Source of the DNA: Eledone cirrhosa
Lineage: Eukaryota
Direction: 5' to 3'
Length of the DNA: 64,000 bases
Assembly (NCBI GenBank): GCA_964016885.1
Contig: OZ024745.1
Coordinates: 8,246,001 to 8,310,000 of the forward strand
In this document: one piece after another, positions 1 through 64,000 of the stretch
Numbering within the stretch: the first letter of the stretch is position 1
Layout: each line of letters begins with the position of its first letter
Made by a program: the position numbers and the translations under genes
Notes under the pieces: model-generated
Told to the model about the DNA's origin: nothing
Seen by the model: the letters and a program-made list of their open reading frames with translations, nothing else
Database searches by the model: none

Positions 1-3000
1 TGACTGGCTGAGTGTTATACTCGAGACACTTAAGCTTAGTGACAGGGTGAGTGTTATAGTCAAGACGCTTAATCTTAGTGACAGGCTGAGTTTTATAGTC
101 AAGACACTTAAGCTTAGTGACAGGCTGAGTGTTATAGTCAAGACTCTTAAGCTTAGTGACAGGCTTAGTGTTATAATCAAGAAAACGTAAGCTTAGTGAC
201 AGGCTGAGTGTTATACTCAAGACACTTAAGCTTAATAACAGGCTGAGTATTATAGTCAAGACACTTAAGCTTAGTGACAGGCTGAGTGTTATAGTCAAGA
301 CACTTAAGCTTAGTGACAAGCGTGGGTTATACTCAAGACACTTAAGTTAGTGACGGGCTGAGTGTTATAGTCAAGACACTTAAAGTTAGTGACAGGCTGA
401 GTGTTATAGTCACGACACTTAAGCCTAGTTACGGGCTGAGTGTTATAGTCAAGACACTTAAGGTTAGTGACAGGCTGAGTGTTATACTCAAGACACTTAA
501 GCTTAGTGACAGGCTGAGTGTTATAGTCAAGACACTTAAGCTTAGTGACAGGCTGAGTGTTATACTCAAGACACTTAAGCTTAGTGACAGGCTGGGTGTT
601 ATAGTCAAGACACTTAACCTTAGTAACAGGCTGAGTGTTATAATCAAGACACTTAAGCCTAGTGACAGGCTTAGTGTAATAGTCAAGAAAAGTAAATTTA
701 TAGATAAGATTGAGTGTTATACTCAAGACACTTAAGTTAGTGACGGGCTGAGTGTTATAGTAAAGACACTTAAGCTTAGTGACAGGCTGAGTATTATAGT
801 CAAGACACTTAAGCTTAGTGACAGGCTGAGTGTTATAGTCAAGAAACTTAAGTTTAGTGACAGGCTGAGTGTTATAGTCACGACACTTAAGCTTAGTGAC
901 AGGCTGAGTGTTATAGAAAAGACACTTAAGCCTAGTGACGGGCTGAGTGTTATAGTCAAGACACTTAAGCTTAGTGACAGTCTGAGTGTTATAGTCACGA
1001 CACTTAAGCCTAGTGACGGGCTGAGTGTTATAGTCAAGACACTTAAGGTTAGTGACAGGCTGAGTGTTATACTCAAGACACTTAAGCTTAGTGACAGGCT
1101 GAGTGTTTTACTCAAGACACTTAAGCTTAGTGACAGGCTGAGTATTGTAGTCAAGACACTTAAGCTTAGTGACGAGCTAAGTGTTATAGTCAAGACACTT
1201 AAGCTTAGTGACAGGCTTAGTGTTATAGTCAAGTCACTTAAGGTTAGTGACAGGCTGAGTGTTATACTTAAGACACTTAAGCTTAGTAACAGGCCTAGTG
1301 TTATAATCCAGAAAACTTAAGCTTAGTGACAGGCTGAGTGTTATACTCAAGACACTTAAGCTTAATGACAGGCTGAGTATTATAGTCAAGACACTTAAGC
1401 TTAGTGACAGGCTGAGTGTTATAGTCAAGACACTTAATCTTAGTGACAAGCTTAGGGTTATACTCATGACACTTAAGCTTAGTGACAGGCTGAGTATTAT
1501 AGTCAAGACACTTAAGCTTAGTGACAGGCTGAGTGTTATACTCAAGACACTTAAGCTTAGTGACAGGTTGAGTGTTATAGTCAAGACACTTAAGCTTAGT
1601 GACCGACTGAGTGTTATACTCAAAACACTTAAGCTCAGTGACAGGCTGTGTGTTATATTCAAGACACTTAAGCTTAATAACAGGCTGAGTGTTATAATCA
1701 AGACACTTAAGCCTAGTGACAGGCTTAGTGTAATTGTCAAGACACTTAAGCTTAGTGACAGGCTGAGTGTTATACTCAACACACTTAAGTTAGTGACGGG
1801 CTGAGTGTTATAGTCAAGAAACTTAAGTTTAGTGACAGGCTGAGTGTTATAGTCAAGACACTTAAGCTTAGTGACAGGCTGAGTGTTTTTAGTCACGACA
1901 CTTAAGCCTAGTGACGGGCTGAGTGTTATAGTCAAGACACTTAAGCTTAGTGACATGCTGAGTGTTATAGTCAAGACACTTAGGCTTAGTGACAGGCTTA
2001 GTGTTATAATCAAGAAAACGTAAGCTTAGTGACAGGCTGAGTGTTATACTCAAGACACTTAAGCTTAATGACAGGCTGAGTATTATAGTCAAGACACTTA
2101 AGCTTAGTGACAGGCTGAGTGTTATAGTCAAGACACTTAAGCTTAGTGACAAGCGTGGGTTATACTCAAGACACTTAAGCTTAGTGACAGGCTGAGTATT
2201 ATAATAAAGACACTTAAGCTTAGTGACAGGTTGAGTGTTATAGTCAAGACACTTAAGCTTATTGACAGGCTGAGTGTTATAGTCAAGACACTTTAGCCTA
2301 GAGACGGGCTCAGTGTTATAGTCAAGACACTTCAGCTTAGTGACAGGCTGTATGTTATAGTCAAGACTCTTAAGCTTAGTGAGAGACTGATTGTTATAAT
2401 CAAGACACTTCAGCTGACTGACAGACTGAGTGTTATATTAAAGACACTTAAGCTTAGTGACAGGCTGAGTGTTATACTCAAGACACTTAAGCTGAATGAC
2501 AGGCTGAGTATTATAGTCAAGACACTTAAGCTTAGTGACAGGCTGAGTGTTATAGTCAAGACACTTAAGCTTAGTGACAGGCTTAGTGTTATAGTCAAGA
2601 AAACGTAAGCATAGTGACAGGCTGAGTATTATAGTCAAGACACTTAAGCTTAGTGACAGGCTGAAAGTTATAGTCAAGACACTTAAGCTTAGTGACAGGT
2701 AGAGTATTAGAGACAAGACACTTAAGCTTAGTGACGGACTGAGTGTTATAATCAAATCACTTAAACTTAGTGACAGGCTGGGTGTTATAGTCAAGACACT
2801 TAAGCTTAGTAACAGGCTGAGTGTTATAATCAAGACACTTAAGCTTAGTGACAGGCTGAGTATTATAGTCAAGACACTTAAGCTTAGTGACGACCTGAGT
2901 GTTATAGTCAAGACACTTACGCTTAGTGACAGGCTTAGTGTTATAGTCAAGTCACTTAAGCTTAGTGACAGGCTGAGTGTTATAATCAAGAAACTTAAGC

Positions 3001-6000
3001 TTAGTTACAGGCTGAGTGTAATAGTCAAGACACTTAAGCTTAGTGACAGGCTGAGTGTTATAGTCAAGTCACTTAAGCTTAGTGACAGGCTGAGTGTTAT
3101 AGTCAAGACACTTAAGCTTAGTGACAGGCTGAGTGTTATTGTCAAGACACTTAAGCTTAGTGACAGGCTGGGTGTTATCGTCAAGACACTTAATCTTAGT
3201 GACAAGCTTTTGGTTATACTCAAGACACTTAAGCTTAGTGACAGGCTTAGTATTATAGTCAAGACACTTAAGCTTAGTGACAGGCTCAGTATTATATTCA
3301 ATACACTTAAGCTTAGTGACGGGCTGAGTGTTATAATCAAGTCACTTAAACTTAGTGACAGGCTGAGTGTTATACTCAAGACCATTAAGCTTAGTGACAG
3401 GCTGGGTGTTTTAGTCAAGACACTTAACCTTAGTAACAGGCTGAGTGTTATAATCAAGACACTTAAGCCTAGCGACAGGCTTAATGTGATAGTCAAGACA
3501 CTTAAGCTTAGTGACAGGGTGAGTGTTATACTCAAGACACTTAAGTTAGTGACGGGCTGAGTGTTATAGTCAAGACACTTAAGCTGACTGACAGACTGGG
3601 TGTTATAATCAAGACACTTAAGCCTAGTGACAGGCTTAGTGTAATACTCAAGACACTTAAGCTTAGTGACGTCTGAGTGTTATAGTCAAGACACTTTAGC
3701 TTAGTGACAGGCTGAGTGTTATAGTCAAGACACTTAAGCTTAGTGACAGGCTGAGTGTTATAATTAAGACACTTAAGCTTAGTGACAGGCTGAGTGTTAT
3801 ACTCAAGACACTTAAGCTTAGTGACAGGGTGAGTGTTATAGTCAAGACGCTTAATCTTAGTGACAGGCTGAGTTTTATAGTCAAGACACTTAAGCTTAGT
3901 GACAGGCTGAGTGTTATAGTCAAGACACTTAAGCTTAGTGACAAGCGTGGGTTATACTCAAGACACTTAAGCTTAGTGACAGGCTGAGTATTATAGTCAA
4001 GACACTTAAGCTTAGTGACAGGATTAGTGTTATAATCAAGAAAACGTAAGCTTAGTGACAGGCTGAGTGTTATACTCAAGACACTTAAGCTTAGTGACAG
4101 GCTGGGTGTTATAGTCAAGACACTTAACCTTAGTGACGACCTGAGTGTTATAGTCAAGACACTTACGCTTAGTGACAGGCTTAGTGTTATAGTCAAGTCA
4201 CTTAAGCTTAGTGACAGGCTGAGTGTTATAATCAAGAAAACTGAAGCTTAGTGACAGGCTGAGTGTTATACTCAAGACACTTAATCTTAGTTACAGGCTG
4301 AGTGTAATAGTCAAGACACTTAAGCTTAATGACAGGCTGAGTGCTATACTCAAGACACTTAAGCTTAGTGACGGGCTGAGTGTTATAGTCAAGACACTTA
4401 AGCTTAGTGACAGGCTGAGTGTTATAGTCAAGTTACTTAAGCTTAGTGACAGGCTGAGTGTTATAGTCAAGACACTTAAGCTTAGTGACAGGCTGGGTGT
4501 TATAGTCAAGACACTTAATCTTAGTGACAAGTTTTTGGTTATACTCAAGACACTTAAGCTTAGTGACAGGCTGAGTATTATAGTCAAGACACTTAAGATT
4601 AGTGACAGGCTGAGTGTTATACTCAAGACACTTAAGCTTAGTGACAGGCTGAGTATTATATTCAAGACACTTAAGCTTTGTGACGGGCTGAGTGTTATAA
4701 TCAAGTCACTTAAACTTAGTGACAGGCTGAGTGTTATACTCAAGTCCATTAAGCTTAGTGACAGGCTGGGTGTTATAGTCAAGACACTTAAGCTTAGTAA
4801 CAGGCTGAGTGTTATAATCAAGACACTTAAGCCTAGTGACAGGCTTAACGTAATAGTCAAGACACTTAAGCTTAGTGACAGGGTGAGTGTTATACTCAAG
4901 ACACTTAAGTTATTGACGGGCTGAGTGTTATAGTCAAGACACTTAAGCTTAGTGACAGACTAAGTGTTATAGTCAAGACACTTAAGCTGACTGACAGACT
5001 GGGTGTTATAATGAAGACACTTAAGCCTAGTGACAGGCTTAGTGTAATACTCAAGACACTTAAGCTTAGTGACGTCTGAGTGTTATAGTCAAGACACTTA
5101 ATCTTAGTGACACGCTGAGTGTTATAGTCAAGACACTTAAGCTTAGTGACAGGCTGAGTGTTATAGTCAAGACTCTTAAGCTTAGTGAGAGACTGATTGT
5201 TATAATCAAGACACTTAAGTTAAGTGACAGGCTGAGTGTTGTAGGCAAGACACTTAAGCTTAGTGAGAGACTGATTATTATAATCAAGACACTTAAACTG
5301 ACTGACAGACTGAGTGTTATAGAAAAGACACTTAAGCTTAGTGACAGGCTGAGTGTTATACTCAAGACACTTAAGCTTAGTGACAGGGTGAGTGTTATAG
5401 TCAAGACACTTAATCTTAGTGACAGGCTGAGTGTTATAGTCAAGACACTTAAGCTTAGTGACAGGCTGAGTGTTATAGTCAAGACTCTTAAGCTTAGTGA
5501 GAGACTGATTGTTATAATCAAGACACTTAAGTTAAGTGACAGGCTGAGTGTTGTAGTCAAGACACTTAAGCTTAGTGACGGGCTGAGTGTTATAGTCAAG
5601 ACACTTAAGCTTAGTGACAGGCTGAGTGTTATAGTCAAGACACTTAATCTTAGTGAGAGACTGATTATTATAATCAAGACACTTAAACTGACTGACAGAC
5701 TGAGTGTTATAGAAAAGACACTTAAGCTTAGTGACAGGCTGAGTGTTATACTCAAGACACTTAAGCTTAGTGACAGGGTGAGTGTTATAGTCAAGACACT
5801 TAATCTTAGTGACAGGCTGAGTGATATAGTCAAGACACTTAAGCTTAGTGACAGGCTGAGTGTTATTGTCAAGACACTTAATCTTAGTGACAAGCTTATG
5901 GTTATACTCAAGACACTTAAGGTTAGTGACAGGCTGAGTATTATAGTCAAGACACTTAAGCTTAGTGACAGGCTGAGTGTTATACTCAAGACACTTAACT

Positions 6001-9000
6001 TAGTGACAGGCTGAGTATTATATTCAAGACACTTAAGCTTAGTGACGGGCTGAGTGTTATAGTCAAGACACTTAAGCTTAGTGACAGGCTGAGTGTTATA
6101 GTCAAGACACTTTAGTTTAGTGACAGGCTGAGTGTTATAGTCAAGACACTTAAGCCTAGTGACGGGCTGAGTGTTATAGTCAAGACACTTAAGCTTAGTG
6201 ACAGGCTGTGTTATAGTCAAGACTCTTAAGCTTAATGAGAGACTGATTGTTATAATCAAGACACTTAAGCTGACTGACAGACTGAGTGTTATAGTAAAGA
6301 CACTTAAGCTTAGTGACAGGCTGGGTGTTATACTCAAGACACTTAAGCTTAGTGACAGGCTGGGTGTTATAGTCAAGACACTTATGCTTAGTAACAGGCT
6401 GAGTGTTATAGTCAAGACACTTACGCTTAGTGACAGGCTTAGTGTTATAGTCAAGTCACTTAAGCTTAGTGACAGGCTGAGCGTTATAGTCAAGACACTT
6501 AAGCTTAGTGACAGGCTGAGTGTTATACTCAAGACACTTAAGCATAGTGACAGGCTGAGTGTAATAGTCAAGACACTTAAGCTTAGTGACAGGCTGAGTG
6601 CTATACTCAAGACACTTAAGCTTAGTGACGGGCTGAGTGTTATAGTCAAGACACTTAAGCTTAGTGTCAGGCTGAGTGTTATAGTCAAGTCACTTAAGCT
6701 TAGTGACAGGCTGAGTGTTATAGTGAAGACACTTAAGCTTAGTGACAGGCTGAGTGTTATAGTCAAGACACTTAAGCTTAGTGACAGGCTGAGTGTTATA
6801 ATCAAGACACTTAATCTTAGTGACAAGCTTTTGGTTATACTCAAGACACTTAACCTTAGAGACAGGCTGAATATTATAGTCAAGACACTTAAGCTTAGTG
6901 ACGGGCTGAGTGTTATACTCAAGACACTTAAGCTTAGTGACAGGCTGTGTATTATATTCAAGACACTTAAGCTTAGTGACGGGCTGAGTGTTATAATCAA
7001 GTCACTTAAACTTAGTGACAGGCTGAGTGTTATACTCAAGACACTTAAGCTTAGTGACAGGCTGAGTGTTATAATCAAGACACTTAAGCCTAGTGACAGG
7101 CTTAGTGTAATAGTCAAGACACCTAAGCTTAGTGACAGGCTGAGTGTTATACTCAAGACACTTAAGTTAGTGACGGGCTGAGTGTTATATTCAAGACACT
7201 TAAGCTTAGTGACAGACTAAGTGTTATAGTCGAGACACTTAAGCATAGTGACAGGCTGAGTGTTATAATCAAGACACTTAAGCTGACTGATAGACTGAGT
7301 GTTATAGTAAAGACACTTAAGCTTAGTGACAGGCTGAGTGTTATACTCAAGACACTTAAGCTTAGTGACAGGCTGAGTGTTATAATCAAGACACTTAAGC
7401 CTAGTGACAGGCTTAGTGTAATACTCAAGACACTTAAGCTTAGTGACGGGCTGAGTGTTATAGTCAAGACACTTAAGCTTAGTGACAGGCTGAGTGTTAT
7501 AATCAAGACTCTTAAGCTTAGTGAGAGACTGATTGTTATAATCAAGACACTTAAGCTGACTGACAGACTGAGGGTTATAGTAAAGACACACAAGCTTAGT
7601 GACAGGCTGAGTGTTATACTCAAGACACTTAAGCTTAGTGACAGGCTGGGTGTTATAGTCAAGACACTTATGCTTAGTAACAGGCGGAGTGTTATAGTCA
7701 AGACACTTACGCTTAGTGACAGGCTTAGTATTATAGTCAAGTCACTTAAGCTTAGTGACAGGCTGGGCGTTATAGTCTAGACACTTAAGCTTAGTGACAG
7801 GCTTAGTGTTATAATCAAGAAAACTTAAGCTTAGTGACAGGCTGAGTGTTATACTCAAGACACTTAAGCATAGTGACAGGCTGAGTGTAATAGTCAAGAC
7901 ACTTATGCTTAGTGACAGCATGAGTGCTATACTCAAGACACTTAAGCTTAGTGACGGGCTGAGTGTTATAGTCAAGACACTTAAGCTTAGTGACAGGCTG
8001 AGTGTTATAGTCAAGTCACTTAAGCTTAGTGACAGGCTGAGTGTTATTGTCAAGACACTTAAGCTTAGTGACAGGCTGAGTGTTATAGTCAAGACACTTA
8101 ATCTTAGTGACAAGCTTTTGGTTATAATCAAGACACTTAAGATTAGAGACAGGCTGAATATTATAGTCAAGACACTTAAGCTTAGTGACGGGCTGAGTGT
8201 TATACTCAAGACACTTAAGCTTAGTGACAGGCTGTGTATTATATTCAAGACACTTAAGCTGAGTGACGGGCTGAGTGTTATAATCAAGTCAGTTAAACTT
8301 AGTGACAGGCTGAGTGTTATACTCAAGACACTTAAGCTTAGTGACAGGCTGAGTGTTATAATCAAGACACTTAAGCCTAGTGACAGGCTGAGTGTTATAA
8401 TCAAGACACTTAAGCCTAGTGACAGGCTTATTGTAATAGTCAAGACACTTAAGCTTAGTGACAGGCTGAGTGTTATTCTCAAGACACTTAAGTTAGTGAC
8501 GGGCTGAGTGTTATAGTCAAGACACTTAAGCTTAGTGACAGACTAAGTGTTATAGTCAAGACACTTAAGCTGACTGACAGACTGGGTGTTATAATCAAGA
8601 CACTTAAGCCTAGTGACAGGCTTCGTGTAATACTCAAGACACTTAAGCTTAGTGACGTCTGAGTGTTATAGTCAAGACACTTAATCTTAGTGACAGGCTG
8701 AGTGTTATAGTCAAGACACTTAAGCTTAGTGACAGGCTGAGTGTTATAGTCAAGACTCTTAAGCTTAGTGAGAGACTGATTGTTATAATCAAGACACTTA
8801 AGTTAAGTGACAGGCTGAGTGTTGTAGGCAAGACACTTAAGCTTAGTGACGGGCTGGGTGTTATAGTCAAGACACTTAAGCTTAGTGACAGGCTGAGTGT
8901 TATAGTCAAGACACTTAAGCTTAGTGAGAGACTGATTATTATAATCAAGACACTTAAACTGACTGACAGACTGAGTGTTATAGAAAAGACACTTAAGCTT

Positions 9001-12000
9001 AGTGACAGGCTGAGTGTTATACTCAAGACACTTAAGCTTAGTGACAGGGTGAGTGTTATAGTCAAGACACTTAATCTTAGTGACAGGCTGAGTGTTATAG
9101 TCAAGACACTTAAGCTTAGTGACAGGCTGAGTGTTATAGTCAAGACTCTTAAGCTTAGTGAGAGACTGATTGTTATAATCAAGACACTTAAGTTAAGTGA
9201 CAGGCTGAGTGTTGTAGTCAAGACACTTAAGCTTAGTGACGGGCTGAGTGTTATAGTCAAGACACTTAAGCTTAGTGACAGGCTGAGTGTTATAGTCAAG
9301 ACACTTAAGCTTAGTGAGAGACTGATTATTATAATCAAGACACTTAAACTGACTGACAGACTGAGTGTTATAGAAAAGACACTTAAGCTTAGTGACAGGC
9401 TGAGTGTTATACTCAAGACACTTAAGCTTAGTGACAGGGTGAGTGTTATAGTCATGACACTTAATCTTAGTGACAGGCTGAGTGATATAGTCAAGACACT
9501 TAAGCTTAGTGACAGGCTGAGTGTTATTGTCAAGACACTTAATCTTAGTGACAAGCTTATGGTTATACTCAAGACACTTAAGGTTAGTGACAGGCTGAGT
9601 ATTATAGTCAAGACACTTAAGCTTAGTGACAGGCTGAATGTTATACTCAAGACACTTAACTTAGTGACAGGCTGAGTATTATATTCAAGACAGTTAAGCT
9701 TAGTGACGGGCTGAGTGTTATAGTCAAGACACTTAAGCTTAGTGACAGGCTGAGTGTTATAGTCAAGACACTTTAGTTTAGTGACAGGCTGAGTGTTATA
9801 GTCAAGACACTTAAGCCTAGTGACGGGCTGAGTGTTATAGTCAAGACACTTAAGCTTAGTGACAGGCTGTGTTATAGTCAAGACTCTTAAGCTTAATGAG
9901 AGACTGATTGTTATAATCAAGACCCTTAAGCTGACTGACAGACTGAGTGTTATAGTAAAGACACTTAAGCTTAGTGACAGGCTGAGTGTTATACTCAAGA
10001 CACTTAAGCTTAGTGACAGGCTGGGTGTTATAGTCAAGACACTTATGCTTAGTAACAGGCTGAGTGTTATAGTCAAGACACTTACGCTTAGTGACAGGCT
10101 TAGTGTTATAGTCAAGTCACTTAAGCTTAGTGACAGGCTGAGCGTTATAGTCAAGACACTTAAGCCTAGTGACAGGCTTAGTGTTATAATCAAGAAAACT
10201 TAAGCTTAGTGACAGGCTGAGTGTTATACTCAAGACACTTAAGCATAGTGAAAGGCTGAGTGTAATAGTCAAGACACTTAAGCTTAGTGACAGGCTGAGT
10301 GCTATACTCAAGACACTTAAGCTTAGTGATGGGCTGAGTGTTATAGTCAAGACACTTAAGCTTAGTGTCAGGCTGAGTGTTATAGTCAAGTCACTTAAGC
10401 TTAGTGACAGGCTGAGTGTTATAGTGAAGACACTTAAGCTTAGTGACAGGCTGAGTGTTATAGTCAAGACACTTAAGCTTAGTGACAGGCTGAGTGTTAT
10501 AATCAAGACACTTAATCTTAGTGACAAGCTTTTGGTTATACTCAAGACACTTAACCTTAGAGACAGGCTGAATATTATAGTCAAGACACTTAAGCTTAGT
10601 GACGGGCTGAGTGTTATACTCAAGACACTTAAGCTTAGTGACAGGCTGTGTATTATATTCAAGACACTTAAGCTTAGTGACGGGCTGAGTGTTATAATCA
10701 AGTCACTTAAACTTAGTGACAGGCTGAGTGTTATACTCAAGACACTTAAACTTAGTGACAGGCTGAGTGTTATAATCAAGACACTTAAGCCTAGTGACAG
10801 GCTTAGTGTAATAGTCAAGACACCTAAGCTTAGTGACAGGCTGAGTGTTATACTCAAGACACTTAAGTTAGTGACGGGCTGAGTGTTATATTCAAGACAC
10901 TTAAGCTTAGTGACAGACTAAGTGTTATAGTCAAGACACTTAAGCATAGTGACAGGCTGAGTGTTATAGTCAAGACACTTAATCTTAGTGAGAGACTGAT
11001 TATTATAATCAAGACACTTAAACTGACTGACAGACTGAGTGTTATAGAAAAGACACTTAAGCTTAGTGACAGGCTGAGTGTTATACTCAAGACACTTAAG
11101 CTTAGTGACAGGGTGAGTGTTATAGTCAAGACACTTAATCTTAGTGACAGGCTGAGTGATATAGTCAAGACACTTAAGCTTAGTGACAGGCTGAGTGTTA
11201 TTGTCAAGACACTTAATCTTAGTGACAAGCTTATGGTTATACTCAAGACACTTAAGGTTAGTGACAGGCTGAGTATTATAGTCAAGACACTTAAGCTTAG
11301 TGACAGGCTGAGTGTTATACTCAAGACACTTAACTTAGTGACAGGCTGAGTATTATATTCAAGACACTTAAGCTTAGTGACGGGCTGAGTGTTATAGTCA
11401 AGACACTTAAGCTTAGTGACAGGCTGAGTGTTATAGTCAAGACACTTTAGTTTAGTGACAGGCTGAGTGTTATAGTCAAGACACTTAAGCCTAGTGACGG
11501 GCTGAGTGTTATAGTCAAGACACTTAAGCTTAGTGACAGGCTGTGTTATAGTCAAGACTCTTAAGCTTAATGAGAGACTGATTGTTATAATCAAGACACT
11601 TAAGCTGACTGACAGACTGAGTGTTATAGTAAAGACACTTAAGCTTAGTGACAGGCTGGGTGTTATACTCAAGACACTTAAGCTTAGTGACAGGCTGGGT
11701 GTTATAGTCAAGACACTTATGCTTAGTAACAGGCTGAGTGTTATAGTCAAGACACTTACGCTTAGTGACAGGCTTAGTGTTATAGTCAAGTCACTTAAGC
11801 TTAGTGACAGGCTGAGCGTTATAGTCAAGACACTTAAGCTTAGTGACAGGCTGAGTGTTATACTCAAGACACTTAAGCATAGTGACAGGCTGAGTGTAAT
11901 AGTCAAGACACTTAAGCTTAGTGACAGGCTGAGTGCTATACTCAAGACACTTAAGCTTAGTGACGGGCTGAGTGTTATAGTCAAGACACTTAAGCTTAGT

Positions 12001-15000
12001 GTCAGGCTGAGTGTTATAGTCAAGTCACTTAAGCTTAGTGACAGGCTGAGTGTTATAGTGAAGACACTTAACCTTAGAGACAGGCTGAATATTATAGTCA
12101 AGACACTTAAGCTTAGTGACGGGCTGAGTGTTATACTCAAGACACTTAAGCTTAGTGACAGGCTGTGTATTATATTCAAGACACTTAAGCTTAGTGACGG
12201 GCTGAGTGTTATAATCAAGTCACTTAAACTTAGTGACAGGCTGAGTGTTATACTCAAGACACTTAAGCTTAGTGACAGGCTGAGTGTTATAATCAAGACA
12301 CTTAAGCCTAGTGACAGGCTTAGTGTAATAGTCAAGACACCTAAGCTTAGTGACAGGCTGAGTGTTATACTCAAGACACTTAAGTTAGTGACGGGCTGAG
12401 TGTTATATTCAAGACACTTAAGCTTAGTGACAGACTAAGTGTTATAGTCGAGACACTTAAGCATAGTGACAGGCTGAGTGTTATAATCAAGACACTTAAG
12501 CTGACTGATAGACTGAGTGTTATAGTAAAGACACTTAAGCTTAGTGACAGGCTGAGTGTTATACTCAAGACACTTAAGCTTAGTGACAGGCTGAGTGTTA
12601 TAATCAAGACACTTAAGCCTAGTGACAGGCTTAGTGTAATACTCAAGACACTTAAGCTTAGTGACGGGCTGAGTGTTATAGTCAAGACACTTAAGCTTAG
12701 TGACAGGCTGAGTGTTATAATCAAGACTCTTAAGCTTAGTGAGAGACTGATTGTTATAATCAAGACACTTAAGCTGACTGACAGACTGAGGGTTATAGTA
12801 AAGACACACAAGCTTAGTGACAGGCTGAGTGTTATACTCAAGACACTTAAGCTTAGTGACAGGCTGGGTGTTATAGTCAAGACACTTATGCTTAGTAACA
12901 GGCGGAGTGTTATAGTCAAGACACTTACGCTTAGTGACAGGCTTAGTATTATAGTCAAGTCACTTAAGCTTAGTGACAGGCTGGGCGTTATAGTCTAGAC
13001 ACTTAAGCTTAGTGACAGGCTTAGTGTTATAATCAAGAAAACTTAAGCTTAGTGACAGGCTGAGTGTTATACTCAAGACACTTAAGCATAGTGACAGGCT
13101 GAGTGTAATAGTCAAGACACTTATGCTTAGTGACAGGATGAGTGCTATACTCAAGACACTTAAGCTTAGTGACGGGCTGAGTGTTATAGTCAAGACACTT
13201 AAGCTTAGTGACAGGCTGAGTGTTATAGTCAAGTCACTTAAGCTTAGTGACAGGCTGAGTGTTATTGTCAAGACACTTAAGCTTAGTGACAGGCTGAGTG
13301 TTATAGTCAAGACACTTAATCTTAGTGACAAGCTTTTGGTTATAATCAAGACACTTAAGATTAGAGACAGGCTGAATATTATAGTCAAGACACTTAAGCT
13401 TAGTGACGGGCTGAGTGTTATACTCAAGACACTTAAGCTTAGTGACAGGCTGTGTATTATATTCAAGACACTTAAGCTGAGTGACGGGCTGAGTGTTATA
13501 ATCAAGTCAGTTAAACTTAGTGACAGGCTGAGTGTTATACTCAAGACACTTAAGCTTAGTGACAGGCTGAGTGTTATAATCAAGACACTTAAGCCTAGTG
13601 ACAGGCTGAGTGTTATAATCAAGACACTTAAGCCTAGTGACAGGCTTATTGTAATAGTCAAGACACTTAAGCTTAGTGACAGGCTGAGTGTTATACTCAA
13701 GACACTTAAGTTAGTGACGGGCTGAGTGTTATAGTCAAGACACTTAAGCTTAGTGACAGACTAAGTGTTATAGTCAAGACACTTAAGCTGACTGACAGAC
13801 TGGGTGTTATAATCAAGACACTTAAGCCTAGTGACAGGCTTCGTGTAATACTCAAGACACTTAAGCTTAGTGACGTCTGAGTGTTATAGTCAAGACACTT
13901 AATCTTAGTGACAGGCTGAGTGTTATAGTCAAGACACTTAAGCTTAGTGACAGGCTGAGTGTTATAGTCAAGACTCTTAAGCTTAGTGAGAGACTGATTG
14001 TTATAATCAAGACACTTAAGTTAAGTGACAGGCTGAGTGTTGTAGGCAAGACACTTAAGCTTAGTGACGGGCTGAGTGTTATAGTCAAGACACTTAAGCT
14101 TAGTGACAGGCTGAGTGTTATAGTCAAGACATTTAAGCTTAGTGAGAGACTGATTATTATAATCAAGACACTTAAACTGACTGACAGACTGAGTGTTATA
14201 GAAAAGACACTTAAGCTTAGTGACAGGCTGAGTGTTATACTCAAGACACTTAAGCTTAGTGACAGGGTGAGTGTTATAGTCAAGACACTTAATCTTAGTG
14301 ACAGGCTGAGTGTTATAGTCAAGACACTTAAGCTTAGTGACAGGCTGAGTGTTATAGTCAAGACTCTTAAGCTTAGTGAGAGACTGATTGTTATAATCAA
14401 GACACTTAAGTTAAGTGACAGGCTGAGTGTTGTAGTCAAGACACTTAAGCTTAGTGACGGGCTGAGTGTTATAGTCAAGACACTTAAGCTTAGTGACAGG
14501 CTGAGTGTTATAGTCAAGACACTTAAGCTTAGTGAGAGACTGATTATTATAATCAAGACACTTAAACTGACTGACAGACTGAGTGTTATAGAAAAGACAC
14601 TTAAGCTTAGTGACAGGCTGAGTGTTATACTCAAGACACTTAAGCTTAGTGACAGGGTGAGTGTTATAGTCATGACACTTAATCTTAGTGACAGGCTGAG
14701 TGATATAGTCAAGACACTTAAGCTTAGTGACAGGCTGAGTGTTATTGTCAAGACACTTAATCTTAGTGACAAGCTTATGGTTATACTCAAGACACTTAAG
14801 GTTAGTGACAGGCTGAGTATTATAGTCAAGACACTTAAGCTTAGTGACAGGCTGAGTGTTATACTCAAGACACTTAACTTAGTGACAGGCTGAGTATTAT
14901 ATTCAAGACAGTTAAGCTTAGTGACGGGCTGAGTGTTATAGTCAAGACACTTAAGCTTAGTGACAGGCTGAGTGTTATAGTCAAGACACTTTAGTTTAGT

Positions 15001-18000
15001 GACAGGCTGAGTGTTATAGTCAAGACACTTAAGCCTAGTGACGGGCTGAGTGTTATAGTCAAGACACTTAAGCTTAGTGACAGGCTGTGTTATAGTCAAG
15101 ACTCTTAAGCTTAATGAGAGACTGATTGTTATAATCAAGACCCTTAAGCTGACTGACAGACTGAGTGTTATAGTAAAGACACTTAAGCTTAGTGACAGGC
15201 TGAGTGTTATACTCAAGACACTTAAGCTTAGTGACAGGCTGGGTGTTATAGTCAAGACACTTATGCTTAGTAACAGGCTGAGTGTTATAGTCAAGACACT
15301 TACGCTTAGTGACAGGCTTAGTGTTATAGTCAAGTCACTTAAGCTTAGTGACAGGCTGAGCGTTATAGTCAAGACACTTAAGCCTAGTGACAGGCTTAGT
15401 GTTATAATCAAGAAAACTTAAGCTTAGTGACAGGCTGAGTGTTATACTCAAGACACTTAAGCATAGTGAAAGGCTGAGTGTAATAGTCAAGACACTTAAG
15501 CTTAGTGACAGGCTGAGTGCTATACTCAAGACACTTAAGCTTAGTGATGGGCTGAGTGTTATAGTCAAGACACTTAAGCTTAGTGTCAGGCTGAGTGTTA
15601 TAGTCAAGTCACTTAAGCTTAGTGACAGGCTGAGTGTTATAGTGAAGACACTTAAGCTTAGTGACAGGCTGAGTGTTATAGTCAAGACACTTAAGCTTAG
15701 TGACAGGCTGAGTGTTATAATCAAGACACTTAATCTTAGTGACAAGCTTTTGGTTATACTCAAGACACTTAACCTTAGAGACAGGCTGAATATTATAGTC
15801 AAGACACTTAAGCTTAGTGACGGGCTGAGTGTTATACTCAAGACACTTAAGCTTAGTGACAGGCTGTGTATTATATTCAAGACACTTAAGCTTAGTGACG
15901 GGCTGAGTGTTATAATCAAGTCACTTAAACTTAGTGACAGGCTGAGTGTTATACTCAAGACACTTAAACTTAGTGACAGGCTGAGTGTTATACTCAAGAC
16001 ACTTAAACTTAGTGACAGGCTGAGTGTTATAATCAAGACACTTAAGCCTAGTGACAGGCTTAGTGTAATAGTCAAGACACCTAAGCTTAGTGACAGGCTG
16101 AGTGTTATACTCAAGACACTTAAGTTAGTGACGGGCTGAGTGTTATATTCAAGACACTTAAGCTTAGTGACAGACTAAGTGTTATAGTCAAGACACTTAA
16201 GCATAGTGACAGGCTGAGTGTTATAATCAAGACACTTAAGCTGACTGATAGACTGAGTGTTATAGTAAAGACACTTAAGCTTAGTGACAGGCTGAGTGTT
16301 ATACTCAAGACACTTAAGCTTAGTGACAGGCTGAGTGTTATAATCAAGACACTTAAGCCTAGTGACAGGCTTAGTGTAATACTCAAGACACTTAAGCTTA
16401 GTGACGGGCTGAGTGTTATAGTCAAGACACTTAAGCTTAGTGACAGACTGAGTGTTATAATAAAGACTCTTAAGCTTAGAGAGAGACTGATTGTTATAAT
16501 CAAGACACTTAAGCTGACTGACAGACTGAGGGTTATAGTAAAGACACACAAGCTTAGTGACAGGCTGAGTGTTATACTCAAGACATTTAAGCTTAGTGAC
16601 AGGCTGGGTGTTATAGTCAAGACACTTATGCTTAGTAACAGGCGGAGTGTTATAGTCAAGACACTTACGCTTAGTGACAGGCTTAGTATTATAGTCAAGT
16701 CACTTAAGCTTAGTGACAGGCTGGGCGTTATAGTCAAGACACTTAAGCTTAGTGACAGGCTTAGTGTTATAATCAAGAAAACTTAAGCTTAGTGACAGGC
16801 TGAGTGTTATACTCAAGACACTTAAGCATAGTGACAGGCTGAGTGTAATAGTCAAGACACTTATGCTTAGTGACAGGATGAGTGCTATACTCAAGACACT
16901 TAAGCTTAGTGACGGGCTGAGTGTTATAGTCAAGACACTTAAGCTTAGTGACAGGCTGAGTGTTATAGTCAAGTCACTTAAGCTTAGTGACAGGCTGAGT
17001 GTTATTGTCAAGACACTTAAGCTTAGTGACAGGCTGAGTGTTATAGTCAAGACACTTAATCTTAGTGACAAGCTTTTGGTTATAATCAAGACACTTAAGA
17101 TTAGAGACAGGCTGAATATTATAGTCAAGACACTTAAGCTTAGTGACGGGCTGAGTGTTATACTCAAGACACTTAAGCTTAGTGACAGGCTGTGTATTAT
17201 ATTCAAGACACTTAAGCTGAGTGACGGGCTGAGTGTTATAATCAAGTCAGTTAAACTTAGTGACAGGCTGAGTGTTATACTCAAGACACTTAAGCTTAGT
17301 GACAGGCTGAGTGTTATAATCAAGACACTTAAGCCTAGTGACAGGCTGAGTGTTATAATCAAGACACTTAAGCCTAGTGACAGGCTTATTGTAATAGTCA
17401 AGACACTTAAGCTTAGTGACAGGCTGAGTGTTATACTCAAGACACTTAAGTTAGTGACGGGCTGAGTGTTATATTCAAGACACTTAAGCTTATTGACAGA
17501 CTAAGTGTTATAGTCAAGACACTTAAGCATAGTGACAGGCTGAGTGTTATAATCAAGACACTTAAGCTGACTGATAGACTGAGTGTTATAGTAAAGACAC
17601 TTAAGCTTAGTGACAGGCTGAGTGTTATACTCAAGACACTTAAGCTTAGTGACAGGCTGAGTGTTATAATCCAGACACGTAAGCCTAGTGACAGGCTTAG
17701 TGTAATACTCAAGACATTTAAGCTTAGTGACGTCTGAGTGTTATAGTAAAGACACTTTACCTTAGTGACAGGCTGAGTGTTATAGTCAAGACACTTAAGC
17801 TTAGTGACAGGCTGAGTGTTATAATCAAGACACTTAAGCTTAGTGACAGGCTGAGTGTTATAGTCAAGACCCTTAAGCTTAGTGACGGGCTGAGTGTTAT
17901 TGTCAAGACACTTAAGCTTAGTGACAGGCTGAGTGTTATAGTCAAGACTCTTAAGCTTAGTGAGAGACTGATTGTTATAATCAAGACACTTAAGCTGACT

Positions 18001-21000
18001 GACAGACTGGGTGTTATAGTAAAGACACTTAAGCTTAGTGACAGGCTGAGTGTTATACTCAAGACACTTAAGCCTAGTGACAGGGTGAGTGTTATAGTCA
18101 AGACACTTAATCTTAGTGACAGGCTGAGTGTTATAGTCAAGACACTTAAGCTTAGTGACAGGCTGAGTGTTATAGTCAAGACTCTTAAGCTTAGTGAGAG
18201 ACTGATTGTTATAATCAAGACACTTAAGCTGACTGACAGACTGAGGGTTGTAGTAAAGACACTTAAGCTTAGTGACAGGCTGAGTGTTATACTCAAGACA
18301 CTTAAGCTTAATGACAGGCTGGGTGTTATAGTCAAGACACTTATGCTTAGTAACAGGCGGAGTGTTATAGTCAAGACACTTACGCTTAGTGACAGGCTTA
18401 GTATTATAGTCAAGTCACTTAAGCTTAGTGACAGGCTGAGCGTTATAGTCAACACACTTAAGCTTAGTGACAGGCTTAGTGTTATAATCAAGCAAACTTA
18501 AGCTTAGTGACAGGCTGAGTGTTATACTCAAGACACTTAAGCATAGTGACAGGCTGAGTGTAATAGTCAAGACACTTATGCTTAGTGACAGGATGAGTGC
18601 TATACTCAAGACACTTAAGCTTAGTGACGGGCTGAGTGTTATAGTCAAGACACTTAAGCTTAGTGACAGGCTGAGTGTTATAGTCAAGTCACTTAAGCTT
18701 AGTGACAGGCTGAGTGTTATTGTCAAGACACTTAAGCTTAGTGACAGGCTGAGTGTTATAGTCAAGACACTTAATCTTAATGACAAGCTTTTGGTTATAC
18801 TCAAGACACTTAAGCTTAGAGACAGGCTGAATATTATAGTCAAGACACTTAAGATTAGTGACGGGCTGAGTGTTATACTCAAGACACTTAAGCTTAGTGA
18901 CAGGCTGTGTATTATATTCAAGACACTTAAGCTTAGTGACGGGCTGAGTGTTATAATCAAGTCACTTAAACTTAGTGACAGGCTGAGTGTTATACTCAAG
19001 ACACTTAAGCTTAGTGACAGGTTGAGTGTTATAATCAAGACACTTAAGCCTAGTGACAGGCTTAGTGTAATAGTCAAGACACTTAAGCTTAGTGACAGGC
19101 TGAGTGTTATACTCAAGACACTTAAGTTAGTGACGGGCTGAGTGTTATATTCAAGACACTTAAGCTTAGTGACAGACTAAGTGTTATAGTCAAGACACTT
19201 AAGCATAGTGACAGGCTGAGTGTTATAATCAAGACACTTAAGCTGACTGATAGACTGAGTGTTATAGTAAAGACACTTAAGCTTAGTGACAGGCTGAGTG
19301 TTATACTCAAGACACTTAAGCTTAGTGACAGGCTGAGTGTTATAATCATGACACTTAAGCCTAGTGAAGGCTTAGTGTAAATACTCCAGACACTTAAGCT
19401 TAGTGACGTCTGAGTGTTATAGTAAAGACACTTTACCTAAGTGACAGGCTGAGTGTTATACTCAAGACACTTAAGTTAGTGACGGGCTGAGTGTTATATT
19501 CAAGACACTTAAGCTTAGTGACAGACTAAGTGTTATAGTCAAGACACTTAAGCATAGTGACAGGCTGAGTGATATAATCAAGACACTTAAGCTGACTGAT
19601 AGACTGAGTGTTATAGTAAAGACACTAAATCTTAGTGACAGGCTGAGTGTTAAACTCAAGACACTTAAGCTTAGTGACAGGCTGAGTGTTATAATCCAGA
19701 CACTTAAGCCTAGTGACAGGCTTAGTGTAATACTCAAGACATTTAAGCTTAGTGACGTCTGAGTGTTATAGTAAAGACACTTTACCTTAGTGACAGGCTG
19801 AGTGTTATAGTCAAGACACTTAAGCTTAGTGACAGGCTGAGTGTTATAATCAAGACACTTAAGCTTAGTGACAGGCTGAGTGTTATAGTCAAGACCCTTA
19901 AGCTTTGTGACGGGCTGAGTGTTATTGTCAAGACACTTAAGCTTAGTGACAGGCTGAGTGTTATAGTCAAGACTCTTAAGCTTAGTGAGAGACTGATTGT
20001 TATAATCAAGACACTTAAGCTGACTGACAGACTGGGTGTTATAGTAAAGACACTTAAGCTTAGTGACAGGCTGAGTGTTATACTCAAGACACTTAAGCTT
20101 AGTGACAGGCTGGGTGTTATAGTCAAGACACTTACGCTTAGTGACAGGCTTAGTATTATAGTCAAGTCACTTAAGCTTAGTGACAGGCTGGGCGTTATAG
20201 TCAAGACACTTAAGCTTAGTGACAGGCTTAGTGTTATAATCAAGAAAACTTAAGCTTAGTGACAGGCTGAGTGTTATACTCAAGACACTTAAGCATAGTG
20301 ACAGGCTGAGTGTAATAGTCAAGACACTTATGCTTAGTGACAGGATGAGTGCTATACTCAAGACACTTAAGCTTAGTGACGGGCTGAGTGTTATAGTCAA
20401 GACACTTAAGCTTAGTGACAGGCTGAGTGTTATAGTCAAGTCACTTAAGCTTAGTGACAGGCTGAGTGTTATTGTCAAGACACTTAAGCTTAGTGACAGG
20501 CTGAGTGTTATAGTCAAGACACTTAATCTTAGTGACAAGCTTTTGGTTATAATCAAGACACTTAAGATTAGAGACAGGCTGAATATTATAGTCAAGACAC
20601 TTAAGCTTAGTGACGGGCTGAGTGTTATACTCAAGACACTTAAGCTTAGTGACAGGCTGTGTATTATATTCAAGACAATTAAGCTGAGTGACGGGCTGAG
20701 TGTTATAATCAAGTCAGTTAAACTTAGTGACAGGCTGAGTGTTATACTCAAGACACTTAAGCTTAGTGACAGGCTGAGTGTTATAATCAAGACACTTAAG
20801 CCTAGTGACAGGCTGAGTGTTATAATCAAGACACTTAAGCCTAGTGACAGGCTTATTGTAATAGTCAAGACACTTAAGCTTAGTGACAGACTGAGTGTTA
20901 TACTCAAGACACTTAAGTTAGTGACGGGCTGAGTGTTATATTCAAGACACTTAAGCTTAGTGACAGACTAAGTGTTATAGTCAAGACACTTAAGCTTAGT

Positions 21001-24000
21001 GACAGGCTGAGTGTTATAGTCAAGACCCTTAAACTTTGTGACGGGCTGAGTGTTATTGTCAAGACACTTAAGCTTAGTGACAGGCTGAGTGTTATAGTCA
21101 AGACTCTTAAGCTTAGTGAGAGACTGATTGTTATAATCAAGACACTTAAGCTGACTGACAGACTGGGTGTTATAGTAAAGACACTTAAGCTTAGTGACAG
21201 GCTGAGTGTTATACTCAAGACACTTAAGCTTAGTGACAGGCTGGGTGTTATAGTCAAGACACTTACGCTTAGTGACACGCTTAGTATTATAGTCAAGTCA
21301 CTTAAGCTTAGTGACAGGCTTAGTGTTATAATCAAGAAAACTTAAGCTTAGTGACAGGCTGAGTGTTATACTCAAGACACTTAAGCATAGTGACAGGCTG
21401 AGTGTAATAGTCAAGACACTTATGCTTAGTGACAGGATGAGTGCTATACTCAAGACACTTAAGTTAGTGACGGGCTGAGTGTTATATTGAAGACACTTAA
21501 GCTTTGTGACAGACTAAGTGTTATAGTCAAGACACTTAAGCATAGTGACAGGCTGAGTGTTATAATCAAGACACTTAAGCTGACTGATAGACTGAGTGTT
21601 ATAGTAAAGACACTTAAGCTTAGTCACAGGCTGAGTGTTATACTCAAGACACTTAAGCTTAGTGACAGGCTGAGTGTTATAATCATGACACTTAAGCCTA
21701 GTGAAGGCTTAGTGTAAATACTCCAGACACTTAAGCTTAGTGACGTCTGAGTGTTATAGTAAAGACACTTTACCTTAGTGACAGGCTGAGTGTTATACTT
21801 AAGACACTTAAGTTAGTGACGGGCTGAGTGTTATATTCAAGACACTTAAGCTTAGTGACAGACTAAGTGTTATAGTCAAGACACTTAAGCATAGTGACAG
21901 GCTGAGTGTTATAATCAAGACACTTAAGCTGACTGATAGACTGAGTGTTATAGTAAAGACACTTAAGCTTAGTGACAGGCTGAGTGTTATACTCAAGACA
22001 CTTAAGCTTAGTGACAGGCTGAGTGTTATAATCCAGACTCTTAAGCCTAGTGACAGGCTTAGTGTAATACTCAAGACATTTAAGCTTAGTGACGTCTGAG
22101 TGATATAGTAAAGACACTTTACCTTAGTGACAGGCTGAGTGTTATAGTCAAGACACTTAAGCTTAGTGACAGGCTGAGTGTTATAATCAAGACACTTAAG
22201 CTTAGTGACAGGCTGAGTGTTATAGTCAAGACCCTTAAGCTTTGTGACGGGCTGAGTGTTATTGTCAAGACACTTAAGCTTAGTGACAGGCTGAGTGTTA
22301 TAGTCAAGACTCTTAAGCTTAGTGAGAGACTGATTGTTATAATCAAGACACTTAAGCTGACTGACAGACTGGGTGTTATAGTAAAGACACTTAAGCTTAG
22401 TGACAGGCTGAGTGTTATACTCAAGACACTTAAGCCTAGTGACAGGGTGAGTGTTATAGTCAAGACACTTAATCTTAGTGACAGGCTGAGTGTTATAGTC
22501 AAGACACTTAAGCTTAGTGACAGGCTGAGTGTTATAGTCAAGACTCTTAAGCTTAGTGAGAGACTGATTGTTATAATCAAGACACTTAAGCTGACTGACA
22601 GACTGAGGGTTATAGTAAAGACACTTAAGCTTAGTGACAGGCTTAGTGTTATACTCAAGACACTTAAGCTTAGTGACAGGCCGGGTGTTATAGTCAAGAC
22701 ACTTATGCTTAGTAACAGGCGGAGTGTTATAGTCAAGACACTTACGCTTAGTGACAGGCTTAGTATTATAGTCAAGTCACTTAAGCTTAGTGACAGGCTG
22801 AGCGTTATAGTCAAGACACTTAAGCTTAGTGACAGGCTTACTGTTATAATCAAGAAAACTTAAGCTTAGTGACAGGCTGAGTGTTATACTCAAGACACTT
22901 AAGCATAGTGACAGGCTGAGTGTAATAGTCAAGACACTTATGCTTAGTGACAGGATGAGTGCTATACTCAAGACACTTAAGCTTAGTGACGGGCTGAGTG
23001 TTATAGTCAAGACACTTAAGCTTAGTGACAGGCTGAGTGTTATAGTCAAGTCACTTAAGCTTAGTGACAGGCTGAGTGTTATTGTCAAGACACTTAAGCT
23101 TAGTGACAGGCTGAGTGTTATAGTCAAGACACTTAAACTTAGAGACAGGCTGAATATTATAGTCAAGACACTTAAGATTAGTGACGGGCTGAGTGTTATA
23201 CTCAAGACACTTAAGCTTAGTGACAGGCTGTGTATTATATTCAAGACACTTAAGCTTAGTGACGGGCTGAGTGTTATAATCAAGTCACTTAAACTTAGTG
23301 ACAGGCTGAGTGTTATACTCAAGACACTGAAGCTTAGTGACAGGCTGAGTGTTATAATCAAGACACTTAAGCCTAGTGACAGGCTTAGTGTAATAGTCAA
23401 GACACTTAAGCTTAGTGACAGGCTGAGTGTTATACTCAAGACACTTAAGTTAGTGACGGGCTGAGTGTTATATTCAAGACACTTAAGCTTAGTGAGAGAC
23501 TAAGTGTTATAGTCAAGACACTTAAGCATAGTGACAGGCTGAGTGTTATAATCAAGACACTTAAGCTGACTGATAGACTGAGTGTTATAGTAAAGACACT
23601 TAAGCTTAGTGACAGGCTGAGTGTTATACTCAAGACACTTAAGCTTAGTGACAGGCTGAGTGTTATAATCATGACACTTAAGCCTAGTGAAAGGCTTAGT
23701 ATAAATACTCAAGACACTTAAGCTTAGTGACGTCTGAGTGTTATAGTAAAGACACTTTACCTTAGTGACAGGCTGAGTGTTATAGTCAAGACACTTAAGC
23801 TTAGTGACAGGCTGAGTGTTATAATCAAGACTCTTAAGCTTAGTGAGAGACTGATTGTTATAATCAAGACACTTAAGCTGACTGACAGACCGGGTGTTAT
23901 AGTAAAGACACTTAAGCTTAGTGACAGGCTGAGTGTTATACTCAAGACACTTAAGCTGAGTGACAGGCTGAGTGTTATAGTCAAGACTCTTAAGCTTAGT

Positions 24001-27000
24001 GAGAGACTGATTGTTATAATCAAGACACTTAAGCTGACTGACAGACTGGGTGTTATAGTAAAGACACTTAAGCTTAGTGACAGGCTGAGTTTTATACTCA
24101 AGACACTTAAGCTTAGTGACAGGGTGAGTGTTATAGTCAAGACTCTTAAGCTTAGTGAGAGACTGATTGTTATAATCAAGACACTTAAGCTGACTGACAG
24201 ACTGAGGGTTATAGTAAAGACACTTAAGCTTAGTGACAGGCTGAGTGTTATACTCAAGACACTTAAGCTTAGTGACAGGGTGAGTGTTATAGTCAAGACA
24301 CTTAATCTTATTGACAGGCTGAGTGTTATAGTCAAGACACTTAATCTTAGTGACAGGCTGAGTATTATAGTCAAGACTCTTAAGCTTAGTGAGAGACTGA
24401 TTGTTATAATCAAGACACTTAACTGACTGACAGACTGAGTGTTATAGTAAAGACACTTAAGCTTAGTGACAGGCTGAGTGTTATACTCAAGACACTTAAG
24501 CTTATTGACAGGGAGAGTGTTATAGTCAAGACACTTAATCTTAGTGACAGGCTGAGTGTTATAATCAAGTCACTTAAACTTAGTGACAGGCTGAGTGTTA
24601 TACTCAAGACACTTAAGCTTAGTGACAGGCAGGGTGTTATAGTCAAGACACTTAAGCTTAGTGACAGGCTGAGTGTTATAGTCAAGACACTTAAGCTTAG
24701 TGACAGGCTGAGTGTTATAATCAAGACACTTAAGCTTAGTGACTGGCTGAGTGTTATAGTCAAGACACTTAAGCTTAGTGACAGGCTGAGTGTAATAGTC
24801 AAGACACTTAAGCTTAGTGACAGGCTGAGTGCTATACTCAAGACACTTAAGCTTAGTGACGGGCTGAGTGTTATAGTGAAGACACTTAAGCTTAGTGACA
24901 GGCTGAGTGTTATAGTCAAGTCACTTAAGCTTAGTGACAGGCTGAGTGTTATAGTCAAGACACTTAAGCTTAGTGACAGGCTGAGTGTTATAGTCAAGAC
25001 ACTTAAGCTTAGTGACAGGCTGAGTGTTATAGTCAAGACACTTAAGCTTAGTGACAGGCTGAGTGTAATAGTCAAGACACTTAAGCTTAGTGACAGACTG
25101 AGTATTATAGTCAAGACACTTAAGCTTAGTGACAGGCTGAGTGTTATACTCAAGACACTTAAGCTTAGTGACATGCTGAGTATTTTATTCAAGACACTTA
25201 AGCTTAGTGACGGGCTGAGTGTTATAATCAAGTCACTTAAACTTAGTGACAGGCTGAGTGTTATACTCAAGACACTTAAGCTTAGTGACAGGCTGTGTGT
25301 TATAGTCAAGACACTTAATCTTAGTAACAGGCTGAGTGTTATAATCAATACACTTAAGCCTAGTGACAGTCTTAGTGTAATAGTCAAGACACTTAAGCTT
25401 TGTGACAGGCTGAGTGTTATATTCAAGATACTTAAGTTAGTGACGGACTGAGTGTTATAGTCAAGACACTTAAGCTTAGTGACAGACTAAGTGTTATAGT
25501 CAAGACACTTAAGCATAGTGACAGGCTGAGTGTTATAATCAAGACACTTAAGCTGACTGACAGACTGAGTGTTATAGTAAAGACACTGATGCTTAGTGAC
25601 AGGCTGAGTGTTATAGTCAAGACACTTAAGCTTAGTGACAGGCTGAGTGTAATAGTCAAGACACTTAAGCTTAGTGACAGGCTGAGTGCTATACTCAAGA
25701 CACTTAAGCTTAGTGACGGGCTGAGTGTTATAGTCAAGACACTTAAGCTTAGTGACAGGCTGAGTGTTATAGTCAAGTCACTTAAGCTTAGTGACAGGCT
25801 GAGTGTTATAGTCAAGACACTTAAGCTTAGTGACAGGCTGAGTGTTATAGTCAAGACACTTAAGCTTAGTGACAGGCTGAGTGTTATAATCAAGACACTT
25901 AATCTTAGTGACAAGCTTTTGGTTATACTCAAGACACTTAAGCTTAGTGACAGGCTGAGTATTATAGTCAAGACACTTAAGCTTAGTGACAGGCTGAGTG
26001 TTATACTCAAGATACTTAAGCTTAGTGACAGGTTGAGTATTATATTCAAGACACTTAAGCTTAGTGACGGGCTGAGTGTTATAATGAAGTCACTTAAACT
26101 TAGTGACAGGCTGAGTGTTATACTCAAGACACTTAAGCTTAGTGACAGGCTGGGTGTTATAGTCAAGACACTTAAGCTTAGTAACAGGCTGAGTGTTATA
26201 ATCAAGACACTTAAGCCTAGTGACAGGCTTAGTGTAATAGTCAAGACACTTAAGCTTTGTGACAGGCTGAGTGTTATATTCAAGACACTTATGTTAGTGA
26301 CGGACTGAGTGTTATAGTCAAGACACTTAAGCTTAGTGACAGACTAAGTGTTATAGTCAAGACACTTAAGCATAGTGACAGGCTGAGTGTTATAATCAAG
26401 ACACTTAAGCTGACTGACAGACTGAGTGTTATAGTAAAGACACTTAAGCTTAGTGACAGGCTGAGTGTTATACTCAAGACACTTAAGCTTAGTGACAGGC
26501 TGAGTATTTTATTCAAGACACTTAAGCTTAGTGACGGGCTGAGTGTTATAATCAAGTCACTTAAACTTAGTGACAGGCTGAGTGTTATACTCAAGACACT
26601 TAAGCTTAGTGACAGGCTGGGTGTTATAGTCAAGACACTTAATCTTGGTAACAGGCTGAGTGTTATAATCAATACACTTAAGCCTAGTGACAGTCTTAGT
26701 GTAATAGTCAAGACACTTAAGCTTTGTGACAGGCTGAGTGTTATATTCAAGATACTTAAGTTAGTGACGGACTGAGTGTTATAGTCAAGACACTTAAGCT
26801 TAGTGACAGACTAAGTGTTATAGTCAAGACACTTAAGCATAGTGACAGGCTGAGTGTTATAATCAAGACACTTAAGCTGACTGACAGACTGAGTGTTATA
26901 GTAAAGACACTGATGCTTAGTGACAGGCTGAGTGTTATAGTCAAGACACTTAAGCTTAGTGACAGGCTGAGTGTAATAGTCAAGACACTTAAGCTTAGTG

Positions 27001-30000
27001 ACAGGCTGAGTGCTATACTCAAGACACTTAAGCTTAGTGACGGGCTGAGTGTTATAGTCAAGACACTTAAGCTTAGTGACAGGCTGAGTGTTATAGTCAA
27101 GTCACTTAAGCTTAGTGACAGGCTGAGTGTTATAGTCAAGACACTTAAGCTTAGTGACAGGCTGAGTGTTATAGTCAAGACACTTAAGCTTAGTGACAGG
27201 CTGAGTGTTATAATCAAGACACTTAATCTTAGTGACAAGCTTTAGGTTATACTCAAGACACTTAAGCTTAGTAACAGGCTGAGTATAATAGTCAAGACAC
27301 TTAAGCTTAGTGACAGGCTGAGTGTTATACTCAAGACACTTAAGCTTAGTGACAGGTTGAGTATTATATTCAAGACACTTAAGCTTAGTGACGGGTTGAG
27401 TGTTATAATCAAGTCACTTAAACTTAGTGACAGGCTGAGTGTTATACTCAAGACACTTAAGCTTAGTGACAGGCTGGGTGTTATAGTCAAGACACTTAAG
27501 CTTAGTAACAGGCTGAGTGTTATAATCAAGACACTTAAGCCTAGTGACAGGCTTAGTGTAATAGTCAAGACACTTAAGCTTTGTGACAGGCTGAGTGTTA
27601 TATTCAAGACACTTACGTTAGTGACGGACTGAGTGTTATAGTCAAGACACTTAAGCTTAGTGACAGACTAAGTGTTATAGTCAAGACACTTAAGCATAGT
27701 GACAGGCTGAGTGTTATAATCAAGACACTTAAGCTGACTGATAGACTGAGTGTTATAGTAAAGACACTTAAGCTTAGTGACAGGCTGAGTGTTATACTCA
27801 AGACACTTAAGCTTAGTGACAGGCTGAGTGTTATAATCCAGACTCTTAAGCCTAGTGACAGGCTTAGTGTAATACTCAAGACATTTAAGCTTAGTGACGT
27901 CTGAGTGATATAGTAAAGACACTTTACCTTAGTGACAGGCTGAGTGTTATAGTCAAGACACTTAAGCTTAGTGACAGGCTGAGTGTTATAATCAAGACAC
28001 TTAAGCTTAGTGACAGGCTGAGTGTTATAGTCAAGACCCTTAAGCTTTGTGACGGGCTGAGTGTTATTGTCAAGACACTTAAGCTTAGTGACAGGCTGAG
28101 TGTTATAGTCAAGACTCTTAAGCTTAGTGAGAGACTGATTGTTATAATCAAGACACTTAAGCTGACTGACAGACTGGGTGTTATAGTAAAGACACTTAAG
28201 CTTAGTGACAGGCTGAGTGTTATACTCAAGACACTTAAGCCTAGTGACAGGGTGAGTGTTATAGTCAAGACACTTAATCTTAGTGACAGGCTGAGTGTTA
28301 TAGTCAAGACACTTAAGCTTAGTGACAGGCTGAGTGTTATAGTCAAGACTCTTAAGCTTAGTGAGAGACTGATTGTTATAATCAAGACACTTAAGCTGAC
28401 TGACAGACTGAGGGTTATAGTAAAGACACTTAAGCTTAGTGACAGGCTTAGTGTTATACTCAAGACACTTAAGCTTAGTGACAGGCCGGGTGTTATAGTC
28501 AAGACACTTATGCTTAGTAACAGGCGGAGTGTTATAGTCAAGACACTTACGCTTAGTGACAGGCTTAGTATTATAGTCAAGTCACTTAAGCTTAGTGACA
28601 GGCTGAGCGTTATAGTCAAGACACTTAAGCTTAGTGACAGGCTTACTGTTATAATCAAGAAAACTTAAGCTTAGTGACAGGCTGAGTGTTATACTCAAGA
28701 CACTTAAGCATAGTGACAGGCTGAGTGTAATAGTCAAGACACTTATGCTTAGTGACAGGATGAGTGCTATACTCAAGACACTTAAGCTTAGTGACGGGCT
28801 GAGTGTTATAGTCAAGACACTTAAGCTTAGTGACAGGCTGAGTGTTATAGTCAAGTCACTTAAGCTTAGTGACAGGCTGAGTGTTATTGTCAAGACACTT
28901 AAGCTTAGTGACAGGCTGAGTGTTATAGTCAAGACACTTAAACTTAGAGACAGGCTGAATATTATAGTCAAGACACTTAAGATTAGTGACGGGCTGAGTG
29001 TTATACTCAAGACACTTAAGCTTAGTGACAGGCTGTGTATTATATTCAAGACACTTAAGCTTAGTGACGGGCTGAGTGTTATAATCAAGTCACTTAAACT
29101 TAGTGACAGGCTGAGTGTTATACTCAAGACACTGAAGCTTAGTGACAGGCTGAGTGTTATAATCAAGACACTTAAGCCTAGTGACAGGCTTAGTGTAATA
29201 GTCAAGACACTTAAGCTTAGTGACAGGCTGAGTGTTATACTCAAGAAACTTAAGTTAGTGACGGGCTGAGTGTTATATTCAAGACACTTAAGCTTAGTGA
29301 GAGACTAAGTGTTATAGTCAAGACACTTAAGCATAGTGACAGGCTGAGTGTTATAATCAAGACACTTAAGCTGACTGATAGACTGAGTGTTATAGTAAAG
29401 ACACTTAAGCTTAGTGACAGGCTGAGTGTTATACTCAAGACACTTAAGCTTAGTGACAGGCTGAGTGTTATAATCATGACACTTAAGCCTAGTGAAAGGC
29501 TTAGTATAAATACTCAAGACACTTAAGCTTAGTGACGTCTGAGTGTTATAGTAAAGACACTTTACCTTAGTGACAGGCTGAGTGTTATAGTCAAGACACT
29601 TAAGCTTAGTGACAGGCTGAGTGTTATAATCAAGACTCTTAAGCTTAGTGAGAGACTGATTGTTATAATCAAGACACTTAAGCTGACTGACAGACCGGGT
29701 GTTATAGTAAAGACACTTAAGCTTAGTGACAGGCTGAGTGTTATACTCAAGACACTTAAGCTGAGTGACAGGCTGAGTGTTATAGTCAAGACTCTTAAGC
29801 TTAGTGAGAGACTGATTGTTATAATCAAGACACTTAAGCTGACTGACAGACTGGGTGTTATAGTAAAGACACTTAAGCTTAGTGACAGGCTGAGTTTTAT
29901 ACTCAAGACACTTAAGCTTAGTGACAGGGTGAGTGTTATAGTCAAGACTCTTAAGCTTAGTGAGAGACTGATTGTTATAATCAAGACACTTAAGCTGACT

Positions 30001-33000
30001 GACAGACTGAGGGTTATAGTAAAGACACTTAAGCTTAGTGACAGGCTGAGTGTTATACTCAAGACACTTAAGCTTAGTGACAGGGTGAGTGTTATAGTCA
30101 AGACACTTAATCTTATTGACAGGCTGAGTGTTATAGTCAAGACACTTAATCTTAGTGACAGGCTGAGTATTATAGTCAAGACTCTTAAGCTTAGTGAGAG
30201 ACTGATTGTTATAATCAAGACACTTAACTGACTGACAGACTGAGTGTTATAGTAAAGACACTTAAGCTTAGTGACAGGCTGAGTGTTATACTCAAGACAC
30301 TTAAGCTTATTGACAGGGAGAGTGTTATAGTCAAGACACTTAATTTTAGTGACAGGCTGAGTGTTATAGTCAAGACACTTAAGCTTAGTGACAGGCTGAG
30401 TATTATAGTCAAGACACTTAAGCTTAGTGACAGGCTGAGTGTTATACTCAAGACACTTAAGCTTAGTGACAGGCTGAGTGTTATAGTCAAGACACTTAAG
30501 CTTAGTGACAGGCTGAGTATTATATTCAAGACACTTAAGCTTAGTGACGGGCTGAGTGTTATAATCAAGTCACTTAAACTTAGTGACAGGCTGAGTGTTA
30601 TACTCAAGACACTTAAGCTTAGTGACAGGCAGGGTGTTATAGTCAAGACACTTAAGCTTAGTGACAGGCTGAGTGTTATAGTCAAGACACTTAAGCTTAG
30701 TGACAGGCTGAGTGTTATAATCAAGACACTTAAGCTTAGTGACTGGCTGAGTGTTATAGTCAAGACACTTAAGCTTAGTGACAGGCTGAGTGTAATAGTC
30801 AAGACACTTAAGCTTAGTGACAGGCTGAGTGCTATACTCAAGACACTTAAGCTTAGTGACGGGCTGAGTGTTATAGTGAAGACACTTAAGCTTAGTGACA
30901 GGCTGAGTGTTATAGTCAAGTCACTTAAGCTTAGTGACAGGCTGAGTGTTATAGTCAAGACACTTAAGCTTAGTGACAGGCTGAGTGTTATAGTCAAGAC
31001 ACTTAAGCTTAGTGACAGGCTGAGTGTTATAGTCAAGACACTTAAGCTTAGTGACAGGCTGAGTGTAATAGTCAAGACACTTAAGCTTAGTGACAGACTG
31101 AGTATTATAGTCAAGACACTTAAGCTTAGTGACAGGCTGAGTGTTATACTCAAGACACTTAAGCTTAGTGACAGGCTGAGTATTTTATTCAAGACACTTA
31201 AGCTTAGTGACGGGCTGAGTGTTATAATCAAGTCACTTAAACTTAGTGACAGGCTGAGTGTTATACTCAAGACACTTAAGCTTAGTGACAGGCTGTGTGT
31301 TATAGTCAAGACACTTAATCTTAGTAACAGGCTGAGTGTTATAATCAATACACTTAAGCCTAGTGACAGTCTTAGTGTAATAGTCAAGACACTTAAGCTT
31401 TGTGACAGGCTGAGTGTTATATTCAAGATACTTAAGTTAGTGACGGACTGAGTGTTATAGTCAAGACACTTAAGCTTAGTGACAGACTAAGTGTTATAGT
31501 CAAGACACTTAAGCATAGTGACAGGCTGAGTGTTATAATCAAGACACTTAAGCTGACTGACAGACTGAGTGTTATAGTAAAGACACTGATGCTTAGTGAC
31601 AGGCTGAGTGTTATAGTCAAGACACTTAAGCTTAGTGACAGGCTGAGTGTAATAGTCAAGACACTTAAGCTTAGTGACAGGCTGAGTGCTATACTCAAGA
31701 CACTTAAGCTTAGTGACGGGCTGAGTGTTATAGTCAAGACACTTAAGCTTAGTGACAGGCTGGGTGTTATAGTCAAGACACTTAAGCTTAGTGACAGGCT
31801 GAGTGTTATAATCAAGACACTTAATCTTAGTGACAAGCTTTTGGTTATACTCAAGACACTTAAGCTTAGTGACAGGCTGAGTATTATAGTCAAGACACTT
31901 AAGCTTAGTGACAGGCTGAGTGTTATACTCAAGATACTTAAGCTTAGTGACAGGTTGAGTATTATATTCAAGACACTTAAGCTTAGTGACGGGCTGAGTG
32001 TTATAATGAAGTCACTTAAACTTAGTGACAGGCTGAGTGTTATACTCAAGACACTTAAGCTTAGTGACAGGCTGGGTGTTATAGTCAAGACACTTAAGCT
32101 TAGTAACAGGCTGAGTGTTATAATCAAGACACTTAAGCCTAGTGACAGGCTTAGTGTAATAGTCAAGACACTTAAGCTTTGTGACAGGCTGAGTGTTATA
32201 TTCAAGACACTTATGTTAGTGACGGACTGAGTGTTATAGTCAAGACACTTAAGCTTAGTGACAGACTAAGTGTTATAGTCAAGACACTTAAGCATAGTGA
32301 CAGGCTGAGTGTTATAATCAAGACACTTAAGCTGACTGACAGACTGAGTGTTATAGTAAAGACACTTAAGCTTAGTGACAGGCTGAGTGTTATACTCAAG
32401 ACACTTAAGCTTAGTGACAGGCTGAGTATTTTATTCAAGACACTTAAGCTTAGTGACGGGCTGAGTGTTATAATCAAGTCACTTAAACTTAGTGACAGGC
32501 TGAGTGTTATACTCAAGACACTTAAGCTTAGTGACAGGCTGGGTGTTATAGTCAAGACACTTAATCTTGGTAACAGGCTGAGTGTTATAATCAATACACT
32601 TAAGCCTAGTGACAGTCTTAGTGTAATAGTCAAGACACTTAAGCTTTGTGACAGGCTGAGTGTTATATTCAAGATACTTAAGTTAGTGACGGACTGAGTG
32701 TTATATTCAAGACACTTAAGCTTAGTGACAGACTAAGTGTTATAGTCAAGACACTTAAGCATAGTGACAGGCTGAGTGTTATAATCAAGACACTTAAGCT
32801 GACTGACAGACTGAGTGTTATAGTAAAGACACTGATGCTTAGTGACAGGCTGAGTGTTATAGTCAAGACACTTAAGCTTAGTGACAGGCTGAGTGTAATA
32901 GTCAAGACACTTAAGCTTAGTGACAGGCTGAGTGCTATACTCAAGACACTTAAGCTTAGTGACGGGCTGAGTGTTATAGTCAAGACACTTAAGCTTAGTG

Positions 33001-35570
33001 ACAGGCTGAGTGTTATAGTCAAGTCACTTAAGCTTAGTGACAGGCTGAGTGTTATAGTCAAGACACTTAAGCTTAGTGACAGGCTGAGTGTTATAGTCAA
33101 GACACTTAAGCTTAGTGACAGGCTGAGTGTTATAATCAAGACACTTAATCTTAGTGACAAGCTTTTGGTTATACTCAAGACACTTAAGCTTAGTAACAGG
33201 CTGAGTATAATAGTCAAGACACTTAAGCTTAGTGACAGGCTGAGTGTTATACTCAAGACACTTAAGCTTAGTGACAGGTTGAGTATTATATTCAAGACAC
33301 TTAAGCTTAGTGACGGGTTGAGTGTTATAATCAAGTCACTTAAACTTAGTGACAGGCTGAGTGTTATACTCAAGACACTTAAGCTTAGTGACAGGCTGGG
33401 TGTTATAGTCAAGACACTTAAGCTTAGTAACAGGCTGAGTGTTATAATCAAGACACTTAAGCCTAGTGACAGGCTTAGTGTAATAGTCAAGACACTTAAG
33501 CTTTGTGACAGGCTGAGTGTTATATTCAAGACACTTATGTTAGTGACGGACTGAGTGTTATAGTCAAGACACTTAAGCTTAGTGACAGACTAAGTGTTAT
33601 AGTCAAGACACTTAAGCATAGTGACAGGCTGAGTGTTATAATCAAGACACTTAAGCTGACTGACAGACTGAGTGTTATAGTAAAGACACTTAAGCTTAGT
33701 GACAGGCTGAGTGTTATACTCAGTACACTTAAGCTTAGTGACAGGGTGAGTATTATATGCAAGACACTTAAGCTTAGTGACAGGCTGAGTGTTATACTCA
33801 AGACACTTAAGCTTAGTGACAGGCTGAGTGTTATAGTCAAGACACTTAAGCTTAGTGACAGGCTGAGTGTAATAGTCAAGACACTTAAGCTTAGTGACAG
33901 GCTGAGTGCTATACTCAAGACACTAAGCTTAATGACGGGCTGAGTGTTATAGTCAAGACACTTAAGCTTAGTGACAGGCTGAGTGTTATAGTCAACACAC
34001 TTAAGCTTAGTGACAGGCTGAGTGTTATAGTCAAGACACTTAAGTTTAGTGACAGGCTGAGTGTTATAGTCAAGTAACTTAAGCTTAGTGACGGGCTGAG
34101 TGTTATAGTCAAGACACTTAAGCTTATTGAGAGACTGAGTGTTATAATCAAGACACTTAAGCTTAGTGACAGGCTGAGTGTTATAGTCAAGACACTTAAG
34201 CTTAGTGACAGACTGAGTGTTATAGTCAAGACACTTAAGCTTAGTGACAGGCTGAGTGTTATAGTCAAGACACTTAAGCTTAATGACGGGCTGAGTGTTA
34301 TAGTCAAGACCCTGATGCTTAGTGACAGGCTGAGTGTTATAGTCAAGACACTTAATCTTAGTGACAAGCTGAGTGTTATAGTCAAGACACTTAAGCTTAG
34401 TGACAGGCTTAGTGTTATAGTCAAGTCACTTAAGCTTAGTGACAGGCTGAGTGTTATAGTCAAGACATTTAAGCTTAGTGACAGGCTTAGTGTTATAGTC
34501 AAGACACTTAAGCTTAGTGACAGGCTGAGTGTTATAGTCAAGACACTTAAGCTTAATGACGGGCTGAGTGTTATAGTCAAGACACTTAAGCTTAGTGACA
34601 GGCTGAGTGTTATACTCAATACACTTAAGCTTAGTGACAGGCTGCGTGTTATAGTCAAGACACTGATGCTTAGTGACAGGCTGAGTGTTATAGTCAAGAC
34701 ACTTAAGTTTAGTGACAGGCTGAGTGTTATAGTCAAGTAACTTAAGCTTAGTGACGGGCTGAGTGTTATAGTCAAGACACTTAAGCTTATTGAGAGACTG
34801 AGTGTTATAATCAAGACACTTAAGCTTAGTGACAGGCTGAGTGTTATAGTCAAGACACTTAAGCTTAGTGACAGACTGAGTGTTATAGTCAAGACACTTA
34901 AGCTTAGTGACAGGCTGAGTGTTATAGTCAAGACACTTAAGCTTAATGACGGGCTGAGTGTTATAGTCAAGACCCTGATGCTTAGTGACAGGCTGAGTGT
35001 TATAGTCAAGACACTTAATCTTAGTGACAAGCTGAGTGTTATAGTCAAGACACTTAAGCTTAGTGACAGGCTTAGTGTTATAGTCAAGTCACTTAAGCTT
35101 AGTGACAGGCTGAGTGTTATAGTCAAGACATTTAAGCTTAGTGACAGGCTTAGTGTTATAGTCAAGACACTTAAGCTTAGTGACAGGCTGAGTGTTATAG
35201 TCAAGACACTTAAGCTTAATGACGGGCTGAGTGTTATAGTCAAGACACTTAAGCTTAGTGACAGGCTGAGTGTTATACTCAATACACTTAAGCTTAGTGA
35301 CAGGCTGCGTGTTATAGTCAAGACACTGATGCTTAGTGACAGGCTGAGTGTTATAGTCAAGACACTTAATCTTAGTGACAGGCTGAGTGTTATAGTCAAG
35401 ACACTTAAACATAGTGACAGGCTTAGTGTTATAGTCAAGACACTTAAGCTTAGTGACAGGCTGAGTGTTATAGTCAAGACACTTAAGCTTAGTGACAGGC
35501 TGAGTGTTATAGTCAAGACACTTAAGCTTAGTGACAGGCTGAGTGTTATAGTCAAGACACTTAAGCTCAG
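1..35570. repeat. 39-bp tandem satellite array (~910 monomers, open at the left window edge); consensus GACACTTAAGCTTAGTGACAGGCTGAGTGTTATAGTCAA
   Basis: Uninterrupted head-to-tail repetition from base 1 to ~35567, then a degenerate partial monomer (TTAAGCTCAGATATGGCTTAGT). Recurrent 38-bp (CTTAAGTTAG) and 40-bp (AAGAAAACTTAA) variants. The consensus monomer has overlapping CTTAAG and AAGCTT sites. Confidence 0.99.
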
Positions 35571-36253
35571 ATATGGCTTAGTACAGTCCAGTTTGTGATA
35601 TCCACCGTGGGAACAACAACAATGTATAACGAGAATGATGAGTTGAAAACCTCGCTGAATATAGTTTATAGAGATCTTCCTTTGGCAATATGACTTGCTC
35701 TAGATATGTTCTTAGGGCTCAACTAATATCTTATATCAATACCAGAATTATGATGTCGACGACTAGTGCAGTTTTACATTGCAGTCTTTATCTATATAGC
35801 AGGGATTAAACATAGTTAAGATGTGTAATAAAACTCAAACATGTTATAATTAGTAGTGGGCTCTACGTAATTATGTAGCTATTTAAAACTTGGTAGAAAG
35901 AGTCGACGAAAGTTTAGTATTATTTACAGTTCATTATCCTAAAACTGATATACTATTCATTTCATTTAACACATAAAAAATATTAATAATGTCAAATATG
36001 AAATGCCTCTTGGAACATATAGCTTATTAACCTTATTTAATTAAGACTTGCGACGTTTACGTTTGCTCAATGACATTAATGAGAGAAATAAAATTAAACG
36101 GGAATGAAACGGAGTTAACTCTGGTGGCCGCCACCTTAGTTCCATACACCTCTGGGTCGTAGCGACAAAACAGCATTAGTTTTCTCCTATATTTTTCCCT
36201 TGAAATTCCATTCTATTGGATAATCATAATTTCGTTTCTTTCTCTGTACTTCA

Positions 36254-36255
<2 letters not shown>

Positions 36256-36345
<90 letters not shown>
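36256..36345. repeat. (GA)n microsatellite
   Basis: Pure GA run of ~90 bp. Confidence 0.98.
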
Positions 36346-36351
<6 letters not shown>

Positions 36352-37200
36352 ATTGTTTCCAACAATGTTAGTTTGCAGCCCCTAGTTCAGTAGTTTCTCT
36401 CGTCGTTTATTAACTGGCTATAGAAGGCCCTAAGAAAGAAAGCGAGAGAGAAGGAGATAGAAAAAGAGACAGAGAGGGGGTGAGGAAGAAAAAGAAAGAA
36501 AGAAAGACATGGTAGTTCATTGAAGAATGATCAAACGGTAGTCACCAATTGTCACATATACTTTCACGTCCTTTCTCTTATGTGCAAGCTCAAATGATTT
36601 TGAGTGGATAGGACAGAGCTTCTGTGAGTCGCTTTTAATCTCTTTCGCTCTTCCATTCATTTAAGCTCGTTTTTCTTCCTTTCTTTTTCTGTTCATTTTT
36701 TTCTCTACATTTTCATCTTCATCTTCACCTACTATAATTAGTCATAAGAAATATCTTTTGAAGATTTATCTCCCATCATATATTTTATCTTATTTTGTTT
36801 AACGATCACATAAAATATGTCACTCGCTCTTACTAGCAATCACTTTTATACCAACTTGCTATCGATTAGAGTTAGTAAAATTTAGTCGATTAATATCTAT
36901 TTTATAACCACCAATCCCTCTCGCTTAATCTCTCCACATTCCGTCTTTTACATTGCCTTCAGCTCCATCCCTGTCTCTCCTTTTCTGTCACTTCTGTCCC
37001 CTTGTTTTAATTCGTTTTCCCGCTTAAAGATCATTAGTCCAAGTTAACAATCACCTCACTCCCTTATAAACGACCCCATTAAAGTGAAAACACCCGGAGT
37101 AGTTGCTCGTCAATAATCGTCTAATATCTGATCAAAGTAACGTGACTAATCACCTTGTCAACTATCTCCAACCTATTTCAAACACTCCCTTAACGCTCTC

Positions 37201-37204
<4 letters not shown>

Positions 37205-37289
<85 letters not shown>
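37205..37289. repeat. Compound (TA)n(GA)n microsatellite
   Basis: Directly visible. Confidence 0.97.
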
Positions 37290-37292
<3 letters not shown>

Positions 37293-37487
37293 ATGTATCC
37301 CTTTCTGTTGATAACTATACCTTTATAGTCAATAGTTTCAAATGATCTTCTATGTCCATTCTACCCTCCAACTTTCCTCTCTCTCTGTATATTCGTATGT
37401 ACATATGTATGTATATATGTATATTTGTATGTATGTACTTATATTCTTACCAACTCTATGTACCTATCAATCTATCAATCTATCTCA

Positions 37488-37830
37488 CTACCTACCTACC
37501 TACCTACCTACCTACCTACCTACCTACCTACCTACCTACCTACCTACCTACCTACCTACCTATCTCTCTATCTCTCTCTCTCTCTCTACCTACCTACCTA
37601 CCTACCTACCTACCTATCTCTCTATCTCTCTCTCACTCTACCTACCTACCTACCTACCTACCTATCTCTCTCTCTACCTACCTACCTACCTACCTACCTA
37701 CCTACCTATCTCTCTACCTCTCTCTCTCTCTACCTACCTACCTACCTACCTACCTACCTACCTACCTACCTACCTACCTACCTACCTACCTACCTACCTA
37801 CCTACCTACCTATCTCTCTATCTATCTATC
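37488..37830. repeat. (CTAC)n tetranucleotide array interrupted by (CT)n/(CTAT)n
   Basis: Directly visible; source of the spurious 'LPTY' ORFs. Confidence 0.97.
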
Positions 37831-38043
37831 ACTATATAACAACATACCCATTATCAAAACTACTTATATATCTAGTATATAATAGGTTGTGTGTGTGATT
37901 GTGTGTGATCTAGTAGGTGTGTGTGTGGTGGAGATAATGTGTGTTTTTGTTTAAATGACTTCTCCATAAAATTGCATGTGTTAATTATTATTTGTGTGTA
38001 TATATGATAATTGAGTGTGTGTGTGTCTGATTTACATAAGTAT

Positions 38044-38044
<1 letters not shown>

Positions 38045-38105
<61 letters not shown>

Positions 38106-38213
38106 CATGCACATGCACACACACACAAACACACACACACACACACACACTCACACACACAAACACACACACAAATATGTATATATATGTATGTATGTGT
38201 GTGTGTGTGTGTG
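38045..38213. repeat. (CA)n microsatellite followed by (TA)/(TG)n
   Basis: Directly visible. Confidence 0.96.
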
Positions 38214-38474
38214 TTTATACAAAAGCAAAAACTATCGATCACCATTAAAAGTACATGCAGCCTCATGTTGATAGCGCCCTCTATAGTTTTGTGACACCAG
38301 CTAATGATTGCCGCGCCTGCGCAAAGGCACACACACAAGTAACCACATGCAAACACAGGTATACACACATAGACACAGGTAAACGTATAAAGATATACAT
38401 AAAACCATATATACACTTTCTCATATTCACTTTCATCACTTTTTTACAAATACATCTGTCGGTGATTCTATGAG

Positions 38475-38540
<66 letters not shown>
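38475..38540. repeat. Compound (CT)n(TA)n(GT)n microsatellite
   Basis: Directly visible. Confidence 0.96.
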
Positions 38541-38541
<1 letters not shown>

Positions 38542-38684
38542 TAAGTTCGAACTTTGAAGCACTGAAGGGTTATGAATTTCATAGAAAATGTAGACACAGA
38601 AAATGACTGTAAACACAGTTGCTTTAAATAATAGCATATAAAAGCGGGTAAAATACCCCTAGAGACGGGAGAAGGTGGTCAGAA

Positions 38685-38757
38685 GTAGCTACGAGGAATG
38701 GAACCTCATATCTATCAGATACTAGCTGACTGCGGTAACAGTTTGAGCTAAAGGGCC
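38685..38757 (-). pseudogene. Degenerate tRNA-like sequence (anticodon AGT, tRNA-Thr-like); pseudo-tRNA or the head of a SINE whose body may run to the microsatellite at ~38540
   Basis: Minus strand reads GGCCCTTTAGCTCAAACTGTTACCGCA GTCAG CTAGTAT CTGAT AGATAT GAGG TTCCATT CCTC. It has an A-box-like TAGCTCAAACTG, an anticodon stem GTCAG/CTGAT with loop CT-AGT-AT, and a T-arm GAGG/CCTC with B-box-like GGTTCCATTCC. The acceptor stem does not pair. Confidence 0.55.
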
Positions 38758-38858
38758 CCTGAGAACACTACCTGTGTGTATGTATATGTCTATATAAACA
38801 CACACACACATAAACACAAAGTGAAACCTTTGGTAACGAAACTACTTGATTATGGAGT

Positions 38859-39020
38859 GGGGTAGATTGGCAATATCGGTAGAGCGCCTGACAACAAAGT
38901 TAGCGACATAGAGTTACAGCCCTTTACGTTCTCAGTTCAAATTGCAACTTTCATCCTTACGGGATCGATAAAATAAAGTACCAGTAATGCATTAGGGGCG
39001 ATTTAATCGACTTTCCCTTT
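38859..39020 (+). mobile_element. tRNA-derived SINE, diverged copy (same family as the copies at 40051 and 40494)
   Basis: A box TGGCAATATCGG, B box CAGTTCAAAT. Shares the body CTTTCATCCTTACGGG.TCGATAAAATAAAGTACCAGTAATG with the two downstream copies. Confidence 0.8.
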
Positions 39021-39283
39021 GCCCATTATCCATTGCTGCAATATAGATGTGCCACATCTATAACAATGTTTGACTTAGGAACAAAACTTTCCTAACAGTA
39101 AGTCTACATCCAAAACATCCTTTAAAAAATTATTTCTACACAATTTATAAATAAAATTAAATACATAAAACACACAAAAAAGAAAAATCTTTCTCTATTT
39201 ATTGTTTTGTTTTACTTGATCGATATTTCAGAGAAGAGTGTGAACTTATAGTCACGAAGTCACTGAGAGGAACAAAAATAACA

Positions 39284-39338
39284 AGACAAACACCACATGT
39301 AGACAATCACTACATGTAGACAAACACCACATGTAGAC
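39284..39338. repeat. 17-bp minisatellite, about 3.2 copies (AGACAAACACCACATGT)
   Basis: Units start at 39284, 39301 and 39318. Confidence 0.85.
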
Positions 39339-39505
39339 TGAAGTCAATTGAAGATAAAAGCTAGCCAAATAAAACACTAACACACACATACACATACACA
39401 GAATTTACATGAGGGTGCCAAACAGACCTTTGTTTGAGAATCGATCTTTGCCATAAGTTTTTACTCGTTGTCAAATTATTGGAAAAACATGCAAAAAGGG
39501 TACTT

Positions 39506-39536
<31 letters not shown>

Positions 39537-39715
39537 ACGTGTGTGTGTGGAGGGAAAGAGAGAGTGGGGGGGGGGATTACATTCGTAAAAGTTCAGGCGA
39601 AAAAAGTTATGCCAACAAAGCTTCAAGCTCAATATAATTCCACGATCAGCCAAAAATGTTGATTCAGATAAATATAATGTCTTGACTAACTGTGTCATCT
39701 TGGATAGTCATCCAT

Positions 39716-39945
39716 TATATAAATCTGCTAGTTCACCTCTGGGAGTTGCATTGACGAAAACTATGCTATTTATTGCTGTCATACCACAAGTTCTTAATTC
39801 TTTCTATCTTATTCCAAAATGTTTTCCTATACATGGGGAAAGTTCCATTCACATCATTTACTACAATCTTTATCCATTTCGTCCTGGATCCTTTATACAT
39901 CCTGATCCTGTCTCTCTGATTGTAGCAAGAGGCATGTGGTGAATA
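39716..39945 (-). mobile_element. Probable decayed fragment of a Penelope-like retroelement ORF (post-RT thumb/linker region)
   Basis: Minus-strand translation HASCYNQRDRIRMYKG...DVNGTFPMYRKTFWNKIERIKNLWYDSNK, then after a frameshift SIVFVNATPRGELADLY. This matches my recollection of the PLE pattern SGY..R..D..G..PLYR...W...ER...WY...SV.FVP.TP..EL. Not verified by a search. Confidence 0.5.
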
Positions 39946-40050
39946 AAGTGTTGTATGTGTCTTTAATTCTTTAGGATTGCACATGCTGCAATTAGTATAT
40001 TATATTATAATATATTATACTATATTATATTACATTATAATATATCATGA

Positions 40051-40238
40051 GGGCGGTGAATTGGCAGTATCGGTAGAGGGTCGGACGCCATGCTTTCCAG
40101 CATAGTTATGTCTCTTTGCGGTCTGAGTTCAAATCCCGCTGAGGTTAACTTTGCTTTTCATCCTTACGGGGTCGATACAATAAAGTATCAGTAATGTACT
40201 GGGTAATTGCTGGCCTTGTGCCAAAAGTAGAAACAATT
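40051..40238 (+). mobile_element. tRNA-derived SINE (octopus-type)
   Basis: A box TGGCAGTATCGG (40062), B box GAGTTCAAATCCC (40125-40137), tail GCTGGCCTTGTGCCAAAAGTAGAAAC followed by AT-rich repeats. Confidence 0.85.
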
Positions 40239-40261
40239 ATATTATATTATATATATATAAA

Positions 40262-40445
40262 GACATTTTTTCCAATTCCATCCCGCCCATCCCCTCAATC
40301 TATCTTATTTCTCATTCTTTCTTCTGATGAAGGACTAGCGTCCGAAACGTTAAGACCCTCTTCCTACTATTTCAAGCGTTAACCTAATATGTCCCTTCCG
40401 TATACTCTACCGATTGTGTTGTTATTTCTGTTTACTTTTTACATA
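40262..40445 (+). mobile_element. ~190-bp HHR-bearing interspersed repeat (Penelope pseudo-LTR-like), copy 1
   Basis: Colinear homology with 43358-43550 (TTATTTCTCATTCT..GGACTA.CGTCCGAAACGT.AAGAC..TCAAGC.TTAA.CTAATAT..GTTTACTTTTT). Flanked by TA-rich microsatellites. Confidence 0.7.
40320..40355 (+). ncRNA. Minimal type I hammerhead ribozyme (Penelope-type, palindromic ACGU stem III)
   Basis: TCTT-CTGATGA-A-GGAC(TAGC)GTCC-GAAA-C-GT-T^AAGA. Stem I TCTT/AAGA, intact core boxes, 4-bp stem II, loopless ACGT stem III, predicted cleavage after GUU at 40351. Confidence 0.8.
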
Positions 40446-40493
40446 CATATATATATACATATGTGTGTATATATGTATAATATAATATAATAT

Positions 40494-40670
40494 AATTGTT
40501 TCTACTTTTTGGCACAAGCCAGCAATTATCTCAGTACATTACTGGTACTTTATTTTATCGACCCCGTAAGGATGAAAGGCAAAGTTAACCTCGGCGGGAT
40601 TTGAACTTAGATCGTAAAGGGACGTAACTATGCTGGAAAGCATAATCCAACCCTCTACCGATACTGCCAA
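40494..40670 (-). mobile_element. tRNA-derived SINE, inverted partner of 40051-40238
   Basis: Its reverse complement aligns to 40061-40238 with ~13 substitutions and a few small indels (hand count, ~90% identity). Confidence 0.85.
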
Positions 40671-40731
40671 TAATATAATATAATATAATATATTATAATA
40701 TAATATACTAATTGCAGACTTAGTATACTAA

Positions 40732-40775
40732 TTGATGATTCCAGACAGTTGTCTAGAAGAAACGGTCGTCAGTAA
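40732..40775 (+). ncRNA. Degenerate type I hammerhead ribozyme (second family)
   Basis: TTGATGA-TTCCAGAC(AGTT)GTCTAGAA-GAAA-C-GGTC-GT-C^AGTA. Stem II pairs 7/8, GAAAC box present, near-palindromic stem III ACGGTCGT, GUC triplet. C3 is changed to U and the 5' strand of stem I is disrupted. Confidence 0.55.
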
Positions 40776-40964
40776 TTGAATGTATTAAGCTAAAATTTGA
40801 TTGTTTTATATTTTGTATCTCTGCTCTGTAATACATCTGATAATTTTCATTGAGCTTTTTCTCTTACTGGTAATTGGGTAGTGCTTAATACTACCCTTTC
40901 ATATTAATAATTCTATATAACTCATATATAAATAATATTATTAGCATATATATATACATATATA

Positions 40965-40993
<29 letters not shown>

Positions 40994-40998
<5 letters not shown>

Positions 40999-41196
40999 AA
41001 TGAATATATGATAGGGATAAACACTGATACAAGTATACAAGTGTTTGCATTGCAAATGACCAAGTTAGCTAGATTGAAAAATACTAATTAAAATTATTTT
41101 AATTAGTATTTTTCAATCTAGCTAACTTGGTCATTTGCAATGCAAACACTTGTATACTTGTATCAGTGTTTATCCCTATCATATATTCAGTTGTAT
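40994..41196. repeat. Near-perfect palindrome, 101-bp arms, 1-nt centre (41095), abutting (TA)n on the left
   Basis: Arms are reverse complements apart from one mismatch (41000/41190). Confidence 0.95.
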
Positions 41197-41264
41197 TACA
41201 CGGCTCGGAAATATGCCTTTCTTTGAGCTATTTAATTGTAAAAGACTATTTGAGTTTATAACTC

Positions 41265-41297
<33 letters not shown>

Positions 41298-41305
<8 letters not shown>

Positions 41306-41540
41306 TAAGAGGAATTCCAACTTTGTCTGATTTACTCGTTTTATTTACAATCCTTTAAAATATATATAATGGTATTATAATGAAATAGTATGATAGAATA
41401 TTAAATTCTAAGTGTTAATTGAACACTTAGAATTTAATATTCTATCATACTATTTCATTATAATACCATTATATATATTTTAAAGGATTGTAAATAAAAC
41501 GAGTAAATCAGACAAAGTTGGAATTCCTCTTATTAATATA
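41298..41540. repeat. Perfect inverted repeat, 119-bp arms, 5-nt loop (AATTG, 41417-41421), abutting (TA)n on the left
   Basis: ATTAATAAGAGGAATTCC...AAGTGTT pairs with AACACTT...GGAATTCCTCTTATTAAT. Confidence 0.95.
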
Positions 41541-41588
41541 ATCTTCTATACACAATCATACACACCCGTGTATATTTACCTATCTATA

Positions 41589-41625
<37 letters not shown>

Positions 41626-41861
41626 GTAAGTATGTATGTATACGTACATACATATATGTATACAGACGTACAGTAGCATGTATATATATATATATATATA
41701 CATACATACATGCAGGTACACATACATATATGCACGCATCAGTTTAGCAGACGCTTATTATAGCGCTGCTTTGTTCGTTTGTCAACAAACTGAACAGCCT
41801 GAATTTATGCCATACGGTGTTAAGGCAACCACGTCACCTTTTTGTTCAACACTGACACAGG

Positions 41862-41906
41862 AACGATGTACTAGTTTCAAGCTTGTTAGCTATCATCAGC
41901 ACCGTT
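41862..41906 (-). ncRNA. Type I hammerhead ribozyme, copy A
   Basis: Exact reverse complement of 42685-42729. Confidence 0.88.
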
Positions 41907-42329
41907 TACCCATCTGCCAGATAGTTGAACGTTCGAAAGTATATACTTTCCTTATGAAAATTAACGGCTGAGCAGCCTAAATTGCATATTGAGTGAGTTA
42001 AATCGGTCAGGCATACCGAAAACGATAAGTTGAAAAAAAATGAAAACGAAAAACGAAATTTCATTTCTCACTCTTAGTATGGCACTTACTTAAATGTAAG
42101 TATGTATGTATACGTACATACATATATGTATACAGACGTACAGTAGCATGTATATATATATATATATACATACATACATGCAGGTACACATACATATATG
42201 CACGCATCAGTTTAGCAGACGCTTATTATAGCGCTGCTTTGTTCGTTTGTCAACAAACTGAACAGCCTGAATTTATGCCATACGGTGTTAAGGCAACCAC
42301 GTCACCTTTTTGTTCAACACTGACACAGG

Positions 42330-42374
42330 AACGATGTACTAGTTTCAAGCTTGTTAGCTATCATCAGCACCGTT
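42330..42374 (-). ncRNA. Type I hammerhead ribozyme, copy B
   Basis: Exact reverse complement of 42685-42729; 468 bp from copy A. Confidence 0.88.
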
Positions 42375-42684
42375 TACCCATCTGCCAGATAGTTGAACGT
42401 TCGAAAGTATATACTTTCCTTATGAAAATTAACGGCTGAGCAGCCTAATTTGCATATTGAGTGAGTTAAATCGGTCTGTATGCATACATACTTACATTTA
42501 AGTAAGTGCCATACTAAGAGTGAGAAATGAAATTTCGTTTTTCGTTTTCATTTTTTTTCAACTTATCGTTTTCGGTATGCCTGACCGATTTAACTCACTC
42601 AATATGCAAATTAGGTTGCTCAGCCGTTAATTTTCATAAGGAAAGTATATACTTTCGAACGTTCAACTATCTGGCAGATGGGTA

Positions 42685-42729
42685 AACGGTGCTGATGATA
42701 GCTAACAAGCTTGAAACTAGTACATCGTT
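42685..42729 (+). ncRNA. Type I hammerhead ribozyme, copy C
   Basis: AACGGTG-CTGATGA-T-AGCT(AACA)AGCT-T-GAAA-C-TA-GT-A^CATCGTT. 7-bp stem I (one G.U), intact CUGAUGA and GAAA boxes, 4-bp stem II with U.U at 10.1/11.1, palindromic stem III ACUAGU, GUA cleavage triplet (cut after 42722). Confidence 0.9.
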
Positions 42730-43029
42730 CCTGTGTCAGTGTTGAACAAAAAGGTGACGTGGTTGCCTTAACACCGTATGGCATAAATTCAGGCTGTTCA
42801 GTTTGTTGACAAACGAACAAAGCAGCGCTATAATAAGCGTCTGCTAAACTGATGCGTGCATATATGTATGTGTACCTGCATGTATGTATGTATATATATA
42901 TATATATACATGCTACTGTACGTCTGTATACATATATGTATGTACGTATACATACATACTTACAATTAAGTAAGTGCCATACTAAGAGTGAGAAATGAAA
43001 TTTCGTTTTTCGTTTTCATTTTTTTTCAA

Positions 43030-43058
<29 letters not shown>

Positions 43059-43067
<9 letters not shown>

Positions 43068-43167
43068 TTAAAAAATAATGAATAAAACAATGAAACAGTT
43101 CCTTATATTAAACAAAAAAAGAAGGAACTGTTTCATTGTTTTATTCATTATTTTTTAAATATTTTAT
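43059..43167. repeat. Inverted repeat, 46-bp arms, 17-nt loop, abutting (TA)n on the left
   Basis: ATAAAATATTTAAAAAATAATGAATAAAACAATGAAACAGTTCCTT (43059-43104) and its reverse complement (43122-43167). Confidence 0.93.
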
Positions 43168-43298
43168 CTTGACTCTGTATTCCGTTTATCTTTCACCGAA
43201 AGTGATTTTTCATTGCATCTCTTCTTTCCATGATATCCGGATTACATTGAGTTCTTCATACGGATTGGACACTACCGTAAACTCTTGGTAGATTTATC

Positions 43299-43329
<31 letters not shown>

Positions 43330-43357
43330 TTCCAAAATGTCTGGCTGAATACAAAAA

Positions 43358-43550
43358 CTTTTATTCCATTCCTTCTTCATTTCTCTCTATCTTTTATTTC
43401 ATCTTTTATTTCTCATTCTCTCTTCTCATTAATGGACTAACGTCCGAAACGTAAAGACTAATTTCCTATGATATCAAGCATTAAACTAATATATTTCTTC
43501 ATTGTACTGTGGTGTTTGCTTTGTTGTTTCGGTTTACTTTTTGAATACAT
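43358..43550 (+). mobile_element. ~190-bp HHR-bearing interspersed repeat, copy 2, with an inactivated ribozyme core (43421-43457)
   Basis: TCTT-CTCATTA-AT-GGAC(TAAC)GTCC-GAAAC-GT-A^AAGA. Stems I-III are retained but CUGAUGA has mutated to CUCAUUA. Homologous to 40262-40445. Confidence 0.7.
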
Positions 43551-43555
43551 ATATA

Positions 43556-44037
43556 TGTGTGTGTGTGTTAATGTGTGTATATATGTGTGTACGTGAGTAT
43601 GTGTTAGTGTCTAAGTGTGTGTGTAAGTGTGTGTGAGTGTGTGTTAGTGTGTGGGTATAAGTGTGTGTGTGTGCATGAGTGTGTATTAGTGTGTGTGTGC
43701 GTGTGTGTACGTGATTGTGTGTTAGTGGGTGTGTATTTGTGTGCGTTCGTGAGTGTGCGTTCGTGAGTGTATGTTAGTGTGTGTGTGTGAATATGTGTTA
43801 GTCTGTGTATGTATATGTTTGTGTACGTGAGTGTATGTTAGTCTGTGTGTATATGTGCGTGAGTGTGTGTTAGTGTGTGTGTGTGAGTGTGTGTTAGTGT
43901 GTGTGTGTATATGTGTGTGAGTGTGTGTATATGTGTGTTAGTGTGTGTTAGTGTGTGTGTGTATATGTGTGTGAGTGTGTGTTAGTGTGTGTGTTAGTGT
44001 GTGTGTGTGTGTGTGTTAGTGTGTACATATGTGTGTA
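43556..44037. repeat. Degenerate (GT)n-rich array with GTGTTA/GTGA interruptions
   Basis: Directly visible. Confidence 0.93.
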
Positions 44038-44177
44038 TGATCGACACATGAAGTCTGTTGATATACTAAAAGTAGTGAGCTACATTCAATTTCTCAACTT
44101 GTAATATTTATTCTACTTTAGTAGATATTGCTACATCAGCCAGTATCACTATATATAACCTATCATTCTAACACACA

Positions 44178-44196
44178 CTCTCTCTCTCTCTCTCTC

Positions 44197-44260
<64 letters not shown>
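44178..44260. repeat. (CT)n/(CTAT)n microsatellite
   Basis: Directly visible. Confidence 0.96.
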
Positions 44261-44443
44261 AATCCAAACTATTGTCATTGAAACAACTTATTTGAAACAA
44301 TCATCGTTAAATGATTACTGATGCAGAAAACTTAACACCAATGTTCATATTAGCGCGTCTTCATCGAAGCTAAGAAATATTTTCTATTGCGCTATATATG
44401 GTTAATTGCACTCTATATGGTTGTTAGCAGTTTGGCCCCATGA

Positions 44444-44561
44444 CAGTGGTTCCCAACCTTTTGGGCACCATGCCCCACCTCAAAATCTCAAAAATTGCTA
44501 CGCCCTCCCCCTTTGATATGAAAACATTGATGATCAACTGCAAAATCTAAACAATTTGGTG
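44444..44561 (+). mobile_element. Putative left end of a hAT (Charlie/Buster-like) DNA transposon or MITE
   Basis: Begins CAGTGGTTCCCAACCTTTT, matching the CAGTGGTTC(C/T)CAA(A/C)C terminal motif of hAT-Charlie elements. I did not find the partner TIR in the window. Confidence 0.6.
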
Positions 44562-47500
44562 TATAGGTGGTGCCAGATGTACAATAACATGTGGAGGGGA
44601 TATGTCAAGAGTTTCTGACAGTAAAATCTACCATATAGGTGGTGCCAGATGTACAATAACATGTGGAGGGGATATGTCAAGAGTTTCTGACAGTAATATC
44701 TACCATATAGGTGGTGCCAGATGTACAATAACATGTGGATGGGATGTGTCAAGAGTTTCTGACAGTAAAATCTACCATATAGGTGGTGCCAGATGTACAA
44801 TAACATGTGGAGGGGATATGTCAAGAGTTTCTGACAGTAATATCTACCATATAGGTGGTGCCAGATGTACAATAACATGTGGAGGTGTGTCAAGAGTTTC
44901 TGACAATAATGTCTACCATATAGGTGGTGCCAGATGTACAATAACATGTGGAGGGGATATGTCAAGAGTTTCTGACAGTAATGTCTACCATATAGGTGGT
45001 GCCAGATGTACAATAACATGTGGAGGAGGTGTGTCAAGAGTTTCTGACAGTAATATCTACCATATAGGTGGTGCCAGATGTACAATAACATGTGGAGGTG
45101 TGTCAAGAGTTTCTGACAGTAATGTCTACCATATAGGTGGTGCCAGGTGTACAATAACATGTGGAGGTGTGTCAAGAGTTTCTGACAGTAATGTCTACCA
45201 TATAGGTGGTGCCAGATGTACAATAACATGTGGAGGTGTGTCAAGAGTTTCTGACAGTAATATCTACCATATAGATGGTGCCAGATGTACAATAACATGT
45301 GGAGGTGTGTCAAGAGTTTCTGACAGTAATGTCTACCATATAGGTGGTGCCAGATGTACAATAACATGTGGAGGTGTGTCAAGAGTTTCTGACAGTAATG
45401 TCTACCATATAGGTGGTGCCAGATGTACAATAACATGTGGATGGGATGTGTCAAGAGTTTCTGACAGTAATATCTACCATATAGGTGGTGCCAGATGTAC
45501 AATAACATGTGGAGGTGTGTCAAGAGTTTCTGACAGTAATATCTACCATATAGGTGGTGCCAGATGTACAATAACATGTGGAGGTGTGTCAAGAGTTTCT
45601 GACAGTAATATCTACCATATAGGTGGTGCCAGGTGTACAATAACATGTGGAGGTGTGTCAAGAGTTTCTGACAGTAATGTCTACCATATAGGTGGTGCGA
45701 GGTGTACATTAACATGTGGATGGGATGTGTCAAGAGTTTCTGACAGTAATATCTACCATATAGGTGGTGCCAGATGTACAATAACATGTGGAGGGGATAT
45801 GTCAAGAGTTTCTGACAGTAATATCTACCATATAGGTGGTGCCAGATGTACAATAACATGTGGAGGTGTGTCAAGAGTTTCTGACAGTAATGTCTACCAT
45901 ATAGGTGGTGCCAGGTGTACAATAACATGTGGAGGTGTGTCAAGAGTTTCTGACAGTAATGTCTACCATATAGGTGGTGCCAGATGTACAATAACATGTG
46001 GAGGGGATGTGTCAAGAGATTCTGACAGTAATGTCTACCATATAGATGGTGCCAGATGTACAATAACATGTGGAGGAGGTGTGTCAAGAGTTTCTGACAG
46101 TAATGTCTACCATATAGGTGGTGCCAGATGTACAATAACATGTGGATGGGATGTGTCAAGAGTTTCTGACAGTAATGTCTACCATATAGGTGGTGCCAGA
46201 TGTACAATAACATGTGGATGGGATATGTCAAGAGTTTATGACAGTAATATCTACCATATAGGTGGTGCCAGGTGTACAATAACATGTGGAGGGGATATGT
46301 CAAGAGTTTCTGACAGTAATGTCTACCATATAGGTGGTGCCAGGTGTACAATAACATGTGGAGGTGTGTCAAGAGTTTCTGACAGTAATGTCTACCATAT
46401 AGGTGGTGCCAGATGTACAATAACATGTGGAGGGGATGTGTCAAGAGTTTCTGACAGTAATGTCTACCATATAGGTGGTGCCAGATGTACAATAACATGT
46501 GGATGGGAAGTGTCAAGAGTTTCTGACAGTAATATCTACCATATAGGTGGTGCCAGGTGTACAATAACATGTGGAGGTGTGTCAAGAGTTTCTGACAGTA
46601 ATGTCTACCATATAGGTGGTGCCAGGTGTACAATAACATGTGGATGGGATGTGTGAAGAGTTTCTGACAGTAATATCTACCATATAGGTGGTGCCAGGTG
46701 TACAATAACATGTGGAGGGGATATGTCAAGAGTTTCTGACAGTAATATCTACCATATAGGTGGTGCCAGGTGTACAATAACATGTGGAGGTGTGTCAAGA
46801 GTTTCTGACAGTAATGTCTACCATATAGGTGGTGCCAGGTGTACAATAACATGTGGATGGGATGTGTCAAGAGTTTCTGACAGTAATATCTACCATATAG
46901 GTGGTGCCAGGTGTACAATAACATGTGGAGGTGTGTCAAGAGTTTCTGACAGTAATGTCTACCATATAGGTGGTGCCAGGTGTACAATAACATGTGGATG
47001 GGATGTGTCAAGAGTCTCTGACAGTAATATCTACCATATAGGTGGTGCCAGATGTACAATAACATGTGGAGGAGGTGTGTCAAGAGTTTCTGACAGTAAT
47101 GTCTACCATATAGGTGGTGCCAGATGTACAATAACATGTGGAGGAGGTGTGTCAAGAGTTTCTGACAGTAATGTCTACCATATAGGTGGTGCCAGATGTA
47201 CAATAACATGTGGATGGGATGTGTCAAGAGTTTCTGACAGTAATATCTACCATATAGGTGGTGCCAGATGTACAATAACATGTGGAGGGGATATGTCAAG
47301 AGTTTCTGACAGTAATATCTACCATATAGGTGGTGCCAGATGTACAATAACATGTGGAGGTGTGTCAAGAGTTTCTGACAGTAATGTCTACCATATAGGT
47401 GGTGCCAGGTGTACAATAACATGTGGAGGTGTGTCAAGAGTTTCGGACAGTAATGTCTACCATATAGGTGGTGCCAGATGTACAATAACATGTGGAGGGG

Positions 47501-50500
47501 ATGTGTCAACAGTTTCTGACAGTAATGTCTACCATATAGATGGTGCCAGATGTACAATAACATGTGCAGGAGGTGTGTCAAGAGTTTCTGACAGTAATGT
47601 CTACCATATAGGTGGTGCCAGATGTACAATAACATGTGGATGGGATGTGTCAAGAGTTTCTGACAGTAATGTCTACCATATAGGTGGTGCCAGATGTACA
47701 ATAACATGTGGATGGGATATGTCAAGAGTTTATGACAGTAATGTCTACCATATAGGTGGTGCCAGGTGTACAATAACATGTGGAGGGGATATGTCAAGAG
47801 TTTCTGACAGTAATATCTACCATATAGGTGGTGCCAGATGTACAATAACATGTGGATGGGATGTGTCAAGAGTTTCTGACAGTAATGTCTACCATATAGG
47901 TGGTGCCAGATGTACAATAACATGTGGAGGGGATATGTCAAGAGTTTCTGACAGTAATGTCTACCATATAGGTGGTGCCAGATGTACAATAACATGTGGA
48001 TGGGATGTGTCAAGAGTTTCTGACAGTAATATCTACCATATAGGTGGTGCCAGGTGTACAATAACATGTGGAGGTGTGTCAAGAGTTTCTGACAGTAATG
48101 TCTACCATATAGGTGGTGCCAGGTGTACAATAACATGTGGATGGGATGTGTCAAGAGTTTCTGACAGTAATATCTACCATATAGGTGGTGCCAGGTGTAC
48201 AATAACATGTGGAGGTGTGTCAAGAGTTTCTGACAGTAATGTCTACCATATAGGTGGTGCCAGGTGTACGATAACATGTGGATGGGATGTGTCAAGAGTT
48301 TCTGACAGTAATATCTACCATATAGGTGGTGCCATATGTACAATAACATGTGGAGGGGATGTGTCAAGAGTTTCTGACAGTAATGTCTACCATATAGGTG
48401 GTGCCAGATGTACAATAACATGTGGAGGAGGTGTGTCAAGAGTTTCTGACAGTAATGTCTACCATATAGGTGGTGCCAGATGTACAATAACATGTGGAGG
48501 AGGTGTGTCAAGAGTTTCTGACAGTAATGTCTACCATATAGGTGGTGCCAGATGTACAATAACATGTGGATGGGATGTGTCAAGAGATTCTGACAGTAAT
48601 GTCTACCATATAGGTGGTGCCAGATGTACAATAACATGTGGATGGGATATGTCAAGAGTTTCTGACAGTAATGTCTACCATATAGGTGGTGCCAGGTGTA
48701 CAATAACATGTGGAGGGGATATGTAAAGAGTTTCTGACAGTAATGTCTACCATATAGGTGGTGCCAGATGTACAATAACATGTGGATGGGATGTGTCAAG
48801 AGTTTCTGACAGTAATATCTACCATATAGGTGGTGCCAGGTGTACAATAACATGTGGAGGTGTGTCAAGAGTTTCTGACAGTAATATCTACCATATAGGT
48901 GGTGCCAGGTGTACAATAACATGAGGAGGGGATATGTCAAGAGTTTCAGACAGTAATGTCTACCATATAGGTGGTGCCAGGTGTACAATAACATGTGGAG
49001 GGGATATGTCAAGAGTTTCTGACAGTAATGTCTACCATATAGGTGGTGCCAGATGTACAATAACATGTGGATGGGATGTGTCAAGAGTTTCTGACAGTAA
49101 TGTCTACCATATAGGTGGTGCCAGATGTACAATAACATGTGGATGGGATGTGTCAAGAGTTTCTGACAGTAATATCTACCATATAGGTGGTGCCAGGTGT
49201 ACAATAACATGTGGAGGTGTGTCAAGAGTTTCTGACAGTAATGTCTACCATATAGGTGGTGCCAGGTGTGCAATAACATGTGGATTGGATGTGTCAAGAG
49301 TTTCTGACAGTAATATCTACCATATAGGTGGTGCCAGATGTACAATAACATGTGGAGGACGTGTGTCAAGAGTTTCTGACAGTAATGTCTACCATATAGG
49401 TGGTGCCAGATGTACAATAACATGTGGAGGAGGGGTGTCAAGAGTTTCTGACAGTAATATCTACCATATAGGTGGTGCCAGATGTACAATAACATGTGGA
49501 GAAGGTGTGTCAAGAGTTTCTGACAGTAATGTCTACCATATAGGTGGTACCAGATGTACAATAACATGTGGAGGAGGTGTGTCAAGAGTTTCTGACAGTA
49601 ATGTCTACCATATAGGTGGTGCCAGATGTACAATAACATGTGGAGGAGGTGTGTCAAGAGTTTCTGACAGTAATATCTACCATATAGGTGGTGCCAGGTG
49701 TACAATAACATGTGGAGGAGGTGTGTCAAGAGTTTCTGACAGTAATATCTACCATATAGGTGGTGCCAGGTGTACAATAACATGTGGAGGAGGTGTGTCA
49801 AGAGTTTCTGACAGTAATATCTACCATATAGGTGGTGCCAGGTGTACAATAACATGTGGAGGAGGTGTGTCAAGAGTTTCTGACAGTAATATCTACCATA
49901 TAGGTGGTGCCAGGTGTACAATAACATGTGGAGGAGGTGTGTCAAGAGTTTCTGACAGTAATATCTACCATATAGGTGGTGCCAGGTGTACAATAACATG
50001 TGGAGGTGTGTCAAGAGTTTCTGACAGTAATGTCTACCATATAGGTGGTGCCAGGTGTACAATAACATGTGGAGGTGTGTCAAGAGTTTCTGACAGTAAT
50101 GTCTACCATATAGGTGGTGCCAGGTGTACAATACCATGTGGAGGGGATATGTCAAGAGTTTCTGACAGTAATGTCTACCATATAGGTGGTGCCAGGTGTA
50201 CAATAACATGTGGAGGGGATATGTCAAGAGTTTCTGACAGTAATATCTACCATATAGGTGGTGCCAGATGTACAATAACATGTGGAGGTGTGTCAAGAGT
50301 TTCTGACAGTAATGTCTACCATATAGGTGGTGCCAGATGTACAATAACATGTGGATGGGATGTGTCAAGAGTTTCTGACAGTAATATCTACCATATAGGT
50401 GGTGCCAGGTGTACAATAACATGTGGAGGTGTGTCAAGAGTTTCTGACAGTAATGTCTACCATATAGGTGGTGCCAGGTGTACAATAACATGTGGAGGGG

Positions 50501-53500
50501 ATATGTCAAGAGTTTCTGACAGTAATGTCTACCATATAGGTGGTGCCAGGTGTACAATAACATGTGAATGGGATGTGTCAAGAGTTTCTGACAGTAATGT
50601 CTACCATATAGGTGGTGTCAGGTGTACAAAAACATGTGGAGGGGATATGTCAAGAGTTTCTGACAGTAATATCTACCATATAGGTGGTGCCAGATGTACA
50701 ATAACATGTGGAGGAGGTGTGTCAAGAGTTTCTGACAGTAATGTCTACCATATAGGTGGTGCCAGATGTACAATAACATGTGGAGGAGGTGTGTCAAGAG
50801 TTTCTGACAGTAATGTCTACCATATAGGTGGTGCCAGATGTACAATAACATGTGGAGGGAGTGTGTCAAGAGTTTCTGACAGTAATGTCTACCATATAGG
50901 TGGTGCCAGGTGTACAAAAACATGTGGAGGGGATATGTCAAGAGTTTCTGACAGTAATGTCTACCATATAGGTGGTGCCAGATGTACAATAACATGTGGA
51001 TGGGATGTGTCAAGAGTTTCTGACAGTAATATCTACCATATAGGTGGTGCCAGGTGTACAATAACATGTGGAGGGGATATGTCAAGAGTTTCTGACAGTA
51101 AAGTCTACCATATAGGTGGTGCCAGATGTACAATAACATGTGGATGGGATGTGTCAAGGGTTTCTGACAGTAATGTCTACCATATAGGTGGTGCCAGGTG
51201 TACAATAACATGTGGAGGTGTGTCAAGAGTTTCTGACAGTAATGTCTACCATACAGGTGGTGCCAGGTGTACAATAACATGTGGATGGGATGTGTCAAGA
51301 GTTTCTGACAGTAATATCTACCATATAGGTGGTGCCAGATGTACAATAACATGTGGATGGGATATGTCAAGAGTTTCTGACAGTAATATCTACCATATAG
51401 GTGGTGTCAGGTGTACAAAAACATGTGGAGGGGATATGTCAAGAGTTTCTGACAGTAATATCTACCATATAGGTGGTGCCAGATGTACAATAACATGTGG
51501 AGGAGGTGTGTCAAGAGTTTCTGACAGTAATGTCTACCATATAGGTGGTGCCAGATGTAAAATAACATGTGGAGGAGGTGTGTCAAGAGTTTCTGACAGT
51601 AATGTCTACCATATAGGTGGTGCCAGATGTACTATAACATGTGGAGGAGGTGTGTCAAGAGTTTCTGACAGTAATGTCTACCATATAGGTGGTGCCAGAT
51701 GTACAATAACATGTGGATGGGATATGTCAAGAGTTTCTGACAGTAATGTCTACCATATAGGTGGTGCCAGGTGTACAAAAACATGTGGAGGGGATATGTC
51801 AAGAGTTTCTGACAGTAATGTCTACCATATAGGTGGTGCCAGATGTACAATAACATGTGGATGGGATGTGTCAAGAGTTTCTGACAGTAATATCTACCAT
51901 ATAGGTGGTGCCAGGTGTACAATAACATGTGGAGGGGATATGTCAAGAGTTTCTGACAGTAACGTCTACCATATAGGTGGTGCCAGGTGTACAATAACAT
52001 GTGGAGGGGATATGTCAAGAGTTTCTGACAGTAATGTCTACCATATAGGTGGTGCCAGATGTACAATAACATGTGGATGGGATGTGTCAAGAGTTTCTGA
52101 CAGTAATGTCTACCATATAGGTGGTGCCAGATGTACAATAACATGTGGATGGGATGTGTCAAGAGTTTCTGACAGTAATATCTACCATATAGGTGGTGCC
52201 AGGTGTACAATAACATGTGGAGGTGTGTCAAGAGTTTCTGACAGTAATGTCTACCATATAGGTGGTGCCAGGTGTGCAATAACATGTGGATTGGATGTGT
52301 CAAGAGTTTCTGACAGTAATATCTACCATATAGGTGGTGCCAGATGTACAATAACATGTGGAGGACGTGTGTCAAGAGTTTCTGACAGTAATGTCTACCA
52401 TATAGGTGGTGCCAGATGTACAATAACATGTGGAGGAGGGGTGTCAAGAGTTTCTGACAGTAATATCTACCATATAGGTGGTGCCAGATGTACAATAACA
52501 TGTGGAGAAGGTGTGTCAAGAGTTTCTGACAGTAATGTCTACCATATAGGTGGTACCAGATGTACAATAACATGTGGAGGAGGTGTGTCAAGAGTTTCTG
52601 ACAGTAATGTCTACCATATAGGTGGTGCCAGATGTACAATAACATGTGGAGGAGGTGTGTCAAGAGTTTCTGACAGTAATATCTACCATATAGGTGGTGC
52701 CAGGTGTACAATAACATGTGGAGGAGGTGTGTCAAGAGTTTCTGACAGTAATATCTACCATATAGGTGGTGCCAGGTGTACAATAACATGTGGAGGAGGT
52801 GTGTCAAGAGTTTCTGACAGTAATATCTACCATATAGGTGGTGCCAGGTGTACAATAACATGTGGAGGAGGTGTGTCAAGAGTTTCTGACAGTAATATCT
52901 ACCATATAGGTGGTGCCAGGTGTACAATAACATGTGGAGGAGGTGTGTCAAGAGTTTCTGACAGTAATATCTACCATATAGGTGGTGCCAGGTGTACAAT
53001 AACATGTGGAGGAGGTGTGTCAAGAGTTTCTGACAGTAATATCTACCATATAGGTGGTGCCAGGTGTACAATAACATGTGGAGGTGTGTCAAGAGTTTCT
53101 GACAGTAATGTCTACCATATAGGTGGTGCCAGGTGTACAATAACATGTGGAGGTGTGTCAAGAGTTTCTGACAGTAATGTCTACCATATAGGTGGTGCCA
53201 GGTGTACAATACCATGTGGAGGGGATATGTCAAGAGTTTCAGACAGTAATGTCTACCATATAGGTGGTGCCAGGTGTACAATAACATGTGGAGGGGATAT
53301 GTCAAGAGTTTCTGACAGTAATGTCTACCATATAGGTGGTGCCAGATGTACAATAACATGTGGATGGGATGTGTCAAGAGTTTCTGACAGTAATGTCTAC
53401 CATATAGGTGGTGCCAGATGTACAATAACATGTGGATGGGATGTGTCAAGAGTTTCTGACAGTAATATCTACCATATAGGTGGTGCCAGGTGTACAATAA

Positions 53501-56500
53501 CATGTGGAGGTGTGTCAAGAGTTTCTGACAGTAATGTCTACCATATAGGTGGTGCCAGGTGTGCAATAACATGTGGATTGGATGTGTCAAGAGTTTCTGA
53601 CAGTAATATCTACCATATAGGTGGTGCCAGATGTACAATAACATGTGGAGGACGTGTGTCAAGAGTTTCTGACAGTAATGTCTACCATATAGGTGGTGCC
53701 AGATGTACAATAACATGTGGAGGAGGGGTGTCAAGAGTTTCTGACAGTAATATCTACCATATAGGTGGTGCCAGATGTACAATAACATGTGGAGAAGGTG
53801 TGTCAAGAGTTTCTGACAGTAATGTCTACCATATAGGTGGTACCAGATGTACAATAACATGTGGAGGAGGTGTGTCAAGAGTTTCTGACAGTAATGTCTA
53901 CCATATAGGTGGTGCCAGATGTACAATAACATGTGGAGGAGGTGTGTCAAGAGTTTCTGACAGTAATATCTACCATATAGGTGGTGCCAGGTGTACAATA
54001 ACATGTGGAGGAGGTGTGTCAAGAGTTTCTGACAGTAATATCTACCATATAGGTGGTGCCAGGTGTACAATAACATGTGGAGGAGGTGTGTCAAGAGTTT
54101 CTGACAGTAATATCTACCATATAGGTGGTGCCAGGTGTACAATAACATGTGGAGGAGGTGTGTCAAGAGTTTCTGACAGTAATATCTACCATATAGGTGG
54201 TGCCAGGTGTACAATAACATGTGGAGGAGGTGTGTCAAGAGTTTCTGACAGTAATATCTACCATATAGGTGGTGCCAGGTGTACAATAACATGTGGAGGT
54301 GTGTCAAGAGTTTCTGACAGTAATGTCTACCATATAGGTGGTGCCAGGTGTACAATAACATGTGGAGGTGTGTCAAGAGTTTCTGACAGTAATGTCTACC
54401 ATATAGGTGGTGCCAGGTGTACAATACCATGTGGAGGGGATATGTCAAGAGTTTCTGACAGTAATGTCTACCATATAGGTGGTGCCAGGTGTACAATAAC
54501 ATGTGGAGGGGATATGTCAAGAGTTTCTGACAGTAATATCTACCATATAGGTGGTGCCAGATGTACAATAACATGTGGAGGTGTGTCAAGAGTTTCTGAC
54601 AGTAATGTCTACCATATAGGTGGTGCCAGATGTACAATAACATGTGGATGGGATGTGTCAAGAGTTTCTGACAGTAATATCTACCATATAGGTGGTGCCA
54701 GGTGTACAATAACATGTGGAGGTGTGTCAAGAGTTTCTGACAGTAATGTCTACCATATAGGTGGTGCCAGGTGTACAATAACATGTGGAGGGGATATGTC
54801 AAGAGTTTCTGACAGTAATGTCTACCATATAGGTGGTGCCAGGTGTACAATAACATGTGAATGGGATGTGTCAAGAGTTTCTGACAGTAATGTCTACCAT
54901 ATAGGTGGTGTCAGGTGTACAAAAACATGTGGAGGGGATATGTCAAGAGTTTCTGACAGTAATATCTACCATATAGGTGGTGCCAGATGTACAATAACAT
55001 GTGGAGGAGGTGTGTCAAGAGTTTCTGACAGTAATGTCTACCATATAGGTGGTGCCAGATGTACAATAACATGTGGAGGAGGTGTGTCAAGAGTTTCTGA
55101 CAGTAATGTCTACCATATAGGTGGTGCCAGATGTACAATAACATGTGGAGGGAGTGTGTCAAGAGTTTCTGACAGTAATGTCTACCATATAGGTGGTGCC
55201 AGGTGTACAAAAACATGTGGAGGGGATATGTCAAGAGTTTCTGACAGTAATGTCTACCATATAGGTGGTGCCAGATGTACAATAACATGTGGATGGGATG
55301 TGTCAAGAGTTTCTGACAGTAATATCTACCATATAGGTGGTGCCAGGTGTACAATAACATGTGGAGGGGATATGTCAAGAGTTTCTGACAGTAAAGTCTA
55401 CCATATAGGTGGTGCCAGATGTACAATAACATGTGGATGGGATGTGTCAAGGGTTTCTGACAGTAATGTCTACCATATAGGTGGTGCCAGGTGTACAATA
55501 ACATGTGGAGGTGTGTCAAGAGTTTCTGACAGTAATGTCTACCATACAGGTGGTGCCAGGTGTACAATAACATGTGGATGGGATGTGTCAAGAGTTTCTG
55601 ACAGTAATATCTACCATATAGGTGGTGCCAGATGTACAATAACATGTGGATGGGATATGTCAAGAGTTTCTGACAGTAATATCTACCATATAGGTGGTGT
55701 CAGGTGTACAAAAACATGTGGAGGGGATATGTCAAGAGTTTCTGACAGTAATATCTACCATATAGGTGGTGCCAGATGTACAATAACATGTGGAGGAGGT
55801 GTGTCAAGAGTTTCTGACAGTAATGTCTACCATATAGGTGGTGCCAGATGTAAAATAACATGTGGAGGAGGTGTGTCAAGAGTTTCTGACAGTAATGTCT
55901 ACCATATAGGTGGTGCCAGATGTACTATAACATGTGGAGGAGGTGTGTCAAGAGTTTCTGACAGTAATGTCTACCATATAGGTGGTGCCAGATGTACAAT
56001 AACATGTGGATGGGATATGTCAAGAGTTTCTGACAGTAATGTCTACCATATAGGTGGTGCCAGGTGTACAAAAACATGTGGAGGGGATATGTCAAGAGTT
56101 TCTGACAGTAATGTCTACCATATAGGTGGTGCCAGATGTACAATAACATGTGGATGGGATGTGTCAAGAGTTTCTGACAGTAATATCTACCATATAGGTG
56201 GTGCCAGGTGTACAATAACATGTGGAGGGGATATGTCAAGAGTTTCTGACAGTAACGTCTACCATATAGGTGGTGCCAGGTGTACAATAACATGTGGAGG
56301 GGATATGTCAAGAGTTTCTGACAGTAATGTCTACCATATAGGTGGTGCCAGATGTACAATAACATGTGGATGGGATGTGTCAAGAGTTTCTGACAGTAAT
56401 ATCTACCATATAGGTGGTGCCAGGTGTACAATAACATGTGGAGGTGTGTCAAGAGTTTCTGACAGTAATGTCTACCATATAGGTGGTGCCAGATGTACAA

Positions 56501-59500
56501 TAACATGTGGATGGGATATGTCAAGAGTTTCTGACAGTAATGTCTACCATATAGGTGGTGCCAGGTGTACAATAACATGTGGAGGGGATATGTAAAGAGT
56601 TTCTGACAGTAATGTCTACCATATAGGTGGTGCCAGATGTACAATAACATGTGGATGGGATGTGTCAAGAGTTTCTGACAGTAATATCTACCATATAGGT
56701 GGTGCCAGGTGTACAATAACATGTGGAGGTGTGTCAAGAGATTCTGACAGTAATATCTACCATATAGGTGGTGCCAGGTGTACAATAACATGTGGAGGTG
56801 TGTCAAGAGTTTCTGACAGTAATATCTACCATATAGGTGGTGCCAGGTGTACAATAACATGAGGAGGGGATATGTCAAGAGTTTCAGACAGTAATGTCTA
56901 CCATATAGGTGGTGCCAGGTGTACAATAACATGTGGAGGGGATATGTCAAGAGTTTCTGACAGTAATGTCTACCATATAGGTGGTGCCAGATGTACAATA
57001 ACATGTGGATGGGATGTGTCAAGAGTTTCTGACAGTAATGTCTACCATATAGGTGGTGCCAGATGTACAATAACATGTGGATGGGATGTGTCAAGAGTTT
57101 CTGACAGTAATATCTACCATATAGGTGGTGCCAGGTGTACAATAACATGTGGAGGTGTGTCAAGAGTTTCTGACAGTAATGTCTACCATATAGGTGGTGC
57201 CAGGTGTACAATAACATGTGGATTGGATGTGTCAAGAGTTTCTGACAGTAATATCTACCATATAGGTGGTGCCAGATGTACAATAACATGTGGAGGACGT
57301 GTGTCAAGAGTTTCTGACAGTAATGTCTACCATATAGGTGGTGCCAGATGTACAATAACATGTGGATGGGATGTGTCAAGAGTTTCTGACAGTAATATCT
57401 ACCATATAGGTGGTGCCAGGTGTACAATAACATGTGGAGGTGTGTCAAGAGTTTCTGACAGTAATGTCTACCATATAGGTGGTGCCAGGTGTACAATAAC
57501 ATGTGGATGGGATGTGTCAAGAGTTTCTGACAGTAATATCTACCATATAGGTGGTGCCAGGTGTACAATAACATGTGGAGGTGTGTCAAGAGTTTCTGAC
57601 AGTAATGTCTACCATATAGGTGGTGCCAGGTGTACGATAACATGTGGATGGGATGTGTCAAGAGTTTCTGACAGTAATATCTACCATATAGGTGGTGCCA
57701 GATGTACAATAACATGTGGAGGAGGTGTGTCAAGAGTTTCTGACAGTAATGTCTACCATATAGGTGGTGCCAGATGTACAATAACATGTGGAGGAGGTGT
57801 GTCAAGACTTTCTGACAGTAATGTCTACCATATAGGTGGTGCCAGATGTACAATAACATGTGGAGGGGATATGTCAAGAGTTTCTGACAGTAATGTCTAC
57901 CATATAGGTGGTGCCAGATGTACAATAACATGTGGAGGAGGTGTGTCAAGAGTTTCTGACAGTAATGTCTACCATATAGGTGGTGCCAGATGTACAATAA
58001 CATGTGGAGGAGGTGTGTCAAGAGTTTCTGACAGTAATATCTACCATATAGGTGGTGCCAGGTGTACAATAACATGTGGAGGAGGTGTGTCAAGAGTTTC
58101 TGACAGTAATATCTACCATATAGGTGGTGCCAGGTGTACAATAACATGTGGAGAAGGTGTGTCAAGAGTTTCTGACAGTAATATCTACCATATAGGTGGT
58201 GCCAGGTGTACAATAACATGTGGAGGAGGTGTGTCAAGAGTTTCTGACAGTAATATCTACCATATAGGTGGTGCCAGGTGTACAATAACATGTGGAGGAG
58301 GTGTGTCAAAAGTTTCTGACAGTAATATCTACCATATAGGTGGTGCCAGGTGTACAATAACATGTGGAGGTGTGTCAAGAGTTTCTGACAGTAATGTCTA
58401 CCATATATGTGGTGCCAGGTGTACAATAACATGTGGAGGTGTGTCAAGAGTTTCTGACAGTAATGTCTACCATATAGGTGGTGCCAGGTGTACAATACCA
58501 TGTGGAGGGGATATGTCAAGAGTATCTGACAGTAATGTCTACCATATAGGTGGTGCCAGGTGTACAATAACATGTGGAGGGGATATGTCAAGAGTTTCTG
58601 ACAGTAATATCTACCATATAGGTGGTGCCAGATGTACAATAACATGTGGAGGTGTGTCAAGAGTTTCTGACAGTAATGTCTACCATATAGGTGGTGCCAG
58701 ATGTACAATAACATGTGGATGGGATGTGTCAAGAGTTTCTGACAGTAATATCTACCATATAGGTGGTGCCAGGTGTACAATAACATGTGGAGGTGTGTCA
58801 AGAGTTTCTGACAGTAATGTCTACCATATAGGTGGTGCCAGGTGTACAATAACATGTGGAGGGGATATGTCAAGAGTTTCTGACAGTAATGTCTACCATA
58901 TAGGTGGTGCCAGATGTACAATAACATGTGAATGGGATGTGTCAAGAGTTTCTGACAGTAATGTCTACCATATAGGTGGTGTCAGGTGTACAAAAACATG
59001 TGGAGGGGATATGTCAAGAGTTTCTGACAGTAATATCTACCATATAGGTGGTGCCAGATGTACAATAACATGTGGAGGAGGTGTGTCAAGAGTTTCTGAC
59101 AGTAATGTCTACCATATAGGTGGTGCCAGATGTACAATAACATGTGGAGGAGGTGTGTCAAGAGTTTCTGACAGTAATGTCTACCATATAGGTGGTGCCA
59201 GATGTACAATAACATGTGGAGGAAGTGTGTCAAGAGTTTCTGACAGTAATGTCTACCATATAGGTGGTGCCAGATGTACAATAACATGTGGATGGGAATT
59301 GTCAAGTGTTTCTGACAGTAATGTCTACCATATAGGTGGTGCCAGGTGTACAAAAACATGTGGAGGGGATATGTCAAGAGTTTCTGACAGTAATGTCTAC
59401 CATATAGGTGGTGCCAGATGTACAATAACATGTGGATGGGATGTGGCAAGAGTTTCTGACAGTAATATCTACCATATAGGTGGTGCCAGGTGTACAATAA

Positions 59501-62500
59501 CATGTGGAGGGGATATGTCAAGAGTTTCTGACAGTAACGTCTACCATATAGGTGGTGCCAGGTGTACAATAACATGTGGAGGGGATATGTCAAGAGTTTC
59601 TGACAGTAATGTCTACCATATAGGTGGTGCCAGATGTACAATAACATGTGGATGGGATGTGTCAAGGGTTTCTGACAGTAATGTCTACCATATAGGTGGT
59701 GCCAGGTGTACAATAACATGTGGAGGTGTGTCAAGAGTTTCTGACAGTAATGTCTACCATACAGGTGGTGCCAGGTGTACAATAACATGTGGAGGGGATG
59801 TGTCAAGAGTTTCTGACAGTAATATCTACCATATAGGTGGTGCCAGATGTACAATAACATGTGGATGGGATATGTCAAGAGTTTCTGACAGTAATGTCTA
59901 CCATATAGGTGGTGTCAGGTGTACAAAAACATGTGGAGGGGATATGTCAAGAGTTTCTGACAGTAATATCTACCATATAGGTGGTGCCAGATGTACAATA
60001 ACATGTGGAGGAGGTGTGTCAAGAGTTTCTGACAGTAATGTCTACCATATAGGTGGTGCCAGATGTAAAATAACATGTGGAGGAGGCGTGTCAAGAGTTT
60101 CTGACAGTAATGTCTACCATATAGGTGGTGCCAGATGTACTATAACATGTGGAGGAGGTGTGTCAAGAGTTTCTGACAGTAATGTCTACCATATAGGTGG
60201 TGCCAGATGTACAATAACATGTGGATGGGATATGTCAAGAGTTTCTGACAGTAATGTCTACCATATAGGTGGTGCCAGGTGTACAAAAACATGTGGAGGA
60301 GATATGTCAAGAGTTTCTGACAGTAATGTCTACCATATAGGTGGTGCCAGATGTACAATAACATGTGGATGGGATGTGTCAAGAGTTTCTGACAGTAATA
60401 TCTACCATATAGGTGGTGCCAGGTGTACAATAACATGTGGAGGTGTGTCAAGAGTTTCTGACAGTAATATCTACCATATAGGTGGTGCCAGGTGTACAAT
60501 AACATGTGGAGGTGTGTCAAGAGTTTCTGACAGTAATATCTACCATATAGGTGGTGCCAGGTGTACAATAACATGAGGAGGGGATATGTCAAGAGTTTCA
60601 GACAGTAATGTCTACCATATAGGTGGTGCCAGGTGTACAATAACATGTGGAGGGGATATGTCAAGAGTTTCTGACAGTAATGTCTACCATATAGGTGGTG
60701 CCAGATGTACAATAACATGTGGATGGGATGTGTCAAGAGTTTCTGACAGTAATGTCTACCATATAGGTGGTGCCAGATGTACAATAACATGTGGATGGGA
60801 TGTGTCAAGAGTTTCTGACAGTAATATCTACCATATAGGTGGTGCCAGGTGTACAATAACATGTGGAGGTGTGTCAAGAGTTTCGGACAGTAATGTCTAC
60901 CATATAGGTGGTGCCAGATGTACAATAACATGTGGATGGGATATGTCAAGAGTTTATGACAGTAATGTCTACCATATAGGTGGTGCCAGGTGTACAATAA
61001 CATGTGGAGGGGATATGTCAAGAGTTTCTGACAGTAATATCTACCATATAGGTGGTGCCAGATGTACAATAACATGTGGATGGGATGTGTCAAGAGTTTC
61101 TGACAGTAATGTCTACCATATAGGTGGTGCCAGATGTACAATAACATGTGGAGGGGATATGTCAAGAGTTTCTGACAGTAATGTCTACCATATAGGTGGT
61201 GCCAGATGTACAATAACATGTGGATGGGATGTGTCAAGAGTTTCTGACAGTAATATCTACCATATAGGTGGTGCCAGGTGTACAATAACATGTGGAGGTG
61301 TGTCAAGAGTTTCTGACAGTAATGTCTACCATATAGGTGGTGCCAGGTGTACAATAACATGTGGATGGGATGTGTCAAGAGTTTCTGACAGTAATATCTA
61401 CCATATAGGTGGTGCCAGGTGTACAATAACATGTGGAGGTGTGTCAAGAGTTTCTGACAGTAATGTCTACCATATAGGTGGTGCCAGGTGTACGATAACA
61501 TGTGGATGGGATGTGTCAAGAGTTTCTGACAGTAATATCTACCATATAGGTGGTGCCAGATGTACAATAACATGTGGAGGAGGTGTGTCAAGAGTTTCTG
61601 ACAGTAATGTCTACCATATAGGTGGTGCCAGATGTACAATAACATGTGGAGGAGGTGTGTCAAGACTTTCTGACAGTAATGTCTACCATATAGGTGGTGC
61701 CAGATGTACAATAACATGTGGAGGGGATGTGTCAAGAGTTTCTGACAGTAATGTCTACCATATAGGTGGTGCCAGATGTACAATAACATGTGGAGGAGGT
61801 GTGTCAAGAGTTTCTGACAGTAATGTCTACCATATAGGTGGTGCCAGATGTACAATAACATGTGGAGGAGGTGTGTCAAGAGTTTCTGACAGTAATGTCT
61901 ACCATATAGGTGGTGCCAGATGTACAATAACATGTGGATGGGATGTGTCAAGAGATTCTGAGAGTAATGTCTACCATATAGGTGGTGCCAGATGTACAAT
62001 AACATGTGGATGGGATATGTCAAGAGTTTCTGACAGTAATGTCTACCATATAGGTGGTGCCAGGTGTACAATAACATGTGGAGGGGATATGTAAAGAGTT
62101 TCTGACAGTAATGTCTACCATATAGGTGGTGCCAGATGTACAATAACATGTGGATGGGATGTGTCAAGAGTTTCTGACAGTAATATCTACCATATAGGTG
62201 GTGCCAGGTGTACAATAACATGTGGAGGTGTGTCAAGAGTTTCTGACAGTAATATCTACCATATAGGTGGTGCAAGGTGTACAATAACATGTGGAGGTGT
62301 GTCAAGAGTTTCTGACAGTAATATCTACCATATAGGTGGTGCCAGGTGTACAATAACATGAGGAGGGGATATGTCAAGAGTTTCAGACAGTAATGTCTAC
62401 CATATAGGTGGTGCCAGGTGTACAATAACATGTCTAGGGGATATGTCAAGAGTTTCTGACAGTAATGTCTACCATATAGGTGGTGCCAGATGTACAATAA

Positions 62501-64000
62501 CATGTGGATGGGATGTATCAAGAGTTTCTGACAGTAATGTCTACCATATAGGTGGTGCCAGATGTACAATAACATGTGGATGGGATGTGTCAAGAGTTTC
62601 TGACAGTAATATCTACCATATAGGTGGTGCCAGGTGTACAATAACATGTGGAGGTGTGTCAAGAGTTTCTGACAGTAATGTCTACCATATAGGTGGTGCC
62701 AGGTGTACAATAACATGTGGATGGGATGTGTCAAGAGTTTCTGACAGTAATATCTACCATATAGGTGGTGCCAGATGTACAATAACATGTGGAGGACGTG
62801 TGTCAAGAGTTTCTGACAGTAATGTCTACCATATAGGTGGTGCCAGATGTACAATAACATGTGGAGGAGGGGTGTCAAGAGTTTCTGACAGTAATATCTA
62901 CCATATAGGTGGTGCCAGATGTACAATAATATGTGGAGAAGGTGTGTCAAGAGTTTCTGACAGTAATGTCTACCATATAGGTGGTGCCAGATGTACAATA
63001 ACATGTGGAGGAGGTGTGTCAAGAGTTTCTGACAGTAATGTCTACCATATAGGTGGTGCCAGATGTACAATAACATGTGGAGGAGGTGTGTCAAGAGTTT
63101 CTGACAGTAATATCTACCATATAGGTGGTGCCAGGTGTACAATAACATGTGGAGGAGGTGTGTCAAGAGTTTCTGACAGTAATATCTACCATATAGGTGG
63201 TGCCAGGTGTACAATAACATGTGGAGGAGGTGTGTCAAGAGTTTCTGACAGTAATATCTACCATATAGGTGGTGCCAGGTGTACAATAACATGTGGAGGA
63301 GGTGTGTCAAGAGTTTCTGACAGTAATATCTACCATATAGGTGGTGCCAGGTGTACAATAACATGTGGAGGAGGTGTGTCAAGAGTTTCTGACAGTAATA
63401 TCTACCATATAGGTGGTGCCTGGTGTACAATAACATGTGGAGGTGTGTCAAGAGTTTCTGACAGTAATTTCTACCATATAGGTGGTGCCAGGTGTACAAT
63501 AACATGTGGAGGTGTGTCAAGAGTTTCTGACAGTAATGTCTACCATATAGGTGGTGCCAGGTGTACAATACCATGTGGAGGGGATATGTCAAGAGTTTCT
63601 GACAGTAATGTCTACCATATAGGTGGTGCCAGGTGTACAATAACATGTGGAGGGGATATGTCAAGAGTTTCTGACAGTAATATCTACCATATAGGTGGTG
63701 CCAGATGTACAATAACATGTGGAGGTGTGTCAAGAGTTTCTGACAGTAATGTCTACCATGTAGGTGGTGCCAGATGTACAATAACATGTGGATGGGATGT
63801 GTCAAGAGTTTCTGACAGTAATATCTACCATATAGGTGGTGCCAGGTGTACAATAACATGTGGAGGTGTGTCAAGAGTTTCTGACAGTAATGTCTACCAT
63901 ATAGGTGGTGCCAGGTGTACAATAACATGTGGAGGGGATATGTCAAGAGTTTCTGACAGTAATGTCTACCATATAGGTGGTGCCAGATGTACAATAACAT
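44562..64000. repeat. 69/72-bp tandem satellite array (~270 monomers, open at the right window edge); consensus GTGTCAAGAGTTTCTGACAGTAATRTCTACCATATAGGTGGTGCCAGRTGTACAATAACATGTGGA(GGA)GGT
   Basis: Uninterrupted tandem repetition. The variable junction takes the forms GGAGGT, GGAGGAGGT, GGATGGGAT and GGAGGGGAT, with R polymorphisms at two sites. Confidence 0.99.

What the first reader, a model, noticed from the sequence alone, without database searches (positions are those of the whole stretch)
40946..43330. Chain of four consecutive (TA)n-bounded fold-back modules
Seen: (TA)n tracts at ~40946-40996, 41265-41301, 41591-41622, 43032-43060 and 43303-43329 delimit four unrelated segments. Every segment contains an inverted duplication with one arm starting exactly at a TA tract: 101-bp arms, 119-bp arms, ~452-bp arms (42025-42476 / 42583-43034) and 46-bp arms. 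The other arm continues 50-400 bp to the next TA tract. Four out of four is unlikely to be chance. Inference: a recurrent process at (TA)n sites (cruciform breakage followed by templated, possibly RT-mediated, two-ended fill-in) repeatedly captures unrelated sequences, with the retrozyme insertion as one instance. The region would be a self-renewing insertion hotspot.
Basis: partly seen in the sequence, partly recalled or inferred. Interest (0 to 1): 0.72.

Follow-up and report, generated by a model that had tools for sequence, protein, structure and literature searches.

The report
Four stacked Penelope retrotransposon ends
The four hairpin-shaped pieces between TA repeats are the shortened, folded-back ends of four abundant repeat families, two tied to Penelope-like jumping genes and two likely hitch-hiking on them, so this is a known insertion footprint and not a new way of capturing unrelated DNA.

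Summary
The anatomy is real, but the four modules are not captured unrelated DNA. Each is the 3' end of a repeat family with fixed ends. Module 2 is 171/171 identical to the end of an RT + GIY-YIG element of Neptune/Nematis type; its tail-less end occurs 1,669 times. Module 4 is the end of a Hydra-type element (193 such ends). Modules 1 and 3 are ~510- and 468-bp non-coding monomers (retrozyme type). All show the published Penelope-like layout: inverted truncated arm, a tail on one arm only, (TA)n target. In 600 kb sampled blind, 23 of 89 inverted repeats had this layout (chance 2.6). Adjacent modules show no polarity bias (23 of 48 same-direction). Likely mechanism: both ends of a cut in (TA)n prime reverse transcription at two fixed sites on the element RNA, and the two cDNAs join by microhomology. 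Small extras: tails of 50-135 nt (published 30-40), a shared CTC...GAGY motif in 12 of 20 tail families, and arms that stop at a likely transcription start (34 of 59) or near the ribozyme cut. The scan has noted the same footprint many times elsewhere in this genome and others.

The parts
40946..40996 (.). (TA)n target remnant, left border
40994..41094 (-). Module 1 inverted arm; starts at the family's fixed tail-less end (monomer position ~430)
   Evidence: 199 exact TA+end junctions in the genome; same end in the 30 loci read; map on monomer
41096..41270 (+). Module 1 direct arm (41096-41196) plus ~75-nt tail; 3' third of a ~510-bp non-coding monomer that also forms tandem arrays
   Evidence: 2,540 first-look candidates
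41271..41302 (.). (TA)n spacer
41298..41424 (-). Module 2 inverted arm; fixed tail-less end at 41298, and it stops at the predicted ribozyme cut site of the parent
   Evidence: 1,669 exact left ends; cut site in parent L159; 19 copies of this exact junction
41422..41590 (+). Module 2 direct arm plus 50-nt tail (41541-41590): 3' end of a Neptune/Nematis-type RT + GIY-YIG element
   Evidence: 171/171 identical to L159 6507-6677 and L147; Pfam RVT_1 and GIY-YIG in L147; CX4CxxC linker
41591..41622 (.). (TA)n spacer
41621..42476 (-). Module 3 inverted arm: 468-bp monomer positions 402 to 1, then 468 to 17; tail-less end at 41621
   Evidence: L029; an arm ends at monomer 392-402 beside TA in 9 of 13 other insertions
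42478..43034 (+). Module 3 direct arm: monomer 380-468, then a full monomer; tail 42969-43034 (~66 nt)
   Evidence: 2,243 first-look candidates
42687..42727 (+). Predicted minimal type I hammerhead motif with palindromic loop III (cut before 42723); antisense copies cut at 42336 and 41868
   Evidence: descriptor search; Rfam scan listed no hammerhead family at E<=1; activity untested
43032..43061 (.). (TA)n spacer
43059..43109 (-). Module 4 inverted arm; fixed tail-less end
   Evidence: 193 exact left ends; same end in the 30 loci read
43117..43302 (+). Module 4 direct arm plus 135-nt tail (43168-43302): 3' end of a Hydra-type RT + GIY-YIG element with a ~3.5-kb simple-repeat-rich 3' region
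   Evidence: 9 of 12 fetched long copies carry the same ORF pieces, 89-100% identical, in sense with this end; DKT, CxCX5C, CxxC..E..N..CxH motifs
43302..43329 (.). (TA)n target remnant, right border

Best explanation
The region holds the 3' ends of four different multicopy families, each with an inverted arm and a one-sided tail between (TA)n runs, likely left by four separate insertions of Penelope-like retroelements (PLEs). Shown: module 2 belongs to a Neptune/Nematis-type and module 4 to a Hydra-type RT + GIY-YIG element; modules 1 and 3 are non-coding monomer families with the same end layout. Inferred mechanism: the element's endonuclease cuts both strands in (TA)n. One DNA end primes reverse transcription at the element's outer start site (the tail end), the other at an inner start site 50-135 nt upstream. 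Both cDNAs are antisense and stop early, often at the RNA 5' end. One then anneals to the other by a few bases and is extended, which gives a head-to-head palindrome with a tail on one arm. Each insertion leaves (TA)n on both sides, so later elements can land next door and chains build up. Modules 1 and 3 would borrow the enzyme in trans.
For: Fixed ends in hundreds to thousands of dispersed copies. Module 2 identity to the end of RT + GIY-YIG elements, and L159 is itself a 3.3-kb palindrome with the same left end and the ORF in both arms. Of 70 module-2 left ends read, 59 ended within the locus; 45 of these were followed at once by a direct arm and 39 of the 45 reached the tail end. For module 1, 22 of 30 and for module 4, 12 of 30 had a direct piece reaching the tail end within 1.5 kb (many module-4 copies are longer than that). 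Layout, tail and (TA)n preference are published (PMC8557442; PMC3846280). A purified PLE protein cuts and extends both strands and starts at two internal sites that bound the tail (PMC11167929). Module 2's centre shows a 3-nt microhomology.
Against: No coding partner was found for modules 1 and 3 (over the fetched loci; no dedicated genome search), so their mobilisation by a PLE enzyme is inferred from the footprint alone. The module 4 parent's ORF gave no Pfam RT or GIY-YIG match; it rests on motifs and 27-28% identity to the Neptune-type RT (E 2e-8), and is in pieces in the copies read. Tails are longer than the published 30-40 nt. The joining step has not been shown in any PLE; PMC3846280 proposes self-priming instead. 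No target-site duplication can be read in (TA)n, and no empty allele was seen. The four locus-specific centres were not confirmed in independent reads.
Confidence: 0.9

Rival explanations
1. Breaks at (TA)n cruciforms are repaired by copying unrelated host sequences or transcripts, with fold-back.
For: (TA)n can form cruciforms (general knowledge); the four segments are unrelated to each other; ends sit at (TA)n genome-wide.
Against: All four donors are multicopy families whose two ends are fixed to within a few bases in many copies; two encode their own RT and endonuclease. Random capture would not give family-specific ends. A host break could still replace the element's own cut in some events.
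Confidence: 0.04
2. The palindromes are amplification or assembly fold-back chimeras.
For: Near-perfect arms in the window (0-2 mismatches); locus-specific centres not confirmed in short-read contigs.
Against: Arms of 23 sampled modules range from 85.4 to 99.4% identity, so many are old; ends are fixed per family and the tail length is family-specific; the same layout surrounds coding elements.
Confidence: 0.02
3. Same elements, different joining step: a single cDNA snaps back on itself, copies itself as far as the inner site and is then joined to the other target end.
For: Module 2's centre is a 3-bp stem with a 5-nt loop; self-priming is proposed in PMC3846280; 2 of 9 other copies of the module 2 junction have the tail on the arm that such a snap-back predicts (L200, L202).
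Against: In the window and in 6 of those 9 copies the loop belongs to the tail-less arm, which could not regain the tail by copying itself; many copies have long spacers of either sense. This rival changes the mechanism, not the classification.
Confidence: 0.2
4. The four modules moved together as one composite unit or one read-through transcript, which would explain their common direction.
For: All three internal junctions are tail-end to tail-less end.
Against: Among 48 other two-sided TA tracts the counts are 23 same-direction, 14 and 11 opposed, as expected from independent orientation (about 24); three of three has a chance of 1 in 8. Neighbours differ from locus to locus.
Confidence: 0.03

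Closest known systems
Insertion units of endonuclease-bearing Penelope-like elements (Craig et al. 2021, PMC8557442; Arkhipova et al. 2013, PMC3846280)
   Same: 5' truncation, partial tandems, adjacent inverted truncated copy, tail at one end only, (TA)n preference.
   Different: Tails here are 50-135 nt and family-specific, against 30-40 nt in the passages read; four families are stacked end to end.
Neptune/Nematis-type PLE (module 2 parent)
   Same: RT then C-terminal GIY-YIG, DKG motif, CX4CxxC linker, CCHH-type cysteines and histidines, minimal hammerhead in the terminal repeat.
   Different: Neptune versus Nematis not resolved (no tree); the window copy is only the last ~170 nt.
Hydra-clade PLE (module 4 parent; PMC8557442 section 11)
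   Same: DKT, CxCX5C linker, CxxC and CxH around conserved E and N, hammerhead motif, (TA)n target.
   Different: Longest copies reach ~8-9 kb from the end with a ~3.5-kb simple-repeat-rich 3' region, against 'generally <3 kb'; 135-nt tail; RWK motif not checked.
Animal non-LTR retrozymes (bioRxiv 10.64898/2026.07.22.740005; PLE hammerheads in PMC4209133)
   Same: Non-coding monomers in head-to-tail arrays with a type I hammerhead motif (module 3 canonical core; module 1 a variant core).
   Different: Here dispersed copies carry the full PLE footprint (inverted arm, tail, TA target); the passages read from the preprint link retrozymes to PLEs by co-occurrence and terminal-repeat homology. No RNA or circle seen here.
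Poseidon_Ac of Anolis (Frangieh et al. 2024, PMC11167929)
   Same: Two start sites bounding the tail, both strands cut and extended, AT-rich target, stem-loop at the start site.
   Different: In that system uncut RNA is the main template and no reads end at the ribozyme cut; here a minority of arms end at or near it.

Membership tests
EN+ Penelope-like element, Neptune/Nematis type (module 2 family) | Single ORF with RT followed by C-terminal GIY-YIG | tested here: met
   L147 636 aa: RVT_1 E 2.9e-6 (27.6 bits, below the 29.6 cut-off), GIY-YIG E 8.9e-7; 3' end identical to module 2
EN+ Penelope-like element, Neptune/Nematis type (module 2 family) | CX2-5CxxC linker before the GIY-YIG motif, DKG motif | tested here: met
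EN+ Penelope-like element, Neptune/Nematis type (module 2 family) | Inverted truncated copy plus tail at one end, in (TA)n | tested here: met
   39 of 45 copies with an adjacent direct arm reach the tail; tail 50 nt, longer than 30-40
EN+ Penelope-like element, Neptune/Nematis type (module 2 family) | Hammerhead motif in the terminal repeat | tested here: met
   descriptor hit in L159; fold z-score 0.30, so no support from energy; cleavage untested
EN+ Penelope-like element, Neptune/Nematis type (module 2 family) | Placement in the Neptune or Nematis clade of an RT tree | not tested
   no reference proteins were in hand
Hydra-clade PLE (module 4 family) | DKT, CxCX5C linker, CxxC/CxH around E and N | tested here: met
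   against PMC8557442 section 11
Hydra-clade PLE (module 4 family) | RT domain and C-terminal GIY-YIG | tested here: inconclusive
   no Pfam match; 27-28% to Neptune-type RT, E 2e-8; YRDD and YIGxT motifs; ORF in pieces in the copies read
Hydra-clade PLE (module 4 family) | Hammerhead motif and (TA)n target | tested here: met
   descriptor hit in L012 with a 117-nt helix II region; TA upstream of the 30 left ends read, the last five letters being part of the query
Hydra-clade PLE (module 4 family) | N-terminal RWK motif; short length (<3 kb) | tested here: inconclusive
   RWK not examined; copies are longer than 3 kb, but the paper says 'generally'
Non-LTR retrozyme (modules 1 and 3) | Non-coding monomer in tandem arrays | tested here: met
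   ~510-bp arrays on C11; 468-bp arrays
Non-LTR retrozyme (modules 1 and 3) | Type I hammerhead in each monomer | tested here: inconclusive
   module 3 met; module 1 missed by the descriptor, only a variant core read by eye with helices I and III in the fold
Non-LTR retrozyme (modules 1 and 3) | Self-cleaving, circular RNA in vivo | not testable with these tools
   no raw RNA reads of this organism were offered
Naiad/Chlamys PLE | N-terminal endonuclease, no canonical hammerhead | tested here: not met
   both parents found have the endonuclease at the C-terminus and a hammerhead motif
Foldback/MITE DNA transposon | Equal terminal inverted repeats reaching both ends | tested here: not met
   no inverted repeat among 89 had both ends flush with TA; one arm carries a tail

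The most novel reading that the evidence does not exclude
These very abundant footprints read out the PLE cycle in vivo. A shared CTC...GAGY hairpin in the tail positions the inner start site across Neptune-type, Hydra-type and non-coding families. Most short copies are run-off cDNAs of a short terminal-repeat transcript. A minority end at the hammerhead cut, meaning ribozyme-cleaved RNA serves as template in vivo, unlike in the one in vitro system. Retrozymes are integrated by the same two-ended reaction.
Probability: 0.35. Interest if true: 0.5.

Novelty: new member of a known kind. Interest (0 to 1): 0.22.

Why it matters
As a locus it is ordinary: by rough extrapolation from 22-23 modules in 600 kb this genome holds on the order of 100,000 such inserts. 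Its value is as data on an open step. How PLEs make their inverted arms and tails, and what their hammerheads do, is stated to be unresolved (PMC8557442, PMC11167929 passages). Young families with thousands of copies give exact start and stop sites that can be taken to an in vitro assay. It also matters for annotation, since such palindromes can be mistaken for MITEs, microRNA hairpins or assembly errors (one search returned many sub-threshold microRNA matches).

Tried and rejected
Rfam scan of 35400-44700: 109 matches at E<=1, none reaching a gathering score, none a hammerhead family. DNA search with module 2 returned nothing, not even itself, and module 4 only 6 candidates; exact patterns later showed 1,669 and 193 ends, so those blanks came from the tool's filter for common words. 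Sequencing runs: no RNA holder listed. Laying contigs and RAD reads showed all four families present but could not test the locus-specific centres, because pieces are 31-170 nt and fit several places: no verdict. Polarity bias in chains: tested, none. Coding partner for modules 1 and 3 among the fetched loci: none found. tblastn of six PLE proteins on the window: no hit. ORFs inside L304 and L305 first looked like the module 4 parent but are ~40% identical inserts of another family. The regex tally of module 3 ends was too crude and was not used. One search's fold of the module 1 motif failed on a variant copy and was redone. In one search one of the 23 modules has a CA-run as 'tail' and is probably false. 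In one search, 27 of 74 modules were dropped for simple-sequence tails, and 4 singleton families were left out of the polarity library.

Full report
Setting. The window is G000:C5:8246001-8310000 of a 3.0-Gb assembly. The finding lies in a ~9-kb island between a 39-bp satellite (1-35567) and a 72-bp satellite (44562-64000). That the animal is an octopus is my recollection from its repeats and appears in earlier AI notes; no call of mine tested it.

Observation. The five TA tracts and four palindromes are present as described. Module 3 needs re-parsing: 1.85 inverted and 1.19 direct copies of a 468-bp monomer, with the tail-less end at 41621. All four modules then read TA, inverted arm, direct arm, tail, TA, with tails of about 75, 50, 66 and 135 nt.

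Each module is a repeat family. Module 1: 2,540 first-look candidates, with ~510-bp tandem arrays and dispersed palindromic copies; 199 exact TA-plus-left-end junctions. Module 3: 2,243 candidates; an arm ends at monomer position 392-402 beside TA in 9 of 13 other insertions. Module 2: 1,669 exact left ends. Module 4: 193. Backward-read control patterns gave 0 in each pattern search.

Two families are coding PLEs. A GIY-YIG search gave 10,597 candidates, 150 scored; I fetched 20 with long frames. Several are RT-GIY-YIG ORFs inside palindromes with one end flush to TA. Module 2 is 171/171 identical to the 3' end of L159 and L147, and the inverted arm of L159 starts at the same base. [quoted passage not shown] For module 4, 12 of the 30 loci whose arm ran on were fetched at 10 kb. 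Nine carry the same ORF pieces, 89-100% identical, in sense with the end, with DKT, CxCX5C and CxxC..E..N..CxH, the Hydra features of PMC8557442 section 11. Pfam did not recognise this ORF. No coding partner was found for modules 1 and 3. Hammerhead motifs were found by descriptor in module 3 (three copies) and in the parents of modules 2 and 4, of the small palindromic-helix-III type described in PMC4209133 (passages). Module 1 has only a variant core read by eye.

Genome-wide test. Sixty 10-kb stretches were taken at round coordinates, blind to content. Of 89 inverted repeats, 23 had one end flush with (TA)n and a 24-179-nt tail to the next tract; 2,000 random placements gave a mean of 2.6 and a maximum of 9; none had both ends flush. 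Their arms are 85.4-99.4% identical, which argues against fold-back chimeras. Tails fall into about 20 families with family-specific lengths. Of 1,428 merged TA tracts, 48 had a classified end on both sides: 23 same-direction, 14 and 11 opposed, as expected from independent orientation. Chains are therefore common, and the common direction here is a 1-in-8 event.

Mechanism. Published: the layout and the (TA)n bias (PMC8557442; PMC3846280 passages), and a purified PLE protein that cuts and extends both strands and starts at two internal sites bounding the tail (PMC11167929, parts 1-2 of 4 read). Seen here: in 70 module 2 loci (the first 70 listed, all on C1, L159's own site skipped), 59 left arms end within the locus. 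Of these, 34 stop at -80 to -60 from the ribozyme cut with a peak at -73, about 26-30 nt behind a TATA-like box, and direct arms start at the same place. I infer that both arms are run-off copies of a short transcript. In module 2 the loop belongs to the tail-less arm, which cannot regain the tail by copying itself; the same holds for 6 of 9 other copies of that junction, while 2 have the reverse and 1 has both tails. Two separately primed cDNAs joined by microhomology explain both forms. This joining step is inferred.

Possible additions. (a) The module 2 arm in the window ends at the predicted ribozyme cut. This exact junction occurs 19 times including the window, two of them probably a local duplicate. 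Four of 11 arms ending between -59 and +126 lie within 5 nt of the cut (P 0.003), and 5 of 30 module 1 arms end 3-10 nt past its putative cut (P 0.001). These windows were chosen after seeing the data, and local hairpins could produce the same peaks. (b) 12 of 20 tail families have CTC near the inner end and GAGY further on, against a shuffle mean of 1.0 and maximum of 6. The pattern was designed from these tails. It is seen in module 4 and, by fold, in module 1, but the representatives of the module 1, 2 and 3 families did not match it. (c) Tails exceed the published 30-40 nt. I did not meet these points in the listings of searches or in the passages read; supplements were not seen. The retrozyme-PLE link is argued in bioRxiv 10.64898/2026.07.22.740005 (abstract and passages), and Penelope-like elements are recently active in Octopus vulgaris (PMC13282606 passages).

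Verdict. Observation confirmed; interpretation partly right. Four likely separate PLE-type insertions of a known kind, a footprint that the scan has already noted many times in this genome and others. Interest 0.22.

Noticed in passing
window 1-35567 and 44562-64000: Two long satellites (39-bp unit, ~913 copies; 72-bp unit, ~272 copies) enclose a ~9-kb island that holds the finding.
   Followed up: no
window 39986-40265 and 40466-40717: Two inverted copies (82% identical) of a SINE-like repeat flank a hammerhead-like repeat at ~40280-40460; a third, older copy lies at ~38855-38990.
   Followed up: no
window 43330-43550 and 40305-40479: Two older related repeats (77% identical) with hammerhead-like cores; each hits 8 of the 60 random loci. 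The first abuts the last TA tract and may be a fifth, older insert. My descriptor did not score them.
   Followed up: partly
L304 ~2800-4700 and L305 ~3750-5150 (oriented coordinates): A second Hydra-like family (~40% identical) is inserted inside long copies of the module 4 family.
   Followed up: partly
G000:C11:4450000-4490000 (L002-L010, L015-L018): The module 1 monomer forms a tandem array spanning at least 25 kb with no TA tracts, that is, a satellite built from a retrozyme-type unit.
   Followed up: partly
L162 287-3483 and 6804-10000: A 3.2-kb block holding a PLE palindrome and its TA flanks is repeated at 6.5-kb spacing with 99.6% identity: a recent tandem duplication or an assembly duplicate.
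   Followed up: no
L306 1923-4921 / 5771-8766: An 8.7-kb module-4-family palindrome made mostly of TA/CA-rich 3' region.
   Followed up: no

Follow-up and report, generated by a model that had tools for sequence, protein, structure and literature searches.

Head-to-head copies of a new non-coding retrozyme family in Eledone cirrhosa end at two coupled sites in (TA)n tracts, with twin priming by a Penelope-like element as the best-supported reading

The locus at positions 41591-43061 of the window, the whole 64,000-nt stretch of Eledone cirrhosa DNA analyzed here, raises the question how two copies of one ribozyme-bearing repeat came to stand head to head between two (TA)n tracts. It lies within a microsatellite-rich gap of 9 kb between two large satellite arrays. 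Self-alignment revealed two outward-pointing arms of one 468-bp repeat with a (TA)n tract at each outer end. The block on the minus strand (41621-42476) comprises 1.8 units of 468 bp, the block on the plus strand (42478-43034) comprises 1.2 units, and the two are about 99% identical. With unit numbering starting at the predicted hammerhead cut, the left or short-end (S) arm covers unit positions 329-468, 1-468 and 1-246, and its terminus lies in the loop of a small predicted hairpin (unit positions 236-253). The right or tail-end (T) arm covers unit positions ~224-468 and 1-312. The ends of the two arms are therefore not equivalent. The S arm stops at unit position 246 and the T arm at 312, 66 nt later; this 66-nt tail (unit positions 247-312; 42969-43034, plus strand) is found at the T end of the locus only. 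Minimal type I hammerhead motifs are located at 41862-41906 (minus strand, predicted cut 41869/41868), 42330-42374 (minus strand, predicted cut 42337/42336) and 42685-42729 (plus strand, predicted cut 42722/42723). As read from the sequence, the left target tract (41591-41622) overlaps its arm by a TA microhomology of 2 nt, and the right one (43032-43061) shares 3 nt of microhomology with its arm. The arms meet at a 12-bp palindrome (42477-42488). An earlier sequence-only reading had claimed two ribozyme-strand blocks in this geometry, which was confirmed by the self-alignment together with the outward-pointing hammerhead motifs; the 3' ends of both arms run into (TA)n as it had described, and the palindrome is present. 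Both arms consist of the 468-bp unit only, and no ORF for a reverse transcriptase or a GIY-YIG endonuclease was found in them. Among the thousands of copies, the window locus is an ordinary one. Its G at 42482 is seldom seen in the repeat family, and about 99% of the raw reads of run X21 that map there carry an A.

Each unit of the family contains a single minimal hammerhead motif of type I, whose stem III is palindromic. The catalytic core is kept in 290 of 300 motif matches of the family, some of which are overlapping loci. Variation was found at the free core position, in loop II and as a one-sided G-U/A-U change in stem I. These are tolerated positions. Rfam gives no score: a search of the window, hammerhead motifs included, returned no match at the gathering score. 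In plain folding of a 76-nt motif stems I and II form, with a stability that is not unusual (z=-1.22). A 40-nt hammerhead piece has 10,122 exact matches in the 3.0-Gb genome, and the arrays consist of one to more than ten units and are dispersed over several contigs. In L044 and L180 the array exceeds 14 kb and shows higher-order repeats of ~2-3 kb, i.e. an expansion after insertion. At L043 (5058-6683) an unrelated insertion of 1.6 kb, in which no long ORF was found, splits the array at its internal TA run.

Retrozymes are tandem hammerhead repeats which give circular RNA and are probably moved by Penelope-like elements (PLEs), according to the available text of PMC7229834 and bioRxiv 10.64898/2026.07.22.740005. 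The repeat studied here likewise consists of non-coding tandem units, each a few hundred bp long and equipped with a type I hammerhead but with no coding partner inside, and it is multi-copy and dispersed. Judged by its sequence, it is a young non-coding retrozyme family with the known PLE footprint, and a new one. It resembles the metazoan non-LTR retrozymes of these two texts in its tandem non-coding type I hammerhead unit and low GC; both occur as thousands of dispersed short arrays with PLEs co-resident, and PLE mobilisation has been proposed. The unit here has 468 bp and a TA run, in contrast to the 170-400 nt described for invertebrates and the 51-972 bp of the preprint. No description of head-to-head arms or of fixed S and T ends was found in the available text of PMC7229834, where the word "inverted" is absent, or in that of the preprint, and the accessible part of a recent octopus repeat annotation (PMC13282606) holds no mention of retrozymes or hammerheads.

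For the analysis of further copies we sampled the surroundings of the best matches (18 regions), a consecutive series of 50 clusters on contig 1 and another 40 end-anchored loci. Among the S- and T-type arm ends called automatically in the first 69 regions, 96 of 107 run into TA repeats. The targeting of (TA)n proposed for the window locus therefore holds for the family. Over the whole genome, the exact end motif followed by TA was found 1,765 times for S and 2,256 times for T, and only 1 and 0 times for the reversed-pattern controls, so both combinations are far above chance. Neither S nor T coincides with the ribozyme cut or with the long internal TA run of the unit. Since this run is rarely the end, the S and T ends are not chosen by microhomology alone; the TA microhomologies noticed at both 3' ends are real but do not set the ends. 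Compound microsatellites were informative at 4 of 27 loci, and at all 4 their polarity agrees between the two sides (P=0.125); any target duplication would be hidden by the (TA)n. A flank-pair search for an empty paralog found none in 1.0 Mb of sampled loci, its single match being another repeat family. At L082 the flank to the right of the TA tract consists of a short stretch of the left flank in inverted orientation.

These ends bear on the idea that no endonuclease is involved, i.e. that a (TA)n tract breaks unaided, for example at a cruciform, and its ends capture RNA via TA microhomology for use by any reverse transcriptase. Long TA tracts are known fragile sites, and at the window locus both ends lie in TA tracts and have a microhomology of 2-3 nt. 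However, annealing would favour the internal TA run of 16-30 nt, yet 107 of the 131 arms in the first 69 regions end at S or T. The model does not force one S and one T end per insertion, and an endonuclease-bearing PLE leaves the same footprint. We consider such a repair route improbable.

The S and T ends occur in pairs. The first 69 regions contain 43 head-to-head pairs, which were called automatically as 27 S+T, 2 S+S, 1 T+T and 13 with another end. After inspection they comprise 30 S+T, no same-type pair and 13 other or ambiguous cases: L100 is a T+S locus split by an expanded TA run, L090 terminates in the internal TA run, L044 runs out of the sampled stretch, and L124 and L128 come out as S+T. 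On contig 1, 197 end matches gave 23 head-to-head neighbours within 5 kb, 3 of them already in the set of 43, and all 23 are S+T (P=2.4e-7 against 50%). Within the same distance there are 4 same-direction neighbours. Tail-to-tail neighbours are absent (0 against 23 head-to-head), in line with the head-to-head polarity that had been claimed. The 40 further anchored loci, read by eye, comprise 22 opposite-type loci (one of them weak, and two in which other DNA separates the arms), no same-type locus and 18 that are solo or ambiguous. Some partner arms among them are only 7-14 nt long, and 45 of the 131 arms in the first 69 regions are without a detected partner. In every pair that could be typed, the 66-nt tail is on exactly one arm. 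A check of 3' flanks and polarity over many copies thus bore out the TA preference and the polarity; that the ends are asymmetric and coupled had been missed by the sequence-only reading. Ends that are asymmetric, coupled and not set by microhomology point to start sites defined by an enzyme rather than to a passive break, and the ends of the arms appear to be such sites. An older subfamily (L182-L200) with ~85% identity and a shorter tail follows the same S+T rule.

The two arms of a locus are closely related. Arm-to-arm divergence has a median of 0.7%, compared with 3.6% to other loci (30 of 36 pairs with enough overlap). Rare alleles are common to both arms in 22 of 156 cases, versus 0.9% across loci, and 18 of these 22 occur in every unit; the window locus itself has no shared rare alleles. 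Both comparisons agree with the earlier claim of a single RNA species for both arms. The shared variants may also be due to conversion between the arms or to two RNAs from a single source locus. They speak against two separate insertions in one TA hot spot, later trimmed to a head-to-head pair. Many elements are indeed stacked in the TA tracts of this region, three older palindromic stubs next to the window locus among them. However, there is no TA between the joined arms, rare alleles are common to both, and tail-to-tail neighbours within 5 kb and same-ended pairs among the 23 head-to-head pairs are both lacking. This explanation is very improbable and already largely refuted.

A single priming event followed by fold-back would account for identical arms and for one tail per insertion. 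Here a cDNA or an antisense RNA snaps back and copies the inverted arm, and the endonuclease resolves the product at a second site, so that only one side keeps the tail. Self-priming on an antisense template was proposed for PLEs and is favoured in the available text of PMC3846280, and resolution by the endonuclease was proposed for the tail in that of PMC8557442. In L085 and L104 the inversion falls at an identical unit position in both arms, and the window locus has its 12-bp palindrome. Fold-back of a single cDNA onto itself should leave the second arm nested within the first. Among 26 S+T pairs, 10 fit a T-first and 10 an S-first order and 6, the window locus among them, fit neither, compared with 6.7 expected for independent arm lengths, in a test that is weakened by array expansion after insertion as in the higher-order repeats of L044 and L180. 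The lengths therefore behave independently, as two separately primed cDNAs, claimed by the earlier reading, would have it. The antisense-RNA version of fold-back is compatible with the arm lengths. Against fold-back, palindromes are not enriched at the junctions, and both boundaries of the tail were mapped in vitro as starts of reverse transcription (PMC11167929, available text). Altogether, fold-back is an unlikely source of the inverted arms.

The 5' breakpoints are evenly spread round the unit (P=0.29) and only 1 of 52 is near the ribozyme cut, which points to a multimer or a circle as template. Even breakpoints, arms that run past the cut and rare alleles in every unit are at most indirect signs of a self-cleaved, circular RNA. 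A linear monomer cut by the hammerhead was ruled out by the same figures. Ostertag and Kazazian are said to have described twin priming for L1 in 2001: two 3' ends of the target reportedly prime on the element RNA, which leads to a 5' inversion joined by microhomology. The second primer is said to anneal at variable internal sites, and the two cDNAs reportedly barely overlap. In the repeat studied here, by contrast, both sites are fixed, and the overlap of the arms can reach several units. No more than 2 of 26 T arms halt near the S site, and an L1-style collision of two cDNAs was ruled out on this basis. Twin priming from two fixed sites is the best-supported reading of the head-to-head arms, with a probability of about 0.7.

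Of 37 junctions, 28 were reliable and 9 were left out as unreliable. Microhomology of at least 2 nt was found in 22 of the 28 (null 43%, P=2e-4). Palindromes of at least 6 bp per arm are present in 3 of 28 (null 5%) and those of at least 4 bp in 6 of 28 (null 20%). Short snap-back joining, which the sequence-only reading had taken as the route, is thus not borne out as a general one: palindromes are not enriched, and microhomology is. In the repeat family the arms are joined by microhomology, and snap-back is not the rule. The 12-bp palindrome of the window locus is unique among the 69 regions; the part of the unit that holds it is of low complexity and natively near-palindromic. For this reason an 8-nt deletion or a join by 3 nt of microhomology would explain the junction equally well; snap-back is possible at this one locus. 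Among the mapped read runs and contigs, no read or contig was shown to bridge the junction of the window locus or its TA tracts, as would be seen if it were a chimera of library or assembly with fold-back reads at TA tracts. However, raw reads of X21, which is another sample and whose library was perhaps amplified, hold left-to-right arm joints of other copies. Thousands of loci, graded in age and with different junctions, share the fixed ends, and a chimera is the least probable of the explanations considered.

The architecture itself is known from PLEs. Insertions of endonuclease-bearing PLEs have an inverted 5'-truncated head-to-head copy, a tail at one end, partial tandems and a hammerhead in the terminal repeat, and in the Hydra and Naiad clades (TA)n is targeted (PMC8557442; PMC3846280; available text of both). 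The repeat likewise has an inverted, 5'-truncated head-to-head copy, a tail at one end only, partial tandems, (TA)n and a hammerhead. It differs in having no ORF and in a tail of 66 nt instead of 30-40 nt. In addition, the tail is optional according to the available text of these two papers, whereas the pairing of one S with one T end is near-strict here. The head-to-head PLE-type architecture is therefore already described; new are the measured S+T coupling and two loci at which the repeat is fused to a PLE. The purified Poseidon PLE of anole cuts and extends both target strands in vitro and is predicted to form a dimer. It starts at two internal RNA sites which bound the tail, one of them in a stem-loop, with no strand difference in the start site (all PMC11167929, available text). 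The two internal starts that bound the tail, one in a stem-loop, resemble the S and T sites. Poseidon belongs to a different clade and is autonomous, and the same text leaves the inverted arms unexplained.

A possible partner is present in the genome. Starting from L095 we identified a young, high-copy PLE with intact ORFs of 800 aa at L159, L171 and L175. Its translations contain a C-terminal GIY-YIG, RW, DKT, a CxCX5C linker, CxxC and CxH motifs, with RWT instead of RWK and, in L171, DKS; its ends lie in (TA)n. The assignment to the Hydra clade was made by motifs against section 11 of PMC8557442. In a Pfam search the GIY-YIG match on the L095 fragment was weak (E=0.003, below the cut-off), and there was none for the whole protein. 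The terminal region of this PLE is far longer than usual and contains only a degenerate hammerhead-like motif. The PLE has its own S and T ends, ~95 nt apart, with 5,027 and 7,198 exact matches. Its head-to-head pairs, drawn from 70 of 100 listed S ends and 100 listed T ends, comprise 31 S+T pairs out of 35, 3 S+S and 1 T+T among the matches listed. The link to Penelope elements that the earlier reading had drawn is strengthened by this co-resident PLE and its ends. Fusions of repeat and PLE were found at 2 of 108 loci. At L092 (C1 ~26725400-26726900) a PLE T arm stands head to head with an arm that ends at the S site of the repeat. This second arm begins in PLE coding sequence and passes directly into the repeat, and the remainder of the PLE is absent. 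L095/L157 (C1 ~36250800-36254400) is the reciprocal of this fusion. Each fused locus thus combines one arm that stops at a site of the repeat with another that stops at the complementary site of the PLE. Both could also be nested insertions with a deletion, of ~1.3 kb at L092 and ~40 bp at L095. No new fusion was found in the 40 further anchored loci, and cross-family head-to-head pairs were not found among the exact end matches listed. L107 was not counted as a fusion; it consists of a repeat T arm, ~400 bp of other stubs and then a PLE S arm. On this evidence from sequence, the Hydra-type PLE of L092 and L095 is the foremost candidate for a mobiliser of the repeat.

We therefore favour, at about the same probability as twin priming itself, that the retrozyme is copied in trans by a PLE reverse transcriptase-endonuclease, which would cut both strands of the (TA)n target and prime one cDNA from each. 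The array would be transcribed, self-cleaved by the predicted hammerhead and probably circularised. The PLE protein, probably as a dimer, would bind the region of the RNA from S through the tail to T. The cDNA from one target end would then begin at T and the cDNA from the other at S, and both may extend upstream with strand displacement, crossing the hammerhead site repeatedly. Finally, the 3' ends of the cDNAs would be joined via 0-6 nt of microhomology and filled in. Against copying by a PLE in trans, the start site in vitro is alike on top and bottom strands, and coupling is not described in the available text of PMC11167929. No sequence similarity was found between the repeat and the PLE terminal region, fused loci are 2 of 108, and 4 of 35 PLE pairs among the matches listed are off the rule. 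A stricter form, obligate asymmetric twin priming, seems to us to have somewhat less than an even chance. Here each target strand would be assigned one fixed RNA start, both cDNAs would roll round circular RNA made by the ribozyme, and the arms may come from different RNAs, as at L092 and L095.

The origin of the tandem and inverted ends of PLEs was named as an open problem in PMC8557442, and the enzyme that spreads animal retrozymes was inferred from co-occurrence and homology (PMC7229834; bioRxiv 10.64898/2026.07.22.740005), as far as the available text of these sources goes. Both questions become directly testable with the existing in vitro system, since this young family offers thousands of insertions and a near-strict S+T rule, and the genome also holds two fusions and a PLE that has intact ORFs and follows the same rule. 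If true, obligate asymmetric twin priming would account at once for the one-sided tail and the inverted pseudo-LTR, and would name the Hydra-type PLE as mobiliser of the retrozyme. In the literature covered, which comprises few subscription papers and takes PMC11167929, PMC8557442 and the preprint without their supplements, neither strict end pairing nor twin priming of PLEs was found.

The surroundings of the window locus are rich in other repeats. Satellite arrays with units of 39 bp and 69/72 bp flank the gap (1-35567 and 44562-64000). Three older near-perfect palindromes (40994-41264, 41298-41590 and 43059-43300) each begin at (TA)n and extend unpaired on one side; they resemble head-to-head stubs that belong to other families of PLE type. 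Since these stubs adjoin the window insertion, its flanks are stacked insertions themselves. Another repeat, with a hammerhead-like core, is present on the plus strand as two diverged copies ~3.1 kb apart (40324 and 43434). The stub family of 40994-41264 is multi-copy, with at least nine copies at C11:4465418-4489538, several of them ~1 kb apart.
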